A stretch of 47,281 nt of DNA from an uncultured Candidatus Saccharibacteria bacterium (GTDB lineage Bacteria > Patescibacteriota > Minisyncoccia > Phycocordibacterales > GWA1-40-21). The notes beneath the pieces were generated by a model that saw nothing but the letters and a program-made list of their open reading frames with translations, was not told the origin of the DNA and did no database searches. The stretch covers positions 1 through 47,281 of the forward strand of contig CAZAJY010000002.1 of assembly GCA_964485905.1 (NCBI GenBank). The letters run 5' to 3'. A program made the position numbers and the translations under genes. Positions 1-47,281 of this stretch are shown here, one piece after another; position 1 is the first letter of the stretch; every line of letters begins with the position of its first letter.

Positions 1-140
1 ATTTAAAGAAAAATCCAAAGGATAATCACTCCCGCCGAGGCTTACTTGGTATGGTTGCTGATCGCCGAACTCATTTAAAATATTTAGAAAAGAAGGCTCC
101 CAAAAAATATTCAGCCCTAGTTAAAAAATTAGGTCTGTAA
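1..140 (+). CDS. rpsO: 30S ribosomal protein S15, C-terminal fragment (5' end outside window)
   Basis: Frame 3 reads [45 protein letters not shown], ending at TAA 138-140. The KD.HSRRGL..MV..RR..L.YL pattern is the conserved S15 C-terminus. It lies upstream of pnp as in the classical rpsO-pnp arrangement. Confidence 0.85.
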
Positions 141-167
141 TTTTTCTCCAGAAACTATTCAAATAAA

Positions 168-300
168 GAAACTGGTTAGATATAACTTTTTCGTGCCTTA
201 CGGACTGAGCTTTTTAGTAAAAAAGCGAGGGAGTAGAGAAATAATTTTGTGACGACAAAATTATTATCGTGCAAAGAAAAAGTTATATTTAACTAGTTTC
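168..300 (+). promoter_or_regulatory. About 133-nt three-way-junction RNA-like structure with a 25-bp closing stem, downstream of rpsO
   Basis: 168-192 GAAACTGGTTAGATATAACTTTTTC pairs with 276-300 GAAAAAGTTATATTTAACTAGTTTC (25 bp). The two G-T pairs, 174/294 and 179/289, are wobble-compatible only in a + strand transcript. Enclosed hairpins are 209-226 (GCTTTTT/AAAAAGC) and 241-264 (ATAATTTTGT-GACG-ACAAAATTAT). Confidence 0.45.
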
Positions 301-353
301 GTGATACAATATAAACAGGTCGATTTTTAATAATTTAAAATAATTTTAATATA

Positions 354-875
354 ATGTTAATCAAACACAAAGATCAAAGAGTTGGTATTTTTATTGATAC
401 ACAAAACTTATATCACTGCGCTAAGAATTTATATGGGGCAAAAGTTAATTTTGCTCAAGTTGTAAAGGATGCCCTAGCTGGCCGTTCACTTATTCGTGCT
501 ATTGCTTATGTTATCACCACCGAAAGTGGCGATGAAAAAAGCTTTTTTGAAGCATTAACCAAAGCTGGAATCGAAACTAAAACCAAAGATTTACAAATCT
601 TCGCCGGTGGCGCTAAAAAAGCAGACTGGGACGTGGGTTTAGCGGTGGATGCTATCAAAATGGCGCCAAAACTAGATACTATTATTCTTATTGCAGGCGA
701 CGGGGACTATGTTCCGCTCGTGGAATACTTAAAAATGAATGAGGGTTGCCAAGTGGAGGCTCTCTGTTTCGGTAAAAGCACTTCAGCAAAATTAATCGCT
801 TCCGTAGACGGCTTCACAGATTTGGACGATAATGCTCGGAAATATTTATTGGGCCCGGTCGGGCTAAGACGTTAA
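354..875 (+). CDS. NYN-domain (LabA/DUF88-like, PIN-related) predicted ribonuclease
   Basis: 173-aa ORF. N-terminal RVGIFIDTQNLYH and later IILIAGDGDYVPLVEYLK are the acidic-residue signatures of NYN/LabA-like domains. Confidence 0.75.
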   Translation: MLIKHKDQRVGIFIDTQNLYHCAKNLYGAKVNFAQVVKDALAGRSLIRAIAYVITTESGDEKSFFEALTKAGIETKTKDLQIFAGGAKKADWDVGLAVDAIKMAPKLDTIILIAGDGDYVPLVEYLKMNEGCQVEALCFGKSTSAKLIASVDGFTDLDDNARKYLLGPVGLRR

Positions 876-958
876 GAAACGTCCGCCCGAACGTTTTGAG
901 AAAAATGTTTTAGGGGAAGGAGATAAGGCTAAACAAAATCTCTAATCTATGCTAGGAT

Positions 959-996
959 AAAACTCACCCTGAAGTTATTGAAGGGTGAGTTTTATT
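959..996 (+). terminator. Intrinsic terminator after the NYN gene
   Basis: AAAACTCACCC (959-969) ... GGGTGAGTTTT (983-993) forms a stem with a GC core CTCACCC/GGGTGAG, followed by a T-rich run. Confidence 0.6.
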
Positions 997-1079
997 AATT
1001 TAATAGGGCTTGGTTTACGGATAAGCAGTTTGTCTGCCCTTGGCAGGTGATCTGAAATTCGTAAGTCAGGCTAAACAAT

Positions 1080-3197
1080 ATGAAAAAACAAGAGTTTTCA
1101 ATGGAACTTAATGGCAAGAAATTGACCGCTGAGTTCAACGACCTGGTAGAAAATGCCCACGGTTCGTGTTTATTAAAATATGGCAATACGGTCATTTTGG
1201 CCACCGCCGTCATCTCCAAAGATGAAATCGCCAAGGATTATTTGCCTTTGACGGTAGATTATGAAGAAAAATTTTACGCTTCTGGTCAAATTTTAGGTAG
1301 TCGCTTTATGAAACGAGAAGGGAAACCTTCCGATGAAGCCATTTTATCTGGCCGAGTTGTGGACCGAACCATCCGTCCGCTCTTTGACCAATGGATCAGA
1401 AATGAAATGCAGGTGGTTATTACCATTCTTTCCATTGACCAAGACGACCCCGATGTTTTAGCCGTTATCGCCGCTTCTTTGGCTCTAGGCGTCTCAAAAA
1501 TTCCATTCCACGGTCCAGTATCGGCCGTTAGAATTGCCAAACACAAAACCGATGGTTTTGAAGTAAACCCAACTTATATTGAGAGAGAAAATGAAGGCTA
1601 TGAATTGGATTTAATTGCTTGTGGTAAAGATGGAAATATTAATATGATTGAATTGGGTGGGGATGAAGCCCAAGAAAGCGTGATTATTGAGGCGATGCAA
1701 AAAGCGTCTGAAGAAATTGAAAAAATAAATGCTTGGCAGAAAACTGTTATTGCGAAAATCGGTGTAGCAAAAATTTCTCTACCTGCTCCAGTCATGCCAG
1801 AAGAAATTAAAAATCTTTTTGCGACCGAAATTGAACCAAAATTAGAAAGTTATGTCATGAGTGGAATCCCCGGTGGTTCAAAAATTGGAGAAATTATGGA
1901 TATCTGGATGAAATTGGCCGCTGAAAAATATCCGGATATAAAATCGACTTTCGCTGAACATCTTTTTGAAGAAAAAGTGGATGCTATGATTCACGAACAA
2001 GTTTTAAATAATAATAAGCGAGCTGATGGCCGAGGAATTGATGAATTACGACCCCTCTTTGCTCAGGCCGGCGGAATTTCATCCGTGTTACATGGTTCCG
2101 GAATCTTCTATCGCGGAGGAACGCATATCCTGACCGCTTTAACTTTAGGTGGTCCATCAGATGCCCAAATTATAAATGGGATGGAAGAGAGTACTGATGC
2201 TAAAAGATTTATGCATCATTATAATTTTCCACCATATTCAACTGGTGAAACTGGTAAAATGGGTGGAACAAATCGCCGAATGATTGGCCATGGTGCTTTA
2301 GCCGAAAAAGCTTTATTACCAATGATTCCCAAAAATGCTGATTTCCCTTACACTATTCGTTTAGTATCAGAAGCCATGTCATCAAATGGTTCAACTTCCA
2401 TGGGCTCAGTCTGTGCTTCTACTATTGCTTTGATGGATGGTGGTGTGCCGATTAAAGCTCCGGTCGCTGGTATTGCTTCGGGCTTGATGATGGATGATAA
2501 AGGAAATTACAAAGTCTTAACCGACATTCAAGGACCAGAAGATCATTATGGTGATATGGATTTCAAAGTGGCTGGAACAAAAAAAGGTGTCACCGCTATT
2601 CAAATGGATGTGAAAGTTGGTGGTGTACCGATTCCAGCTCTAGCCGTGGCTTTTGAAAAAGCAAAAAATGCTCGCTTACAAATCTTAGATGTGATTTTGA
2701 AAGAAATTTCTGAACCCAGAAAAGATATTGCTCCAAGCGCACCAAAAATTTTGGTCTTGAAAATAAAACCAGATCAAATTGGTGGGGTAATTGGTTCTGG
2801 TGGAAAAGTCATTAAAGAAATTAAAGAAAAAACTGGTGCTGATATTGATATTGAAGATGATGGAACAGTTTATTGTACTGGTAAAGATGGTTCGGCCGAG
2901 AAAGCCAAAGCCATTATTGAAGCAATGACCCATGAATACAAAGTAGGGGAAAGATATGAGGGAACGGTAACAAAAATTGCTGACTTCGGGGCTTTTGTCC
3001 GACTACAAGGTGATACTGAAGGCTTGGTTCACGTTTCCGAAATTGCCACTTTCCGAGTGGAAAAAGTAGAAAGTTTAATTAAAGTTGGTGAAAAAGTTCC
3101 GGTGATTGTTAAAGAAGTTGATCCAGAAAGAGGTCGCATTGGTCTCTCCATCAAGCTCGCTGATCCTGAGTGGGCAAAAAATAAATTGGGAAAATAA
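1080..3197 (+). CDS. pnp: Polynucleotide phosphorylase (polyribonucleotide nucleotidyltransferase)
   Basis: 705 aa. It has two RNase PH-like halves (FMHHYNFPPYSTGE, GHGALAEKAL, SNGSTSMGSVCASTIALMDGGVP), a KH region (IGGVIGSGGKVIKEI) and a C-terminal S1 domain (YEGTVTKIADFGAFVRL). Confidence 0.97.
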   Translation: MKKQEFSMELNGKKLTAEFNDLVENAHGSCLLKYGNTVILATAVISKDEIAKDYLPLTVDYEEKFYASGQILGSRFMKREGKPSDEAILSGRVVDRTIRPLFDQWIRNEMQVVITILSIDQDDPDVLAVIAASLALGVSKIPFHGPVSAVRIAKHKTDGFEVNPTYIERENEGYELDLIACGKDGNINMIELGGDEAQESVIIEAMQKASEEIEKINAWQKTVIAKIGVAKISLPAPVMPEEIKNLFATEIEPKLESYVMSGIPGGSKIGEIMDIWMKLAAEKYPDIKSTFAEHLFEEKVDAMIHEQVLNNNKRADGRGIDELRPLFAQAGGISSVLHGSGIFYRGGTHILTALTLGGPSDAQIINGMEESTDAKRFMHHYNFPPYSTGETGKMGGTNRRMIGHGALAEKALLPMIPKNADFPYTIRLVSEAMSSNGSTSMGSVCASTIALMDGGVPIKAPVAGIASGLMMDDKGNYKVLTDIQGPEDHYGDMDFKVAGTKKGVTAIQMDVKVGGVPIPALAVAFEKAKNARLQILDVILKEISEPRKDIAPSAPKILVLKIKPDQIGGVIGSGGKVIKEIKEKTGADIDIEDDGTVYCTGKDGSAEKAKAIIEAMTHEYKVGERYEGTVTKIADFGAFVRLQGDTEGLVHVSEIATFRVEKVESLIKVGEKVPVIVKEVDPERGRIGLSIKLADPEWAKNKLGK

Positions 3198-3223
3198 TAA
3201 AAAATCGGGTATAATAGGATCAA

Positions 3224-4282
3224 ATGCTACCAAATGATCCAATAAAAACTAATCTTGATCCGATCTTTACTGGCCAGAAACCAGTTGATAAAACTGTACC
3301 GGCAAGTGCTTATAATACATTAACTAATCAGGAATATGTTCCGAGTCAACCAACGATTAGGCCAGCACCCTTGCCAGAAAAAAATCTAAAGCCAACTAAT
3401 AAATCACTAGTTCGAACTTATAAAAGTGACGTAGAATCTGCAATTAAAAATGATCATGTCTCTTCAATTAATATCGCTATGGCAGAAAATGAAAAGATGC
3501 GCAAAAAAATTGAAGGTGAAGCAACAAAAATAACCCCCAGTGAATATTCTAAAAATAAAATAATAATCTTTATTAGTTTAGCTCTAGTCTTTGTCGGTGT
3601 TATCGGTTTAATTATTGTTCTAATTGTTAAAAATCAAAGTTCTGTTCCCGTTGCGCAAGTCCAAGAAATGCCAGCTCTAATTACCGCTGAATATAAAGAT
3701 GAATTAAACACTGATGTTATTGTCAAAGGTAATTTTAATCGCGCCCTTTCTAGTCGACTAAATGATATTCAAATTGCTGTCAATAATTTTTATAGTCCTT
3801 ATATAACCACTGGCGCAACATCCACCAAACGACTGATCACGGCTTCAGAATTTGTGACCCTAGCCGGATTTAAAATACCCGATGTAGTCAAAAGAAATCT
3901 GCAACCAGATTTTATGGTTGGAATGTATGCTTTTAGTCAAAATTTGCCTTTTATTATTTTCAAGACTTCGTCATTTGAAAATACCTATGCTGGAATGTTG
4001 GACTGGGAAAAAGATCTAGAAAATGATCTGCAAGTGATATTTAGGTTGCCTGGCTATGAAAATAACGGAGGTTTATTAAACGCTCTTAACCCAACCACCC
4101 AAAGAAAATTTGAGGATAAAGTAATTGTTAATAAAGATGTTCGTCTAATCCATGGAATTGATGGAAAAACAGAATTGCTTTATAGTATTTTGGATAAAGA
4201 TACAATCATAATTACTGTGAATGATGTGGCTTTTAAGGAAATAGTTAATCGCTTAAATAAAGAAAAAGGCTTAAAGAGGTAA
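3224..4282 (+). CDS. Hypothetical single-pass membrane protein
   Basis: 352-aa ORF with one hydrophobic helix (IIIFISLALVFVGVIGLIIVLIV) after a Pro-rich N-terminus. No recognisable catalytic motif. Confidence 0.6.
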   Translation: MLPNDPIKTNLDPIFTGQKPVDKTVPASAYNTLTNQEYVPSQPTIRPAPLPEKNLKPTNKSLVRTYKSDVESAIKNDHVSSINIAMAENEKMRKKIEGEATKITPSEYSKNKIIIFISLALVFVGVIGLIIVLIVKNQSSVPVAQVQEMPALITAEYKDELNTDVIVKGNFNRALSSRLNDIQIAVNNFYSPYITTGATSTKRLITASEFVTLAGFKIPDVVKRNLQPDFMVGMYAFSQNLPFIIFKTSSFENTYAGMLDWEKDLENDLQVIFRLPGYENNGGLLNALNPTTQRKFEDKVIVNKDVRLIHGIDGKTELLYSILDKDTIIITVNDVAFKEIVNRLNKEKGLKR

Positions 4283-4294
4283 TTTTTCGTTGAA

Positions 4295-4387
4295 CTACGA
4301 AAGAAACATTCAAATTTTTCGTCGCGTCGGAGCCCACCCGTACTCGGGAAGGGTGAAGCGCGAATAATTTGAATGTTTCTTTAGTAG
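4295..4387 (+). other. 93-nt extended hairpin (AT-rich 21-bp lower stem, GC-rich apex) between the 352-aa gene and the dksA-like gene
   Basis: 4295-4316 CTACGAAAGAAACATTCAAATT pairs with 4366-4387 AATTTGAATGTTTCTTTAGTAG (one mismatch). The apex contains CGCG...CGCG and CCCG-TACT-CGGG. Confidence 0.45.
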
Positions 4388-4403
4388 ATGATATGATTAA
4401 GGA

Positions 4404-4757
4404 ATGGAAACAAATAAATACAAAAAATTATTAGAGGGTGAGAAAACAAAATTGTTAAAAGAATTAGCTACCATTGGTCATAAAAACCCATCCAATCCAA
4501 AAGATTGGGAGGCGGTACCAACTAATTTAGATTCTGATTCAGCCGATGAAAACGAAGTGGCCGATACGATTGAAGAGTTTGAAGGTAATTCTGGTATTTT
4601 AAAACAATTAGAAATCCAATTAAATAATGTTGAAAAAGCTTTGGCCGAAATCAAAGCTGGCACATATGGTAAATGTTTAGTTTGCGGCGAAGAAATTCCG
4701 ACTGCTCGTCTGGATGCTAATCCTGCTTCATTAACTTGTATTAAACATACTAAATAA
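4404..4757 (+). CDS. DksA/TraR-family C4-type zinc-finger protein
   Basis: 117 aa. An acidic coiled-coil N-terminal part is followed by GTYGKCLVCGEEIPTARLDANPASLTCIKH, the typical DksA/TraR/YteA zinc-finger tail. Confidence 0.75.
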   Translation: METNKYKKLLEGEKTKLLKELATIGHKNPSNPKDWEAVPTNLDSDSADENEVADTIEEFEGNSGILKQLEIQLNNVEKALAEIKAGTYGKCLVCGEEIPTARLDANPASLTCIKHTK

Positions 4758-4773
4758 AATTATTTTTAAAAAA

Positions 4774-4803
4774 CTTAAGGTGCCAATTTGGCACCTTAAG
4801 TTT
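4774..4803 (+). terminator. Intrinsic terminator after the dksA-like gene
   Basis: CTTAAGGTGCC-AATTT-GGCACCTTAAG is a perfect 11-bp stem followed by TTT. Confidence 0.75.
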
Positions 4804-4844
4804 GAAAAATCAAGATCACAAATTGTGACCTTGAACAGCTCACG

Positions 4845-4909
4845 CAACCGCCCCGTCTGTCAGAACAGACACCCCGCCTTAACTAAGGCGGGGATTTGGT
4901 GGAAACACT
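4845..4909 (+). repeat. Copy 1 of a two-hairpin structured element (copy 2 at 46857-46920, minus strand)
   Basis: CAACCGCCCCGTCTGTCAGAACAGACACCCCGCCTTAACTAAGGCGGGGATTTGGTGGAAACACT. Hairpins are GTCTG/CAGAC and CCCCGCCTT/AAGGCGGGG. It aligns with the reverse complement of 46857-46920. Confidence 0.7.
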
Positions 4910-4982
4910 TTGCGCTACTATATTCGAAAAATCTAAACCAAAATCTGAAATTGGTTTTCGTATGAAATAATCTATCTAAAAG

Positions 4983-4991
4983 TTATCCACA
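4983..4991 (+). promoter_or_regulatory. Perfect DnaA-box consensus 9-mer (TTATCCACA) outside the origin region
   Basis: Exact TTATCCACA at 4983-4991 in the intergenic region upstream of the 5093 gene. Confidence 0.4.
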
Positions 4992-5006
4992 GTTTGGCTT
5001 GCTTGC

Positions 5007-5023
5007 GAGAGAGAGAGAGAGAG
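5007..5023. repeat. (GA)8.5 dinucleotide microsatellite
   Basis: GAGAGAGAGAGAGAGAG at 5007-5023, flanked by TTGCTT (4999-5004) and TAGAAT (5024-5029), about 70 nt upstream of the ATG at 5093. Confidence 0.9.
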
Positions 5024-5092
5024 TAGAATATAAGTAGTCGGAAATAAGTAATCTTATTTATTTTATTAACTTTAATAACTAACTTATAAAAA

Positions 5093-6181
5093 ATGAAAAT
5101 AAAATCTCTCTTGGTTTTATCAGCCCTACTTGTTAGTTCAAATCTTGGATTAGTAAGTGCAACTTATGCAGAAGTTACACCGGGTTTTAAATTTTCTAAC
5201 GCTCCACTAGTGGAGCCGGGAATTTATGATGGTGCTTTAGGCAATAACGAAACAGTATATTATAAATTTAATGCCTCAAAAGGGCAAACAGTCAAACTTT
5301 CTGCCGTTTTTACTCAAACACAAATTGGTGTAACTGACGTTCCTTGTACATGTCTAGTTCCTTCAATAATAGGATATGATAAAAATATGTTTCCATTGGG
5401 GTCTACAGTTGGAAAAGAATACTTCAAATACGCAAACGATGACGGGCCTTATTGTATAAGAGGAAATGATACCTCTCCTCATGGTTATAGTGGTTCTTAT
5501 AAAGTTACAGAGACTGGTATAAACTATGTCGCTGTATCTACAGGATGGAGAGAAACCTGTAAAGTACTAACAAATGATGGTGATCCTTACAGTGTTGCAC
5601 AAATTGACAGAGAGACAAGAAAAGCTTTATCAAAAATATACTATGATCTTAATATTACGGTAGAAGGGACACCGACTCCAGTAGTAACAGCTCCGGTTGT
5701 GGCTCCTGTCGTCACTCCAGTAGTAGCACCAGTAATAACACGAGAACCAGTGGTAACTCCACCTAAACCAAAACCAGTAGTTACAACACCTAAACCAACT
5801 GTTCCTGAACCAAAGATTGTTGAAACAGAAGCAACTACAACTGAAGAAGCAACGACTGAAGCAGAGACATTAGTAAAAGCAAGTGCAACTGAAAATGAAA
5901 CAGTTTTAGCGAAAGTAGATAAAATTGACAACATTAGTGGTTTTCGAATCTTCTTTGTGGGTGTAAATTCCAGAGATTTAAAAGAACTAAAAGTTGAATT
6001 AACCAAAGCTCAAAATAAATTAACGAAATTAGAAAAAGCCCTCACCAGAATTGATGATGTCTTATTACAAATTGACATTGAAGACCAAATTTCCGCAACA
6101 GAAGATCTGATCGCTCAATTAGAGGTAACAATTGGTGAAAAAGATAATCGTTTCAGCTTGTTTGGTTGGTTATTCAGATAA
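5093..6181 (+). CDS. Secreted protein with a Pro/Val/Thr-rich linker and a C-terminal coiled coil
   Basis: 362 aa. It has a signal-like N-terminus (MKIKSLLVLSALLVSSNLGLVSATYA), a PVV/TPKP low-complexity stretch and a heptad-like tail. Confidence 0.6.
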   Translation: MKIKSLLVLSALLVSSNLGLVSATYAEVTPGFKFSNAPLVEPGIYDGALGNNETVYYKFNASKGQTVKLSAVFTQTQIGVTDVPCTCLVPSIIGYDKNMFPLGSTVGKEYFKYANDDGPYCIRGNDTSPHGYSGSYKVTETGINYVAVSTGWRETCKVLTNDGDPYSVAQIDRETRKALSKIYYDLNITVEGTPTPVVTAPVVAPVVTPVVAPVITREPVVTPPKPKPVVTTPKPTVPEPKIVETEATTTEEATTEAETLVKASATENETVLAKVDKIDNISGFRIFFVGVNSRDLKELKVELTKAQNKLTKLEKALTRIDDVLLQIDIEDQISATEDLIAQLEVTIGEKDNRFSLFGWLFR

Positions 6182-6194
6182 TACTCATATTAAA

Positions 6195-7211
6195 ATGGAG
6201 GAACAAAATTTAAACGTGCCAATTCAAAATAATCAGCAGAATGTTATAACTCCGCCGGTCGGCACACCACTAACAAAGCCAGGTTTTGCAAAAAAATGGT
6301 GGATAATTATATCTGTTGTAATTTTATTGATTGGGATTGGTGTAACTTTAACGGTAATTTTTTATGAGGATAAGGACTTGGTTTCTACAGAAAAAACAAG
6401 CCGCCCAACCACAGACATTGTAGGAATTACGTCCTTAAAATTACAACTAAAAGATATCGAGGCTCAAATCGCCAATTCCTACAAAGAAGATCTGGCTACT
6501 AAAGGAGGGGGTGGTATGGATGCTTATCTAGCTGGTGTAGACAAAAGAAACAAACTACAAGAGGAAGGTGCCCGGATACAAGCTGAGATAGATGCAAAAT
6601 TGGTGTCTAATGTAAACAATGTTGATGCTGAAGCTATTTATAATAAATTTTGTTCTGGTTCAGTAAATATTGACTATGTAAAAACTGATTATTCGAATGA
6701 ATTCACACTTAAATTATCTGAATTACCGATTGAAAAGTTAGCAAATAATTTAATGAATAACGTTTACTTAGACAATCAAATACCTGAGGCATTACAATAT
6801 TTTGGATTAAAATTAACACAAGCAAGTAAAATTGACGATGGATTAAATATCTATAAATGTGCTGCTGAAAAATATTATGATATGGTTTCAATGTACAGAA
6901 TGATGACGTTGTATAGGTTTGGGACAGACTCTTTGAGAAAACAGTTTCCGAATGCTATTATAGAAAATAATATAGATGTAGACATTAAGCAGACATATTT
7001 TTGGTTAATATCAACCCTATATGTTCAATCTGTCGCAGAATATGACCAATCAGCATTTTATCAGGTTAGGTGGAATGTTATGTCCACATTGGATAATTGG
7101 GGTTCAGGAGACACCAATGTACTAACAAACGAAGAGATAAAAAGTGTAGAAGATGATGCATATAATTTTATCAAAACAAGATATCCAGAAATTAAAAAAG
7201 GTGATATTTAG
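6195..7211 (+). CDS. Hypothetical membrane-anchored protein
   Basis: I prefer the internal ATG at 6195 (MEEQNLN...), which follows the upstream stop at 6181 rather than overlapping it as the track start at 6132 does. One TM helix (WWIIISVVILLIGIGVTLTVIF). Confidence 0.55.
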   Translation: MEEQNLNVPIQNNQQNVITPPVGTPLTKPGFAKKWWIIISVVILLIGIGVTLTVIFYEDKDLVSTEKTSRPTTDIVGITSLKLQLKDIEAQIANSYKEDLATKGGGGMDAYLAGVDKRNKLQEEGARIQAEIDAKLVSNVNNVDAEAIYNKFCSGSVNIDYVKTDYSNEFTLKLSELPIEKLANNLMNNVYLDNQIPEALQYFGLKLTQASKIDDGLNIYKCAAEKYYDMVSMYRMMTLYRFGTDSLRKQFPNAIIENNIDVDIKQTYFWLISTLYVQSVAEYDQSAFYQVRWNVMSTLDNWGSGDTNVLTNEEIKSVEDDAYNFIKTRYPEIKKGDI

Positions 7212-7303
7212 ATAAAATTTGACGTTGAAATATAAGCATATTTTTGTTAATTATAATAAATGCGATTACGATATCGTCATAATATGCTATACTAAACGAC
7301 ATT

Positions 7304-8917
7304 ATGGGATTTGCGAAAACTTATAGCGCACAACCAAGTGTGCTGGGTGCGAAAATTATTGATGTGGAAGTAGATATTTCCAAAGGATTAAATGCTTTTA
7401 CGGTCGTTGGTTTGGGAGATAAATCAGTGGAAGAAAGCAAGGACCGAATGGCGAGTGCTATCAAAAATTCTGGTTTTAAAAGTCCAAAACAATGTAATCA
7501 AAAAGTAGTTATTTCTTTAGCACCAGCTGATTTGAAAAAAGAAGGGCCGGTTTTTGATTTAGCAATGGCAATTGCTTATTTAACAGCCAATGAAGAAATA
7601 TTTTTTGATACAAAAGGTAAAATTTTTCTTGGGGAACTTTCATTAGATGGAAATTTAAGAAAAATTAGTGGAGTTTTGCCCGCTGTTGCCGAAGCTAAAC
7701 GAAAAGGTTTCAAAGAAATTTATTTACCAAAAGAAAATGCCCGTGAAGCGGCTTTAATTTCCGATATTTTAATTTATGGGGCTGAGACTTTAGAAGAAAT
7801 CATTAATCATTTAACTTTAGATGATAAAAAAGATGCTGATCCAGAAAGTTTTGAAGCTAACGAAAAAAATGTTGAAGAATTAACAAATCGTTTTCATAAA
7901 AATTCTGCAAAAATAAAAAGTCAGCCAAAAACCAAGATTGATTTACCTGATGAAGAAAATGAGATTGATTTTTCTGATGTGGTCGGCCAAGAAAGCGCGA
8001 AAAGGGGATTGGAAATAGCCGCCGCCGGCGGCCATAATATCGCTATGTATGGTCCGCCAGGAACCGGAAAAACTATGCTGGCCAAAGCTTTTTCTGGCAT
8101 TTTACCCCCACTCTCTTTTGAAGAAATTATAGAAATCACTGGTATACATTCCGTCGCCGGCACTCTGCGTGGTGATTTGGTTAGCGTTCCACCTATTCGC
8201 GCCCCACATCATACCGCCTCCTATGTTTCACTGGTTGGTGGTGGCACGATCCCTAAACCGGGTGAAGTAACGCTTGCTCATCGCGGAGTTTTATTTTTAG
8301 ATGAATTTCCAGAATTTGATAAAAAAGTATTAGAAACTTTGCGTCAACCATTGGAAGAAAGAGAGATTAGTATCTCACGCGCGCGCGGTTCCATCACCTT
8401 CCCAGCCAATTTTATTTTAATCGCAGCAATGAACCCCTGTCCTTGCGGAAATTATGGTTCCAAAACTAAAGAATGTATTTGCCGAGCGATTGATCTTTTA
8501 AAATATCAGAGAAAATTATCCGGCCCGATTATGGACCGTATTGATATGTGGGTTGAGGTTTCACAAATTAATCATTCTGATTTATCGGGCCGAAAAAGTG
8601 ACCAGCAAATTAAATCTAACCCAAAAATTAGAGACAGAATCGCTAAGGCAAGATTAATGCAGAAAAATAGATTTGCCAATTTGAGACGTAAGGTAAAAAC
8701 TAATAGTGAAATGAATTCTAAAGATATTTCTAATTTAATAGAATTATCAAAAGATGTTAAAGATATTTTAGATCGAAGCGCCGTCAAACTTGATCTCTCG
8801 GCTCGTGCCTATCACCGGGTTATAAAATTAGCCCGCACCATTGCGGATTTGGAACAGAAAAAAGAAATAGAGTTAAGCCATATCCTGGAGGCGTTGCAAT
8901 ATAGACCTAAAAATTGA
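7304..8917 (+). CDS. comM: YifB/ComM-family Mg-chelatase-like AAA+ ATPase
   Basis: 537 aa. It has an N-terminal Lon-protease-like ChlI region, Walker A GPPGTGKTMLAK, Walker B GVLFLDEFPEF and a zinc-cluster-like NPCPCGNYGS..C.C. Confidence 0.9.
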   Translation: MGFAKTYSAQPSVLGAKIIDVEVDISKGLNAFTVVGLGDKSVEESKDRMASAIKNSGFKSPKQCNQKVVISLAPADLKKEGPVFDLAMAIAYLTANEEIFFDTKGKIFLGELSLDGNLRKISGVLPAVAEAKRKGFKEIYLPKENAREAALISDILIYGAETLEEIINHLTLDDKKDADPESFEANEKNVEELTNRFHKNSAKIKSQPKTKIDLPDEENEIDFSDVVGQESAKRGLEIAAAGGHNIAMYGPPGTGKTMLAKAFSGILPPLSFEEIIEITGIHSVAGTLRGDLVSVPPIRAPHHTASYVSLVGGGTIPKPGEVTLAHRGVLFLDEFPEFDKKVLETLRQPLEEREISISRARGSITFPANFILIAAMNPCPCGNYGSKTKECICRAIDLLKYQRKLSGPIMDRIDMWVEVSQINHSDLSGRKSDQQIKSNPKIRDRIAKARLMQKNRFANLRRKVKTNSEMNSKDISNLIELSKDVKDILDRSAVKLDLSARAYHRVIKLARTIADLEQKKEIELSHILEALQYRPKN

Positions 8918-8939
8918 AAGGATTAATTCTGACATAAAT

Positions 8940-9995
8940 TTAAAATGGATTTTTAGCACCACGAATTTCAAAGTGTAAATGTGGACCAGTAGACTTTCCA
9001 GTATTACCGGAATAACCAATCAATTGACCTTGGGTGACCGTCTGTCCAACAGATATAACAGTCTGGCTTAAGTGAGCATAGACCGTTTGTGTACCATTAG
9101 GATGTTTAATAACAATATAATCACCATAACCTCCATTCCAACCAGAATTTTTACTAATCAAAATTGAACCCTTGGCGGCAGCATAAATTGGTGTTCCTAC
9201 CGGCATACCATAATCCACAGCATTATATCCGTGAAGCCCTTGTGTTCTGCGTCCACTAACAAATGGTTTAATGTAATCACCATTCAAATCTGGTCCTCCA
9301 GAAGTAACTAAACTTGAACCTGAAGTTGATGGGCGAATAGAAGATGAAACTTGGCCGTCGGGGATTAAAACAGTATCACCGATGGCTAAAATTGCGGACA
9401 CTTTCAAATCATTAAAGCTGGCAATTTCATCAATATCACCACTATATTTCTTAGCAATAGTACTCAACGTATCACCCCTGACTACAGTATGTATAACACC
9501 AGAAATCGGTAAGATAACCAAAGTCTGTCCAATTTTAAGTGTAGAACCTTTCGTCATGTCGTTAGCCCATAAAAGAGTATTAACAGAAACATCAAACATT
9601 TTAGCAATACCCGCTAATGTATCTCCACTTCTCACAACATAAGTACTAATTTGACCATTAGAATTATTAATTGCTTCTGGTGCGACATTTGAAGGTCCAA
9701 CCTCTGATAATAAGGCATCACCGCCATCAATCACTACCCCAGACCCAGTTCTAAGAGCAAGCTCGGAATTAATGACCGGTTCTGGCAAGGGCATATTTTG
9801 GGAATTTGTTTTAATAATCGTTTCCGTCTGAGCCAAAGCGTCTTGGCCCGAAAACATATCAGAAAGAAAAGACAAAACCCCAGCATGGGTAACCGGGGAC
9901 CAGAACAAACTCAGGGCAATCAAGGCAAAGCAAAAAGACTTTCCCAATGAAAGCCAAATACACTTAGAACCTTTATTGTTTAATTTAAAATTCAT
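8940..9995 (-). CDS. Secreted LysM-domain M23 metallopeptidase (peptidoglycan hydrolase)
   Basis: 351 aa. Two LysM repeats (YVVRSGDTLAGIAKMFDVSVNTLLWAN and HTVVRGDTLSTIAKKYSGDIDEIASFN) are followed by M23 motifs HGYNAVDYGMPVGTPIYAA and GPHLHFEI. Confidence 0.9.
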   Translation of the reverse strand: MNFKLNNKGSKCIWLSLGKSFCFALIALSLFWSPVTHAGVLSFLSDMFSGQDALAQTETIIKTNSQNMPLPEPVINSELALRTGSGVVIDGGDALLSEVGPSNVAPEAINNSNGQISTYVVRSGDTLAGIAKMFDVSVNTLLWANDMTKGSTLKIGQTLVILPISGVIHTVVRGDTLSTIAKKYSGDIDEIASFNDLKVSAILAIGDTVLIPDGQVSSSIRPSTSGSSLVTSGGPDLNGDYIKPFVSGRRTQGLHGYNAVDYGMPVGTPIYAAAKGSILISKNSGWNGGYGDYIVIKHPNGTQTVYAHLSQTVISVGQTVTQGQLIGYSGNTGKSTGPHLHFEIRGAKNPF

Positions 9996-10152
9996 AATGA
10001 GGTAATTTCAGAGGCAGAAAACTCAGAAAACCGTCTGGCGAGGCATCAAAACTGGTGAATTACCTACAATCATAGGATAGCAAAAAGGGGGTCTAAAATC
10101 AAGAACTGGCCATACCCCCTGTGGATATCTCAAAGTATGTTATGATAGGCGG

Positions 10153-12060
10153 ATGGATCAGCTTAATCAACAGCAAAAAGAGGCGGTTTTACATACGAAT
10201 GGGCCCCTTTTAATCATTGCTGGGGCTGGGGCTGGTAAGACAAAGACCTTAACCTGCCGAATCAAACATTTGATTGAAACAGGCCTTGAACCAAAAAACA
10301 TTTTAGCCATCACCTTTACTAATAAAGCGGCTAAAGAGATGCGTGATCGAGTATTAAGAATGATAGGGGATGAAAGACCTTTTATTAGCACCTTTCACTC
10401 GCTGGGTGTCCATATCCTAAAAGAAAATAGCCGGGAGATCGGTTTGACTCGACATTTTTCCATTTTTGATAAAAACGATTCGCAAAAAGCGATTAAAGAT
10501 ATTATTAAAGAACTGGGTCTAGATCCAAAACAATATGAGCCAAATAAAATTTTAAATATTATCTCGCGAGAAAAAAGTAATTTAAAAAACGCCGAGGATT
10601 TTGTCGAGTCTATTCGCGGCGAAAATTCTACCGCCTTTCATAAGCTAATTGCCAGAATCTGGACAGAATATGAAAAAAAATTAAAAACTGAAAAGGCCCT
10701 AGACTTCGATGATTTACTTCTAAAAACTTATAAATTATTAAAAAATAAGAAAGAGATTCGAGAAAAGTATCAAAATATTTGGTCACATGTTCATATTGAT
10801 GAGTATCAAGATACCAACCAGGTACAATATATGATTGTTAAACTGTTAGTTGAGAAACATCAAAATATTTGCGTGGTGGGGGACATTGATCAAAATATTT
10901 ATAGCTGGCGTGGAGCTGATATAAAAAATATTTTAAATTTTGAAAAAGATTATCCCAAAGCCAAAGTTATTCTCTTGGAAGAAAATTATCGTTCCACCCA
11001 AAATATCTTAACCGTCGCTAATAGTATTATCAAAAAAAATATTAATCGAGTAGAAAAAAATCTTTTCACAAAAAATGGTGCGGGTGAAAAAATATCTCTC
11101 TATGCCGGCTTTAATGAAATAGAGGAGGCACAATATATCGCTAATAAAAGTAAGGAATTAATTGCCTCGGGTGTCTCGGCCCAAGAAATCGCTGTTCTTT
11201 ATCGGGCAAACTTTCAATCACGAGCCTTGGAAGATGCTTTTCTGACCAAAAGCGTGCCTTATCAAGTTTTGGGTACAAAATTTTTTGAAAGAAAGGAGGT
11301 AAAAGATATTATTTCTTTTCTTCGGGCGGGGCTTAATCCTGATAGTCTAACTGACATTAAAAGAATAATAAATGTCCCGGCCCGGGGTCTAGGCAAAGTC
11401 ACTATTCTCAAAATTTTTTCGGGACAAAAGGAAGATTTACCAGCTAGCACTAAAATAAAAGTAGATCATTTTTTTACTCTGCTGAAAAAAATTGGGGAAG
11501 TGGCTTTAGAGAAAAAACCATCGGAAGTAATTAAGTTTATTATCACTGAAACCGGCATTGAAAAAGAATTAAAGGATGGTAACGATGAAGACAAAGAAAG
11601 GTTGGAAAATATGCGCGAATTGGCGACTTTAGCAATTAAATATGATTATTTACCGTTGGGGGAAGGAGTAGAAAAATTAATTGAAGAAGCCGCTTTAGCT
11701 ACCGATCAGGATAGCTTAAACAAAAATGAAGACGCGGTAAAATTAATGACCGTCCACGCGGCCAAAGGCCTGGAATTTGATTATGTTTTTATTACTGGAT
11801 TGGAGGAAGGGCTATTTCCCCATGAACGAATGAACACCGTAAAAAATAAAGAGGGCGGGGAGGAGGAAAGACGATTATTTTATGTTGCCCTAACGCGAGC
11901 GCGCAAGAAAATCTTCCTGACTTACGCCAATGCTCGCACCATCTTCGGTTCACCACAGATAAATATTCCCTCACAATTTTTATCTGACATTGAAGAAGAA
12001 TTTTTAGAGGAGGATAAATCATTTGAATATCGGGAGAAAATAATATATCTTGATCTGTAA
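10153..12060 (+). CDS. UvrD/PcrA/Rep-family SF1 DNA helicase
   Basis: 635 aa. Motifs are Walker A AGAGAGKTKTL, motif II HIDEYQDTN, LEENYRST and VHAAKGLEFDYVFI. Confidence 0.92.
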   Translation: MDQLNQQQKEAVLHTNGPLLIIAGAGAGKTKTLTCRIKHLIETGLEPKNILAITFTNKAAKEMRDRVLRMIGDERPFISTFHSLGVHILKENSREIGLTRHFSIFDKNDSQKAIKDIIKELGLDPKQYEPNKILNIISREKSNLKNAEDFVESIRGENSTAFHKLIARIWTEYEKKLKTEKALDFDDLLLKTYKLLKNKKEIREKYQNIWSHVHIDEYQDTNQVQYMIVKLLVEKHQNICVVGDIDQNIYSWRGADIKNILNFEKDYPKAKVILLEENYRSTQNILTVANSIIKKNINRVEKNLFTKNGAGEKISLYAGFNEIEEAQYIANKSKELIASGVSAQEIAVLYRANFQSRALEDAFLTKSVPYQVLGTKFFERKEVKDIISFLRAGLNPDSLTDIKRIINVPARGLGKVTILKIFSGQKEDLPASTKIKVDHFFTLLKKIGEVALEKKPSEVIKFIITETGIEKELKDGNDEDKERLENMRELATLAIKYDYLPLGEGVEKLIEEAALATDQDSLNKNEDAVKLMTVHAAKGLEFDYVFITGLEEGLFPHERMNTVKNKEGGEEERRLFYVALTRARKKIFLTYANARTIFGSPQINIPSQFLSDIEEEFLEEDKSFEYREKIIYLDL

Positions 12061-12887
12061 TGGAAAACGTAATCGCAAAAAAATCATTAGGGCAAAATTG
12101 GTTGAAATCCAAAGTGGCTTTAAATAAGATGCTAGAAGCGGGAGACGTAACCGCCGATGATATTGTCTTGGAAGTGGGGCCCGGGCAGGGAATTTTGACG
12201 GAAAAACTGCTAGAAAAAGCCAAAAAAGTAATCGCCGTAGAAAAAGATGATCGTCTAATTTCTTTTTTACAAGAAAAATTTACTAATGAAATTGATTCTG
12301 GCAATCTTATTCTTATTCATTCTGATATTCTAAATTTTGATACACAATACTGGATACCCGATACTCAATACAAACTCATTGCTAATATTCCTTATTATAT
12401 TACTGGACAATTTTTACGAAAATTTTTGGCTACACCGAGTTCTCTAAACTCGGTCGCCCGATCCACTAAGAGTGGGTTTAGGGAAACAAAAAATCAGCCA
12501 AGTAAAATCGTCATAATGGTGCAAAAAGAAATCGCCCAGAGAATTGTGGCTAACGATAAAAAAGAAAGTATTTTATCTATCAGTGTTAAAGCTTATGGCC
12601 AGCCTAAAATGATTATGAAAGTGGGCAAGGAAAATTTTTCTCCAGCTCCCAAAGTAGATTCAGCGATTTTATTAATTAATAATATTTCTAAAGATTTTTT
12701 CACTCAAAATAAAATATCGGAAGAAAAATTCTTCGCCATTCTCCACGCCGGCTTTGCTCACAAAAGAAAAATATTATCTTCCAATCTCAAGGGCTTTGTT
12801 TCACCCGAAAAACTCGCCAGTTTAACACCCAAAATCAGGGCTGAGGATTTAAATTTGGAGGGATGGGGAAGATTAGGAAATAAATAA
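12060..12887 (+). CDS. rsmA: 16S rRNA (adenine1518/1519-N6)-dimethyltransferase
   Basis: 275 aa. Motifs are KSLGQNWL, VLEVGPGQGILTEKL, ANIPYYIT, MVQKEIAQRI and SPAPKVDSAI. Its start overlaps the helicase stop (TAATG). Confidence 0.9.
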   Translation: MENVIAKKSLGQNWLKSKVALNKMLEAGDVTADDIVLEVGPGQGILTEKLLEKAKKVIAVEKDDRLISFLQEKFTNEIDSGNLILIHSDILNFDTQYWIPDTQYKLIANIPYYITGQFLRKFLATPSSLNSVARSTKSGFRETKNQPSKIVIMVQKEIAQRIVANDKKESILSISVKAYGQPKMIMKVGKENFSPAPKVDSAILLINNISKDFFTQNKISEEKFFAILHAGFAHKRKILSSNLKGFVSPEKLASLTPKIRAEDLNLEGWGRLGNK

Positions 12888-12891
12888 AAGA

Positions 12892-15246
12892 TTAAAACCC
12901 CAACCCACCCGTAGTCGTATTCGAGTTATTTGCTTCTTGATCTTCAGACCAACCCTCACCCTGTAAAGTAAGATAGGCCCTAATTATCTTTGGATGTTCA
13001 CCATAAAGTGAACATCTAACATCATCGCCCACAACCAAATCTAAGACTTCTCCTGTTGAGGGGAGAGAGTAAGGAACAGAATATGAATAATCAGTGAATT
13101 GCTCATCTTCCTCACTGGTTAATCCACCTAGAAGCATTCCAGATAAAAGATTATCGACAAGCTGTGACTCTCCCAAAACCCAAACATACTGTCTCGGTTC
13201 AGAATTGGAATAGGAATAGACTGGAAGCATCATGTTTTGAAGTGGTCCAATACAAGTCTGTGGTTCAGCGATTACTTGAACATGGTCAAGGTCCTTGGCT
13301 TCTGAATCAGTTCCTTTCGTTGCAGGATTTGCGGAACTTCCAGAACCCGAATTAGAGCCAAAACCACCAGAGGAACCACTATAACTATCGGAACAAACTG
13401 GACTAGACGGAGTTTGATCAGAAATAGCTGGAACTGAGCTACTACAATTAACCGTTCCGCTCCCCTTAGGACTTAACTGCTGACCAAAATAAGAGAGAAC
13501 TTCGGTTTTAAGAGAGACCATATTTCCTGGCGTTAAGTTACATTTAGCAAAAATACCGTTTATTGTCCCAGATACCTGTTTGTCTGCTCGCTGAGAATAA
13601 CCGTCACCATAAACAGTTGCCCAAGCCGGCTCATTAGTCACATAATGGATTGGTTCCCCGTGACCAACACTACACTGAGCCATCCCCGCCGGCACTCGCC
13701 CTTGGTTTACCGCATGCCTAATATCTTCATTCGCATCAAAGGTGCATACTGTCTTTCCAATTAAATTTTTGATTGTTCCGCCCGTATAAATATCACCGGT
13801 ATTATTCTTAGTAAAATCAAGTTTGTAACCACGGCTGGTAGTATAAGTAAACTTTATTTTATCCGCAACACCGACGGGTTTTGGTGGAATGACACAAGAA
13901 TTAGTGTCTACAGTCTTAGTGGCCTTACCATAGGATACAGACAATCTGCCACCATTACCGGTTGGTGACCATAAGAAATCTGTTGGTATTTCATTACTGG
14001 AACCGGTCGAAAAGGGAGTTAAATTCACTTGAACTGCTTTATTAACTGTAATCTTACTGTTAGAGCAAGATAAATTATAGGTTTGGACCTTACTAAATCT
14101 ATTCGGTGGTACATAAGTACAGGTATTAATAGTTGTACTAGGATTAGAAATACTACAACGAGAACCGTTAGTCAACTGAACAAAGGAACCGTCAGGATAA
14201 TTACCACCGGCCTGACTAAAATTAATGGTGCTGGCATATTTACCAGAAGCTGTCCCCATTACTCCAGCTTCAATCAGGGTACCATCAGGGGCAAAAACTG
14301 CTGGGCCTTTATACGCATTAATGTAATCAGTGGTCGGAAAACTTAAATGATAAATAGTGGCACTGCCCTGAGAAAGACCTGGTAATTGTCCTTGCCATTC
14401 TGGCGTTACCGGCGAGGCCGAAGCCGAGCAAGATAAACCACCTGTATTCCAAGTAAGGGTATGGGGTTGATTACCTTGAAGGGTGACCGAAGTTTGACCA
14501 TTGACCAAAAAGGATACTCCACTGGTTACCGAAGTCGCGTCTAAAACAGGATCTGTCCCCACTACACAATTAAGAGCTCGGCGAGCTATATTTGCCTTAT
14601 TGGCTGGAACAATTTGTACACTAATAAGCAAATCTACAAATTGGCAAATGGTGGAACTAGTACAATCTAAAGCCGTACGAGCCAAAGTAGCTTTGTCTGA
14701 GCTTATTATTCCACTAGTAATTAAAAGATCTACCAATTGACAAGCGGTCACAGCTGGTTCAGTTTCTGTCACAATCGGCTCTGATACAGAACTTCCACCA
14801 TTTCCCTGAGGTGAACCAACAGATTCATAGGTAAAAAAATCTCCAATTAATAGATTAAGCTTGGTTCTGGTTGGTAAATCAACTCGGCCATTAGCTTCAT
14901 TTAAACTATTTAAAGTCAAAACAGTGTCTTTATATTTGTTCTGAAACTTTACAACCGCCGCCTGGGTCGCTGGACCAAAATAAGTAGTTTCCTGACCACG
15001 GGAATCCTCCCCGTCAATATTAATCATCGTTTCCGGATCGGCATTTAACATTTTTTGCAATTCCTGGACATCTGGATCAATATCACCTAAACGCAAATCC
15101 ATTTTAAAAGAAAAACCGACCGGCACCACACTTTTTAAACTCCCAATATTACTATTCAAAAGCTCGGCCTTAACAATTGAAGGGGAAAATAAGACCACGG
15201 CCAACATCATTCCGCCCCATAAACTAAATAGATAATTTTTACACAT
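12892..15246 (-). CDS. Large Cys-rich secreted protein with an N-terminal peptidoglycan-binding (PG_binding_1-like) domain
   Basis: 784 aa. It has a signal-like N-terminus and LGDIDPDVQELQKMLN...YFGPATQAAVVKFQNKY. Two adjacent similar segments are present: CQLVDLLITSGIISSDKATLARTALDC and CQFVDLLISVQIVPANKANIARRALNC. Confidence 0.65.
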   Translation of the reverse strand: MCKNYLFSLWGGMMLAVVLFSPSIVKAELLNSNIGSLKSVVPVGFSFKMDLRLGDIDPDVQELQKMLNADPETMINIDGEDSRGQETTYFGPATQAAVVKFQNKYKDTVLTLNSLNEANGRVDLPTRTKLNLLIGDFFTYESVGSPQGNGGSSVSEPIVTETEPAVTACQLVDLLITSGIISSDKATLARTALDCTSSTICQFVDLLISVQIVPANKANIARRALNCVVGTDPVLDATSVTSGVSFLVNGQTSVTLQGNQPHTLTWNTGGLSCSASASPVTPEWQGQLPGLSQGSATIYHLSFPTTDYINAYKGPAVFAPDGTLIEAGVMGTASGKYASTINFSQAGGNYPDGSFVQLTNGSRCSISNPSTTINTCTYVPPNRFSKVQTYNLSCSNSKITVNKAVQVNLTPFSTGSSNEIPTDFLWSPTGNGGRLSVSYGKATKTVDTNSCVIPPKPVGVADKIKFTYTTSRGYKLDFTKNNTGDIYTGGTIKNLIGKTVCTFDANEDIRHAVNQGRVPAGMAQCSVGHGEPIHYVTNEPAWATVYGDGYSQRADKQVSGTINGIFAKCNLTPGNMVSLKTEVLSYFGQQLSPKGSGTVNCSSSVPAISDQTPSSPVCSDSYSGSSGGFGSNSGSGSSANPATKGTDSEAKDLDHVQVIAEPQTCIGPLQNMMLPVYSYSNSEPRQYVWVLGESQLVDNLLSGMLLGGLTSEEDEQFTDYSYSVPYSLPSTGEVLDLVVGDDVRCSLYGEHPKIIRAYLTLQGEGWSEDQEANNSNTTTGGLGF

Positions 15247-15303
15247 AATTTTTAATTTTTAGATTGTTTGATTATGTGGAATATGATACTATATTATCTG
15301 AAT

Positions 15304-16323
15304 ATGCACAAATATCTGCCGTCTAAGAAATTCATTTTAATCCTATCCTCAATAATTGTGGCGGTTTTGATTATTTGGCTAGCCAAAGTCTCAATCAACC
15401 ATTTTTCTGAATCAAAAGTCAAAAGAATTGAATCGCAACAGACGGCCATCCAAGAATTTAAAGATTTAGATACTGATGGTGATGGCTTACACGATTGGGA
15501 AGAAGCCCTGTGGAAAACCGATCCGAATAATCCCGACACCGATGGTGATGGCACTGCCGACGGGGAAGAGATAAAAGATAATCGCAATCCAGTAGTAGCC
15601 AATACCGCCCTAGATGGTCAAATGCCAACAGACAAAAAAGATGAAAAATTACTCGCCACAGAAAAAAAAGAGTTGGAAGATTTTAATAATTTATCCGCCA
15701 CAGAAAAAATGTCCCGAACCTTATTATCTACTTATTTAGTAACAAAAAACACCTCCAATGGTGCACCGATGACGACGCAAGACGAACAGTTGATTTTAGG
15801 TCAGGCTCTTAGTACAATCAGCACTACTTCTGGCGCTATTAGTGATAAATATACCTTGGCAGACATTAAAACCTTTACAACAACCGACACGGCCTCTCTT
15901 AAACAATACGGTAACCGCCTGGGTGCAATCACCGTTCTAAATTCTACCGTTCCCAAACAAAATGAACTGACCATTATTCAAGAAGCCTTAGCAACAGAAG
16001 ATGAGGAAGTCCTAAAAAAATTAGATCCGATTATCACCTACTACAAAAAAACTGCGGCTGATTTTATTGCCACCCCAGCTCCGGCCGAAATTGCCAATTT
16101 ACATTTAGCAATGATTAATAATCTATACAAAATCCAAACTAGCTTGGAAAAGATAAGAAATTTTTTCACCGACCCGGTTTTGGGTTTGTCAATTATACAA
16201 AATTATGACAATTTAGTTTTAGATTTCATAAAAGAAACAGTGGCTCTTAAGGTCTTTTATATCGGCAAAGGAGTGACTTTTTCCACCAATGAATATGGCT
16301 ATAATTTTATCAATACGATATAA
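15304..16323 (+). CDS. Membrane-anchored protein with thrombospondin type-3-like Ca-binding repeats
   Basis: The start is taken at the ATG at 15304 (MHKYLPSKKF...). It has one TM helix followed by DTDGDGLHDWEE and DPNNPDTDGDGTADGEE. Confidence 0.55.
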   Translation: MHKYLPSKKFILILSSIIVAVLIIWLAKVSINHFSESKVKRIESQQTAIQEFKDLDTDGDGLHDWEEALWKTDPNNPDTDGDGTADGEEIKDNRNPVVANTALDGQMPTDKKDEKLLATEKKELEDFNNLSATEKMSRTLLSTYLVTKNTSNGAPMTTQDEQLILGQALSTISTTSGAISDKYTLADIKTFTTTDTASLKQYGNRLGAITVLNSTVPKQNELTIIQEALATEDEEVLKKLDPIITYYKKTAADFIATPAPAEIANLHLAMINNLYKIQTSLEKIRNFFTDPVLGLSIIQNYDNLVLDFIKETVALKVFYIGKGVTFSTNEYGYNFINTI

Positions 16324-16330
16324 TAATAAG

Positions 16331-18088
16331 ATGAATATCTTCTTTAAAAAATCTATTTTAGTGACCTTGGCCGTTTTACTAATATTTTTTAGTTCATTTT
16401 TAGCAAAAGTTCAAAAGGCGGTCGCAGATGTTCCAGTTATAGCGCCTGCAACTGATGCTTTAATGGGACAAGATGCGGTACAACAAGGAGCGCAAACAGA
16501 AACCCAGTTACAAACCACAGCCGCTGAGACAGGTGTCATACCTAGCGTCGCCCAAAAAGAGTGGGTTTGGGACGGAATCGCTTATGGTGCGGCAAAAGTT
16601 TTAATCCACAATCTGAGCCAAAGTCTTATTGAATGGATTCAAAGTGGTTTTGAGGGCAGTCCATCTTTTATACAAAATTCACAAAGTTTTATGAATACTG
16701 TCGCTGATCAAGCGATCGGTAATTTTATTTTTGGAAGTCCTTTAAAATTTCTTTGTAGTCCATTCAAATTACAGCTTCAGATAGCTTTAGGCACCGCCTA
16801 TTCAGTCCCTGACGATATTAAATGTACCCTAACTGATATCACCAACAACTATAATAATTTTATGGGGGGAGACTTCATTGGTGGTGGTGGTTGGAATACT
16901 TGGTTAGAAGTGACCACCCAACCCCAAAATAATTTTCTCGGAGCGATGTTAATTGCTCAAGCCGATTTAGATGAAGAATTAAAGAAAAAGATAGATGAAA
17001 AAAATCAAGAATTAAGTTGGGGCGAGGGCTTTTTGTCATCTAAAAACTGCACTCGGGTTATAAAAGACACAAAGGGAAACGTAGTGAGTACAGAAAACTA
17101 TACCGGGGATCCATCGTTACATTCGACACCAACTTCCTACGACGCGAGACACGACAGTAATGGTCAATGGGTTGGTAGCCAAGAAGAAACTTGTAGTATT
17201 AGTTCTCCCGGGACCTTAGCTAATGCCGAACTTAAAAAAGTTTTTGGTAGTGAAATTGACCAACTCGGTTTAGCCGATGAATTTAATGAAATTGTCGCAG
17301 CTTCCATCAATCAGCTATTAACAATGGCAATGATAAAAGATGGGGTATCAGGAATGGACGCTTCAAAGTGGGCAAATAGTAAGGCCGCCTATGACTGCCA
17401 AAACCAAATGATTAATGACGTTAAAAACAGATTGGCTTCGGCTAATAATAACAATTACAGTTTAAATATCGCTAATTTAGATTTTAAAAACTGCTCGGCC
17501 GCTGGCGCCATTACTTTTGGTAACCCGATAGCCGTCAATAACCCCAACCGTCAAAATCCAACCCAAAATCAAACTGCTTCTATCGAAAGTGCCCGATCAT
17601 CCTTACTCTCAGAAATTGACAATGCTTTGGGAATAGAAAATGGTTATGCCAATGCTTATAATGATATCGTCAATACCATTACCGAAACCATCGGACGGCT
17701 GAATGATGTGATTGCCTGTTTCAATAATTTAAATGCTAATACTAACTTAAAAAGTCCCAGCATCAGTTCTGCCACAGCCATGAAAAATTCCACCGCAAAC
17801 TATCTCAATAATGCCCAGACAGAACAAGCAGTAGCGGAAGCCAATATTGATGCTCTGGAAGGAATTATTACACAATATAATATCAATACCACCACTTCAT
17901 TAAACGAAGTTCGTGCTGGGAATAATGCCCTACTCGCCCTGTCGCCAACCCTACATACCAGTCTTGATTTACTATCAGCCCAAATGGAAAGTGAGATCAC
18001 GGTTGAGATGATTGAAAGCGCTGATGATACGATAGGTACACTAGAAAGAACCTGTTCAAGTTATACAATGACTTATGGCACGAGGTAG
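16331..18088 (+). CDS. Hypothetical secreted protein
   Basis: The start is taken at the ATG at 16331 (MNIFFKKSILVTLAVLLIFF...), giving 585 aa with a signal/anchor and an N/Q/T-rich C-terminal half. Confidence 0.55.
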   Translation: MNIFFKKSILVTLAVLLIFFSSFLAKVQKAVADVPVIAPATDALMGQDAVQQGAQTETQLQTTAAETGVIPSVAQKEWVWDGIAYGAAKVLIHNLSQSLIEWIQSGFEGSPSFIQNSQSFMNTVADQAIGNFIFGSPLKFLCSPFKLQLQIALGTAYSVPDDIKCTLTDITNNYNNFMGGDFIGGGGWNTWLEVTTQPQNNFLGAMLIAQADLDEELKKKIDEKNQELSWGEGFLSSKNCTRVIKDTKGNVVSTENYTGDPSLHSTPTSYDARHDSNGQWVGSQEETCSISSPGTLANAELKKVFGSEIDQLGLADEFNEIVAASINQLLTMAMIKDGVSGMDASKWANSKAAYDCQNQMINDVKNRLASANNNNYSLNIANLDFKNCSAAGAITFGNPIAVNNPNRQNPTQNQTASIESARSSLLSEIDNALGIENGYANAYNDIVNTITETIGRLNDVIACFNNLNANTNLKSPSISSATAMKNSTANYLNNAQTEQAVAEANIDALEGIITQYNINTTTSLNEVRAGNNALLALSPTLHTSLDLLSAQMESEITVEMIESADDTIGTLERTCSSYTMTYGTR

Positions 18089-18142
18089 ATTTAGCTCATA
18101 ATCGTGAAAATCCTCTCTTTTTTATAGTTTTTCACGCTTATG

Positions 18143-18170
18143 TTGACAATCAAAACTAGAGGTATATAAT
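18143..18170 (+). promoter_or_regulatory. Near-consensus sigma70-type promoter for the AAA ATPase gene
   Basis: TTGACA (18143-18148), a 16-nt spacer, then TATAAT (18165-18170), about 40 nt upstream of the ATG at 18211. Confidence 0.5.
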
Positions 18171-18210
18171 AAACGTAATCGTAATTGCATTTGTTATAAA
18201 TAACTAAAAT

Positions 18211-19344
18211 ATGCTTATATTCCAACGCGAAAACTATGTACCAATTTTGCAAAAATTGTTTAAAAACAAAATTATTATTATTTACGGACCAAGGCAAGCG
18301 GGAAAGACAACTTTGTGTAAAGAAATTCAAAAGAAATATCCAGATAGTAAAATATTAACCTGCGACGACCCAAATATAGCCAATAATTTAGAGCCAAAAT
18401 CAGTGGAAGAAATCCTAAAGTATTTTGACAATAAAAAACTAATTATCATTGATGAGGCCCAAAGAGTAGAAAATATTGGCTTAACATTAAAATTACTAGT
18501 TGACGCCCACCCGGAAATTCAAATCATCGCCACGGGGTCATCATCTTTTGACTTAGCCAATAAAGTAAACGAGCCATTGACGGGAAGAAACTGGAAATTT
18601 TATCTTTTCCCTTTATCACTCAAAGAGTTATCTGTAACTTACGGTGCAGAACTTAAAAGCAAGTTAGAGGATCTACTAATTTTTGGTTCGTATCCAGAAA
18701 TTGTATCCGCACAAGAAAACAAGAAAGAAATATTGAAAAATCTAGCCAGTGATTATTTATACAAAGATTTGCTTTCTTATGAAGGGATAAGAAAACCAAG
18801 AACTTTATTTGATTTGCTCAGATTGCTAGCCCTAAATGTCGGAAATGAAGTTTCCTATAGTAAAATTGCCAGTGATCTATCAATCAGTAGAGAGACGGTT
18901 CGCTCATATATTGGAATATTAGAACAGGCCTTTATTATTTTTACCCTGCCGCCACTCCATAAACATAAAAGTAAAGAAATAAGTCGACTTAATAAAATAT
19001 ATTTTTACGACAACGGTATCAGAAACGCCCTTTTAGATAGTTTTAAACAACTTGAAAAAAGAAATGACGTTGGGGCTTTGTTTGAGAATTTCTTTATGTC
19101 AGAAAAAATGAAACAACATTATTACAGAAATTCTGAAAATAAGATGTACTTTTGGCGTACCAAACAAGGCCAAGAGATAGATTTAGTAGAGGAATATCGG
19201 GGTGGAGAAGAATATAAAATATTTGAATGTAAGTGGCAAGATAGGGCATCAAAAATTCCACCCATGTGGCAAAAAGAATACCGAAACTTTGAAATGAAGT
19301 TAGTTCACAAAGATAATTTACTAGATTATTTTCTAAGCCTGTAA
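18211..19344 (+). CDS. AAA+ ATPase of the COG1373 type (AAA_14 plus DUF4143 architecture)
   Basis: 377 aa. It has Walker A GPRQAGKTTL, Walker B LIIIDEAQ and a C-terminal region with an acidic/aromatic nuclease-like tail (EIDLVEE...FECKW). Confidence 0.7.
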   Translation: MLIFQRENYVPILQKLFKNKIIIIYGPRQAGKTTLCKEIQKKYPDSKILTCDDPNIANNLEPKSVEEILKYFDNKKLIIIDEAQRVENIGLTLKLLVDAHPEIQIIATGSSSFDLANKVNEPLTGRNWKFYLFPLSLKELSVTYGAELKSKLEDLLIFGSYPEIVSAQENKKEILKNLASDYLYKDLLSYEGIRKPRTLFDLLRLLALNVGNEVSYSKIASDLSISRETVRSYIGILEQAFIIFTLPPLHKHKSKEISRLNKIYFYDNGIRNALLDSFKQLEKRNDVGALFENFFMSEKMKQHYYRNSENKMYFWRTKQGQEIDLVEEYRGGEEYKIFECKWQDRASKIPPMWQKEYRNFEMKLVHKDNLLDYFLSL

Positions 19345-19390
19345 AATAGATGTTATAAAAATGATATTTATGGTAAAATACAGCTAACAA

Positions 19391-21652
19391 ATGAACCGTC
19401 TTTCAAAAAAAATAATATTAATTTCCCTCCTCACGGTTTTTCTACTGGGGGGAATTGGGTGGAGAGTAAAAAATATTGAAGCAAAACCCTTAACCGGTCT
19501 CACACAAGCCCAAACTGATGCCGTCTATAAAGCTTGCCCAATAACAGCACCTGATTATAGCGCCTGCGTAAAACGTACGGCAGACGCAATGAGGGCGGGA
19601 GTTCCTACAAACACGGCGGTGACAAATGAGCGAGCATCACAAGGGTTAATAACCCCGCCAACAACCAGTAAAGCTGACGAAGCCTGTCCAAAAACAATGA
19701 GTCAAGCCGAAAGATCAGCCTGCCTTAAAACATATAGCGAAAACGCTGCGGCTGTCTCCGCACTCGAAACAGCTAATGCAAATTTTTATGATGGTATTAT
19801 CAATGGTCTTAATTTTATAAAAGATGGACCAGTTAAAATCGCCACCGCGATTGTTGGTAGCTTCTTACAATTTATTATTATTCCAGTACTCGGAACGATA
19901 TTAAGGATCGTAGCAGCATGTTTAGATTTAGCAATTCAATCTACACTAAATTCGACCAAACTGACCGATGTTAGTGGCTCTATTGTAACAATTTGGGCTC
20001 TTGTAAGAGATATATTTAATATTACTTTTATTTTTATTTTGTTATATACAGCTATAAAGATGATTATTGGTTCAGTTGATGCTAATACCAAAAAGATGAT
20101 TGCCAATGTGGTTATTGCTGCTTTACTGATAAACTTTAGCTTATTTATTACTAGAATTTTGATTGACGCTGGAAATATCTTAGCTACTAATTTATACAAC
20201 TTAGCTACTAATAGCGGAGCTAATTCGATCTCTAGTCTAATATCAAATCAACTTGGCTTAGGTCTCTTTTGGGCTTCTACAAAAGTTGCGAGTGTATTTG
20301 AAACAGCTTTCTTTATTATCTCCGCTTTACAACTTTTAACTATATTAATTGCAATTATCACCTTATCTTATATTACAGCATTAATATTAATTAGAAATGT
20401 AATGTTAATTTTTCTTATGGCCCTATCTCCAATTGGTTTTATGGGGGGTGTCATACCTAAATTTGAAGAATACTCCAAAATGTGGCGAGAAAATCTTTAC
20501 GGACAAATTTTTATTGCTCCAATTTTTTTACTTCTTTTTTATTTAATTACAATAATTGGGACTAGGTTAACGCCAACTGGAGTTACTGATAAATTACTAA
20601 CTGACACTGACAAATATAAAGCATATTTTCAATATATAATGGTAATTATTCTACTTTTTGCAGCAGTAAAAATAACTAAAAAAATGAGTGGGGTTGTTGG
20701 TGCTGTGGTTGAAAAAGTTGGTATGGCTGCAGCGGGAATAGCTTTGGGGGCAGCAACGGGTGGAGCGGCATTTGTTGGTCGTGCCACATTAGGAAAAGCA
20801 GCCGCTTCGCTCGGTGAAAATAAATTCTTATTAGACAAATCTAAGGAGGGTGGTGTTCGTGGTATAGCCGCTAGAATGGCGCTTAGATCTTCTGGGCAAG
20901 TATCTAAAGCAAGCTTTGATGCTAGAAACACAGAAACGTTTAAGAAGACAACGGGGGCTGTGGGAGATTACACTGGACTTAAAGTTGATTATAGTCAAGG
21001 TCTAGCTGTCCAAAAAGGTGGCTATGCTGGCTTTATAGAAGCAAAACAAAAGAGGGCAGAGGAGAACGTCAAGATGCTTGGACAAACTAACGCTGAAAAG
21101 GAAGCTGAGAGTAAATTAAAAATGTTCGGGGAAAGAGCAAAATTACAAGCAGAGCAAACAGCAAGAGAGACCGAACGAAAACAAGCAGAGAAAGCAATTG
21201 AATCTCTTGAAGCTGAACAGGCTAAGAGCGGTGGTAAAATAAATAATTCAGACAAGGTATTCTCTTTGCAAGAAAAAATAAATAGGATAACAGAAAGAGA
21301 TGCAGAAATAAAGAAGAGCGTTGGTAAGATTGAAGAAAATTATCAAGCAAGTTTTGAAGAAGATATCACAAAATTAACAAAAGCTGATACAAATAACCTA
21401 GAAAAGATGATGAAAGCGGCCCAGAGAAGACAATTAGATTATGTTTCTAACTACAAAAAAACAATTAGAGGGCAGTTCGAGGGCCTATCTATGAATTTGG
21501 CCGAAAAGAAAAAAGTTGCTCAAAAATTAAGAGGGGATATACTAAAAACAGAAACTGATATAGATAAAATTATTAAGGGTGTAACCTCCAAATCATCCGG
21601 AGCAACCCCACCACCAGCATCTGGCGGGACACCTCCTCCGGGAACCCCATAA
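19391..21652 (+). CDS. Polytopic membrane protein, VirB6/TrbL-like T4SS channel candidate with a coiled-coil, Pro-rich tail
   Basis: 753 aa. It has an N-terminal signal/anchor, a Cys-containing extracytoplasmic segment, at least 6 hydrophobic helices in roughly the middle third, a long Lys/Glu/Ala coiled-coil region and a terminal TPPPASGGTPPPGTP. The call rests on topology and context with VirB4/PrgI. Confidence 0.5.
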   Translation: MNRLSKKIILISLLTVFLLGGIGWRVKNIEAKPLTGLTQAQTDAVYKACPITAPDYSACVKRTADAMRAGVPTNTAVTNERASQGLITPPTTSKADEACPKTMSQAERSACLKTYSENAAAVSALETANANFYDGIINGLNFIKDGPVKIATAIVGSFLQFIIIPVLGTILRIVAACLDLAIQSTLNSTKLTDVSGSIVTIWALVRDIFNITFIFILLYTAIKMIIGSVDANTKKMIANVVIAALLINFSLFITRILIDAGNILATNLYNLATNSGANSISSLISNQLGLGLFWASTKVASVFETAFFIISALQLLTILIAIITLSYITALILIRNVMLIFLMALSPIGFMGGVIPKFEEYSKMWRENLYGQIFIAPIFLLLFYLITIIGTRLTPTGVTDKLLTDTDKYKAYFQYIMVIILLFAAVKITKKMSGVVGAVVEKVGMAAAGIALGAATGGAAFVGRATLGKAAASLGENKFLLDKSKEGGVRGIAARMALRSSGQVSKASFDARNTETFKKTTGAVGDYTGLKVDYSQGLAVQKGGYAGFIEAKQKRAEENVKMLGQTNAEKEAESKLKMFGERAKLQAEQTARETERKQAEKAIESLEAEQAKSGGKINNSDKVFSLQEKINRITERDAEIKKSVGKIEENYQASFEEDITKLTKADTNNLEKMMKAAQRRQLDYVSNYKKTIRGQFEGLSMNLAEKKKVAQKLRGDILKTETDIDKIIKGVTSKSSGATPPPASGGTPPPGTP

Positions 21653-21674
21653 AATAAATTAATATAATAAAACC

Positions 21675-22313
21675 GTGGATAATGAAACACAAAAAATAAT
21701 AGAGGAACAATTGAAGCAATTACCGGCTGATGTAAAAGCGGCGATTATTTCGGTGGATTATAAAACCAAACTTCAAGAAATTACTCAGCGACAAAAATTG
21801 ATGATTGATCAGGCGGGGAAATTGGAGATGGAGACAACTTTAGTGATGATTGGCTTGGAACCATTAGCTGATTTCATTAGTAATTTGCAAAGAGAGTTAA
21901 ATTTAACCGAAGTCCGGGCGAAAGAAGTCGCTTTGGATGTCAGTGAAAATATCTTCAAAGCTATCAGAGATTCCCTGCAAAAAATGAATGAGGCGGTGGA
22001 AGAAAAACCAGCCCTTGTTCCCGTCGAACCGGATTTGAATCGAGAGCAAATTCTGAACGAAATCGAAAATCCGGCTCCACTTCGCCCAAATTCTACAATG
22101 CCAGTCCCAAATTCCCAATCTACAACGATAGAAGTAAGGCCAACGCAGGAAGTAGAAATAAAACCAGTTCAAAATCTTATGGAAACTAAAATGTCAGACA
22201 TTACGATTACGACTAAACAAATTATTGACGCCAAAACAGAAAATAAGTTACCTGAAATAGAGAAAAAGAGACCAACTAGTGGCGTTGACCCATATCGTGA
22301 ACCTTTAGCCTAA
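21675..22313 (+). CDS. Hypothetical protein (GTG start)
   Basis: 212-aa ORF tightly packed between the VirB6-like and PrgI-like genes. No recognisable motifs. Confidence 0.5.
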   Translation: MDNETQKIIEEQLKQLPADVKAAIISVDYKTKLQEITQRQKLMIDQAGKLEMETTLVMIGLEPLADFISNLQRELNLTEVRAKEVALDVSENIFKAIRDSLQKMNEAVEEKPALVPVEPDLNREQILNEIENPAPLRPNSTMPVPNSQSTTIEVRPTQEVEIKPVQNLMETKMSDITITTKQIIDAKTENKLPEIEKKRPTSGVDPYREPLA

Positions 22314-22321
22314 CACCTATC

Positions 22322-22753
22322 ATGCGATTCCAAGTACCACAATTTATTGAAATAGAGGACAAAATTTTTGGTCCTCTAACAATTAAGCAATTTATCTATA
22401 TTGCCGGTGGTATTGGTTTGTCTTTTATTATCTTTCGCTTTTTACCACTAATTATTACTATTCCTTTAGCTATAATTATTCTGATTTTCTCTTTTGCTTT
22501 AGCTTTCTATCAAATCAATAATAAACCCTTAATTTATGTTATTCAAAGTGCGGTTGGTTATTTTTTCTCTAATAAATTATATCTCTGGCAAAAGAAAGAT
22601 AAGTCTATGACTCAAAATAAAAAAGTTTCTAATGTTATAGCTAATCAACCGCCCGTTTATGTCCCCAAACTATCAGATAGCAAACTCCATGATTTGACTT
22701 GGAGCTTAGACATTAAGGAAAGTCTAAATCCAGTAACAAAAGAAGATAAGTAG
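22322..22753 (+). CDS. PrgI-family (VirB3-like) small membrane protein
   Basis: 143 aa. It has the typical PrgI start MRFQVPQFIEIEDKIFGPLTIKQFIYI followed by two TM helices, and sits immediately upstream of the VirB4-like genes. Confidence 0.6.
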   Translation: MRFQVPQFIEIEDKIFGPLTIKQFIYIAGGIGLSFIIFRFLPLIITIPLAIIILIFSFALAFYQINNKPLIYVIQSAVGYFFSNKLYLWQKKDKSMTQNKKVSNVIANQPPVYVPKLSDSKLHDLTWSLDIKESLNPVTKEDK

Positions 22754-22810
22754 CTAATTAGCTTGTAGCTTTTTAGGAGAAAAACACAAAATACGATATA
22801 ATAAACAAAT

Positions 22811-23446
22811 ATGTTAGCCGCAAAAACAACCCAAGAATTCGTCCCCGTAAAAGAAGTGCGTGATGGGGTGATTATTATGAAAGATGGCTCAATGCGATCG
22901 GTTATTTTATCTTCCTCCCTAAACTTTGCCTTAAAGTCAACCAGCGAACAAGAAGCAATTATTTTCCAATTTCAAAATATGATTAATTCTTTGGACTTTT
23001 CAATCCAAATCTCCATACAAAGTAGGGAATTGGATATTCGGCCTTATTTAGCGACTCTCGAAAAAAGATCGGAGGAGCAATTAAATGATTTATTGAAAAT
23101 TCAAATAAATGAATATATTCAATTCGTAAAAAACTTTACTGAAACACAGAATATTATGTCTAAAGCCTTTTTTGTAATTGTGCCGTTTACTCCAACATTG
23201 TTAAATTCTAAAAGCAATAGTGGTATAGCTAAATTTCTACCAAACGCTAATAAAAAAGAAACCCCAGCTGTCAAAAATGATAATTTTGAAGAAAACCGCA
23301 CGCAATTAGAACAAAGAGTGTCAGTGGTACAGCAAGGTTTAATGCGTTGTGGTATTAAAAGTGTCAGTTTAGGAACAGAAGAAACAATTGAACTCTTTTA
23401 TAAATTATTTAATCCGGGTGATAGTGAAAAACCAATTAAAATTTAA
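22811..23446 (+). CDS. VirB4 N-terminal-module-like protein (separate ORF)
   Basis: 211 aa. TQEFVPVKEVRDGVIIMKDGSMRSVILSSSLNFALKSTSEQEAI resembles the extreme N-terminus of Gram-positive VirB4/TcpF/Orf16-type ATPases. The stop is 6 nt before the next ATG. Confidence 0.5.
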   Translation: MLAAKTTQEFVPVKEVRDGVIIMKDGSMRSVILSSSLNFALKSTSEQEAIIFQFQNMINSLDFSIQISIQSRELDIRPYLATLEKRSEEQLNDLLKIQINEYIQFVKNFTETQNIMSKAFFVIVPFTPTLLNSKSNSGIAKFLPNANKKETPAVKNDNFEENRTQLEQRVSVVQQGLMRCGIKSVSLGTEETIELFYKLFNPGDSEKPIKI

Positions 23447-23452
23447 AATAAA

Positions 23453-25285
23453 ATGGGAATATTTGATTTTTTAAAAAAGAAAAATGACGCTAATAAAAAA
23501 GATGAACTAACATCTTTCTTACCGCAGGAAATATATGATACTGGTGTTTTGGAATTACAAGATATTATTGCTCCGTCTGCTCTTAAAATTACTCCAAATC
23601 AAATAAATTTGGGGGATAAGATTGCTAAAACTTTTTTCATCATTTCTTATCCACGTTTTCTCACTGAAAGTTGGTTTGCCCCAATTATAAATTTAGATAA
23701 AATTTTTAATATCTCTATTTTTATTCACCCAATTGAAACGGCTAAAGTTCTCCGTCAATTTCAGAGAAAAGTGGCGGAAGTGCAGAGCCAAATCAATGAA
23801 CGCTCAAATAAAGGCTTGATTCGGGACCCAATTTTGGATACCGCTTTTCAAGATCTGGAATCTTTACGTGATAATTTACAACAAGCCCAAGAAAAACTTT
23901 TTGACGTTGGTGTTTATTTAACAATTTATGGTGATAATGAGGATGAATTAAATAAATTAGAGTCAGAAATAAAATCTATTCTGGAGTCTAAGCTGGTTTA
24001 TTTAAAACCAGCACTTTTCCAGCAAGAACAAGGTTATAAAAGCATTCTGCCAACCGCTAATGATGAATTAGGAATTCATTCTAAATTAAATTCTTCACCC
24101 CTTTCAAGTATTTTCCCTTTTGTTTCTTTTGATTTAACTTCTGACAAAGGAATTCTTTATGGTATTAATCGTCATAATGGGGGACTGGTATTATTTGATC
24201 GTTTTTCTTTAGATAACTATAATTCAGTTACCTTCGCTAAATCTGGTTCAGGAAAAAGTTATCAAACGAAACTAGAAATTCTACGCTCTCTAATGTTCGA
24301 TGTTGATGTTATTGTTATTGATCCAGAAAAAGAATATCAATTTCTATCGGAAGCCGTTGGTGGAAAAAACTTTGATATTTCTCTAAACTCCAATAACCAT
24401 ATTAATCCTTTTGATTTGCCTATGCCCCGGGAAGATGAGTCCCCAGTTGATGTCTTACGATCTAACATTATTAACTTAGTTGGTTTATTCCGAATTATGT
24501 TTGGTGGGCTAACACCAGAAGAAGACGCGATTATCGATCGTGCGGTCAGCGAAACCTATGCTCTAAAAGATATCACTCCGGAATCAGATTTCTCCAATTT
24601 GGAACCACCACTATTATCTGACTTTGAATTGGTTCTCTCGGGAATGGAGGGGGCGGAAGGTTTGGTCCAAAAATTATCGAAATATACCCGTGGTTCTTGG
24701 GCTGGTTTCATCAACCGACCAACCAATGTTGATATTAATGCTAAATTTATTGTTTTCTCTATCCGCGATATGGAAGATGACCTTAAACCCGTCGCCATGT
24801 ATATTATTACTCATTATATCTGGACCGCGATTAGAAAAGAGTTAAAGAAACGACTTTTGATAATTGATGAAGCTTGGTGGATGATGAAAAGTGAAGATAC
24901 GGCCTCTTTCTTGTTCAGTATGGCCAAAAGAGGAAGAAAATATTTCCTTGGTCTTGCCACTATTACCCAAGATGTAGATGATTTCATTAAATCACCTTAT
25001 GGTTTACCAATTGTCACCAACTCATCTATCCAAATTCTCTTAAAACAAAGCCCATCAACAGTAGATAACTTACAGAAAATATTTAATTTGACTGATGAAG
25101 AAAAGTTCTTGCTTCTAGAGTCTGATGTGGGGGAGGGGCTATTCTTTGTTGGCCAAAAACACGTGGCAATTAAAGTTATTGCATCCTACACCGAAGATCA
25201 AATTATTACTTCCGACCCATCACAATTGTTAGCAATAAAACGGGCGCGAACGGAGTTGGATTCTCAAAGCTCTTCTGTGGTATAA
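23453..25285 (+). CDS. VirB4/TrbE-like T4SS ATPase (AAA_10/DUF87-type)
   Basis: 610 aa. It has Walker A FAKSGSGKSY, Walker B LLIIDEAWWMM and ATITQDVDDF. Confidence 0.85.
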   Translation: MGIFDFLKKKNDANKKDELTSFLPQEIYDTGVLELQDIIAPSALKITPNQINLGDKIAKTFFIISYPRFLTESWFAPIINLDKIFNISIFIHPIETAKVLRQFQRKVAEVQSQINERSNKGLIRDPILDTAFQDLESLRDNLQQAQEKLFDVGVYLTIYGDNEDELNKLESEIKSILESKLVYLKPALFQQEQGYKSILPTANDELGIHSKLNSSPLSSIFPFVSFDLTSDKGILYGINRHNGGLVLFDRFSLDNYNSVTFAKSGSGKSYQTKLEILRSLMFDVDVIVIDPEKEYQFLSEAVGGKNFDISLNSNNHINPFDLPMPREDESPVDVLRSNIINLVGLFRIMFGGLTPEEDAIIDRAVSETYALKDITPESDFSNLEPPLLSDFELVLSGMEGAEGLVQKLSKYTRGSWAGFINRPTNVDINAKFIVFSIRDMEDDLKPVAMYIITHYIWTAIRKELKKRLLIIDEAWWMMKSEDTASFLFSMAKRGRKYFLGLATITQDVDDFIKSPYGLPIVTNSSIQILLKQSPSTVDNLQKIFNLTDEEKFLLLESDVGEGLFFVGQKHVAIKVIASYTEDQIITSDPSQLLAIKRARTELDSQSSSVV

Positions 25286-25292
25286 TATTAGT

Positions 25293-26033
25293 ATGAAAAA
25301 ATTACTTATTATCTCTGTATTATTCATAATTTTATCAGTATTTTTCATTTCTCCTGCTCAAGCTCAAAACAACTCTGCTGATGTCGCATTAATCTGGGAA
25401 GCCGTCTCTTATACACCGCCTTTTTATAAAGGAAAAGCCCTTAATCCCAATCAAGGAACTGTAGTGGTAGTGGCTATACCAGAAATCTCTACGGAAACTG
25501 GGCAAAAAATCAAAACTAGTGATCTAAACTATCGCTGGTATAAAAATGACATTCTACAAAATAGTTCTTCTGGTGTAGGGAAAAACCACTTTACTTTCTC
25601 TGGTTCAGTCCCAATTAGAGATATAACTATAAAAGTAATTATCTCTACTTTAGATCAAAAAGTGACTATTGAAAAGAGCGTGACTATCACCAATGTGCCA
25701 CCAAAAATAATTTTTTACGAAAATAGTCCTATTTATGGTCTAGTTTTCAACCGAGCAATTAAAAATAGTGTTAAAATGATGGCTGATGAGTTTGGAATTA
25801 AAGCTTTTCCATATTTTATGAGTATTGACGAAGCCCAAAATGCCAATTTAGATTATACTTGGACAATAAATAACCGGGCTTCATCAGGCCTAGATACTGA
25901 CAAAACCGCGATGCTTTTTCGACAGGAAATTGCTGGATCAGGAACAACTAATGTAAACCTAAAGATACAAAATAATTCCCGTATCTTTCAATTCACTGAT
26001 AATAGTTTTATAATAAATTTCGAAAAACAATAA
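25293..26033 (+). CDS. Hypothetical secreted protein
   Basis: 246 aa with a signal-like N-terminus (MKKLLIISVLFIILSVFFISPAQA). Confidence 0.55.
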   Translation: MKKLLIISVLFIILSVFFISPAQAQNNSADVALIWEAVSYTPPFYKGKALNPNQGTVVVVAIPEISTETGQKIKTSDLNYRWYKNDILQNSSSGVGKNHFTFSGSVPIRDITIKVIISTLDQKVTIEKSVTITNVPPKIIFYENSPIYGLVFNRAIKNSVKMMADEFGIKAFPYFMSIDEAQNANLDYTWTINNRASSGLDTDKTAMLFRQEIAGSGTTNVNLKIQNNSRIFQFTDNSFIINFEKQ

Positions 26034-26034
26034 T

Positions 26035-26331
26035 ATGACATATACACCATTAGAACCAACAGCTTTTGGAGGAAATCTGACCGCCAGTACCACCTTGGGT
26101 CAATTTTTATCTGAAGCTTTCCAATTTGGTCTAGCAATCGCCGCCGCCTTAGCTGTAATTATGATCGTCTGGGGTGGGGTGGAAATTATGTTATCTGAAT
26201 CACCAATGGGTAAAACCAATGGCAAAGAAAAAGTCTGGAATGCCATTTGGGGTTTAGTTTTGGCCCTGGTTTCTTGGTTAATTCTTTACACCATTAATCC
26301 AGAGATCTTAAATTGGAATGCTTTTAATTAG
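26035..26331 (+). CDS. Small two-helix membrane protein, VirB2/TrbC-pilin-like candidate
   Basis: 98 aa with two hydrophobic helices (FQFGLAIAAALAVIMIVWGGV and IWGLVLALVSWLILYTI). The size and topology are typical of T4SS pilins. The call is context-based. Confidence 0.45.
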   Translation: MTYTPLEPTAFGGNLTASTTLGQFLSEAFQFGLAIAAALAVIMIVWGGVEIMLSESPMGKTNGKEKVWNAIWGLVLALVSWLILYTINPEILNWNAFN

Positions 26332-26339
26332 AAAAATTT

Positions 26340-27593
26340 ATGCCAAAAATGTCTAAACAATCAGCTATTATCCTCATCCTCGTGGTCTTTTTAGGTGCCC
26401 TTGGTGCTCTAATTTATTTTTATTTTTCTTTTAATAGCCAGCCTCAGACCTTAAGTCCGATTACTAACCTTGATACTTATGATCCTTTTGGTACTAGGGG
26501 GGGAGATAATACAATGGCAACAACCGAAATGCCAAGTAATGTAATAGAAGAAAATCCTGTCAGTTTAACCACCGTCAGCAAACTTCGCCAAGTGTCAGCC
26601 GAACCAGTTTCTGGTTTTACTATTAGAAAAAATCCACAGACCCAGAAGACAAATATCAATTATATTTTGCGCGCCAATGGTAATATTTATGAAACTTATA
26701 CTGACTCTGTAGAACTAAGAAGGTTATCTATTACTACGGTACCAAAGGTTTATGAATCTATCTGGTTACCAGATGGTGTTAGATTAATTATTCGATATTT
26801 ACGAGAAGAGACAGAAAAAATTGATACTTTTTCTGTTAAAATCAACCCCGCCACAACCACTTTAAATGAATTTACGGGGGGAATTGATGGAAATCATTTG
26901 CCAGAAAATATTGATGGCTTAGCTATCAACCCGGCGGGTGATAAATTGTTTTATTTGGTAGATAATTTAGATGGTTCTTTTGGTTTTGTGTCCAAACCCG
27001 ATGGCCTTAATAAAAAACTTATATTTGAATCGCCATTAATTGAGTGGATTGTGTCTTGGCCAAAAGAAGAAATTATTACAATGAATACCAAGGCCTCAGC
27101 TAATATTCCCGGTTATTTATATTTCTTAAATAGTCAAACTGGAAATTTTTCAAAAATCATCGGTGGCATAAATGGTTTAACAACAAAAACAAATTTAGGA
27201 GCAACAGAAATCCTATATTCCGATAGTACCGAGGGCACACCTAAATTATATTTGTTTGATGTTAAAAAAGGGGAGAGTAAACCCCTGCCTTGGAATACTC
27301 TGCCAGAAAAATGTACTTGGAGTAAAATTGATTCAAAAATAATCTACTGTGCTGTACCAAAAAACTTTCCTACCGGGGATTACCCAGATCTTTGGTATCA
27401 AGGTTTAGTTAATTTTACAGATGATATTTGGTTAATGAATATCGAAACAGGAGCTGCAACTTTGGTCATAGATTTAGCAAAAGATGCCAATCAAATTATG
27501 GATATTAGTGATATGCAATTAGACAAAACTGACAATTATTTAGTCTTCACAAATAAAATAGATTTGACTTTGTGGAGTTTAGACCTTAAATAG
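26340..27593 (+). CDS. Hypothetical membrane-anchored protein (beta-rich ectodomain)
   Basis: 417 aa with an N-terminal TM (AIILILVVFLGALGALIYFYF). The remainder looks like repetitive beta-strand (propeller-like) sequence. Confidence 0.5.
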   Translation: MPKMSKQSAIILILVVFLGALGALIYFYFSFNSQPQTLSPITNLDTYDPFGTRGGDNTMATTEMPSNVIEENPVSLTTVSKLRQVSAEPVSGFTIRKNPQTQKTNINYILRANGNIYETYTDSVELRRLSITTVPKVYESIWLPDGVRLIIRYLREETEKIDTFSVKINPATTTLNEFTGGIDGNHLPENIDGLAINPAGDKLFYLVDNLDGSFGFVSKPDGLNKKLIFESPLIEWIVSWPKEEIITMNTKASANIPGYLYFLNSQTGNFSKIIGGINGLTTKTNLGATEILYSDSTEGTPKLYLFDVKKGESKPLPWNTLPEKCTWSKIDSKIIYCAVPKNFPTGDYPDLWYQGLVNFTDDIWLMNIETGAATLVIDLAKDANQIMDISDMQLDKTDNYLVFTNKIDLTLWSLDLK

Positions 27594-28050
27594 CAAGATA
27601 TTTTACCTTTACTTTTCTATCTTTTCCTTCACCAACAGATTCAGTACTAATATCTGGATAACTGGTTAATGTGCTGTGTACTACCATTCTCTCATAAGAC
27701 GACATCGGTGCCATCACGACATCTGTCTTCGAATTTTTTGCTTCCTCTGCGGCGCTTATCGCCTTCATTTTTATCTTATCATCAGATTTTGCCTGTAAAT
27801 CATTAATATCAATTGTACATTTAAAAGTTTCTTCGCCTGAAAAACTATTCTTATTAAAAAGTCTTTTTAAAAGATAAACTAAATCTCGGGCCAAGTCTTC
27901 TTTCTCCATAGAAACTTTTTCAAATTCAGCACTTTTAATTGAAAAAATATGCCCCCTCTTTTCGTTTAAGGAATATTCGATAGACTCTGTAGGTATTCCT
28001 AATAGATTGAAAATCTCTCCTATTGTTTTTTTTGCTTTTTCTATATCCAT
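27586..28050 (-). CDS. jag: Jag/KhpB-type RNA-binding protein (KH plus R3H)
   Basis: 154 aa. The C-terminal R3H-type segment is MSSYERMVVHSTLTSYPDISTESVGEG. It holds the conserved position downstream of yidC. Confidence 0.8.
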   Translation of the reverse strand: MDIEKAKKTIGEIFNLLGIPTESIEYSLNEKRGHIFSIKSAEFEKVSMEKEDLARDLVYLLKRLFNKNSFSGEETFKCTIDINDLQAKSDDKIKMKAISAAEEAKNSKTDVVMAPMSSYERMVVHSTLTSYPDISTESVGEGKDRKVKVKYLAI

Positions 28051-28169
28051 CCCGTTTGAAGTTTTACTAATTATTAATAATTACTATACTACATTTTATT
28101 TTCTAAAAATCAACATGGTCACCGAACTATCTTCCCCGAACTTCGAGCGGGATCCATTTTTTAAATTTA

Positions 28170-28910
28170 TTATTTATCTTCTTTTTTTAATTTCTTTCTC
28201 ATATAAACTTCCTGACCGACTGCAAAGACACTAGAGGTAATCAAATAAAGGGAAACGAGTGAGGCAAAGCTACGGGCGATGAAAAACATAAAAACGGGCA
28301 TTACATATTTCATCTGCATACTCATACTCTTGGCTAATTCCCCCTGGAAAGAAGTGTCTTTAGGCGCCCCTTCCACCTTCTTGGCCGCTGGCATTGTTAA
28401 TTTAATTTGTAAAAACTGCCCTACCGCAACCACAACCGCTAGTATAGTGCTTTTTTGTGTAATGTCAAAGAATCCTAGAAACATACTATTAATGTGTTCT
28501 GGGGCATGAATAAATGAGTAGAGTAAATCAATATTAATATTTGTTATTCCACCCCTATAGAAGACCATATAAAGAGCAATCAAAATAGGAAGTTGAATTA
28601 AAGCTAAAAAGATCCCAGAAAAGGGACTAACGCCCCTTTCTTTATATAAAGCCATTGTTTTAAGGGCTTGTTCTTGTTTATTGTCTTTGTATTTTACCTT
28701 AATTTCATCAATTTCGGGCTGAATTTTCTTCATTTCAATCTGACTACGAACTGATTTTTGCGAAAGAGGGAATAAAATTAGCTTTATTAGCACGGTAAAT
28801 AAAATAACCACAATACCAGCATCTATCCAAGGAAAAGTGCCTATAAAGCCAATAAAAGCGTTGTAGAGGGGTCTATATAAGATCAGATTAAAAACGTTAC
28901 CAATCATCAA
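28170..28910 (-). CDS. yidC: Membrane protein insertase YidC (short form)
   Basis: 246 aa and polytopic. Motifs are KKIQPEIDEIKVKYKDNKQEQ and GVSPFSGIFLALIQLPILIALY, in synteny with rnpA and rpmH. Confidence 0.9.
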   Translation of the reverse strand: MMIGNVFNLILYRPLYNAFIGFIGTFPWIDAGIVVILFTVLIKLILFPLSQKSVRSQIEMKKIQPEIDEIKVKYKDNKQEQALKTMALYKERGVSPFSGIFLALIQLPILIALYMVFYRGGITNINIDLLYSFIHAPEHINSMFLGFFDITQKSTILAVVVAVGQFLQIKLTMPAAKKVEGAPKDTSFQGELAKSMSMQMKYVMPVFMFFIARSFASLVSLYLITSSVFAVGQEVYMRKKLKKEDK

Positions 28911-28938
28911 AAGAGTATACCTTAAAAGAGGATTATTT

Positions 28939-29280
28939 TCAACTTAGGATTTTTGCCTTTTTTAATAATTCCCAAATATCTTTCTCTATTTCATTGAATG
29001 ATAGTTTGGAAATGTCTTTTTTAGTAAAAATTATGACAGACCAACCATTTTTAATGTCTGATAAAGCTTTTTCCACCACCGCTGTCATCTTTCTTTTAAT
29101 CAAATGTCTACCAACCGATGTCTTTTTTACCTTATTTGGCACCACAAAACTGAAAAGGGTGGGTGATTGGTCATTTTTTAATAGAAAGCGTAGATAAAAA
29201 TTGTCCCCATGCACAAAAACACCCTCTTTCATAATTTTTTCGAAAGATTCTTTTTTTACCCTTCGGTTAATAGATAGCAT
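28939..29280 (-). CDS. rnpA: Ribonuclease P protein component
   Basis: 113-aa basic protein located directly downstream of rpmH and upstream of yidC. Confidence 0.8.
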   Translation of the reverse strand: MLSINRRVKKESFEKIMKEGVFVHGDNFYLRFLLKNDQSPTLFSFVVPNKVKKTSVGRHLIKRKMTAVVEKALSDIKNGWSVIIFTKKDISKLSFNEIEKDIWELLKKAKILS

Positions 29281-29285
29281 AAAGA

Positions 29286-29423
29286 TTAAACCGTGCTTAA
29301 GCGCTTGCGCCCTTTTTGTCTTCTCTTTTTAAGGACTCTTTTGCCATAAGACTTTCGGCTTCTAGATAAAAAACCGTGTTTTTTAGCCCTTTTTGCCTTC
29401 TTTGGTTTATATGTAAATGACAT
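29286..29423 (-). CDS. rpmH: 50S ribosomal protein L34
   Basis: Not in the ORF track because it is under 60 aa. My minus-strand translation is [45 protein letters not shown] (45 aa), the canonical L34 pattern. Confidence 0.9.
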   Translation of the reverse strand: [45 protein letters not shown]

Positions 29424-29563
29424 AACAAAGAGTATAGTTTATTTTTTATGAAACGTCAAATACAAAGCCAAGAAGTTTCCCCCAATTTTTCCACAGCTTA
29501 TAAACAAATAGGGGTCTTGTGTATAACTTCCACACTTTAAAATTTAGTATATAATCATAAGGC
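29424..29563. promoter_or_regulatory. rpmH-dnaA divergent intergenic region with DnaA-box-like 9-mers
   Basis: TTTTCCACA at 29487-29495 (8/9 to TTATCCACA) and TGTGTATAA at 29518-29526 (8/9 to TGTGGATAA). Confidence 0.4.
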
Positions 29564-30910
29564 ATGACAGAAGAAAATAAAAAACTTTGGCAAAATGTTT
29601 TATCGGAGATCGAATTGTCTATTTCTAAGGCCAATTTTAATATGTGGTTTAAAGATACCTTCATTAGTAAGCAAGAAGAGGGGACGGTTTTTGTTGGTGT
29701 TCCAAATGTCTTTGTTAAGGACTGGTTAATTAATAAATATCATAAAAATATCTTAAAAAGCTTACGTAGTTTTGGTGAACATATTCATGCAATTGAATAT
29801 TTGGTAATCAAGCCAGAAATTAAAAAGGTCCCGGTTAAAGAAAATCAAGAAATAGTAGATCATAATGAACTTCCTTTACAAGATTTTTATATTAACAAAG
29901 AAGATAATTTAAATTCTAAATATACTTTTGAAACGTTCGTTGTCGGACCATTTAATGAATTAGCTTATGCTGCCACCCAGGCGATAATAAAAAGGACGGC
30001 AATTTATAATCCACTTTTCGTTTATGGAGGTACCGGCCACGGAAAAACTCATTTAATTCAAGCGGTTGGTAATCATATTCGAAACAACGGTCTGAACAAA
30101 AAGGTTTTTTATTTAACTTCTGAAAAATTTGCTGTAGATTTAATAAATTCTATTTCTAATGGTACAGCTAATCAATTTAAGGAAAAATATCGCAAATATG
30201 ATGTTTTAATTATTGATGATGTGCAATTTTTCTCTGGTAAACAAAAAGTGGAAGAAGAGTTTTTCCATTTATTCAATAATTTCTATGATAATAATAAGCA
30301 AATTATCTTTTCCTCTGATAAACACCCAAATTTTATTCAGGGGCTAGAAGATCGTTTAAAATCAAGGCTTAATTCGGGAATGATAGTAGAAATTCCCAGT
30401 CCAGACCTGGAGTCACGTATTCAGATATTTAAAGTAAAGTCTGGTATGTTAAATTTCTCTCTATCGCCTGAAATTATAGAGTATTTAGCTTCATCGTTGG
30501 AAGGCAATATCCGAGAGTTAGAGGGGGTTTTAAACTCTATTATCTGCCAATCTAAGTTAAAAGGGCGTGATTTAACAATTACGGAAATAAAAGATTTGAT
30601 TAAAAATAATCTCAAGCCTAAGAAAAATTCCTCAATAACAGACGTTATAAAAACGGTCGCAGAGTTTTATGGCATAACAGAAAACGAAATTTATGAAAAA
30701 ACCAGAAAAAAAGCCGTTGTTAAACCACGACAAATAATTATGTATATTCTAAGAGAAGATTTTGATGTTTCTTATCCAACCATCGGAGAAAAGTTGGGGG
30801 GGAAAGACCACACGACCGTTATGCACTCGTATGAAAAAATAAAAGAAGATATAAAAACAAATTCTTCCTTAACCAGAGAGCTTAGTCAGATTCGTTCAAT
30901 GATAACCTAG
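29564..30910 (+). CDS. dnaA: Chromosomal replication initiator protein DnaA
   Basis: 448 aa. Motifs are Walker A GGTGHGKTHL, Walker B VLIIDDVQF, sensor NIRELEG and the domain IV segment GGKDHTTVMHSYEKI. Confidence 0.97.
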   Translation: MTEENKKLWQNVLSEIELSISKANFNMWFKDTFISKQEEGTVFVGVPNVFVKDWLINKYHKNILKSLRSFGEHIHAIEYLVIKPEIKKVPVKENQEIVDHNELPLQDFYINKEDNLNSKYTFETFVVGPFNELAYAATQAIIKRTAIYNPLFVYGGTGHGKTHLIQAVGNHIRNNGLNKKVFYLTSEKFAVDLINSISNGTANQFKEKYRKYDVLIIDDVQFFSGKQKVEEEFFHLFNNFYDNNKQIIFSSDKHPNFIQGLEDRLKSRLNSGMIVEIPSPDLESRIQIFKVKSGMLNFSLSPEIIEYLASSLEGNIRELEGVLNSIICQSKLKGRDLTITEIKDLIKNNLKPKKNSSITDVIKTVAEFYGITENEIYEKTRKKAVVKPRQIIMYILREDFDVSYPTIGEKLGGKDHTTVMHSYEKIKEDIKTNSSLTRELSQIRSMIT

Positions 30911-31125
30911 GGAAAGGCTGTGTAAAAACATTGGATTAAATGTTGAAAAGGTTTGGATAAAAGTTAATTCAAAAAAAATAAAATCTTAAAAACAAAAAGT
31001 TAAAATGTTTTATTAACCAGTTAAAAAATAAATAATTTAAAAAATGAAGATATATAACAATAAAAAAACTTATCCACTTATCCACCTATATAATAATAAT
31101 ATTCTTAATTAATTAAATAAAATAT
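30911..31125. other. Candidate oriC (dnaA-dnaN spacer): DnaA boxes plus an extremely AT-rich unwinding region
   Basis: Overlapping tandem boxes are TTATCCACT (31070-31078) and TTATCCACC (31078-31086), each 8/9. TTTGGATAA lies at 30952-30960 (8/9, reverse orientation). A long A/T run lies between them. Confidence 0.65.
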
Positions 31126-32226
31126 ATGAAAGTTGAATGTCTAAAAGAAAAATTTTGTTCCGCCGTTTCAAAAGTAGAAAAAATTACCGGTAAAAATATG
31201 ACATTACCGATTTTATCCTGCATTTTAATTGAAGCTAAAGGAAATTTTTTAATTTTGAAAGCAACTAATCTTGATTTAGGTATAGAAATCAAAATACCAG
31301 CCAAGGTTTTACAAGAAGGAATTGTGGCTGTTCCGGGGATTATTTTAAATAGTTTTTTAACAAATTTAACTGGGGATCATAATCTAAAAATAGAAGCCAA
31401 AGATGGGAATCTGTCTATTTTAGGCTCAAATAGTCAAACAACAATAAAAAGCTTACCAAATGAAGATTTTCCAACAATACCAAAAGTTAAAGATGGCAAA
31501 ATTTATGAAATAGAAGCACAAAGTTTAATAAAAGGTTTAAAATCTGTATGGTATAGCGCTTCTTTATCAAGTATTAAACCAGAATTATCTAGTGTTTATA
31601 TTCATGCAAAAGAAGAGGGTTTGGTTTTTGTAGCCACTGACTCCTTCCGTCTAGCCGAGAAAATGGTTAAGTTTAAGAAGAATAATGAATTCGAGCAAAT
31701 TTTAATGCCATTTAAAAATGTTGCTGACCTCCTTAAAATTATTAGTGATGAAAAAGATTCTCTTGCTATTAATTTTACTAAAAATCAAATATCTTTTGAG
31801 TACGGGGACACTTATATTGTTTCTAGAATAATTGATGGGGTCTTTCCTGATTATCAACAGATTATTGCCAAAGACTTTAAGACTGAAGTAATTATACTTA
31901 AACAAGATTTAATAAATATACTTAAATTATCAAACGTTTTCTCTGATAGTTTTAATCAAATTAATATAAAAGTTTCACCGAAGGAAAAAACCTTAGAATT
32001 AAGATCAAAAAATTCTAGTGTTGGAGAGAATGTTAATAAATTATCCGCCATGATTACTGGTGAAGAAATTGAAATAAATTTCAATCATAAATATATTATA
32101 GATTGTTTCCAGTCCATTGATTCTGACAGCGTCTCATTGTCTTTTAATGGACTAAATAAGCCAATGGTCATCCGTGGAATTTCGGACAAATCTTTCACCT
32201 ATCTTGTGATGCCAATGAACCGTTAG
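31126..32226 (+). CDS. dnaN: DNA polymerase III beta sliding clamp
   Basis: 366 aa. It sits immediately after dnaA, has the typical three-domain length and ends with the conserved ...LVMPMNR. Confidence 0.93.
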   Translation: MKVECLKEKFCSAVSKVEKITGKNMTLPILSCILIEAKGNFLILKATNLDLGIEIKIPAKVLQEGIVAVPGIILNSFLTNLTGDHNLKIEAKDGNLSILGSNSQTTIKSLPNEDFPTIPKVKDGKIYEIEAQSLIKGLKSVWYSASLSSIKPELSSVYIHAKEEGLVFVATDSFRLAEKMVKFKKNNEFEQILMPFKNVADLLKIISDEKDSLAINFTKNQISFEYGDTYIVSRIIDGVFPDYQQIIAKDFKTEVIILKQDLINILKLSNVFSDSFNQINIKVSPKEKTLELRSKNSSVGENVNKLSAMITGEEIEINFNHKYIIDCFQSIDSDSVSLSFNGLNKPMVIRGISDKSFTYLVMPMNR

Positions 32227-32242
32227 GGGGTAGTATCAAATA

Positions 32243-32271
32243 CAAACACAAAGGTTTAACCTTGGTTTGAC
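32243..32271. repeat. Module-boundary palindrome S1 (AAGGTT-T-AACCTT core)
   Basis: CAAACACAAAGGTTTAACCTTGGTTTGAC, nested in an outer inverted repeat AAATACAAA (32238-32246) / TTTGTATTT (32276-32284). It begins 17 nt after the dnaN stop. Confidence 0.6.
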
Positions 32272-32352
32272 ATATTTTGTATTTAATGTAAAGTGAAAGA
32301 GGAAGTAGGAAATAGGAGTCCTTTACGTCGCAAACAATAGGAGGGAGACAGT

Positions 32353-33129
32353 ATGAAATGGCCGGAGTTGATGCTCATGATTCGACATGACGTGTCCGAA
32401 TACAATGTGCTCAAGAAGAAAAAGGAGGGAAGCGTCCTATACTGGGAATTCCTTCAGCATTTCAAGCAAGACCCTAACTCAGAGGAGACTCGCCGTTTGG
32501 CCCTTGGGGTTCAAGAGGCGTTCGCCATGGGAATGGGTGATGCTGACACCAATTTGGTGGATGAGGAAGCGGATCGGGCCAGCAAAACTGGCGCAGCCCT
32601 TCGGAGTCTGTATCTGGAGAGACCACCTCACATTATCTTCGTCTCACCATATCGGCGAACCAAGCTGACCTTGTCGGGTTTGAAGCGGGGCTGGCCGGAA
32701 CTAGACGGAGTGAAGGTGGTGGAGGACGAGAGAATTCGCGAGCAGGAGCACGGTCTATCCTTGCTCTACAATGACTGGCGAGTATTTCATGTTCTGCATC
32801 CAGAGCAAGCGGCTCTGCGCAAACTCGAAGGTGCTTACTGGTACCGCTACCCTCAAGGAGAGAGCGTGCCGGACATGAGGGAGAGGAATCGCTCGTGGAT
32901 GGGTACTGTGGTTCGGGACTTTGCTGAAAGGCGGGTTCTGGCCGTTACGCACCATCTGAACATTCTGGGTGTCAGAGCCCATTTGGAAAGATGGAGTGCC
33001 AACAGATTCATTCAAGAGGATCAACAGGACAAGCCGATCAACTGCGGCGTGACGGCTTATTGTGGTCATCCGGAAAAAGGGGAAGACGGACACTTCCTTC
33101 TGGATTACTACAATCGGTGTTTGTGCTAG
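32353..33129 (+). CDS. Histidine phosphatase superfamily (phosphoglycerate-mutase-like) protein, GC-rich foreign gene
   Basis: 258 aa. It has an RH catalytic motif near the N-terminus (LMIRHDVSEYN), a second His motif (AVTHHLNI) and a strong SD (GGAGGG) 7 nt upstream. Its composition is clearly different from the flanks. Confidence 0.75.
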   Translation: MKWPELMLMIRHDVSEYNVLKKKKEGSVLYWEFLQHFKQDPNSEETRRLALGVQEAFAMGMGDADTNLVDEEADRASKTGAALRSLYLERPPHIIFVSPYRRTKLTLSGLKRGWPELDGVKVVEDERIREQEHGLSLLYNDWRVFHVLHPEQAALRKLEGAYWYRYPQGESVPDMRERNRSWMGTVVRDFAERRVLAVTHHLNILGVRAHLERWSANRFIQEDQQDKPINCGVTAYCGHPEKGEDGHFLLDYYNRCLC

Positions 33130-33150
33130 AAGTGGTGCGAAAGGAAAGTG

Positions 33151-33181
33151 AACACGGCAAGCGTAACCTTGCCGTGTTTTT
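33151..33181 (+). terminator. Intrinsic terminator of the GC-rich cassette
   Basis: AACACGGCAAG-CGTAAC-CTTGCCGTGTT followed by TTTTT. Confidence 0.8.
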
Positions 33182-33188
33182 CATTGAG

Positions 33189-33276
33189 CCAGAACAAGGT
33201 TTAACCTTGGTCTGGGTATATTTTCTTCTAAACAACAAATGGTAGACGGTCGTGTGTCATTTATTGTTTTGAAATA
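33189..33276 (+). repeat. Palindrome S2 plus copy A of the 74-nt direct repeat
   Basis: CCAGAACAAGG-TTTAA-CCTTGGTCTGG (33189-33215; the 11-nt arms match 10/11). 33203-33276 matches 34707-34780 at all but one position (T/C). Confidence 0.85.
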
Positions 33277-33297
33277 CGCCATGGCGTATCTGGCGAT

Positions 33298-34113
33298 ATG
33301 TTTTTAGGAGATTTGTGGTACACTTTTGTTATGAGTGAAAATAAAATGATAGAATCTAATACCGAACAAAGGAAAATGGGCGGGGAATTAAAACAAAAAG
33401 CAGAATTTTCTATAGAAAAAGCTAAGCGGGTTATTTTAAATAATATTCCCGACGAGGAAATTATTTCTATTTATGTAAAAGGTAGTTATGCTCAAGGCGA
33501 ACTTCAACCAGATAGTGATGTTGATGTAGTGGTAATCCTTAAAACTGAGGAATATTTACCAAAAGTTTATACTCTGGATACTAACACTTCTAATCCTACA
33601 GAAATTCCCTTTGCTATTGTGGCCTACACATTAAAGGAACTACAAACTGGAGAGAAAGCGGTTAATCGCCCTAAAATTTCTTCTCCTGTTAGTGTTTTTG
33701 TAAAACAATTAGACTTTTTACCACTTATTTATGGCGAAAAGCCAGAAGGGAATTTGTTTACTAGGACAGATAAGAAAGATCTAACTGCCCACCCGAGTGC
33801 ATTTCATAGTACTTTTTTACCTGACTATGTGGTCGGTAAATTTTCTATTCAGGAATTAGTTAAGCAAGCCCTTTGGCTAGCAGATAGGGAACAAAGGTTG
33901 CTGGGTAATGTCCAAGGATATTCTTGGCAAGCTCTTTCTGATTCTGTAAAAGATAAAGATCACATCATCCACACCACCCTCCGTCTTCGCCGACAAGCGA
34001 AAATCTCCACCTTAGAAAAAGCTGATTTTGTACAAAAGCTAGAAACTTATCTTAGTTTTCTTGAGAGTAATTATAATCAGACTAATTTCAAACAAGGTTT
34101 AACTTTGTTCTGA
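33298..34113 (+). CDS. Nucleotidyltransferase-domain protein (Pol-beta superfamily; size and architecture reminiscent of ANT/aadA-type adenylyltransferases)
   Basis: 271 aa as given; the true start could be a downstream Met. It carries the minimal NTase signature VKGSYAQGELQPDSDVDVVVIL. The last codons (QGLTLF*) are encoded by palindrome S3. Confidence 0.6.
   Translation: MFLGDLWYTFVMSENKMIESNTEQRKMGGELKQKAEFSIEKAKRVILNNIPDEEIISIYVKGSYAQGELQPDSDVDVVVILKTEEYLPKVYTLDTNTSNPTEIPFAIVAYTLKELQTGEKAVNRPKISSPVSVFVKQLDFLPLIYGEKPEGNLFTRTDKKDLTAHPSAFHSTFLPDYVVGKFSIQELVKQALWLADREQRLLGNVQGYSWQALSDSVKDKDHIIHTTLRLRRQAKISTLEKADFVQKLETYLSFLESNYNQTNFKQGLTLF
34088..34113. repeat. Module-boundary palindrome S3
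   Basis: TCAAACAAGGTTTAACTTTGTTCTGA has the same AAGGTTTAAC core as S1/S2 and overlaps the stop codon of the NTase gene. Confidence 0.55.
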
Positions 34114-34147
34114 CTTCGATCTGTGATAAATATGATAAAATGGTGAG

Positions 34148-34627
34148 ATGAAAATAGAGACTAGTTGGATTTCAAAGAGGACGGGGAAAGAGGTCAGGGC
34201 CTATTTTGAAGAGGCCGATGACTTTTCTAATTTACCTCAAGAAAAAATAAAAAGCATTTGTGCTTTTTGCTATCTGGACGGACAATTTGTAGTGGTAAAA
34301 AATAATTCAAATTGGGAACCGGTCGCCGGACATGTGGAGGTGGGGGAAACACCAGAACAAGCTTTGATTCGAGAAATAAAAGAGGAATCAAATATGAAAG
34401 TCTTAAAATGTTTTCCTATTGGTTATCTTTATACTTATGGGGAAAATATTTATCAAACGCGGTATTTGTGTTTGGTGGAGCCCTATGGTCCTTTTGTCAG
34501 CGATCCCGATGGTGGGGTGACAGAAATCAAGTTAGTCAAACCAGAGGATCTTCCCTCGGTCATTGATTGGCGTGACACCGCCCTTTTGATGAAGGATCGC
34601 TGTCTCAAAATTCTTACTAATCTTTAA
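34148..34627 (+). CDS. NUDIX hydrolase
   Basis: 159 aa with the Nudix box GHVEVGETPEQALIREIKEESNM (G-x5-E-x7-REUxEExGU pattern). Confidence 0.85.
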   Translation: MKIETSWISKRTGKEVRAYFEEADDFSNLPQEKIKSICAFCYLDGQFVVVKNNSNWEPVAGHVEVGETPEQALIREIKEESNMKVLKCFPIGYLYTYGENIYQTRYLCLVEPYGPFVSDPDGGVTEIKLVKPEDLPSVIDWRDTALLMKDRCLKILTNL

Positions 34628-34637
34628 TTTTTCAAAT

Positions 34638-34671
34638 ACAAAGGCTTCGCCTTCAAAGGCGAAGCCTTTGT
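34638..34671 (+). terminator. Perfect 16-bp hairpin after the NUDIX gene (terminator and/or recombination-site relative)
   Basis: ACAAAGGCTTCGCCTT-CA-AAGGCGAAGCCTTTGT, preceded by the TTCAAATACAAAGG motif shared with S1/S5 and followed by a repeat of GCCTTTGT. Confidence 0.55.
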
Positions 34672-34692
34672 AGCCTTTGTGTGTTTCTGGGA

Positions 34693-34780
34693 CTAGACTA
34701 AGGTTAAACCTTGGTCTGGGTACATTTTCTTCTAAACAACAAATGGTAGACGGTCGTGTGTCATTTATTGTTTTGAAATA
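34693..34780 (+). repeat. Palindrome S4 plus copy B of the 74-nt direct repeat
   Basis: CTAGACTAAGG-TTAAA-CCTTGGTCTGG (34693-34719). 34707-34780 is copy B of the repeat seen at 33203-33276. Confidence 0.85.
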
Positions 34781-34816
34781 TTTGGTAAAAACAAAGTGGT
34801 GTGATAATATTTTTAT

Positions 34817-35173
34817 ATGTCTTGGTTCAGCCCCAAAAATATTCCAGAAACAAATTATAATCCCGATGATCGGGTAGAAGCCTTTGTTATGAAAGCTGGG
34901 CTTATCGGCGCAATTGTTTTAGAAGCTTTTAATAATATAGACCCTCTACATGTTATATATGGTGATAATAGTGATGAATACTTGGGATATGCTGAGCGTT
35001 TTATGAATCAATTAGGAACAAAAAAGTTAAAAGATTTGACTGATGATGAAATATTGACTCTCGTCAGGGGTTCATTTCACCCAAATCAGATTGGTAAATT
35101 TGTTTCCGAGGAAGATATCCAAATTTTAATTAATAATATAAAAGAAATTAAAGTTTCTTTTCCAGATAGATAA
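34817..35173 (+). CDS. Hypothetical protein (cassette ORF)
   Basis: 118-aa ORF starting 37 nt after repeat copy B. No recognisable motifs. Confidence 0.5.
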   Translation: MSWFSPKNIPETNYNPDDRVEAFVMKAGLIGAIVLEAFNNIDPLHVIYGDNSDEYLGYAERFMNQLGTKKLKDLTDDEILTLVRGSFHPNQIGKFVSEEDIQILINNIKEIKVSFPDR

Positions 35174-35177
35174 TATT

Positions 35178-35202
35178 TCAAACACAAAGGCCTAGCCTTT
35201 GA
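35178..35202. repeat. Boundary hairpin S5 (CAAAGGC-CTA-GCCTTTG)
   Basis: TCAAACACAAAGGCCTAGCCTTTGA shares the TTCAAACACAAAGG lead-in with S1 and with the 34631 hairpin. Confidence 0.5.
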
Positions 35203-35214
35203 AAAGCTGAAAAT

Positions 35215-35252
35215 AGCGTGAATTTGGTCAAAAAATGACACAAATTCACGCT
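35215..35252. promoter_or_regulatory. 12-bp perfect (16 bp with one bulge) hairpin abutting the Fic promoter
   Basis: AGCGTGAATTTG (35215-35226) pairs with CAAATTCACGCT (35241-35252). The inner pairing GTCA/TGAC extends the stem. Confidence 0.5.
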
Positions 35253-35256
35253 AAAC

Positions 35257-35284
35257 TTGACTTTTAACATGAATTTACTATACT
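35257..35284 (+). promoter_or_regulatory. Sigma70-like promoter of the Fic operon
   Basis: TTGACT (35257-35262), a 16-nt spacer, then TATACT (35279-35284), 27 nt upstream of the ATG at 35311. Confidence 0.5.
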
Positions 35285-35310
35285 TACTATATAACATTTA
35301 ATATAAAATT

Positions 35311-36201
35311 ATGTCTATACAAAAACCAATAAAAAATCGAATTCAGGAATTGAAGGTTGAATATGATACTTTGCGCAAAGGCAAGGAGTCCCTTTTGTCT
35401 CTACTTGATGAAGCAGAAGCCCCGGAAAGCGTGTACAATTCAAACGCTATAGAAAATTCTACTTTAACCCTCAAAGAGACAGAGAAAATTCTTTTAGAAA
35501 TGGAAGTCTCACGCGATGTCTCAGTCAGGGAAATTTTTGAAGCAAAAAATCTAGCCAGAGTGATTTCTTATACTAGAGAAAAATCACAAGTCGAAGAATT
35601 ATCAAAAGAATTGATCCTATTACTTCATAAAATGCTGATTGGGAATATTAATGATTCTATCGCCGGACGTTTCAGAAAAATTGGAGAATATGTCAGAGTT
35701 GGCACACACGTCGCCCCAGCGCCAGAACATGTAGAAAAAATGATCGAGTCTATTCTGTCGGAATACGGCAGTAATCACGAATTATATTTTTTGGAAAAGA
35801 TTTCAAAGTTTCATCTTGATTTTGAAACTATCCACCCATTTTGTGATGGCAATGGCCGTATTGGTCGGGTCCTTATGAATTTTCAGTTGTTGCGTTTTGG
35901 TTTTCCACGTTTGATTATTCGTGATAAGGAAAAGAAACTTTACTATCAGTCATTTGGTGATTATCGTGATACAAAAAAGACCAAGACTATGGACAGGGTT
36001 ATTTCTTTAGGGCTTTTGGAATCACTTAATAAGCGTGTAGCTTACTTGAAAGGCAACCCCATTATCACTTTAGCTGATTATGCTAAGAAAAATAATATTA
36101 AGACCCCAATCTTATTAAACGCCTCTCGTCGCCAAACTATCTCGGCTTTTAGAGAAAAAGGTGTATGGAAAATCGCTGAGAATTTTATTTATGAAGCCTA
36201 A
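35311..36201 (+). CDS. Fic-domain protein (AMPylase-type, class II with an N-terminal inhibitory motif)
   Basis: 296 aa. It has the canonical active-site motif HPFCDGNGRIGR (HxFx[D/E]GNGRxxR) and an N-terminal SNAIEN matching the (S/T)xxxE(G/N) auto-inhibition helix. Confidence 0.85.
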   Translation: MSIQKPIKNRIQELKVEYDTLRKGKESLLSLLDEAEAPESVYNSNAIENSTLTLKETEKILLEMEVSRDVSVREIFEAKNLARVISYTREKSQVEELSKELILLLHKMLIGNINDSIAGRFRKIGEYVRVGTHVAPAPEHVEKMIESILSEYGSNHELYFLEKISKFHLDFETIHPFCDGNGRIGRVLMNFQLLRFGFPRLIIRDKEKKLYYQSFGDYRDTKKTKTMDRVISLGLLESLNKRVAYLKGNPIITLADYAKKNNIKTPILLNASRRQTISAFREKGVWKIAENFIYEA

Positions 36202-36499
36202 AACAAAACAACTTTTTCGGAAAATCGTTCGGGACTGTGCGGATTGCGGGCGGGAAATGACCGTGTATATTTACGCTGATAAAAAGAAGAATAATTATCG
36301 GGGTGGGCATTACTTCGGCAAGATTGGTATTTGTTCTAAAAAAGAAAATGAAAAAATGTTTAAGTCTGGCATCAGAAAATCAAAATTCGGCAAGCTTGTT
36401 TTAAATGTCTATAAATACGAAGCTAAACCTTATAAATATCTCGAATATTGGGAATGCCCAAGGTGTTATTGGGGGAGGGGGAATACCAAAGCGTCATAA
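36191..36499 (+). CDS. Small basic zinc-ribbon protein, overlapping the Fic gene end
   Basis: I prefer the ATG at 36191 (MKPKTKQ...), which overlaps the Fic gene end (36201) by 11 nt. Two CxxC pairs are present (CADCG ... CPRCYW). Confidence 0.5.
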   Translation: MKPKTKQLFRKIVRDCADCGREMTVYIYADKKKNNYRGGHYFGKIGICSKKENEKMFKSGIRKSKFGKLVLNVYKYEAKPYKYLEYWECPRCYWGRGNTKAS

Positions 36500-36513
36500 T
36501 CCTTAAATATCTA

Positions 36514-36547
36514 GAACGGCTCAACGAGATTACTCGTTGAGCCGTTC
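36514..36547 (+). terminator. 15-bp perfect hairpin after the Fic/zinc-ribbon operon
   Basis: GAACGGCTCAACGAG-ATTA-CTCGTTGAGCCGTTC, followed by GCTTTGGTT (a weak T tract). Confidence 0.55.
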
Positions 36548-36591
36548 GCTTTGGTTGGAAAATAAGGGGATTTTGTGATACCATTTGATTT

Positions 36592-37365
36592 ATGAAAAAC
36601 CTTAAGGAACTAACTAAAAGAAGAGACGATATTCTCGTAGAGATCAAAGATTTGAAAAAGAGGCATGATATATCATGCAATATTTATAATATGGACTGCT
36701 CGGAATTAATATCTAGGATGATTAAAAATGAAATAATCGTTGATTCTATAATAACAGATCCACCTTATAATGTGAGTAGAAAGAATCAACTTGGGTATTC
36801 AAACATGGGTAGGAGTGGAATGAATTATGGTGTTTGGGACTATGATTTTGATCAAATAAAATGGTTAAAAAATATTTCAAAGGTCATTAAACCAGGTGGT
36901 ACTATTATTATCTTTAATAATTGGAAAAATATGGGTGATATTGCTAAGGAACTTGAAAAGCAAGGTTTTATTGTTAAGGACCTAATTCGTTGGGTAAAAA
37001 GTAATCCTATGCCAAGAAATGTCGATCGTAGATATGTTAACGATTATGAATTAGCAATATGGGCTGTTATGGATGGTTCACAATGGACATTTAATAAGCC
37101 AAAAGAGAATTCATATATTCGCCCAGAATTTAGAACAGGAGTTGCTTCTGGTGGTAAAAATAGAATTCATCCAACACAGAAAAATCTGAAGTTGATTGAA
37201 AATATATTACAAATTCATACAAATGAAGGCGATGTCGTTTTTGATCCGTTTCTTGGTTCTGGCACCACAGCGGTTGCGGTATTAAATTGTAAAAGAAAAA
37301 TTATAGGATCAGAGATAGACGAAAAATATTTTAATAAGACACTAGAAAGGATTAAAAATGATTAA
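36592..37365 (+). CDS. Beta-class N6-adenine/N4-cytosine DNA methyltransferase (N6_N4_Mtase family)
   Basis: 257 aa. Motif IV (IITDPPYN) precedes motif I (VFDPFLGSGTTAVA), which is the beta-class order. DPPY favours m6A. Confidence 0.85.
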   Translation: MKNLKELTKRRDDILVEIKDLKKRHDISCNIYNMDCSELISRMIKNEIIVDSIITDPPYNVSRKNQLGYSNMGRSGMNYGVWDYDFDQIKWLKNISKVIKPGGTIIIFNNWKNMGDIAKELEKQGFIVKDLIRWVKSNPMPRNVDRRYVNDYELAIWAVMDGSQWTFNKPKENSYIRPEFRTGVASGGKNRIHPTQKNLKLIENILQIHTNEGDVVFDPFLGSGTTAVAVLNCKRKIIGSEIDEKYFNKTLERIKND

Positions 37366-38227
37366 CTCTCCATTAAATTATACCGGCAACAAATTTAAGG
37401 TACTTAAACAGATTATACCATTGTTAAGTACTGATAAAAAAATAATCTGCGATGTGTTTTGCGGTAGTGGATTGGTCTCATTGAACTCAAATTACAGTAG
37501 GATAATTATGAACGATAATTTTTCTCAAATTATTGACATAATTAATATGTTTATGGATGAAGATTTAGATTCATTAATCAGAGAGATTGATTGCATGATT
37601 AATAAATATGGTTTTACTGATACATATAAAAATAATAAGTCTAAATATTTAGAGAAAAAACATGAGGGTCTATCAAAATATAATAAAGAACCGTTTGAAA
37701 GACTTCGTTCGGATTATATTAATAGACCTACTCCGCTCTTATTATTCATATTAACCATATTTAGCTTTAATCATTATATTAGGTTTAACAAGAAAGGCGT
37801 ATATAATTTACCTGTAGGAAAGGTCGATTTTTCGAAATCTTTAAGAGAAAAAACAAAGATGTATTCAGAAGCCTTGAAACTAAAGAATATAACTTTATTA
37901 AATAAAGATTTTAGAGATAAGCTATTATATGAAAAGGATGCCTTATATTATTTTGATCCCCCATATTTAATCACAAGTGCACCGTATAATACAAACTGGG
38001 GCATAGATGAGGAGTGTCAATTATTAAAAATACTCGATGGGCTAGACTTAAAAGGTAAGAAGTTTGCACTTTCAAATGTTTTGCGTTCTAATGGAAAAGA
38101 AAATAGCATTTTAATCAAATGGAGTAAAAAATATCATATTCATAAAATTAATAGAAAATATACTAATTCAAGTTACCAAAAGAAAAATTTATCAGAAGCA
38201 GAAGAGGTCTTAATAACTAATTATTAA
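37358..38227 (+). CDS. Dam-like (D12 class, alpha) DNA adenine methyltransferase
   Basis: 289 aa. Motifs are NYTGNK near the N-terminus, motif I DVFCGSGLV and motif IV YYFDPPYL. It overlaps the upstream MTase gene by 8 nt. Confidence 0.85.
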   Translation: MINSPLNYTGNKFKVLKQIIPLLSTDKKIICDVFCGSGLVSLNSNYSRIIMNDNFSQIIDIINMFMDEDLDSLIREIDCMINKYGFTDTYKNNKSKYLEKKHEGLSKYNKEPFERLRSDYINRPTPLLLFILTIFSFNHYIRFNKKGVYNLPVGKVDFSKSLREKTKMYSEALKLKNITLLNKDFRDKLLYEKDALYYFDPPYLITSAPYNTNWGIDEECQLLKILDGLDLKGKKFALSNVLRSNGKENSILIKWSKKYHIHKINRKYTNSSYQKKNLSEAEEVLITNY

Positions 38228-38232
38228 TATAT

Positions 38233-40425
38233 ATGGGAACAGCAGGAAACAGAAAAGGTTACAAGGTATTCTCAATTAATACAACAATTAGAAACCCACA
38301 AAGGAATATAGATTTCCTAAAAGTGGTAGCGAATTTTGACGGCTTCAGATTGACCACCAATAATAAGTTAAAGATTTATCATGAATTTATTAAGAATGGA
38401 GTATATATACCTAATAATATTAGTAATGAAATCTTTGATAAGATTAAAAACAAAATTCCGCTAGACGATAAGGAAATATATAAGATAGTTAACGATAACC
38501 CACAAGAAACTGGAAATAATGGTAGAGTTATGACCCAAATTAGGGCTTTGAAAGATTTAGAATTTATTGCGTTGCGTGGCAAAAGAAACCAGCTAATACT
38601 AACTATCACAAAACTTGGTAGAGAATATATAAATGGTGAGGATGTAGAAATCATATATACAAAATCGTTGCTAGGGATGCATTATGGAAACATAAATAGA
38701 AAAACTGTTTTAAACAAGGCGAGACCTTTTCTAAATACAATCTTTATTCTCGATTATTTAAATCGATACTATGAGATAAATGATCCGGAATCAGATTTCC
38801 TAAAAAATGGGATATTATTTCATGAATTTGGAGGGTTTATTCTGTCTATGAAGGATTGTAATTATAAAATAGTAGCTGATCAAATTATTTCATATCGAAG
38901 AGAATTTACTAAGAAATTTAATCCTGATTATTTTAAATCGTATTTTATTGGGAATGGTATTATTAGTTTGAAGGATGAGACTTTTACTTCAGAGTATCCT
39001 GACGAGATAATAAGAAAATTCTCAATGACTGGATTACTTGAGGTGCACGGTAGATCAAAGTATTCCTATATAAGATTTGTTGGATTTAATATTATCAAAA
39101 TAAAGCAGCTTATTAGTAAATATTCGGATTATAAATATGAAGATTTTAATAATGAGGCTGATTATGAAAAATATGTTTCGAATGTCTTCATCCCGTGGGA
39201 GTCTTCCGCTGTTGAAAAAGAGGAAATAATTAATAACCAACTTGCGCAAATTAAGTCATTAGATAAGACATTTGAATTACCTCCAGGTATTGTTGGTGAT
39301 GAAAGGTTAAGGGCTCTTGATAAAAAGAATAGTGAATTTATTTTCAGAGATAAGGTAATAGAAGTTGAGTTTAAGAATATTTATAGAGAACTTCTAATAC
39401 TATCAAGAGAACTAAAGACCAAATCTGAATATGAAGAGACAATACCTGAACCTGTTAGGTTGGAATGGTTAATAGCTTTATTATTTGCAAAACAATATGG
39501 GCATCAATTTGTTAAGCCATCAATGAGACTTAATCCTGATGGGACACCAAAAAGCTTTGCTGGATCTGGTAAGGCAGACATAGTTTTTGAGGATCGTATG
39601 CACATGTATATATTAGAAGCGACTATGATGTCTGGCTCGAATCAACAAGAGAATAGTGAAACTACCTCTGTATCCTCACATTTGAAAGACTATAGTATTA
39701 ACAATAAGTTTAATGGTGCGTTGCTAGTGGCACCAAAGATCCATAATCGTGTAGCAAAATATTTTCAATTTATATTTAATGTTGATCAGTCATTTATGTT
39801 GCCTGTGAGTATTAAACTTTTCTCCTCGGTTGTTGAAAACAATAAGACGATCGATTCTTTCACACAGAATTATAAAGAGATCCATAGTCGACTAATTAAT
39901 TCTGGTTCTAATGTCGAGTCTTTTGTTGATTCTGTGAATCAAGGTGCAGAGGGTAGTTTTAAGGATATAATTATAGAAAAAGAGAAGGATTCTGTTACAG
40001 GAGAGGAGATCTTATCATCTTACACTGGAGCTATGATTAATTTACCACTATATGAATCTGTTGGTTGTGGGGAATTAATGAAGGCAGAAATAATTTCTGA
40101 GGAAACGATTGCTGTACCAAAAAGCTACCTTTCGTCAGGATCAAAGTATTTTGTTCTCAGGGTCACCGGTGATTCTATGAATAAGGCAGGAATAAACGAC
40201 GGAGATTTAGTTTTGTGTGTGAAAAACTATCATCCAGAAATTGGTAATAAAGTGGTTGCGTTAATTGGAGACGACGCAACAATAAAAGAATACCATAATA
40301 ATGGTAAGGTCGTGACTTTAAAACCACGTTCCGATAATCCAAAACATCAACCTCTAGTTTTTACAGATAATGAGGAGATGAAAGTTTTAGGTGTGGTGGT
40401 TAGAGTTTTAGATCAAGAATTATAA
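38233..40425 (+). CDS. AlwI/N.BstNBI-family type IIS restriction endonuclease fused to a C-terminal LexA/UmuD-like S24 peptidase domain
   Basis: 730 aa in one frame. AlwI-family blocks are INTTIRNPQRNIDFLKVVANFDG, GSGKADIVFEDRMHMYILEATMMSGSNQQENSETTSVSSHL, LLVAPKIH and MLPVSIKLF. The S24 module covers residues ~600-730: LPLYESVGCGELM, FVLRVTGDSMNKAGINDGDLVL, ATIKEY and VLGVVVRVL. Confidence 0.8.
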   Translation: MGTAGNRKGYKVFSINTTIRNPQRNIDFLKVVANFDGFRLTTNNKLKIYHEFIKNGVYIPNNISNEIFDKIKNKIPLDDKEIYKIVNDNPQETGNNGRVMTQIRALKDLEFIALRGKRNQLILTITKLGREYINGEDVEIIYTKSLLGMHYGNINRKTVLNKARPFLNTIFILDYLNRYYEINDPESDFLKNGILFHEFGGFILSMKDCNYKIVADQIISYRREFTKKFNPDYFKSYFIGNGIISLKDETFTSEYPDEIIRKFSMTGLLEVHGRSKYSYIRFVGFNIIKIKQLISKYSDYKYEDFNNEADYEKYVSNVFIPWESSAVEKEEIINNQLAQIKSLDKTFELPPGIVGDERLRALDKKNSEFIFRDKVIEVEFKNIYRELLILSRELKTKSEYEETIPEPVRLEWLIALLFAKQYGHQFVKPSMRLNPDGTPKSFAGSGKADIVFEDRMHMYILEATMMSGSNQQENSETTSVSSHLKDYSINNKFNGALLVAPKIHNRVAKYFQFIFNVDQSFMLPVSIKLFSSVVENNKTIDSFTQNYKEIHSRLINSGSNVESFVDSVNQGAEGSFKDIIIEKEKDSVTGEEILSSYTGAMINLPLYESVGCGELMKAEIISEETIAVPKSYLSSGSKYFVLRVTGDSMNKAGINDGDLVLCVKNYHPEIGNKVVALIGDDATIKEYHNNGKVVTLKPRSDNPKHQPLVFTDNEEMKVLGVVVRVLDQEL

Positions 40426-40531
40426 AACAGAAAACTCATTCACCCCATTCGCCAAAAATGGCGAATGAAAATTATTTGGAGTGAAGAACATAAAATTTGA
40501 TGATTTTGGGGCGGTGTGATAGCATAAAATT

Positions 40532-40939
40532 ATGAAAAACAAAGCAGAAGATATAGGAAAAAGGGAAACACAAAAGGAATTTATAATAAGAAAAAGAAAG
40601 GAGATTAAGGACGAGCTTGTGATTTTTTTGAAGGACATCGATCATCCAATGAGGGCTGACGATATCTTGGCAGAAGTCCTTCATGATGATAATGATGAGG
40701 ATTTTAACGATTTTGTTATGTTTCTAGGACGCGACAGTATGATGGAAGATCCGGAGAGCGCTCAAGAAATGGCGATGGACTTGTTCAACTTTTTTCCACG
40801 GCAAACACTTCACGGAAAATCATTGGCGGAACTGATGCCTTTTACGGAGCTTAAGAAGATGGAGAAAGCTTTTCAGGATTTTAAAAATGGCACCGGAGAT
40901 GGTAATTATAGTTATTCCTTGCCGAAGGAATTATGGTAA
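40532..40939 (+). CDS. Hypothetical acidic protein
   Basis: 135-aa ORF with a basic N-terminus and a strongly acidic core (HDDNDEDFNDF). It ends 9 nt before the SWIM gene. Confidence 0.5.
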   Translation: MKNKAEDIGKRETQKEFIIRKRKEIKDELVIFLKDIDHPMRADDILAEVLHDDNDEDFNDFVMFLGRDSMMEDPESAQEMAMDLFNFFPRQTLHGKSLAELMPFTELKKMEKAFQDFKNGTGDGNYSYSLPKELW

Positions 40940-40948
40940 TTTAATTAT

Positions 40949-41677
40949 ATGATACCAAAATTTGATATTGAAAAAATAAAGTTTTCTGTTGACGAACCTA
41001 CTTTTAATAAGGCTGTGAATTTGTATGAGGGTGGAAAAGTGGTGGATTTTAAAGAGGAATTTAATGGTTATTCCGCTATCGTGGAAGGTACGCATCCATA
41101 TCAGGTATCTGTTGATATTAATCATCATGATAGGGGGAATTGTAATTGTTATCTGGGAATGGAAGATATTTTATGCAAGCATATGGTGGCAGTCGCCATT
41201 TATGCGTTGTTTAAGGGTAAAAAAATTGATGAGCAAGATAAGAAAATATCTAATCAACCTATTTGCAGTGGTAAATTAGGAATTCTAAATAGAGAAGAAC
41301 TAGCTGAAATTAAAAAGAAAATTACTGAGGCTTTTAGGTACATCAAGCCCTATAGTGGACCATCAAAGACTTGGTTTATATATCAAAATTCATTGACTGA
41401 AGGTTGTGGTAGGTTATCGGCCTTAATTTGTAACTTCCCTGTAAGTGTTCAAACAGCCAAACTATTGGTGGATATTCTTATGAGGGCTGAAAAAAAGATA
41501 TTAGATGGAGGTGTTGATGATTCTGATGGGACAGTGGGTGATTTTATGACTTTGACGGTGGAAGTGCTAAAAGAATACGCCAGATTAAATCCGGATTGTG
41601 TGGAGTCTTTTAAAACTCTCAAAAATTTATCAACCAGTTTTGGCTGGGAGGAGCCACTGGTAAAATTGATGAAATAA
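40949..41677 (+). CDS. SWIM zinc-finger protein
   Basis: 242 aa with the CxC-x(n)-CxH signature CNCYLGMEDILCKHMVAVAIY after an N-terminal beta-rich region typical of bacterial SWIM proteins. Confidence 0.7.
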   Translation: MIPKFDIEKIKFSVDEPTFNKAVNLYEGGKVVDFKEEFNGYSAIVEGTHPYQVSVDINHHDRGNCNCYLGMEDILCKHMVAVAIYALFKGKKIDEQDKKISNQPICSGKLGILNREELAEIKKKITEAFRYIKPYSGPSKTWFIYQNSLTEGCGRLSALICNFPVSVQTAKLLVDILMRAEKKILDGGVDDSDGTVGDFMTLTVEVLKEYARLNPDCVESFKTLKNLSTSFGWEEPLVKLMK

Positions 41678-41917
41678 TAAAACACCATATTCATAAATAA
41701 ACAGGTAGAGATTCTTACTCGCTCGGAATTTGGGGGGAAAAGTGTTGCTAAATAAGGTAAAAATAGGTGAGATTGTAAGTTAGTTAACATTGCTTGCGTT
41801 GTATATAACTAAGTACCAACTTAGTTATATTTCATGATTAGAAATGTTAAATCCATCTTATTTATAATGATAATAGGCTTCGCTAGGACCGACCTCAAGG
41901 AAGGCTCTTTAGGGTGA

Positions 41918-41963
41918 ATACCAAGGCTAGGCTTTGGGATTACCCAAGGCCGAGCTTTGGTAT
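41918..41963. repeat. Tandem pair of 17-nt hairpins forming a 46-nt imperfect palindrome (right edge of island)
   Basis: ATACCAAGGCTAGGCTTTGGGATTACCCAAGGCCGAGCTTTGGTAT, made of CCAAGGC-TAG-GCTTTGG and CCAAGGC-CGA-GCTTTGG. It is related to S5 (CAAAGGC-CTA-GCCTTTG). AGGCTTCGC at about 41875 recurs at about 34642. Confidence 0.6.
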
Positions 41964-41999
41964 GCAGATAGAATTAATGATATAATTTAAATATATTTT

Positions 42000-42254
42000 A
42001 TGTTTAATATTGCTCAATATTTAGAAAAATTTAGGAATCTTGGGTTGGGGGAGAGGAGAATAAAAGAGGCGATTAAAACTTCGGTTAAAGAAGTGCTTAA
42101 TTTTGATTTGGAGACAAAAGATATTTTAGTAAAAAATGGCGAAGTAATTTTTAAAGTTTCGCCTGCGATGAAAAATAGTATTTTTATAAAAAAAGAAGCC
42201 ATTTTAAAAAGAATGGAAGAAAATGGAGTGAAGAATGTGGGTGATATACGCTAA
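42000..42254 (+). CDS. Small hypothetical protein (possibly DUF721/DciA-like, weak)
   Basis: 84-aa ORF. The pattern ...KNGEVIFKVSPAMKNSIFIKKEAILKRM resembles the 'strand-strand-helix' core of DUF721 proteins often found near dnaN. This call is from memory only. Confidence 0.4.
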   Translation: MFNIAQYLEKFRNLGLGERRIKEAIKTSVKEVLNFDLETKDILVKNGEVIFKVSPAMKNSIFIKKEAILKRMEENGVKNVGDIR

Positions 42255-44737
42255 TCATTAACCCTAAAACTTACCTCCACCTCACTTTTATTATACACAG
42301 AATCAGTGGCGATTATTTTTAATATATTTTCAGAATTAATAGAATTAATTTCGCTGGGAATAAAAGAAAAGAGGAAAGGTGAATTACTAGTTGTTCCAAC
42401 GTAAGTATTATTTATATAAAAATCTAATTTTGTTAATGGATAAGTACCAGAACTTGATGTTTGAACTAAAACGCGCTGATCTCTACTATAAATAGAACCT
42501 GATATTGGGCTGAGGATATTTATTTTAGGCAAATTAGCTTTCGTGTGGACATTGTCACTGCCAGTTGGTTCGATCGGATATGGTAAACTTTGAGTTTTTA
42601 GCCATTGCTGAACAGGATATTCCCAGTGTTCAAATTGTGGATCATCTGACGGATTTTCGGGCACCGCACCCCAAGGATTATTTTTATCTACCCAATACAA
42701 TATCTCATGTACATTGGGAAAGAAGACTTCTTGGCGGGTCTCCATGGGGGTTAAATTGGTCGCTAATCGACCGGAAATCTTATCAATAGTAAATGAGTCA
42801 TAACCTTGCCAAACACCCCGGAAAACTGGTTTTATTTCGGTACTGGTTGGTTCAGGTTTTGTAAAATATTCTTTAGAAAAAGAAGGAAGGGCTTGATCCA
42901 TAAAAGCCCGCCACATTGGAGAAATAATTAAGCCGGCAGTTTTCTTAACCATAGAACTATTATTATTATTACCAGCCCAAGCGCCGACGACTAAATTTGG
43001 AGTATAGCCGACAATCCAAACATCACGAAAATCATTCGTCGTTCCGGTTTTAACGGCGACTGGTCTATCAGTAAATTCTAAAGGTGAATTGGCGCCGTAG
43101 CCGGGGAGACGAGCAATATTATCGGACAAGATATCAGATATTTTATTGGCGCTTTCGGCCGAGAGAACTTGTTCGGGACTATATTTCGCTTGTTCTAAAA
43201 TTTCTCCTTTAGTGTTTTCCACTTTTAAAATAGAAAGATAAGGATTTCTTATTCCAGCATTTGCAAAAACACCATAAGCGCTAGTTAATTCCAGTGGGGA
43301 GACTTCACCACCACCCAGAACCAAAGTTAAACCATATTGTCCAGCTTCACCCAAACTACTAATACCCATATTTCGTGCGGTCGTGATAGAATCTTTTATT
43401 CCTGCGAGATATAAAGTTTTAATAGATGGGATATTTCTTGATTGAGCTAAGGCGTCTCTTAAAGTAATTGGACCTAAATATTTATCATCATAATTAACTG
43501 GCATATAACAATCTTCGGGATTAGTATTACCAATTGGCCAACCCTGGGCGGTACAGGTTGTTTGGAATTCTGTCGGTAAATCAAAGACCACAGTTTCTGG
43601 TGTATAACCTTTATCAAAAGCAGTCGCATAAACAAAAGGTTTGAAAGTTGAACCGGGCTGGCGGTGTGCTAGAGCAACATTAAAATTACCATCGATTTCT
43701 TTATCAAAATAATCTCGAGAACCGACCATAACTAATATTTCTCCGGTTTTGGGATCAATGGCCACTATTGCGGCATTTTCGGCATTAAATTTTTCTTTAT
43801 TTTCAAAAGCATATTTTTTTACAATTTCTTCCGCTTTAGCTTGCAAGCTATAATCAAGAGTGGTTATTACTCTTAAACCCTCTTCACGAATCGCTTTATC
43901 ACCATATTTATTTTCTAAATATTGTCTAACATATTCAACAAAATGTGGAGCCTTTAGACTATTTCCTTCCCTTGGTTTGAAAATTACTATTTCTTTTTTG
44001 GCGGCATTATATTCCGTCTGGGTGATAAGACTATTGTTTAGCATTTTTTCTAAGACAAGATCTTTTCTAGCGTCTAATTTGTCTCGATTATTACCATAGG
44101 GAGAATAATAAGTTGGAGCGTTTGGAATTGCGGCTAAATAAGCGGCTTCGGCCAGTGTTACCTCAGAAGCTTTTTTCTTGAAAAAAGATTGACTGGCTTC
44201 TTCAACACCATAAAGACTACCACCATAAGGATTTTCATTTAAATAAATAGATAGAATTTCTTCTTTATTCATCACTTTTTCTAATCTAATAGCCAATACC
44301 CATTCTTTTAATTTTCGTGATATGGCTTTTTCGGAGGTGAGTAAAGAATTTTTTATAACCTGTTGAGTTATTGTTGATCCACCGCCACTACCGCCAGCGA
44401 GATTGGTCAAGATGGCACGAATAATTGCTTTTATTTGTATTCCACCATGATTAAAAAAATTAGTATCTTCTATTGCAATCACGGCTTTTTTTATGTACGG
44501 AGAAATTTCTTCATATGGAACTACTCGTCTTTTAATATTTTGATTTAAGTCAAAAAGTAAAATTTCACCAGTTCGGTCATAGATTTTGGTACTTTGAGAT
44601 ACGGTTCTTTCCTCAAAAGATTTTAAATCTGGCAATTTAAAGGTGGACACCCAAAAAGCCAAGAGGCCCAGACAAATGAAGCCCAGACTGAACAGATAAA
44701 CCAAGGCTTTTTTATAATGTTTTTTAACTCGACGCAT
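42251..44737 (-). CDS. Bifunctional class A penicillin-binding protein (glycosyltransferase plus transpeptidase)
   Basis: 828 aa. GT51 motifs are AIEDTNFFNHGGI, GGSTITQQVIKN and RKLKEW. Transpeptidase motifs are GSTFKP (SxxK), SRN and KTGTT. An extra C-terminal domain of about 150 aa is present. Confidence 0.93.
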   Translation of the reverse strand: MRRVKKHYKKALVYLFSLGFICLGLLAFWVSTFKLPDLKSFEERTVSQSTKIYDRTGEILLFDLNQNIKRRVVPYEEISPYIKKAVIAIEDTNFFNHGGIQIKAIIRAILTNLAGGSGGGSTITQQVIKNSLLTSEKAISRKLKEWVLAIRLEKVMNKEEILSIYLNENPYGGSLYGVEEASQSFFKKKASEVTLAEAAYLAAIPNAPTYYSPYGNNRDKLDARKDLVLEKMLNNSLITQTEYNAAKKEIVIFKPREGNSLKAPHFVEYVRQYLENKYGDKAIREEGLRVITTLDYSLQAKAEEIVKKYAFENKEKFNAENAAIVAIDPKTGEILVMVGSRDYFDKEIDGNFNVALAHRQPGSTFKPFVYATAFDKGYTPETVVFDLPTEFQTTCTAQGWPIGNTNPEDCYMPVNYDDKYLGPITLRDALAQSRNIPSIKTLYLAGIKDSITTARNMGISSLGEAGQYGLTLVLGGGEVSPLELTSAYGVFANAGIRNPYLSILKVENTKGEILEQAKYSPEQVLSAESANKISDILSDNIARLPGYGANSPLEFTDRPVAVKTGTTNDFRDVWIVGYTPNLVVGAWAGNNNNSSMVKKTAGLIISPMWRAFMDQALPSFSKEYFTKPEPTSTEIKPVFRGVWQGYDSFTIDKISGRLATNLTPMETRQEVFFPNVHEILYWVDKNNPWGAVPENPSDDPQFEHWEYPVQQWLKTQSLPYPIEPTGSDNVHTKANLPKINILSPISGSIYSRDQRVLVQTSSSGTYPLTKLDFYINNTYVGTTSNSPFLFSFIPSEINSINSENILKIIATDSVYNKSEVEVSFRVND

Positions 44738-44777
44738 GATTCTGGCTATTGTATCACAAATATGATAAATTTAAAGG

Positions 44778-45980
44778 ATGAAAATAGATACTGATCCCAA
44801 AAAAATAGAAGAATTTCTAACACGTGGAGTGGAGAATATTTATCCGAATATCGATTTTGTTAGGAAGCAATTATTCAGTGGAAAAAAATTGACAATGTAT
44901 CTTGGTATGGATCCCACCGCTCCAAGTTTGCACATTGGAAATTTTGTTCCAGTGATGAAACTGAAAGAATTTCAGGATTTAGGCCATCAGGTTATTCTTT
45001 TAATTGGAGACTTTACTGCTACTATAGGAGATCCAGATAAATTATCTGTTCGAAAACCACTGACCAGAAAGCAAGTTTTAAATAATTGTCGTTTTTATAA
45101 AAAACAATTATCAACTTTGATTAAGTTTGGTTTTACAGGAGCTAAATTGAAATATAATTCAAAGTGGTTGAGGAAGATGAATTTTGAGGATGCTTTGAAT
45201 TTAGCTTCTAAGATGACGGTAGATCAAATGCTGAAACGAGATATGTTTCAGGAGAGGATGAAACAGGGTCGGCCGGTATATATTCATGAGTTCATGTATC
45301 CTTTAATGCAGGGTTATGATTCAGTGGTTATGAATGTCGACGGAGAAATTGGTGGAAACGATCAGACTTTTAATATGTTGGCTGGTAGAGATTTGGTTAA
45401 AGAAATGTTAAATCGTGAGAAATTCGTTATCACTACCAAATTATTGGCAGATCCAAATGGTGTAAAAATGGGTAAAACAATGGGTAATATGGCGGCACTA
45501 ACCGATAGCCCCTCAGAGATGTTTGGTAAAATTATGAGCTGGACCGATGGGATGATTCTTGGTGGATTTGAGCTATCCACCTTTATTCCAATGGAAGAGA
45601 TTGAAAAGATAAAACAAGAAATGTTGGCGGGAGTGAATCCACGAGATATAAAAGTAAGATTGGCGAAAGAAATTGTGACTATTTATCACAGTAAAGAAGA
45701 GGCAGATAAGGCCGAAGAAAATTTTGTGAAGACTTTTAAGGAAGGGGGTGTGCCGGAAAAAATAGACGAAGTGACGGTGGCCAGCGGGGGACTGTTATCT
45801 GAAATTTCGGTTAAGGCCGGATTGGTTAAATCAAAGGGAGAGTTTAGAAGATTAGTTTTAGAAGGTGCAGTTTCTAACCAAGAGACTGGTGAAAAAATCA
45901 CAGATCCAAATTATCAGATTACTTCCACCGCCATATTTAAAATAGGGAAAAGAAGGTTTTTGAAAGTGACAGTATCGTAA
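44778..45980 (+). CDS. tyrS: Tyrosine--tRNA ligase
   Basis: 400 aa. It has a HIGH-type motif (PSLHIGN), a KMSKS-type motif (KMGKT) and a C-terminal S4-like domain (GLVKSKGEFRRLVLEGAV). Confidence 0.88.
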   Translation: MKIDTDPKKIEEFLTRGVENIYPNIDFVRKQLFSGKKLTMYLGMDPTAPSLHIGNFVPVMKLKEFQDLGHQVILLIGDFTATIGDPDKLSVRKPLTRKQVLNNCRFYKKQLSTLIKFGFTGAKLKYNSKWLRKMNFEDALNLASKMTVDQMLKRDMFQERMKQGRPVYIHEFMYPLMQGYDSVVMNVDGEIGGNDQTFNMLAGRDLVKEMLNREKFVITTKLLADPNGVKMGKTMGNMAALTDSPSEMFGKIMSWTDGMILGGFELSTFIPMEEIEKIKQEMLAGVNPRDIKVRLAKEIVTIYHSKEEADKAEENFVKTFKEGGVPEKIDEVTVASGGLLSEISVKAGLVKSKGEFRRLVLEGAVSNQETGEKITDPNYQITSTAIFKIGKRRFLKVTVS

Positions 45981-45994
45981 CTAAAATAGTTAAA

Positions 45995-46159
45995 TTAAAA
46001 ATTATCGACGTCGTTATACTCGCTGAAATCTTCAGTAAAAGTATCTTCAATAATTGCTGGATCAATAGCCGAATCTTCTCCACCTAATAATTCTTCTTCA
46101 GGAAGATCCCCATCTTTTTTATCTACTACTTTTTCGTTGGTGTTACTTTTTTTCTTCAT
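45995..46159 (-). CDS. Possible small acidic protein (54 aa)
   Basis: My minus-strand translation is MKKKSNTNEKVVDKKDGDLPEEELLGGEDSAIDPAIIEDTFTEDFSEYNDVDNF*. It is below the ORF-track cutoff and has no homology argument. Confidence 0.3.
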   Translation of the reverse strand: MKKKSNTNEKVVDKKDGDLPEEELLGGEDSAIDPAIIEDTFTEDFSEYNDVDNF

Positions 46160-46266
46160 TTTCTTAAATTATTTTCTTATAAAATTTCCGTGAAAAACGG
46201 AGTTTTTATATTAATAGCATGCCTGAAAATGTTTGCAAGGGGTCAAAAAGTGGGGGCTGTGGAAAA

Positions 46267-46734
46267 CTATCTGTTGGTGGCGAAATAGGTGAGTCCACAA
46301 GCGATTGCGTCATATTCATCATCATATTTCAACGGCTCAACGGCGATGAGCCGTTCAACCATTTGAATTACTTGGTTTTTATCACTTTTACCATAACCAG
46401 TTACAGCTACTTTGATTTGTAAGGGGGTGAATTCAGTTATTTTTAATCCCGCCTTAGCCGCTTCATATAAAATTACACCTCGGGCTTCGCTCACCTTCAT
46501 TGCCGTCTTGGCATTGGTTTTGAAAAATAAATTTTCAATTGCCAAGGCTTCGGGCTTGTATTTTTTAATTACTTTTCCTATTTCTTCTCCAATTGACCTT
46601 AATCGGTCTTCATGTTTTTCTTTAGCTGAAGTTTTAAAACATTCAGAAAAAACCAGAGTTTCCCTTCTAGTTCCTTTTTCTAATATGGCAATTCCTAGTC
46701 TTTCGTAACCGGGATCTATAGCGATGATTTTCAT
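46267..46734 (-). CDS. ruvC: Crossover junction endodeoxyribonuclease RuvC
   Basis: 155 aa. Motifs are MKIIAIDPGYERLGIA (first catalytic Asp), AIENLFF and DEYDAIACGL. It is downstream of yebC as in many bacteria. Confidence 0.9.
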   Translation of the reverse strand: MKIIAIDPGYERLGIAILEKGTRRETLVFSECFKTSAKEKHEDRLRSIGEEIGKVIKKYKPEALAIENLFFKTNAKTAMKVSEARGVILYEAAKAGLKITEFTPLQIKVAVTGYGKSDKNQVIQMVERLIAVEPLKYDDEYDAIACGLTYFATNR

Positions 46735-46856
46735 AATATGATTATAACAAAATCTGGTTAATTATTCCTTTTTCTTTTTCAACCTCCCTGCTTCGCGGAC
46801 TCAGCATCCCTCCTTGACTAAGGAGGGAGTTCAGAAACAAAATATCTAAATGTCTT

Positions 46857-46920
46857 AGTGTTTTCGGCTTCCCCCTCCTCAGTCGAGGAGGGATGTCTAT
46901 TCTGATAGACGGGGCGGTTG
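46857..46920 (-). repeat. Copy 2 of the two-hairpin structured element (copy 1 at 4845-4909)
   Basis: The reverse complement reads CAACCGCCCCGTCTATCAGAATAGACATCCCTCCTCGACTGAGGAGGGGGAAGCCGAAAACACT. The element starts 3 nt after the yebC stop. Confidence 0.7.
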
Positions 46921-46922
46921 TC

Positions 46923-47281
46923 TTACTCCGCATTAGTCCAAACTTCCTGCACCTCATCATTATCTTCCAATTCATCAATTAATTTTTCTAATTTAGTCCC
47001 GTCTTCGTCCGAGATTGGTACCGTCATATTGGGCACATAATCTTCTTCGGCTGATTTAGTAAAAGCCCAAGAAGCACTGCCGGGCGCAGCAAGAGCCGAA
47101 CCGTTTCCTGTTAAAATATGTTTCACTTCGCCGGCCGCTTTGTTTCGGTTATCTGTTAAGGCTTCAATTATTATAGCGACACCACCCGGACCATAGGCTT
47201 CATAGAGAATTGATTCCATTTGAGTCGCATTATCATTTTTCTTTAATGCGCGTTCAATATTTTCATTTGGCACATTATATT
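46923..47281 (-). CDS. yebC: YebC/PmpR-family protein, C-terminal part (5' end outside window)
   Basis: ...NENIERALKK...YEAYGPGGVAIIIEALTDNRNKAAGEVKHIL is the conserved YebC core. The reading frame stays open to the window edge. Confidence 0.88.
   Translation of the reverse strand, partial: YNVPNENIERALKKNDNATQMESILYEAYGPGGVAIIIEALTDNRNKAAGEVKHILTGNGSALAAPGSASWAFTKSAEEDYVPNMTVPISDEDGTKLEKLIDELEDNDEVQEVWTNAE

Follow-up and report, generated by a model that had tools for sequence, protein, structure and literature searches.

A probable CPR counterpart of the E. coli BoxC/PIT/TM_ECO triplex repeats and its association with DUF559/YcjD nuclease genes

The structured element of the window (the whole 47,281-nt stretch of Candidatus Saccharibacteria DNA analyzed here) belongs to a dispersed repeat family, and it is probably a DNA-level, REP/MITE-like selfish repeat of the intrastrand-triplex type, that is, the CPR counterpart of the BoxC/PIT/TM_ECO repeats of E. 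coli. Each copy has a 5' head followed by two hairpins, A and B, which covary; what is new here is a mirror relation between the head and an arm of hairpin B, which covary with each other according to a triplet code. The family also displays strand asymmetry, differs in presence or absence at orthologous sites, and is associated with genes for DUF559 proteins. More tentatively, the Vsr-like nucleases of the DUF559/YcjD family may be the cognate enzymes of intrastrand-triplex repeats, the two together forming a class of selfish DNA that spans phyla, from CPR to Enterobacteriaceae, and whose recognition structure is a DNA triple helix instead of a simple hairpin or a duplex site. BoxC/PIT/TM_ECO repeats, known in E. 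coli since the 1990s, mark unstable loci and, to our knowledge, have no assigned function, origin or partner protein; the pairing with DUF559, if true, would explain both the nature and the maintenance of BoxC/PIT, which have been a puzzle since that time.

Copies in the window and across genomes

The earlier note had described the element as present twice, at 4845-4909 on the + strand and as the reverse complement of 46857-46920. Both placements hold, with covariance-model scores of 76.8 and 74.1 bits, respectively, and a repeat search of the window recovers copies 1 and 2 as a 49-nt inverted pair that is 84% complementary, but the number was too low: a third copy, scoring 63.4 bits, lies at 46780-46839 (+) (Table 1). 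Copies 3 and 2 face opposite ways, heads outward, so that the yebC-ruvC spacer holds a doublet, the halves of which are just 73% complementary, yet each local hairpin is perfect. Beyond the three copies, neither mismatch searches nor the covariance model with filters off detected any in the 47-kb window. The window has two exact occurrences of the 14-mer CAACCGCCCCGTCT and, when up to 3 mismatches are allowed, four matches against 0.98 expected, a count that was reached in 0 of 100 shuffles. Copy 1 also has an extension of ~40 nt, reaching ~4932, which the earlier note missed, and this extension is common to 14 other singlets; the AAACACT tail, which had been called conserved, is no feature of the family.

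Table 1. Parts of the three copies and neighboring features in the window
Feature	Position	Strand	Basis or remark
DksA/TraR zinc-finger gene, upstream of copy 1	4404-4757	+	Context only
Terminator-like hairpin of the dksA-like gene	4774-4803		After the gene end
Copy 1 head CAACCGCCCC	4845-4854	+	Complement GGGGCGGTTG on the - strand is the proposed reverse-Hoogsteen third strand
Copy 1 hairpin A, GTCTGT-CAGA-ACAGAC	4855-4870	+	Proposed triplex linker (second loop); covarying pairs, DNA folding
Copy 1 hairpin B, CCCCGCCTT-AACT-AAGGCGGGG	4872-4893	+	Pyrimidine-arm/purine-arm duplex of the proposed triplex
Copy 1 type-A tail GATTTGGTGGAAACACTTTGCGCTACTATATTCGAAAAA	4894-4932	+	Small third hairpin, degenerate here
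ruvC, downstream of the doublet	46267-46734	-	Context only
TGTTATAAT box	46741-46749		6 nt ahead of the ruvC ATG
Copy 3 head CAACCTCCCT	46780-46789	+	Repeat search, covariance model
Copy 3 hairpin A, class 2, GCTTCG-CGGA-CTCAGC	46790-46805	+	Covariance model, folding
Copy 3 hairpin B, TCCCTCCTT-GACT-AAGGAGGGA	46807-46828	+	Covariance model, triplex finder, folding
Doublet inner spacer (tails of copies 3 and 2)	46829-46872		Sequence
Copy 2 hairpin B, CCCTCCTC-GACT-GAGGAGGG	46873-46892	-	Covariance model, folding
Copy 2 hairpin A, GTCTAT-CAGA-ATAGAC	46895-46910	-	Covariance model, folding
Copy 2 head CAACCGCCCC	46911-46920	-	Begins 3 nt past the yebC stop codon
yebC 3' part, upstream of the doublet	46923-47273	-	Context only

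A 23-base pattern, for which about 0.1 matches are expected by chance, matches 72 loci. The model-based scan beyond the window that had been asked for in the earlier note finds, with covariance model R1, 152 copies in 72 loci, and within the 47-kb window it returns the three known copies only. The hosts are mostly CPR genomes, with some Gammaproteobacteria and one cyanobacterium, and the pattern is absent from viral contigs. Both singlets and doublets occur, and some copies are in frame within essential genes; 118 of 146 copies lie outside ORFs of at least 100 aa, and in-frame copies were found inside uppP, ftsK, a murD-like gene, rsmA, rsmE and a class-V aminotransferase gene, with the Pfam domains intact on either side of the copy. 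The termini are conserved as (A)CACAACC...GGTTGTG(T). Doublets are arranged heads-out in 29 cases and tails-out in 4, and those of the window and locus L018, judged by sequence, and of L004, L065 and L067, judged by subtype, join a class-1 half to a class-2 half. The strand written in the earlier note (the written strand) had been said to lie in the sense orientation between same-strand genes in both copies. This stands for copies 1 and 2 and fails for copy 3, which is antisense, and for the family, in which singlets between co-directional genes have the written strand antisense in 18 cases and sense in 6; the orientation of copy 1 is therefore the minority one.

Hairpin covariation, mirror relation and the proposed triplex

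The exchanges reported for the two original copies, GTCTG/CAGAC against GTCTA/TAGAC in hairpin A (copies 1 and 2, respectively) and G-C to T-A plus T-A to C-G in hairpin B, are confirmed, and whichever strand is folded as DNA, the minimum-free-energy structure consists of both hairpins (z-scores of -4.7 to -7.3). Across 150 aligned copies, 90.8% of cells are paired compared with 75.2% in shuffles, and changes on both sides of a pair are found in 349 cells compared with 115, the observed value being reached in 0 of 500 shuffles. When the partner columns are slid, pairing falls to 47-66%. Pairing and double changes thus exceed both the shuffle and the slide controls, upholding the proposal of selection on a fold, and where the earlier note had allowed that further copies might be lacking or divergence non-compensatory, many further copies were found and their divergence is compensatory.

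The hairpins also differ between strands. Mismatches in hairpin A on the written strand comprise 124 pyrimidine-pyrimidine and 5 purine-purine cells, appearing as tandem G·A on the other strand, and this bias points to the complementary strand as the folding strand. The TC/TC internal loop in hairpin A of copy 3, on the + strand, is likewise tandem G·A on the other strand. In hairpin B, 16 cells that are G·T on the written strand would be A·C on the proposed folding strand. A closing stem made by Watson-Crick pairing of head to tail was rejected, as by eye the complementarity is weak and inconsistent, and the minimum-free-energy fold pairs 5 nt at low ensemble frequency. Hairpin C of copy 1 is unstable on both strands with DNA parameters.

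The 5' head CAACCGCCCC, the first 10 nt of the element, mirrors the 5' arm of hairpin B and covaries with it in parallel register. The relation follows a triplet rule (head vs arm) in which C stands opposite G and either A or T stands opposite A, and among 65 distinct head/arm haplotypes the rule is obeyed at 503 of 579 positions (86.9%). Permuted heads obey it at 60.6 ± 1.7% of positions, or at 78.7 ± 0.8% (maximum 81.7%) when the linker is re-optimized, and register-shifted heads at 35-62%. The head base opposite an arm A is A in 116 cases, T in 42, G in 17 and C in 8, and A opposite A is compatible solely with a purine motif on the complementary strand. Head and arm have changed jointly between divergent lineages, for example CACCTCCCC/GAGGAGGGG against CACCCCTCC/GAGGGGAGG, in other lineages ACCCCCTC/AGGGGGAG against ACCCCTCT/AGGGGAGA, and in further ones CCACCCT/GGAGGGA against CCACCTC/GGAGGAG. 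In the window, the rule is kept at 8 of 9 positions between head AACCGCCCC and 3' arm AAGGCGGGG of copy 1, at 9 of 9 between head AACCTCCCT and arm AAGGAGGGA of copy 3, and at 6 of 8 in copy 2, the weakest of the three. With a third strand defined as antiparallel to the purine arm and having at most one mismatch over at least 8 positions, copies 1 and 3 belong to the class and copy 2 falls short. A generic class II triplex finder returned two matches, 4846-4893 (-) and 46781-46829 (-), and none elsewhere in the 47 kb, and parsing of the whole family gave the same order of segments. The commonest variant of the family carries a C·C-G or mismatched triplet at the central position.

We propose that the folded form would be single-stranded DNA of the strand complementary to the written one. 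Reading 5' to 3', hairpin B would be built from the pyrimidine arm CCCCGCCTT, a 4-nt loop and the purine arm AAGGCGGGG; hairpin A would follow as a linker, equivalent to an expanded second loop; and GGGGCGGTT, the G/T-rich complement of the head, would then fold back antiparallel to the purine arm in its major groove. The resulting G·G-C, T·A-T and A·A-T reverse-Hoogsteen triplets would make up a class II purine-motif intrastrand triplex. In the window copies the second loop is 15-19 nt and forms hairpin A, and in the minimal relatives L086, L023:3913, L044:3095 and L020:4409 it is 3-4 nt. The CPR sequence is a predicted triplex former, the nearest-neighbor folding used here being one that models no triplets, and we infer that the element may adopt the triplex in vivo. 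A G-quadruplex or i-motif was rejected because it leaves the covarying A positions unexplained. If the triplex reading is right, CPR bacteria share the triplet-code architecture, their natural covariation amounts to an evolutionary "mutagenesis" of a triple helix, and the second loop of a triplex repeat can be an entire hairpin. As a separate observation, the GGTGGAA segment of the type-A tail could, by eye, serve as a third strand on the written strand, though the finder misses it at a minimum of 8 nt.

DUF559/YcjD genes and known repeat systems

In 15 of 15 independent loci (CPR, Enterobacter, Klebsiella and E. coli), triplex motifs lie at a DUF559 gene or next to it; one of these genes is E. 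coli ycjD, located 168 nt from TM_ECO no. 9. The gene encodes a protein of ~120 aa with a Vsr-like PD-(D/E)XK fold; the flanked ORF was identified as PF04480 DUF559 (E = 1e-34) and matches PDB 3HRL, an endonuclease-like protein. Relative to the CPR reference protein (L020), the identity of the DUF559 proteins encoded at these loci ranges from 42% to 100%, with E. coli YcjD at 42%. Among the fetched loci, DUF559 is the sole type of ORF enclosed between copies, no transposase gene was found between or beside copies, and only 4 of 105 repeat clusters adjoin a DUF559 gene; the window contains none. Many DUF559 contigs end at the repeat. In published counts, where the comparison of ycjD with TM_ECO is confounded by phylogeny, TM_ECO copies number 13-30 in E. 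coli lineages that have ycjD and 1-2 in B2 strains that lack it, and lineages without ycjD still retain 6-15. Of 5,426 E. coli genomes, 3,378 have ycjD, and TM_ECO is reported to be missing from Salmonella.

The link between nuclease and repeat is an association only. From it we infer a possible mode of action, in which the DUF559 nuclease would recognize the folded ends and, acting in trans, service the repeats in the way that RAYT services REPINs, and the three copies of the window would be non-autonomous members. Copies spread or persist as singlets (copy 1) or as heads-out doublets of two unlike halves (copies 3 and 2), a third form being the units at or beside a DUF559/YcjD gene. A PD-(D/E)XK hydrolase alone cannot carry out strand transfer, so no complete transposition chemistry can be proposed. 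The occurrence of DUF559/YcjD genes among such repeats from Saccharibacteria to E. coli K-12 offers a testable enzyme-substrate hypothesis in a tractable organism, with ycjD and TM_ECO no. 9 as the pair, and the same reading would account for many of the breaks in CPR assemblies and of the insertions that lie in frame in CPR genes.

The closest known system is BoxC/PIT/TM_ECO, repeats of E. coli, other Proteobacteria and cyanobacteria according to Hoyne and Maher (2000, 2002), as cited in PMC4666352. For TM_ECO, CD and NMR demonstrated a triplex in vitro, and no triplex protection was seen in vivo by DMS (Holder et al. 2015, PMC4666352). Like the CPR element, these repeats have on one strand the order pyrimidine arm, 3-6-nt loop, purine arm, second loop and G-rich third strand (class II), stems of 9-10 nt (9 nt in TM_ECO) and the triplet code G·G-C, T·A-T and A·A-T. 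They are mostly intergenic, in either orientation and in many copies per genome, with numbers that vary between relatives; they occur as singlets and as inverted pairs that are always of two different subtypes; and they adjoin a DUF559/YcjD gene, as found here. The element differs in its stem, CCCCGCCTT/AAGGCGGGG rather than CCCTCNCCC/GGGNGAGGG, and the TM_ECO pattern CCCTCNCCC N3-6 GGGNGAGGG N3 GGGNGAGGG, which is present beside E. coli ycjD, does not occur in the window stems (CCCCGCCTT or TCCCTCCTT). Its second loop is a covarying hairpin of 15-19 nt in the window and in most CPR copies, compared with 3 nt in TM_ECO, and exceeds the 1-6 nt that the ITxF search allows. Unlike BoxC/PIT/TM_ECO, the element has a G/T-rich third strand ending in TT(G), its hosts are CPR bacteria with AT-rich genomes, and some of its copies are in frame within genes, in contrast to the invariably intergenic position reported for TM_ECO.

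Three other systems share parts of this organization. REP/REPIN sequences are also short structured repeats found as singlets and inverted doublets, dozens per genome, with a small enzyme gene flanked by repeats and one folded DNA strand thought to be the recognized form, but the element has no GTAG or CGTC tag (its head is CAACC), its associated protein is a Vsr-like PD-(D/E)XK hydrolase rather than a RAYT (Y1 HUH), and it adds a third strand with a triplet code. The ends of IS200/IS605 elements contain subterminal single-stranded DNA hairpins, and their cleavage sites are recognized through DNA-DNA base pairs and triples with a guide sequence. They resemble the element in using a folded single strand as substrate, in a flanking segment that covaries with the hairpin through non-Watson-Crick contacts, and in orientation bias, the element's proposed folding strand being usually on the coding strand (18:6). 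They differ in enzyme class and in having a 4-nt guide in place of a 9-nt triple helix, and the element forms inverted doublets. Finally, the Rickettsia palindromic elements, which Ogata et al. reportedly described in 2000 as selfish DNA in frame in protein-coding genes, resemble relatives of the element in this in-frame placement; they are not known to carry a triplex code or to have a nuclease partner.

Turnover and alternative explanations

Orthologous sites differ in their content of copies. Between ruvC and yebC, L078 has an empty spacer of 27 nt, L053 and L022 each have a singlet, and both the window and L055 have a doublet. The doublet of L004 is missing from L018 and L037. No target-site duplication is visible at L020, L054, L011, L004 compared with L018/L037, or the ruvC-yebC sites, the flanks compared being only 75-80% identical. 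At L004 there is a possible GAAGAAATA duplication, which is unconvincing given 27 extra nt and a flank identity of only ~80%. Among same-species contigs with exact DksA-like and RuvC proteins the spacers are identical, with no insertion polymorphism.

The earlier note had left open an RNA or a single-stranded DNA fold, and of these the DNA option fits. It is very unlikely that the written strand acts as a structured RNA, be it a small RNA, a cis-regulatory leader or an element that governs processing or stability. REP-like hairpins in E. coli do stabilize upstream mRNA, and the strong covariation of the two hairpins, the 16 cells of hairpin B that are G·U-compatible on the written strand and the sense placement of copies 1 and 2 between co-directional genes would all suit an RNA; against it, copy 3 is antisense, the family singlets are antisense by 18 to 6, some copies lie within ORFs and are translated, and hairpin A carries 124 pyrimidine-pyrimidine mismatches on that strand. 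The head-arm code, mostly A opposite A, matches no RNA triple-helix motif, and it agrees with a purine-motif triplex, a structure that RNA is reported not to adopt (PMC4666352). Rfam gave no match in the window at gathering score, an E-value scan of 4700-5100 yielded nothing meaningful, and a search for tRNA and tmRNA came up empty; the statement that the element belongs to no known RNA family is correct, while its architecture is that of the known DNA repeats BoxC/PIT/TM_ECO. An intrinsic terminator was rejected, as hairpin B is followed by ATTTGG, GGAAGC or AGTTCA and not by a T-run, as was an integron attC site, there being no arrays and no integrase and the element lying between housekeeping genes. 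Chance similarity, or a simple decaying duplication of two window copies, might have been suggested by the small number (three) in the window, and it is refuted by the 152 model hits elsewhere, by the 72 loci where the pattern predicts ~0.1 and by a covariation that exceeds every control.

Two explanations at the DNA level compete with a triplex-type selfish repeat. There is little chance that the element is an ordinary MITE of a transposase-encoding insertion sequence, with hairpins and mirror as by-products of terminal repeats and DUF559 as cargo or a frequent neighbor. The excess of heads-out doublets (29 to 4), the conserved (A)CACAACC...GGTTGTG(T) termini, presence and absence at orthologous sites and the frequent breaks of DUF559 contigs at the repeat would all be expected of one, but the fetched loci contain no transposase gene and enclose only DUF559, target-site duplication was not found at the sites compared, and the doublet halves are only 73% complementary although the local hairpins are each perfect. 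Moreover, mirror symmetry, unlike dyad symmetry, cannot be read by a protein alike on both sites. A use to the host at the DNA level is unlikely, whether as replication or transcription punctuation, a supercoil-sensitive H-DNA switch or a portable promoter, with DUF559 as a host structure-specific nuclease that resolves damage rather than a spreading agent. TM_ECO loci are rearrangement hotspots and stall polymerase in vitro, as such a role might predict, but Maher's and Hartig's groups saw no promoter, terminator or regulatory effect for PIT/TM_ECO, and a benefit of in-frame copies in essential genes is hard to see. The head end abuts TGTTATAAT and then ATG in L053, L055 and L047, and the ruvC-yebC spacer carries copies in four genomes despite flanks that are just 75-80% identical, but a single locus that is empty, singlet or doublet, with other subtypes, resembles turnover rather than conservation.

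Hairpins and family of the repeat

An earlier note had placed two copies of a structured element in the window, and both are present, as a 49-nt inverted pair that is 84% complementary, with the compensatory substitutions it described in both hairpins; the finding is real, and it is more interesting than was stated there. The covariance model identifies a third, overlooked copy (63.4 bits), which has the opposite orientation to copy 2; the CAACC heads of the two face outward and 44 nt separate their B hairpins, so that the 188-nt yebC-ruvC spacer contains a doublet. The pattern CAACCNCCC-N19-CCCNCCTNNACTNAGGNGGG fits all three copies, mismatch-tolerant and covariance-model searches of the window found no more than these, and the minimum-free-energy DNA fold of either strand contains both hairpins (z-scores -4.7 to -7.3). 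The note could not place the element in a known RNA family; an Rfam scan of the window gave no family match, and a tRNA scan found no tRNA.

On the strand on which it was first written (the written strand), the element consists of an (A)ACA flank, a head (CAACC[G/A]CCCC), hairpin A (several length classes, with 5-6 bp and a CAGA loop), a one-nucleotide spacer (A), hairpin B (CCCC[G/T]CCT[T/C], loop [A/G]ACT, complementary arm) and a variable tail. The tail of copy 1 is of type A (GATTTGGTGGAAG, a small hairpin that is degenerate here, and CTACTnTATTCGGA) and is common to 14 other singlets, so copy 1 extends to ~4932. This copy has the minority orientation relative to genes.

Coordinates of the repeat copies and other features (window positions unless a locus is named)
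Feature	Position	Strand	Remark
Copy 1	4845-4909	+	
Copy 2	46857-46920	-	
Copy 3	46780-46839	+	
Terminator-like hairpin	4774-4803		CTTAAGGTGCC...GGCACCTTAAG then TTT; 3' of dksA-like gene, upstream of copy 1
Perfect palindrome	4816-4828		TCACAAATTGTGA; immediately 5' of copy 1
(GA)8 homopurine tract	5007-5023		5' of gene after copy 1
60-nt inverted repeat	7218-7277 / 18173-18232		85% complementary, arms 10.9 kb apart, AT-rich, intergenic
rsmA orthologue	12060-12887		no insert
22-nt hairpin family	32248, 33193, 34091, 34697		AACAAGGTTTAACCTTGGTCTG, four copies; between short + strand ORFs; unrelated to triplex repeat
86-nt direct repeat	33191-33276, 34695-34780		95% identical; between short + strand ORFs; unrelated to triplex repeat
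Extended -10 box	46741-46749	-	TGTTATAAT; 6 nt before ruvC ATG at 46734
In-gene copies	L020:4409-4462, L044:3095-3148, L031:1570-1712, L036:3302-3367, L067:3407-3470, L033:6125-6190, L003:1684-1749, L066:2802-2865		
DUF559 gene P0063	L073 2001-2369	opposite to operon	between rpsS and rplB, S10 ribosomal-protein operon; flanking repeats
E. coli K-12 ycjD locus	L099, NC_000913.3 1351204-1351760		degenerate TM_ECO-like motif over ycjD stop codon

The family search pattern, for which ~0.1 chance matches were expected in the 596 Gb searched, matched 72 loci, with strict copies in the Saccharibacteria MAGs CAZSCE (15) and CAZIYU (9), Loclat_bin-10281 (12), the gammaproteobacterium CCP3-SC1AL1 (9) and Taylorbacteria JAPLZG (7), and further matches in Paceibacteria, Woesebacteria, Competibacteraceae and one Scytonema. 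The covariance-model scan that the note had called for, with a training set of 78 copies, did find further copies, giving 152 matches in the 72 loci, and 118 of the 146 non-overlapping matches lie outside ORFs of at least 100 aa. Their clusters include 68 singlets and 29 doublets with heads out, against only four with tails out. In the doublets classified, from the sequence itself (window, L018) or from subtype (L004, L065, L067), a class-1 half is joined to a class-2 half (L-numbers denote fetched loci with repeat copies or DUF559 genes). The hairpins of this repeat family covary strongly: 90.8% of hairpin cells are paired versus 75.2% in shuffles, and 349 are changed on both sides versus 115 (none of 500 shuffles reaches the observed value), while slid partner columns give 47-66% pairing, and covariation is also evident by mutual information.

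A head that mirrors hairpin B, and the strand likely to fold

A third segment, the head, covaries as well, and when the complementary strand is read it follows the purine-motif code. By mutual information, head column 15 is tied to pair 2 of hairpin B (C with C-G 107 times, T with T-A 19 times) and column 12 to the central pair. With every copy parsed into 65 distinct haplotypes, and head and arm aligned in parallel under a rule that sets C against G and either A or T against A, 503 of 579 positions (86.9%) obey; permuted heads reach 60.6 ± 1.7%, or 78.7 ± 0.8% (maximum 81.7%) with the linker re-optimised, register shifts 35-62% and the reversed head 53%. Head and purine (3') arm have changed jointly in independent lineages, as in L086 (CACCTCCCC with GAGGAGGGG on the + strand, CACCCCTCC with GAGGGGAGG on the - strand), L084 (+, ACCCCCTC with AGGGGGAG; -, ACCCCTCT with AGGGGAGA) and L079 (+, CCACCCT with GGAGGGA; -, CCACCTC with GGAGGAG). 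In the window, the rule is obeyed at 9/9 positions in copy 3 (head AACCTCCCT, arm AAGGAGGGA), 8/9 in copy 1 (AACCGCCCC, AAGGCGGGG) and 6/8 in copy 2. Such mirror symmetry between head and arm is not a product of a protein dimer or of Watson-Crick pairing; it is a triple-helix signature.

Read on the complementary strand, the element runs from the pyrimidine arm through loop, purine arm and linker to the head complement (GGGG[C/T]GGTT), which is antiparallel to the purine arm. The correspondences then read as G·G-C, T·A-T and A·A-T, the canonical reverse-Hoogsteen triplets of a purine-motif triplex (class II in the published nomenclature, PMC4666352). The alternative, a pyrimidine-motif triplex on the written strand, would require runs of protonated C as well as T opposite every A; opposite an arm A, the head in fact has T in only 42 cases and A in 116. 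The mismatches of hairpin A, which on the written strand are pyrimidine-pyrimidine in 124 cases versus purine-purine in five, read on the complementary strand as tandem G·A/A·G, a stable mismatch motif, and this bias in the sequences offers a second argument for folding of the complementary strand. Against it stand the 16 G·T cells of hairpin B on the written strand, which turn into A·C, and the irregular central triplet of the commonest variant. The earlier proposal of selection on an RNA or ssDNA fold stands as regards the covarying hairpins; since RNA is reported not to form purine-motif triplexes (PMC4666352), the purine-motif code favours single-stranded DNA, and the RNA half of the proposal is not supported.

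A known relative is BoxC, also named PIT (potential intrastrand triplex) or TM_ECO, a triplex repeat of E. coli with the pattern 5'-CCCTCNCCC N3-6 GGGNGAGGG N3 GGGNGAGGG (Holder et al. 2015, PMC4666352, who cite earlier work on BoxC/PIT by Hoyne and Maher). CD and NMR show that TM_ECO forms an intrastrand triplex of the class II purine motif in vitro; the genome of E. coli MG1655 carries 23 copies, intergenic and in both orientations, with five inverted pairs that each join a type A and a type B without exception, and 3,610 copies are spread across 262 proteobacterial genomes, G/C-rich intrastrand-triplex motifs being likewise very frequent in cyanobacteria (PMC4666352). The repeats have been tied to local genome instability; no function was assigned to them, and the authors found no mobile-element link (PMC4666352). 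The window element is like TM_ECO in architecture and pairing habit, but has another stem sequence and carries hairpin A where TM_ECO has a 3-nt second loop, a difference that narrows in its minimal relatives, with second loops of 3-4 nt. Run over the entire window, a generic class II triplex finder matched only twice, each time at one of the copies. The element belongs with the known intrastrand-triplex repeats as a new CPR variant, expanded by a hairpin, and is not an RNA.

Association with DUF559/YcjD nuclease genes

In L011, L020, L054 and L022, copies flank an ORF of ~122 aa that is a DUF559 protein (PF04480, E = 1e-34). This physical association is consistent: all independent DUF559 contexts fetched have a model or triplex-finder match right at the gene, including P0030, P0114, P0117, P0120, P0019 (flanked by yebC and ruvB in a MAG of Saccharibacteria) and P0063. 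The rpsS-rplB arrangement of the last recurs in several metagenome samples. DUF559 homologues are numerous and often on very short contigs, many being known solely from contigs <2 kb, and assemblies often end within a few bases of the gene's 3' end (L102-L104 and many other homologues), the expected outcome of a multi-copy repeat at gene ends.

Along its full length, E. coli YcjD shares 42% identity with the CPR reference protein (from L020), in a match that takes in the repeat-encoded C-terminal residues, SPSP or STTP. In K-12, a degenerate motif spans the ycjD stop codon and TM_ECO no. 9 (Table 1 of PMC4666352) lies 168 nt downstream, and the YcjD homologues of Enterobacter, Klebsiella and L108, at different loci, have TM motifs at the 3' end or on both sides; triplex motifs lie at or beside the DUF559/YcjD gene in 15/15 loci. 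YcjD is a predicted Vsr-like PD-(D/E)XK nuclease (PMC1189080), and the DUF559 ORF matches PDB 3HRL, an endonuclease-like protein. The literature searched gave no published link of ycjD or DUF559 to BoxC, and the association, which may be new, is directly testable in E. coli.

Of 5,426 complete E. coli genomes, 3,378 carry ycjD. The gene lies between fabI and sapF in phylogroups A, B1 and C, while phylogroups B2, D, E, F and G have the eef operon in its place (PMC12817139). By published figures, TM_ECO copies number 13-30 in A, B1 and C strains, which have ycjD, and, where ycjD is absent, 1-2 in B2 strains, 11 in O157, 12-15 in D strains (ST69, which has ycjD, is left out) and six in IAI39. With each named strain in the phylogroup to which we take it to belong, this comparison offers literature-derived support for which phylogeny is a confounder.

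The 47-kb window has no DUF559 gene, and its copies would be non-autonomous. The triplex would form where DNA is transiently single-stranded. In 18 of 24 co-directional singlets the proposed folding strand coincides with the coding strand, and in co-oriented genes it would be the lagging-strand template. The nuclease would recognise the triplex, and such recognition would drive spread or homogenisation of the repeat. Since a hydrolytic PD-(D/E)XK enzyme alone lacks transposition chemistry, we speculate that a nick-and-repair route (homing or gene conversion) is more plausible than cut-and-paste.

Gain, loss and insertion context

The presence of copies differs between genomes. The ruvC-yebC spacer is empty in L078 (27 nt); L053 and L022 have a singlet there, and the window and L055 have doublets of differing subtypes, in a comparison whose flanks are only 75-80% identical. 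The L004 doublet is missing at the overlapping-gene junction of L018 and L037. No convincing target-site duplication was seen at the filled and empty ruvC-yebC and L004 sites or at the DUF559 units L020, L054 and L011; L004 has a possible one, but with 27 extra nt and about 80% identity of the flanks. The same-species contigs compared showed no polymorphism of repeat sites. Copies also lie in frame within the genes uppP, ftsK, rsmA and rsmE and those for a murD-like ligase and a class-V aminotransferase. The Pfam domains to either side are intact, and in this behaviour the copies resemble Rickettsia palindromic elements; the uppP/BacA insert occurs in three genomes, in one as an entire doublet.

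The extended -10 box lies so near the ruvC ATG that it suggests a leaderless ruvC mRNA. In L053, L055 and L047, the head end of the repeat (...GGGGCGGTTG) abuts TGTTATAAT or TGTTATACT, with an ATG 6-8 nt later, which could reflect either a target preference or an outward-facing promoter. The copies of Taylorbacteria JAPLZG (L012, L027, L035, L052) have an extra 30 nt on their 5' side in common, TGAGGAGTCCATTACTnATTTCTTTTCACA, and L012 carries GACTCCTC, inverted, downstream of its copy, so that the triplex unit of this genome appears to lie inside a larger composite repeat.

Follow-up and report, generated by a model that had tools for sequence, protein, structure and literature searches.

What are the short palindromes that stand between the genes of an accessory island beside dnaN in this Candidatus Saccharibacteria contig? 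The first-pass annotation of the window (the whole 47,281-nt stretch that was analysed) listed five such sites, S1-S5, and one further palindrome at 34638-34671, all of which were recovered where it had placed them (Table 1), and it interpreted them as dif-like recombination sites bounding an array of gene cassettes. Combined, the results presented here indicate that S1-S4 are probably REP/REPIN-type elements of a RAYT-like HUH/Y1 system rather than dif-like sites.

Table 1. Features of the window and their coordinates.
Feature	Position	Strand	Description
dnaN	31126..32226	+	left synteny anchor with relatives
Accessory (defence-type) island, 9.77 kb	32227..41999	+	inserted between dnaN and the 84-aa ORF
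S1	32243..32271	.	candidate REP-type palindrome, core AAGGTTTAACCTTGG, outer arms diverged
Histidine-phosphatase gene, GC-rich	32353..33129	+	between S1 and S2
S2	33189..33215	.	candidate REP-type palindrome CCAGAACAAGGTTTAACCTTGGTCTGG
86-nt direct repeat, copy 1	33191..33276	+	S2 plus a 60-nt extension with its own hairpin
Nucleotidyltransferase (NTase) gene	33298..34113	+	3' tail supplied by S3
S3	34088..34113	.	candidate degenerate REP copy AAGGTTTAACTTTGT
NUDIX hydrolase gene	34148..34627	+	island gene
Perfect palindrome, 17-nt arms	34637..34672	.	two inverted AAGG-N5-CCTT units, AAGGCTTCGCCTT and AAGGCGAAGCCTT
S4	34693..34719	.	candidate REP-type palindrome CTAGACTAAGGTTAAACCTTGGTCTGG, central base A
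86-nt direct repeat, copy 2	34695..34780	+	S4 plus a 60-nt extension
118-aa ORF	34817..35173	+	no family match
S5	35178..35202	.	second-subfamily hairpin CAAAGGC-CTA-GCCTTTG
S5-like hairpin doublet	41918..41963	.	CCAAGGCTAGGCTTTGG / CCAAGGCCGAGCTTTGG; right island edge
Conserved 84-aa ORF	42000..42254	+	right synteny anchor

The island is missing at the loci of all five relatives examined (DnaN 83-87% identical), where the 84-aa ORF follows dnaN by 4-6 nt. Its genes encode, in order, a histidine phosphatase, an NTase, a NUDIX hydrolase, the 118-aa ORF product, a Fic protein, a 112-aa ORF product, two DNA methylases, an AlwI-like restriction endonuclease fused to an S24 peptidase, a 135-aa ORF product and a SWIM protein, and hairpins fill the spacers between them. 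S1-S4 sit in the left 2.5 kb of the island, with S1 marking its left edge 17 nt past the dnaN stop codon; no copies of the palindrome were present in 37 kb of core window DNA or in approximately 72 kb from relatives. The phosphatase gene, which has its own hairpin terminator (33151-33178), does deviate in base composition as the first-pass annotation noted, at 56% GC where the window as a whole has about 36%.

The four sites share the core AAGGTT-W-AACCTT, with the central base being T in S1-S3 and A in S4; the 13-mer AAGGTT[T/A]AACCTT is common to S1, S2 and S4, and an exact 15-mer to S1 and S2. When up to three mismatches are allowed, this 15-mer matches only S1-S4 on the plus strand of the window, and a single weak match lies on the minus strand, at 43321. 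Their consensus, (C)AGAC[C/T/A]AAGGTT-W-AACCTT[G/A]GTCT(G), is 25-27 nt long and folds as a 12-13-bp hairpin in single-stranded DNA (for S2, -11.6 kcal/mol, z -6.1). The symmetry is that of 12-13-nt arms around one central base, and not of 11-nt arms around a 5-nt centre as originally described.

This geometry bears directly on the proposal that S1-S5 are dif- or pdif-like core sites at which an Xer-type tyrosine recombinase moves the intervening genes as modules. The sites do resemble those of XerC/XerD and of Acinetobacter plasmids in being short inverted repeats of similar length (dif and pdif, 27-28 bp) at accessory-gene borders, and the relative L051 has the blocks of this mosaic island in a different order, with window breakpoints 8-16 nt away from S3, S5 and a hairpin at 36514-36547 (nucleotide homology with L051 begins 8 nt past S5). 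However, a 27-nt palindrome that is unbroken to one base lacks the asymmetric 6-8 nt central region of such sites (6 nt in dif/pdif) as well as distinct XerC and XerD arms, and its sequence is unlike that of dif. The blocks in L051 join tightly (9-80 nt) with neither hairpins nor any such site at their junctions; therefore, the shuffling does not need these sites. Additionally, the motif does not flank the NTase homologues that L046 and L051 carry in other surroundings, no modules bounded by S sites were found in alternative contexts, no link of the sites to a tyrosine recombinase emerged, and the island ends have no common repeat of at least 9 nt. The absence of a recombinase from the window, already remarked in the first-pass annotation, held up: Pfam and tblastn searches of every ORF of 120 aa or more in 1-21.7 kb, and of those in the dnaA-dnaN-island region, identified neither a tyrosine recombinase nor a Y1 transposase (21.7-29.5 kb was judged by synteny with relatives only), and the 47-kb window contains no RAYT homologue, integrase or intI. 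The cassette-array description survives as far as a mosaic of accessory genes, with sites that belong to mobile-DNA biology, is concerned, but not in the nature of its boundaries, which are probably not Xer-type sites.

The 25-27 nt palindrome is not confined to this locus, and other CPR/Patescibacteria genomes carry it too. Of the 17 matching stretches that were returned from 185,579 species genomes, seven came from two CPR MAGs; a metagenome scan with a 23-mer added 12 further stretches, and a scan of viral contigs added none. Among the 35 distinct copies from all scans, about 28 are intergenic by the author's tally, four extend over no more than the final 18 nt of an ORF and three are internal to a PIF1-like helicase gene; some occupy housekeeping spacers, such as that upstream of rplJ. 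The copies occur singly or as REPIN-like inverted doublets that fold as one long hairpin. Changes in the two arms compensate each other (45 cells changed on both sides vs. 27.5 +/- 5.4 in shuffles, a value reached by none of 500), suggesting that the symmetry of the palindrome is maintained. A 25-nt sequence is nearly identical across MAGs labelled as different CPR classes, and S2 has a 26-nt stretch in common, without a mismatch, with the right half of REP doublets in two of the stretches, L006 (beside a RAYT-like gene) and L023. Copy numbers in the MAGs appear low: roughly 13 copies are present in the fetched pieces of a Saccharibacteria-labelled MAG, which were chosen for containing the motif and hence give no measure of density. 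No conserved guide tetranucleotide (e.g., GTAG) is visible at the hairpin foot.

The gene associated with these copies elsewhere encodes a predicted transposase. In L004, L006 and L019, an ORF has palindromes on either side, no further than 5-80 nt from its ends, and its product of about 225-236 aa matches Pfam Y1_Tnp (E 1e-8) and, as its best NCBIfam match, the 'REP-associated tyrosine transposase' family, at 43-47 bits vs. a family cut-off of 80. The HUH motif (H87-F-H89) and Y147 within S-Y-I-H-L-N-P are invariant in 15 family members and align to the HUH region and the DYIYINPVKH motif of the E. coli enzyme, to which Y115 and N119 belong (PMC3479197). An AlphaFold model (mean pLDDT 84.8) has a sole PDB match below E 1e-3, namely 4er8, the E. 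coli TnpA-REP with a REP hairpin (E 1.2e-5); the IS200, IS608 and ISDra2 transposases match at about E 0.02. The L004 protein, whose locus is also that of L028 and L036-L045, has the same gene context in 10 of 10 places shown, from 24 contigs carrying the protein, and in three genomes a PKD-domain gene comes next after the transposase gene (copies 55-73% identical to the L006 protein). The one gene of this kind that was followed from sample to sample thus occupies a single conserved locus, unlike an insertion sequence. More distant homologues in L026, L047 and L049 are flanked by different palindromes in which the core AAGG-N5-CCTT is kept, suggesting that the palindrome varies with the enzyme.

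Since the palindrome flanks an HUH/Y1 gene elsewhere and the homologues carry palindromes of the same core, S1-S4 are read as REP/REPIN elements. In other genomes the associated gene is of the RAYT-type HUH/Y1 transposase kind and not that of a tyrosine recombinase, and with copies also found in housekeeping spacers, an Xer-type system is considered very improbable. No published description of a RAYT-like system in CPR was found in the literature searchable here; the model for the proposed mechanism is provided by E. coli TnpA-REP and the IS200/IS605 enzymes (PMC3479197). By analogy, the transposase would recognise the hairpin in single-stranded DNA and carry out cleavage and religation beside it via a 5'-phosphotyrosine intermediate, and copies would be distributed in trans to whichever spacers can accept them, with the enzyme being encoded elsewhere in the genome or in genomes that donated the island DNA. 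Simple transposition of a hairpin fails, however, to account for the 86-nt direct repeat that continues S2 and S4 by 60 nt. As the first-pass annotation recognized, S3 encodes the last codons of the NTase (..KQGLTLF) and its stop; the resulting 11-residue tail is absent in all 11 aligned homologues, which end approximately 11 residues earlier, and S3 is a copy whose arrival overwrote the stop codon of this gene. The true start of this gene is probably near 33331.

A more active role for the hairpins was also considered, in which a RAYT-like HUH enzyme mobilises whole REP-to-REP segments on single-stranded DNA and the hairpins are the junctions of island assembly. The foreign GC-rich gene lies exactly between S1 and S2, each edge of the island has a hairpin of the family (S1 and 41918-41963), as do three block boundaries, the L046 NTase homologue is likewise bracketed by repeats containing a hairpin, of another sequence, and IS200/IS605 elements can hold cargo between their left-end and right-end hairpins; strand transfer by E. 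coli TnpA-REP has been obtained in vitro (PMC3479197). Additionally, S2 and S4 form the 5' ends of two 86-nt direct repeats that are 95% identical, and the left edge of this repeat coincides with the hairpin foot. Nevertheless, no gene was seen with the same hairpins around it in two contexts, the L051 blocks are free of hairpins, no RAYT is nearby, and breakpoints must fall in spacers, where REPs accumulate, so that proximity may be trivial. Cargo mobilisation is accordingly regarded as unlikely.

Transcription offers another explanation. The hairpins lie 5-90 nt past stop codons, ATTTT follows the hairpin by 4-5 nt in S1, S2 and S4, and S4 is terminator-like in a consensus scan, as would be expected if they simply ended transcripts as intrinsic terminators, stabilised mRNA as stem-loops or served a local regulator as operators, unconnected with mobile DNA. 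This appears quite improbable: the run of T is short and does not directly follow the stem, none of these hairpins occurs in the window's core DNA or in relatives, doublets stand at both ends of the RAYT-like gene, and near-identity over 25 nt across CPR classes is unexpected for a terminator or local operator. E. coli REPs are known to end or stabilise transcripts, a role compatible with the REP reading, and once in place the hairpins probably also serve as transcript-end structures.

The suggestion that the sites are integron attC sites, and the region an integrase-less cassette cluster (CALIN), is extremely improbable. Like attC arrays, the region has small accessory genes in a single orientation with structured repeats between them and no integrase in view, and the core contains GTTTAAC / GTTAAAC, fitting the attC box consensus RYYYAAC / GTTRRRY. 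However, 27 nt is about half the minimum attC length, the R''-L''...L'-R' layout and extrahelical bases are lacking, the box order in doublets is wrong, and the sites are tied to a Y1 transposase.

The REP/REPIN reading of S1-S4 extends to a looser family of hairpins. The core AAGG-N5-CCTT, which is all that S5 and the 34637-34672 palindrome (in both of its halves) share with S1-S4, has seven matches in the window vs. 1.0 expected (seven being reached in none of 100 shuffles), and six of the seven fall within 32251-35199. S5 and the 34637-34672 palindrome belong with the 41918-41963 doublet to a separate subfamily (CAAAGGC...GCCTTTG) that has this same core. Within this second subfamily, the 34637-34672 palindrome (-20.4 kcal/mol, z -8.7) has the appearance of a REPIN-type doublet, and the 41918-41963 doublet (-18.5 kcal/mol, z -5.3) lies about 40 nt ahead of the 84-aa ORF.

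REP/REPIN elements and their RAYT (TnpA-REP) enzymes are known in E. coli and Pseudomonas (PMC3479197, PMC3116915, PMC5581495). The elements described here agree with them in being short imperfect palindromes, mostly extragenic, single or in long-hairpin inverted doublets, in flanking both sides of a one-locus HUH/Y1 gene with which the palindrome changes, and in a predicted enzyme fold closest to 4er8. They differ in their CPR/Patescibacteria host, in a protein of about 225-236 aa vs. 165 (approximately 15% identity over the structural alignment), in having nearly perfect arms and a minimal loop with no visible GTAG or CGTC tag, in a copy number that is apparently tens rather than hundreds, as seen in pieces selected for the motif, and in the restriction of the window copies to an acquired island without a RAYT. 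The IS200/IS605 family and its miniature derivatives (PATEs) share the Y1 HUH enzyme and subterminal single-stranded DNA hairpins flanking the transposase gene, whereas the CPR gene, in the places read, keeps to a single conserved position on the chromosome and is not multicopy, the palindrome is the same on both sides and is also scattered alone, and the predicted model resembles IS608 and ISDra2 TnpA less than TnpA-REP. The 86-nt unit, in which a REP is joined to a second hairpin, and the crowded run of different hairpins in 34637-34719 recall the bacterial interspersed mosaic elements (BIMEs) of enterobacteria, composite intergenic units of REP hairpins and short motifs, although the sequence is unrelated and the composite is known in two copies only, both in the window.

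All window copies are confined to the island, so that in this organism a family spread through the genome by an enzyme of its own is a possibility at most. The 'modules' are island genes separated by repeats, probably of REP/REPIN type, and not units bounded by Xer-type recombination sites.

The palindromic sites S1 to S5 lie at the coordinates given by the first-pass annotation, as confirmed by reading positions 31800-35700 (see the table); the additional palindrome listed there as 16 bp at 34638-34671 is indeed perfect, with arms that are 17 nt long at 34637-34672. The proposed layout of 11-nt arms around a 5-nt centre did not survive this reading. The supposed centre is part of the palindrome: because GGTT-W-AACC is itself palindromic, the symmetry continues to one base, and each site (25-27 nt) consists of arms of 12-13 nt flanking one central nucleotide, which is T in S1-S3 and A in S4. 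The suggested kinship of the five sites is retained for S1-S4, which have a common core, and is reduced to a looser core, AAGG-N5-CCTT, for S5 and the 34637-34672 palindrome. With up to three mismatches allowed, the 15-mer AAGGTTTAACCTTGG matched only S1-S4 on the plus strand of the 47-kb window. The looser core is obeyed by S5 and by both halves of the 34637-34672 palindrome, and with one mismatch by a doublet at 41918-41963; S1-S4 are singlets, and the palindromes at 34637-34672 and 41918-41963 are doublets of this second subfamily. The window contains seven occurrences of AAGG-N5-CCTT where 1.0 would be expected (none of 100 shuffles reached seven), with six of the matches within 32251-35199. 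Folded as single-stranded DNA, S2 reaches -11.6 kcal/mol (z -6.1) and S4 -7.0 kcal/mol (z -3.7), with S1 and S3 weaker. Comparison with Rfam was negative, both for the full window at gathering thresholds and for 32000-35400 with the limit relaxed to E <=1.

Coordinates of the genes, palindromes and homologous blocks discussed in the text
Feature	Position	Window counterpart	Sequence or remark
dnaA	29564-30910		Pfam
dnaN	31126-32226		Pfam
Histidine phosphatase	32353-33129		Pfam
Nucleotidyltransferase (NTase)	33298-34113		Pfam
NUDIX hydrolase	34148-34627		Pfam
118-aa ORF	34817-35173		family match absent
Fic	35311-36201		Pfam
Two DNA methylases	36592-38227		Pfam
AlwI-like endonuclease fused to S24 peptidase	38233-40425		Pfam
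S1	32243-32271		CAAACACAAAGGTTTAACCTTGGTTTGAC
S2	33189-33215		CCAGAACAAGGTTTAACCTTGGTCTGG
S3	34088-34113		TCAAACAAGGTTTAACTTTGTTCTGA; extends into NTase stop codon
S4	34693-34719		CTAGACTAAGGTTAAACCTTGGTCTGG
S5	35178-35202		AAGG-CCTAG-CCTT core
Perfect palindrome, 17-nt arms	34637-34672		two AAGG-N5-CCTT halves
Palindrome in 4283-5092	4771-4803		16-nt arms
Palindrome in 4283-5092	4810-4834		
Palindrome in 4283-5092	4872-4893		
143-aa ORF (112-aa ORF of window)	L051 3609-3920	36233-36548	81% nt identity
Fic block	L051 4001-4993	35210-36202	85% nt identity
NTase block	L051 5035-5722	33389-34076	73.5% nt identity
59-nt 5' region	L051 5761-5819	36564-36622	83% nt identity
S24 domain	L051 7752-8145	40026-40419	73% nt identity
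RAYT-PKD region	L036 8001-10073		
RAYT-PKD region	L047 10001-12442		
RAYT-PKD region	L049 10001-12185		
Flanking palindrome	L026		GGACAAGG-ACTGT-CCTTGTC
Flanking palindrome	L047		GCGAAGG-CCAGA-CCTTCGC
Flanking palindrome	L049		ACCAAGG-TCTGG-CCTTGGT

The palindrome is not confined to this stretch, a possibility that the first-pass annotation had left to be checked: 35 distinct copies were found in the CPR loci read. A scan with AAGGTTWAACCTTGGTYTG across one genome per species returned 17 stretches, about the chance estimate; seven of these came from just two CPR MAGs, one deposited as Minisyncoccia (L005, L006, L015) and one deposited as Saccharibacteria (L004, L008, L009, L017). A stricter 23-mer added 12 metagenome stretches and had no match in viral contigs. 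Additionally, 26 nt of S2 are identical both to L023 and to a palindrome in L006 that adjoins a transposase-like gene. The consensus over the 35 copies is YYAGAC[C/T/A]AAGGTT-T-AACCTT[G/A]GTCTRR. By our tally, about 28 copies are intergenic, including some in housekeeping spacers (e.g., 5' of rplJ in L036), four overlap the final 18 nt or fewer of an ORF, and three lie within one PIF1-like helicase gene. In that gene (L026 8459-8500, equivalent to L008 744-785), a doublet lies in frame between the ATPase and 2B domains and encodes ..DQGLTLVQTKVKPWSE.., leaving the ORF uninterrupted. Many copies are paired in inverted orientation at a centre-to-centre distance of 23-41 nt (in L004, L006, L008, L009, L017, L019 and L023); these doublets each fold into a single extended hairpin (-22 to -27 kcal/mol). 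The arms display compensating changes (C-G/T-A/T-G at +/-7 and C-G/T-A at +/-13), with 45 cells changed on both sides compared with 27.5 +/- 5.4 after shuffling, a value reached by none of 500 shuffles. Neither a guide tetranucleotide (GTAG/CGTC) at the hairpin's 5' base nor any conserved flank outside the palindrome was seen over the 35 oriented copies, where the ambiguous orientation could let a weak signal escape.

In L004 (the same locus as L028 and L036-L045), L006 and L019, the palindromes flank an ORF of about 225-236 aa on both sides, within 5-80 nt; the ORF matches Pfam Y1_Tnp (E about 1e-8) and its top NCBIfam model is 'REP-associated tyrosine transposase' (RAYT, also TnpA-REP), at 43-47 bits under a cut-off of 80. 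All 15 family members aligned carry the HUH motif (N-H87-F-H89-L) and S-Y147-I-H-L-N151-P without variation; these motifs align to the HUH region and the DYIYINPVKH motif of E. coli TnpA-REP, in which Y115 acts as the nucleophile and N119 coordinates the metal (PMC3479197). Since sequence matches to the PDB were marginal (4er8 at E 0.66 when one sequence was used, ISDra2 at about 1 when a profile was used), a fold comparison was needed. For an AlphaFold model of the protein (mean pLDDT 84.8), the sole PDB match by Foldseek below E 1e-3 was 4er8, entitled 'REP associated tyrosine transposase bound to a REP hairpin' (E 1.2e-5, probability 1.0, target TM-score 0.65), followed by the IS200, IS608 and ISDra2 transposases at E about 0.02. 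As modelled, the flanked enzyme is closer to TnpA-REP than to IS200 TnpA.

The family is very large in CPR: of the 8,000 candidates scored, 7,776 clusters reached E <=1e-5. The L004 protein, P0006, occurs on 24 contigs with identical neighbours in all ten places shown, which fits a RAYT and not an insertion sequence by published criteria for telling the two apart (PMC5581495). In L036, L047 and L049, a PKD-domain gene follows the RAYT-like gene, whose copies share 55-73% identity with the L006 protein, and a ribosomal-protein operon is nearby in two of these three genomes; the chromosomal position of the gene appears conserved. Related palindromes, all retaining AAGG-N5-CCTT, flank more distant homologues in L026, L047 and L049. 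In each of these homologues the flanking palindrome also recurs inside the coding sequence (L026 3956-3981, L047 10172-10198, L049 about 10197-10209), located in a variable loop before the HUH motif. The 47-kb window itself has no RAYT by tblastn. MAGs labelled Saccharibacteria and Minisyncoccia have in common near-identical palindromes and transposases that are 71-79% identical. REPIN-RAYT systems, a REPIN being an inverted REP doublet, are usually regarded as strictly vertical; the near-identical REP in MAGs with these two labels could, though with low probability, reflect horizontal spread of such a system.

REP and REPIN elements are imperfect palindromes of 20-40 nt that form hairpins in single-stranded DNA, are repeated mainly in extragenic DNA and flank a RAYT gene. 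We consider it likely, with good though not full confidence, that the sites in this window are elements of the REP/RAYT type. Compared with the well-known REP/REPIN-RAYT systems (PMC3116915, PMC5581495, PMC3479197), they differ in their CPR host, near-perfect palindrome, lack of a visible guide tetranucleotide and low copy number. The first-pass annotation had described dif-like recombination sites bounding cassettes; a reading as mobile-DNA palindromes in a mosaic island stands, whereas the dif-like part does not. In dif and pdif sites, 11-nt XerC and XerD arms enclose a central region of 6 nt (6-8 nt) at which strands are exchanged. Here, the symmetry runs to one base over 27 nt, copies in other genomes are associated with a Y1 transposase, and the corresponding junctions in L051, a locus from a relative, are free of sites. 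Integron attC sites span about 55-140 nt, with boxes ordered R''-L''...L'-R', extrahelical bases and the consensus RYYYAAC/GTTRRRY. An attC or CALIN origin was therefore rejected: the core fits that consensus, but the sites are 27 nt long and near-perfect, with the wrong layout and box order. A plain terminator or operator would leave unaccounted for a 25-nt sequence that recurs in MAGs whose labels place them in different CPR classes. The hairpins nevertheless probably have an additional, secondary function at transcript ends, because S4 passes a terminator scan and ATTTT follows S1, S2 and S4. The terminator hairpin of the phosphatase gene (33151-33178) has TAACCTTG in common with the REP core, and about 37 nt separate its centre from that of S2, the spacing of a REP doublet; it may be a degenerate partner of S2 or a chance match.

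The statement that S3 encodes the end of the NTase gene was borne out, as S3 encodes the tail QTNFKQGLTLF and runs into the stop codon. All 11 aligned homologues (58-78% identical) stop at ...LE(S/G)(T/K)Y(K), where the window NTase continues into this tail, and nucleotide homology of the region to L051 ends at 34076. S3, a degenerate copy of the palindrome, therefore landed on the NTase stop codon. At the other end, the homologues align from about residue 12-30 of the listed ORF (33298-33331 region); the listed start is probably too early, with an ATG at 33331 or later the likelier one. The same NTase was found in only one other assembly (L018, a near-identical contig of 9.9 kb, ENA ERZ27248937), in an identical arrangement.

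S2 and S4 open the two copies of a direct repeat of 86 nt (33191-33276 and 34695-34780, 95% identical), each supplying the initial 25 nt. On its left the repeat begins at the hairpin foot, and four of the five differences between the copies fall inside the 25-nt palindrome. The 60-nt extension carries a stem-loop of its own and has no further match among the loci fetched. Inspection of the 86-nt unit showed no GTTRRRY box 3' of its RYYYAAC. Reading S4 as S2 with an inverted hairpin lowers the differences by eye from four to three and explains nothing, and a promoter function was discarded since the probable -10 elements fall beyond the limits of the repeat. The origin of the repeat is outside the present explanation. 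Homologous recombination between the copies, 1.5 kb apart, could delete the NTase-NUDIX segment.

The genomic setting was established from relatives, whose DnaN homologues (83-87% identical) lie on many contigs. Across five loci read and two further places available as gene maps only, dnaN is followed after a 4-6 nt gap by an 84-aa ORF and then by genes for a penicillin-binding protein, a tRNA synthetase and ruvC. In the window, the 84-aa ORF is at 42000-42254, where synteny picks up again; positions 32227-41999 are therefore a 9.77-kb insertion. This defence-type island extends exactly from the dnaN stop to the start of the 84-aa ORF; several of its genes match PADLOC defence candidates, and it also holds a SWIM protein gene. 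The deviant composition noted for the phosphatase gene was confirmed (56% GC compared with about 36% for the window). No att-type repeat of at least 9 nt, direct or inverted, was found at the island ends, and the window contains no tRNA as an integration target. The window was likewise upheld as free of recombinases, in that neither a Y1 transposase nor a tyrosine recombinase was matched by any ORF scanned; these were the ORFs of 120 aa or longer in 1-21.7 kb and those of the dnaA-dnaN-island region, with 21.7-29.5 kb judged by synteny with relatives only.

Within the window, the family hairpins are found in the island only, with none in the 37 kb of flanking core DNA and none in about 72 kb of relatives' DNA. 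They may have come with island DNA from genomes having a REP system; alternatively, they may have been seeded by a resident enzyme and tolerated only in the long, dispensable spacers of the island. The core genes of the window are separated by only a few bases.

The relative represented by L051-L053 carries the same island blocks in a different order, indicating a mosaic reshuffled at the level of genes. One explanation would be that a RAYT-like HUH enzyme moves or captures segments bounded by two hairpins on single-stranded DNA, thereby assembling and reshuffling dnaN-side defence islands in CPR. Three window breakpoints do lie 8-16 nt from hairpins (S3, S5 and 36514-36547); this closeness is weak evidence, because breakpoints must fall in spacers, where REPs accumulate. 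The same blocks are joined in L051 through spacers of 9-80 nt that have no hairpins, and the motif is absent around the NTase homologues of L046 and L051. We therefore regard such capture as improbable, and the same observations speak against the modules bounded by dif sites that had been proposed.

Other repeats and hairpins were noted in these regions. L046, from a relative, contains three copies of a different direct repeat of 58-99 nt (5803-5914, 6722-6833 and 7385-7442), which bracket its NTase homologue and the next ORF. The hairpin CATTCGCCAAAAATGGCGAATG occurs in the window at 40446-40467, directly after the AlwI-S24 gene, and in the accessory region of L046 at 5911-5932 and 6840-6861. 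The S24 (LexA-like) domain is C-terminal on the AlwI-like endonuclease and is found on an SLFN-like helicase in L051 (6139-8151). Two GC-rich hairpins, one in the island (36514-36547) and one in core DNA near ruvC (46328-46358), have AACGGCTCAACG in common and may represent a terminator family. Finally, an 800-nt stretch at 4283-5092 has no ORF of at least 120 aa, includes three strong palindromes, and gave no Rfam or tRNA match.

Most of what is known of REP/REPIN-RAYT systems comes from Proteobacteria and a small number of further phyla, and these systems have been discussed as long-lived, vertically inherited 'replicators'. A full-text literature search found no published REP or RAYT in CPR, Patescibacteria, Parcubacteria or Saccharibacteria, all co-occurrences of the terms being incidental. 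If the hairpins did help to join island modules, they would constitute a new route of gene capture, although the present data do not show such joining. In annotating CPR islands, one should avoid assigning short palindromes at gene borders to Xer or integron sites. P0001, another RAYT-like protein from CPR, together with the S2 sequence provides a candidate enzyme-substrate pair. Overall, the very large RAYT-like family in CPR/Patescibacteria (>7,700 clusters) widens the known range of REP-RAYT systems, with every lineage examined bearing its own AAGG-N5-CCTT hairpins, in highly streamlined bacterial genomes where such repeats are unexpected.

Follow-up and report, generated by a model that had tools for sequence, protein, structure and literature searches.

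When sites stay unmethylated after repair or recombination, a restriction enzyme becomes a danger to the cell that makes it. In two large reviews of restriction-modification (R-M) systems, a damage-responsive safety mechanism, namely restriction alleviation by ClpXP, is given for type I enzymes only (PMC12707154, PMC3874165). How do type II systems cope? A nuclease with its own self-cleaving tail responding to RecA-ssDNA filaments (RecA*) would be a simple answer. The question is raised by a gene in a stretch of 47,281 nt (in the following, the window), for which a sequence-only reading had proposed a type IIS restriction endonuclease with an appended self-cleavage module of the LexA/UmuD type (S24). 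The host is an uncultured low-GC bacterium.

Organization of the fusion gene and its operon

The analysis confirmed that the open reading frame (ORF) at 38233-40425 encodes an AlwI/N.BstNBI-type type IIS nuclease followed by a C-terminal S24 (LexA/UmuD) module. As read earlier, the 730 residues are encoded by a single uninterrupted frame, with an ATG start and zero internal stops on translation, and the residue numbers given for D449, E462, Cys612-Gly613 (TGTGGG at 40066-40071), Ser648, and Lys685 were all correct. The gene order is methylase-methylase-nuclease (M-M-R), with the fusion ORF in last position and hairpins at both ends of the unit:

36514-36547, + strand: strong hairpin with a 15-bp stem from the scan for terminator-like structures, between a 112-aa ORF and methyltransferase 1
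36592-37365, + strand: methyltransferase 1, beta-class N6_N4_Mtase (Pfam PF01555, E 4.9e-43), first gene of the operon
37358-38227, + strand: methyltransferase 2, D12/Dam-class N6-adenine methyltransferase (Pfam PF02086, E 4e-29)
38233-40425, + strand: fusion ORF, 730 aa, 83.8 kDa, stop codon included
40446-40467, + strand: terminator-like hairpin with a 9-bp stem, 21 nt 3′ of the fusion ORF stop

The R-M transcription unit is delimited on its 5′ side by the first hairpin; the second has a fold energy of −19.1 kcal/mol (z = −5.2). Both methyltransferase genes, which overlap by 8 nt, are located directly 5′ of the fusion ORF on the same strand, and this trio is also found in relatives. From position 36639 onward, the DNA of methyltransferase 1 is 76% identical to its counterpart in the unfused operons L001-L004. 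Methyltransferase 2 reached 112.7 bits with the NCBIfam Dam family, slightly below the cut-off of 114.85. An operon with two methyltransferases is in the style of systems with asymmetric sites. Comparison of GGATC, GAGTC, GATC, and other sequences with Markov expectation gave no clear signal of recognition-site avoidance in the window. Neither recA nor lexA was found anywhere in the 47 kb. PADLOC contains no model for a nuclease-S24 architecture beyond the generic REase_II.

The nuclease body

The N-terminal part of the protein comprises the following features:

38233-39942, + strand: AlwI-family type IIS nuclease body, residues 1-570, colinear with unfused relatives of 568-570 aa up to their last sense codon
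39424-39903, + strand: catalytic domain, residues 398-557, aligned to the small catalytic subunit of BspD6I (2p14) in a PDB sequence search
39577-39579, 39616-39618, and 39658-39660, + strand: acidic catalytic residues D449, E462, and E476, invariant in the family alignment

The proposed assignment to the AlwI family was borne out by the Pfam profile RE_AlwI (PF09491), which matched residues 119-514 with 89.1 bits (cut-off 23.1; E 4.2e-25), and by a full-length match of the structure model to N.BspD6I. The PADLOC REase_II model covered residues 10-538 (1.1e-29). Among 52 AlwI-family sequences, D449 (in GSGKADIVFED), E462 and T464 (E462-A-T464 in YILEATMM), and E476 are invariant.

Prediction of the monomer structure, one of the checks proposed earlier, succeeded in part. 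Residues 5-570 gave a confident fold, for which Foldseek returned the N.BspD6I nickase at full length (E 5e-16, TM 0.57 by target, ~660 columns), the small subunit 2p14 (TM 0.75), and, as a weak match, FokI (E 8e-6). The model thus has the predicted arrangement of N.BspD6I/N.BstNBI, with N-terminal recognition domains and a C-terminal catalytic domain bearing a single site. Beyond residue 580, pLDDT was below 50 in the full-length model, and the placement of S24 relative to the nuclease is not confident. The alignment rows for this model came from the nuclease family only, which left the tail unmodelled; the tail was folded separately.

The S24 module and its predicted cleavage site

The C-terminal part contains a module with a predicted scissile bond and a predicted catalytic dyad:

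40014-40422, + strand: S24 (LexA/UmuD-type) module, residues ~595-730, with the Pfam match at residues 605-723 (40045-40401)
40066-40071, + strand: predicted scissile bond Cys612-Gly613 (TGT GGG), aligned with the Ala-Gly of LexA
40174-40176, + strand: Ser648, predicted nucleophile, GDSM in RVTGDSM, invariant alignment column
40285-40287, + strand: Lys685, predicted general base, in ATIKEY, invariant alignment column

Peptidase_S24 (PF00717) matched with 83.7 bits versus 23.3 (E 9.9e-24) over profile positions 1-116 of 116. Both profile searches that had been suggested, RE_AlwI and Peptidase_S24, were therefore above cut-off, with Ser648, Lys685, and Cys612-Gly613 in register. In the PDB sequence search, Thermotoga LexA (3k2z; E 3e-14) was aligned such that its Ala-Gly corresponds to Cys612-Gly613 and its GESM to GDSM; in T. 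maritima LexA, the positions of Ser648 and Lys685 are taken by the serine of GESM and the lysine of TLAK. An alignment of 18 S24 sequences, with presumed sequences for LexA and UmuD of E. coli, has Gly613, Ser648, and Lys685 as invariant and Cys612 as near-invariant positions. In it, Cys612-Gly613 is aligned with what is presumably the Cys-Gly of UmuD. The scissile bond of UmuD is stated as Cys-Gly (PMC8565304). Furthermore, GDSM is present in 69/69 related carriers and Cys-Gly in every cleavage loop displayed. The earlier claim that the module has all sequence requirements for autoproteolysis is thereby supported. The predicted products have 70.8 kDa (residues 1-612, ending with LPLYESVGC) and 13.0 kDa (residues 613-730).

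The separate model of the S24 module had a mean pLDDT of 82, with a core above 90. Its best superposition was on the LexA C-domain 1jhe (TM 0.88, rmsd 2.1 Å), followed by LexA bound to the RecA filament in 8gms (TM 0.87, rmsd 2.3 Å) and UmuD′ (TM 0.81); the UmuD-RecA structure 8gmt was also among the structural matches.

The earlier view that a complete S24 module is joined to an entire nuclease where LexA has its helix-turn-helix (HTH) domain agrees with the full PF00717 profile, the LexA C-domain fold, and the Pfam search, which detected neither LexA_DNA_bind nor any HTH domain in the fusion ORF. The NCBIfam lexA equivalog (TIGR00498) reached 81.9 bits versus a cut-off of 110.95, with a match confined to residues 596-726. 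Judged by its domains, the fusion protein is neither a LexA repressor proper nor a transcription factor. The nearest unfused relatives of the module are HTH-bearing LexA-type proteins of ~207 aa with a Cys-Gly site and 45-49% identity (P0137, P0140), and similar ~207-aa ORFs were lower-identity matches in a Patescibacteria-rich genome scan. These proteins connect the module with the damage sensor of the host, and a study on the DNA-damage regulon in Patescibacteria is cited in PMC8565304.

Junction and origin of the fusion

The two parts are connected by a segment of its own:

39943-40013, + strand: unique junction/linker, residues 571 to ~594, GAEGSFKDIIIEKEKDSVTGEEIL, 24 codons, 71 nt, modelled with low confidence or disordered

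The homology to the DNA of the unfused operons L001-L004 (76%) stops at position 39942, which is their last sense codon, and GGT at 39943 stands where the relatives have a TAA stop. The linker has DNA homology to neither parent family, and from 40014 onward there is ~70% DNA identity to helicase-linked S24 genes. The closest relatives of the nuclease are 72-76% identical; all 11 stop at residue 568-570. They are complete, tailless nucleases accompanied by the same pair of methylases. Together, these alignments show that the module was gained at the nuclease C-terminus by replacement of the stop codon and an in-frame linker of 24 residues, and that its donor was a family of Nhi-like (GIY-YIG-)DUF2075 helicase-S24 defence proteins abundant in Patescibacteria. 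A simple read-through into a downstream S24 gene was rejected, as in the relatives a non-coding stretch of ~220 nt and small ORFs of unrelated kind come after the nuclease gene.

The fusion in exactly this form is known from assembled sequence on a single contig, as the only member of its cluster, and a junction-peptide scan of metagenome contigs yielded no second copy. Together with the stop at residue 568-570 in 11/11 of the closest relatives, this raises the suspicion of a chimeric assembly or of a stop codon lost through a sequencing error, the true nuclease having 570 aa. We consider such an artefact highly improbable. The join is in frame, and the parents are separated by the unique coding linker instead of abutting at a shared repeat. 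Since the S24 part is only ~70% DNA-identical to any other retrieved locus, none of these loci is close enough to have supplied it to a chimera. In addition, the fused ORF is followed by the terminator-like hairpin, no S24 gene lies downstream of the nuclease in the relatives, and an equal architecture occurs in independent assemblies of another AlwI clade.

Occurrence of S24 tails on other enzymes

S24 modules of the window type are found mainly on DUF2075 helicases, namely at 25/26 loci in reference genomes and 41/43 loci in metagenomes. In the Patescibacteria-rich scans of both, the C-terminal modules of the (GIY-YIG-)DUF2075 proteins are 57-85% identical to that of the window, and these S24-tailed proteins match the PADLOC models Nhi/AbiO. 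The same type is also present on an HNH nuclease adjoining two methylase genes (L102) and on a MutH/Sau3AI-like nuclease adjoining a C5 methylase (L131/P0335).

The proposed search for further nuclease-S24 fusions led to a second AlwI clade with an S24 tail (P0031/38/46/50), which several ENA/Logan assemblies contain in an M-M-R operon as well. Because its S24 is only 27.7% identical to that of the window, whereas its body shares 86% identity with the unfused P0053, the sequences indicate that a second S24 type was fused to this clade independently of the fusion in the window. This second type also caps HsdR, HsdS, DUF2075, and another type II nuclease, and has Cys at P1 in 51/56 scorable sequences and TIK in 82/90. 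The second assembly set with S24-tailed nucleases includes a record of Paludibacteraceae (Bacteroidota). Genes of the Fic/SoFic-like and AIPR abortive-infection types were observed among the neighbours.

The conservation of cleavage site and catalytic dyad across carriers points to selection on the cleavage chemistry. The fusion is not unique: S24 tails with intact catalytic residues have been acquired separately by several restriction and defence enzymes that are unrelated to one another.

The module does not always form a tail. In L009-L011, which represent one population, S24 is a separate gene of 142 aa after the helicase, so that the module may act otherwise than as a detachable tail. P0417 has S24 in a non-nuclease context, with trypsin and pentapeptide repeats. 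Both cases could speak for an S24 module whose target or signal is not host RecA*, be it by cleavage of another protein in trans, by response to an anti-SOS factor or to a recombinase of a phage, or by stress-induced cleavage independent of RecA, the last of which is reported for the LexA-like IrvR (PMC7101444). We assign this reading a low probability, as the nearest unfused relatives of the module are ordinary LexA-type repressors and its model is close to RecA-bound LexA.

Proposed function of the self-cleaving tail

We lean towards the reading that the fusion is a restriction enzyme under RecA*-stimulated self-cleavage, with damage-induced restriction alleviation as the favoured outcome. 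The argument from dimerisation made in the sequence-only reading has a basis in the literature: AlwI and MlyI act as homodimers and become top-strand nickases when dimerisation is impaired (PMC3017599), and S24 domains are the dimerisation modules of LexA and CI (PMC10584840). By analogy, the S24 domain would form the usual LexA-type dimer and hold two nuclease catalytic domains together, which would be relevant because AlwI-type enzymes cut both strands only as dimers. When RecA* forms, S24 would cut its own chain at Cys612-Gly613 by means of Ser648 and Lys685, and the nuclease, now of 70.8 kDa and with a new C-terminus, would part from an S24 fragment of 13 kDa. With the enforced dimerisation lost, restriction would be turned down (the favoured polarity), and unmethylated chromosomal sites resulting from recombinational repair would be protected. 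The new C-terminal end might in addition serve as a protease signal, as in LexA, where cleavage reveals latent ClpX signals (PMC10584840); the predicted end ESVGC differs from the VAA of LexA, which counts against this degron idea.

The same need for dimers in double-strand cutting (PMC3017599) and the same role of S24 in LexA/CI (PMC10584840) would also suit a purely structural function, in which S24 permanently dimerises the enzyme or tethers it to RecA filaments and regulated self-cleavage has no part. This is quite improbable in our view, as the scissile Cys/Ala-Gly bond, Ser, and Lys would then not be preserved; the two S24 types, though only 28% identical to each other, both retain them, as do dozens of carriers at 50-85% identity.

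Self-cleavage could also act in the opposite direction. The uncleaved tail would then restrain or mislocalise the nuclease, and RecA* on phage or damaged DNA would free the fully active enzyme for a response gated by infection or of the suicide type. Activation through S24 cleavage has a precedent in UmuD, the conserved cleavage chemistry and the RecA*-type fold apply equally, the donor family is defence-like by its Nhi/AbiO matches, and Fic/SoFic-like and AIPR abortive-infection genes are among the neighbours. Still, we regard activation as rather unlikely. The closest relatives are complete at 568-570 aa with two methylases and lack the tail, so the nuclease body needs no activator, and the two cognate methylases are kept as in constitutive R-M systems. 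Moreover, an inhibitory tail makes less sense on HsdS, a specificity subunit that methylation needs too. With HsdS and HsdR among the partners and complete R-M systems among the unfused relatives, shut-off would fit at least as well as activation. The earlier interpretation of a restriction enzyme gated by damage or infection is, as a whole, partly supported.

Beyond this enzyme, portable LexA-type self-cleaving modules are quite possibly, if short of probably, a general and undescribed control layer that wires restriction and related defence nucleases to the RecA* signal of damage and ssDNA. Its independent acquirers would be AlwI (twice), MutH/Sau3AI-like, HNH, another type II nuclease, HsdR, HsdS, and Nhi-like helicase-nucleases. 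The recurrence on many unrelated nucleases in the Patescibacteria-rich scans and in the second assembly set points to a general principle, not a curiosity. If this holds, no type II restriction enzyme before the one of the window would have had a built-in damage-responsive proteolytic control described; if the polarity is reversed, it would represent a new kind of infection-triggered restriction. In practical terms, it may offer an enzyme for restriction or nicking in which one defined proteolytic cut switches the activity or the oligomeric state.

The searchable literature contained only incidental co-occurrences of S24/LexA with restriction enzymes, DUF2075, or HsdR as fusion partners. The R-M reviews do not mention an S24 peptidase or LexA-type domain on restriction enzymes, the sole "lexA" being part of a reference title (PMC12707154, PMC3874165). 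This is in line with the earlier statement that no characterised enzyme has the nuclease-S24 architecture, as none is described in the searchable literature including these reviews. S24 tails on several unrelated restriction enzymes suggest an undescribed link of restriction to the damage signal.

Comparison with known systems

With AlwI, MlyI, PleI, and N.BstNBI (N.BspD6I), the window protein has in common the family PF09491, the overall fold, the invariant acidic residues, and an operon with two methyltransferases. The characterised members and the closest relatives, however, end at ~560-600 aa, whereas the window protein continues with a 160-aa linker plus S24. With LexA, UmuD, and lambda CI it shares the full S24 profile, the Ser-Lys dyad, the Cys-Gly bond (the UmuD form), and the LexA C-domain fold; unlike in LexA, the N-terminal partner is a 570-aa nuclease and the HTH DNA-binding domain is absent.

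The anti-phage proteins of the Nhi and Nhi-like type (nuclease-helicase, DUF2075) share only the S24 tail with the window protein, in whose ORF the DUF2075/SLFN-g3 helicase core (PF09848) was not found by Pfam search. The Nhi architecture combines a nuclease with DUF2075 (Millman et al. 2022, preprint). For neither Nhi nor Nhi-like proteins is an S24 tail mentioned in the literature searched.

In its proposed logic, the enzyme resembles the degradation of EcoKI HsdR by ClpXP, a proteolytic shut-off of restriction when damage or recombination leaves unmodified chromosomal sites (PMC12707154, PMC3874165, PMC11109961). Damage-induced proteolytic restriction alleviation of type I enzymes (PMC12707154, PMC3874165) is exerted in trans by a host protease on the translocating complex, whereas the window enzyme would carry a built-in, RecA*-triggered protease; the S24 tails described above are found on HsdR and HsdS themselves. 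For type II enzymes, built-in proteolytic control was not described in the literature searched. FokI-type enzymes have in common with the window enzyme one catalytic site per chain and a dimer for the double-strand break (PMC3017599). FokI dimerises transiently via its cleavage domain, whereas for the window enzyme a dedicated, detachable dimerisation domain is proposed.

Domain structure of the fusion ORF

A nuclease and a self-cleavage module, both complete, are joined in one polypeptide chain. As stated by the sequence-only reading, the ORF at 38233-40425 (+) comprises 730 codons in one frame without interruption, and the residues named there were all found to be correct (D449, E462-A-T464, Cys612-Gly613, Ser648 in GDSM, and Lys685 in ATIKEY). 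Both proposed parts were recovered above cut-off in a Pfam search, as two strong matches without overlap.

Features of the fusion ORF
Residues 119-514: RE_AlwI (Pfam), 89.1 bits, cut-off 23.1, E 4.2e-25
Residues 605-723: Peptidase_S24 (Pfam), whole profile, 83.7 bits, cut-off 23.3, E 9.9e-24
40066-40071 (+): TGT GGG codons of Cys612-Gly613

Sequence searches of the PDB with the fusion ORF led to LexA proteins, with Thermotoga 3k2z as best match (E 3e-14). Here, the Ala-Gly of LexA aligned under Cys612-Gly613, as had been proposed, and GESM under GDSM. In the same search, the small catalytic subunit of R.BspD6I was aligned to residues 398-557. For the nuclease body, a model based on an alignment of 52 family members gave a confident predicted fold for residues about 5-570. 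The AlwI/N.BstNBI-type assignment was borne out by Foldseek, which placed this model on the N.BspD6I nickase over the whole length (E 5e-16, TM 0.57 by target); the BspD6I small subunit was matched with TM 0.75, and FokI and the BpuJI recognition domain more weakly. D449, E462, T464, and E476 are invariant across the AlwI-family alignment.

The tail (residues 571-730) was folded alone with a 60-sequence alignment, resulting in a confident beta-rich core (pLDDT above 90) preceded by about 30 disordered residues.

Foldseek matches of the tail model
LexA C-domain, 1jhe: TM by target 0.88, rmsd 2.1 Å
LexA on the RecA filament, 8gms: TM by target 0.87, rmsd 2.3 Å
UmuD′, 1umu: TM by target 0.81, rmsd 5.2 Å

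Further LexA entries and lambda CI followed. When relatives were aligned with E. coli LexA and UmuD, Gly613, Ser648, and Lys685 were invariant, in agreement with the catalytic assignment, and Cys612 varied only to the Ala of LexA. Since no HTH domain was found in the fusion ORF and its NCBIfam LexA equivalog score is below the cut-off, it is not a LexA repressor.

R-M operon and genomic setting

Two methyltransferase genes, of the N6_N4 class (M1) and the D12/Dam class (M2), lie immediately 5′ of the nuclease gene on the same strand. M1 and M2 overlap by 8 nt, M2 and the nuclease gene are separated by 5 nt, and the trio is flanked by hairpins (36514-36547 and 40446-40467). Tail aside, the three genes look like an ordinary type IIS R-M operon.

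The window covers the surroundings of the replication origin in a bacterial chromosome of low GC; the lowest GC content of the window (26.6%) is found in the block 31001-32000, mostly inside dnaN. The R-M operon is located in a variable stretch after dnaN, which also contains histidine phosphatase, nucleotidyltransferase, NUDIX, and Fic genes and is followed by PBP1a, tyrS, and ruvC.

Features around the origin and the variable stretch
27586-32226: R3H-domain gene (-), yidC (-), rnpA (-), dnaA (+), dnaN (+)
32353-33129: histidine phosphatase gene, within the 47%-GC 1-kb block 32001-33000
33298-34113: nucleotidyltransferase gene, weak PDC-S09/cyclase matches
34148-34627: NUDIX gene
35311-36201: Fic-domain gene directly 5′ of the R-M operon, PADLOC PDC-S04 and SoFic models, E down to 4e-38
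36161-36499: 112-aa ORF with paired Cys motifs (CADCG...CPRCYWG), zinc-ribbon-like in look, no Pfam match found
36514-36547: very strong hairpin with 15-bp stem, between the 112-aa ORF and the R-M operon
18211-19344: AAA_14/DUF4143 ATPase gene
23453-25285: TraG/VirB4-like P-loop ATPase gene

The Fic, nucleotidyltransferase, NUDIX, and R-M genes suggest a small defence island beside dnaN. Other blocks near 32001-33000 have about 29-40% GC, and the histidine phosphatase gene, at the border of the variable region, may have been acquired recently from a foreign source. The two ATPase genes belong to a run of large ORFs at 12892-27593 (784, 599, 753, and 417 aa), for which Pfam gave few matches or none.

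Origin of the fusion

The closest relatives of the fusion protein (n=11) are 72-76% identical, have 568-570 aa, and lack the S24 domain. Their whole operon shares 76% DNA identity with the window from 36639 to 39942, the latter being the exact position of their last sense codon; where they have the TAA stop, the window has GGT. The next 71 nt have no match, and from 40014 to slightly beyond the stop the window shares about 70% DNA identity with S24 genes from another family. Read-through into a neighboring gene was excluded, because the relatives carry only non-coding DNA and small unrelated ORFs 3′ of the nuclease gene. This exact fusion was seen only once, as would fit an assembly artefact, but the clean in-frame join with its unique linker and the parallel fusions found elsewhere make an artefact unlikely.

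The AlwI family readily accepts terminal fusions, as indicated by further relatives with an N-terminally fused D12 methyltransferase (P0014 and P0019, 856-886 aa) or a C-terminal extension with PF18899 (P0020, 890 aa). An unfused sister R-M operon (L001/L002, 1-13713) lies between two phage-type integrase genes and adjoins an OLD-family nuclease (AAA_15/21 and TOPRIM); there, the cassette travels within a mobile defence island.

Residues 571-730 have their nearest relatives (62-76% identical, common stretch SPYxGxMINLPLYESVGCGE) not in repressors but in the C-termini of PF09848 (DUF2075/SLFN-g3 helicase) proteins. Among reference-genome loci with an identity of at least about 47%, 25 of 26 encoded such helicase-S24 proteins (670-780 aa), mostly labelled as Patescibacteria lineages (Saccharibacteria, Paceibacterota, Nomurabacteria, and others); the architecture was likewise present in 41 of 43 loci on metagenome contigs. 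Six of the reference-genome proteins bear an N-terminal GIY-YIG nuclease. Ordinary ORFs of LexA length (~207 aa) appeared in reference genomes only below about 48% identity. Two non-nuclease proteins contain several S24 stretches: P0417 (761 aa; two, with a trypsin-like peptidase and pentapeptide repeats) and P0342 (704 aa; three).

S24 tails on other nucleases

A search for the same fusion elsewhere, as suggested by the sequence-only reading, revealed that S24 tails recur on other restriction enzymes, including a second AlwI clade. The window-type S24 caps an HNH nuclease in L102 (81% identical to the window's), preceded by a C5-methylase fragment and an N6_N4 methylase, and a MutH-domain nuclease, which we take to be Sau3AI-like and which has a C5 methylase and an AIPR gene as neighbors (L131 = P0335, also P0336). 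The second AlwI-S24 clade (P0031, P0038, P0046, P0050; 737-750 aa) occurs in several assemblies from ENA and Logan, within an M-M-R operon as in the window. Its S24 is only 27.7% identical to that of the window, and its AlwI body is closer to an unfused protein of 567 aa (86% identity) than to one fused cousin, which indicates that the two AlwI-S24 fusions are separate events.

Other carriers of the second S24 type
HsdR C-termini: P0248, P0259, P0292; type I operon in L095
HsdS: P0262 (NCBI name restriction endonuclease subunit S), P0274, P0285, P0291, P0241
DUF2075 helicase: P0267
Different type II nuclease: P0268, P0276

The type I operon of L095 (4378-7825) encodes HsdM, a DUF4062/HATPase_c_4 protein, HsdS, and HsdR. 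The 878-aa HsdR ORF shares its last 14 nt with a 274-aa ORF that bears the S24 and is read in a different frame, which represents either a frameshift-split HsdR-S24 fusion or a separate tail gene.

The Ser motif was GDSM in 69/69 window-type carriers and KGxSM in 66/90 of the second type, the remainder of which had no regex match and included several short fragments. At the scissile bond, Cys-Gly was present in all window-type cleavage loops displayed, and P1 was Cys in 51 of 56 scorable second-type sequences. The Lys motif was ATIK in 53/69 (the other 16 fell outside the strict pattern, e.g. ATLK in L131) and TIK in 82/90, respectively. A dimerisation-only domain would not need the cleavage-site, Ser, and Lys residues. 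Judged from these motifs, the cleavage chemistry is evidently maintained by selection across many independent fusions.

Proposed mechanism and comparison with known systems

The S24 module would dimerise in LexA fashion, and RecA* or another cue would set off cleavage at Cys612-Gly613, with predicted products of 70.8 and 13.0 kDa. We favour that cleavage shuts the nuclease off, because the relatives without the fusion already form complete R-M systems, HsdS and HsdR are among the S24 partners, AlwI and MlyI become nickases once dimerisation is lost (PMC3017599), LexA cleavage exposes ClpX signals (PMC10584840), and type I systems have an established need for proteolytic restriction alleviation after DNA damage. 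Infection-triggered activation of the nuclease by cleavage is a serious rival to this shut-off.

The module may also do more than detach, since in one population, represented by L009 (4385-6429), L010, and L011, the window-type S24 has its own gene (142 aa), which lies 26 nt behind that of a 529-aa DUF2075 helicase. This arrangement may reflect either a split form of the helicase-S24 protein or a frameshift; the 5′ flank contains a MazG-like gene and an AAA_15/21 ATPase, and the 3′ flank a zeta toxin.

Neither recA nor lexA was found in the 47-kb window. LexA-type proteins of ~207 aa that bear an HTH and a Cys-Gly site (P0137, P0140) share 45-49% identity with the module, and similar ~207-aa ORFs were among the lower-identity matches of a Patescibacteria-rich genome scan. 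A comparative study of the Patescibacteria DNA-damage regulon is cited in PMC8565304.

The sequence-only reading knew of no characterised restriction enzyme with this architecture; likewise, no description of S24/LexA-type domains on restriction enzymes was found in targeted searches of the open full-text literature or in two comprehensive R-M reviews. An R-M system with a putative S24 switch is of high interest, because the window fusion makes the link between restriction and DNA-damage signalling directly testable. The helicase-S24 proteins, whose tail that of the window ORF resembles, match the PADLOC Nhi and AbiO models; a nuclease combined with DUF2075 is the architecture of the anti-phage Nhi and Nhi-like proteins (Millman et al. 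2022 preprint).
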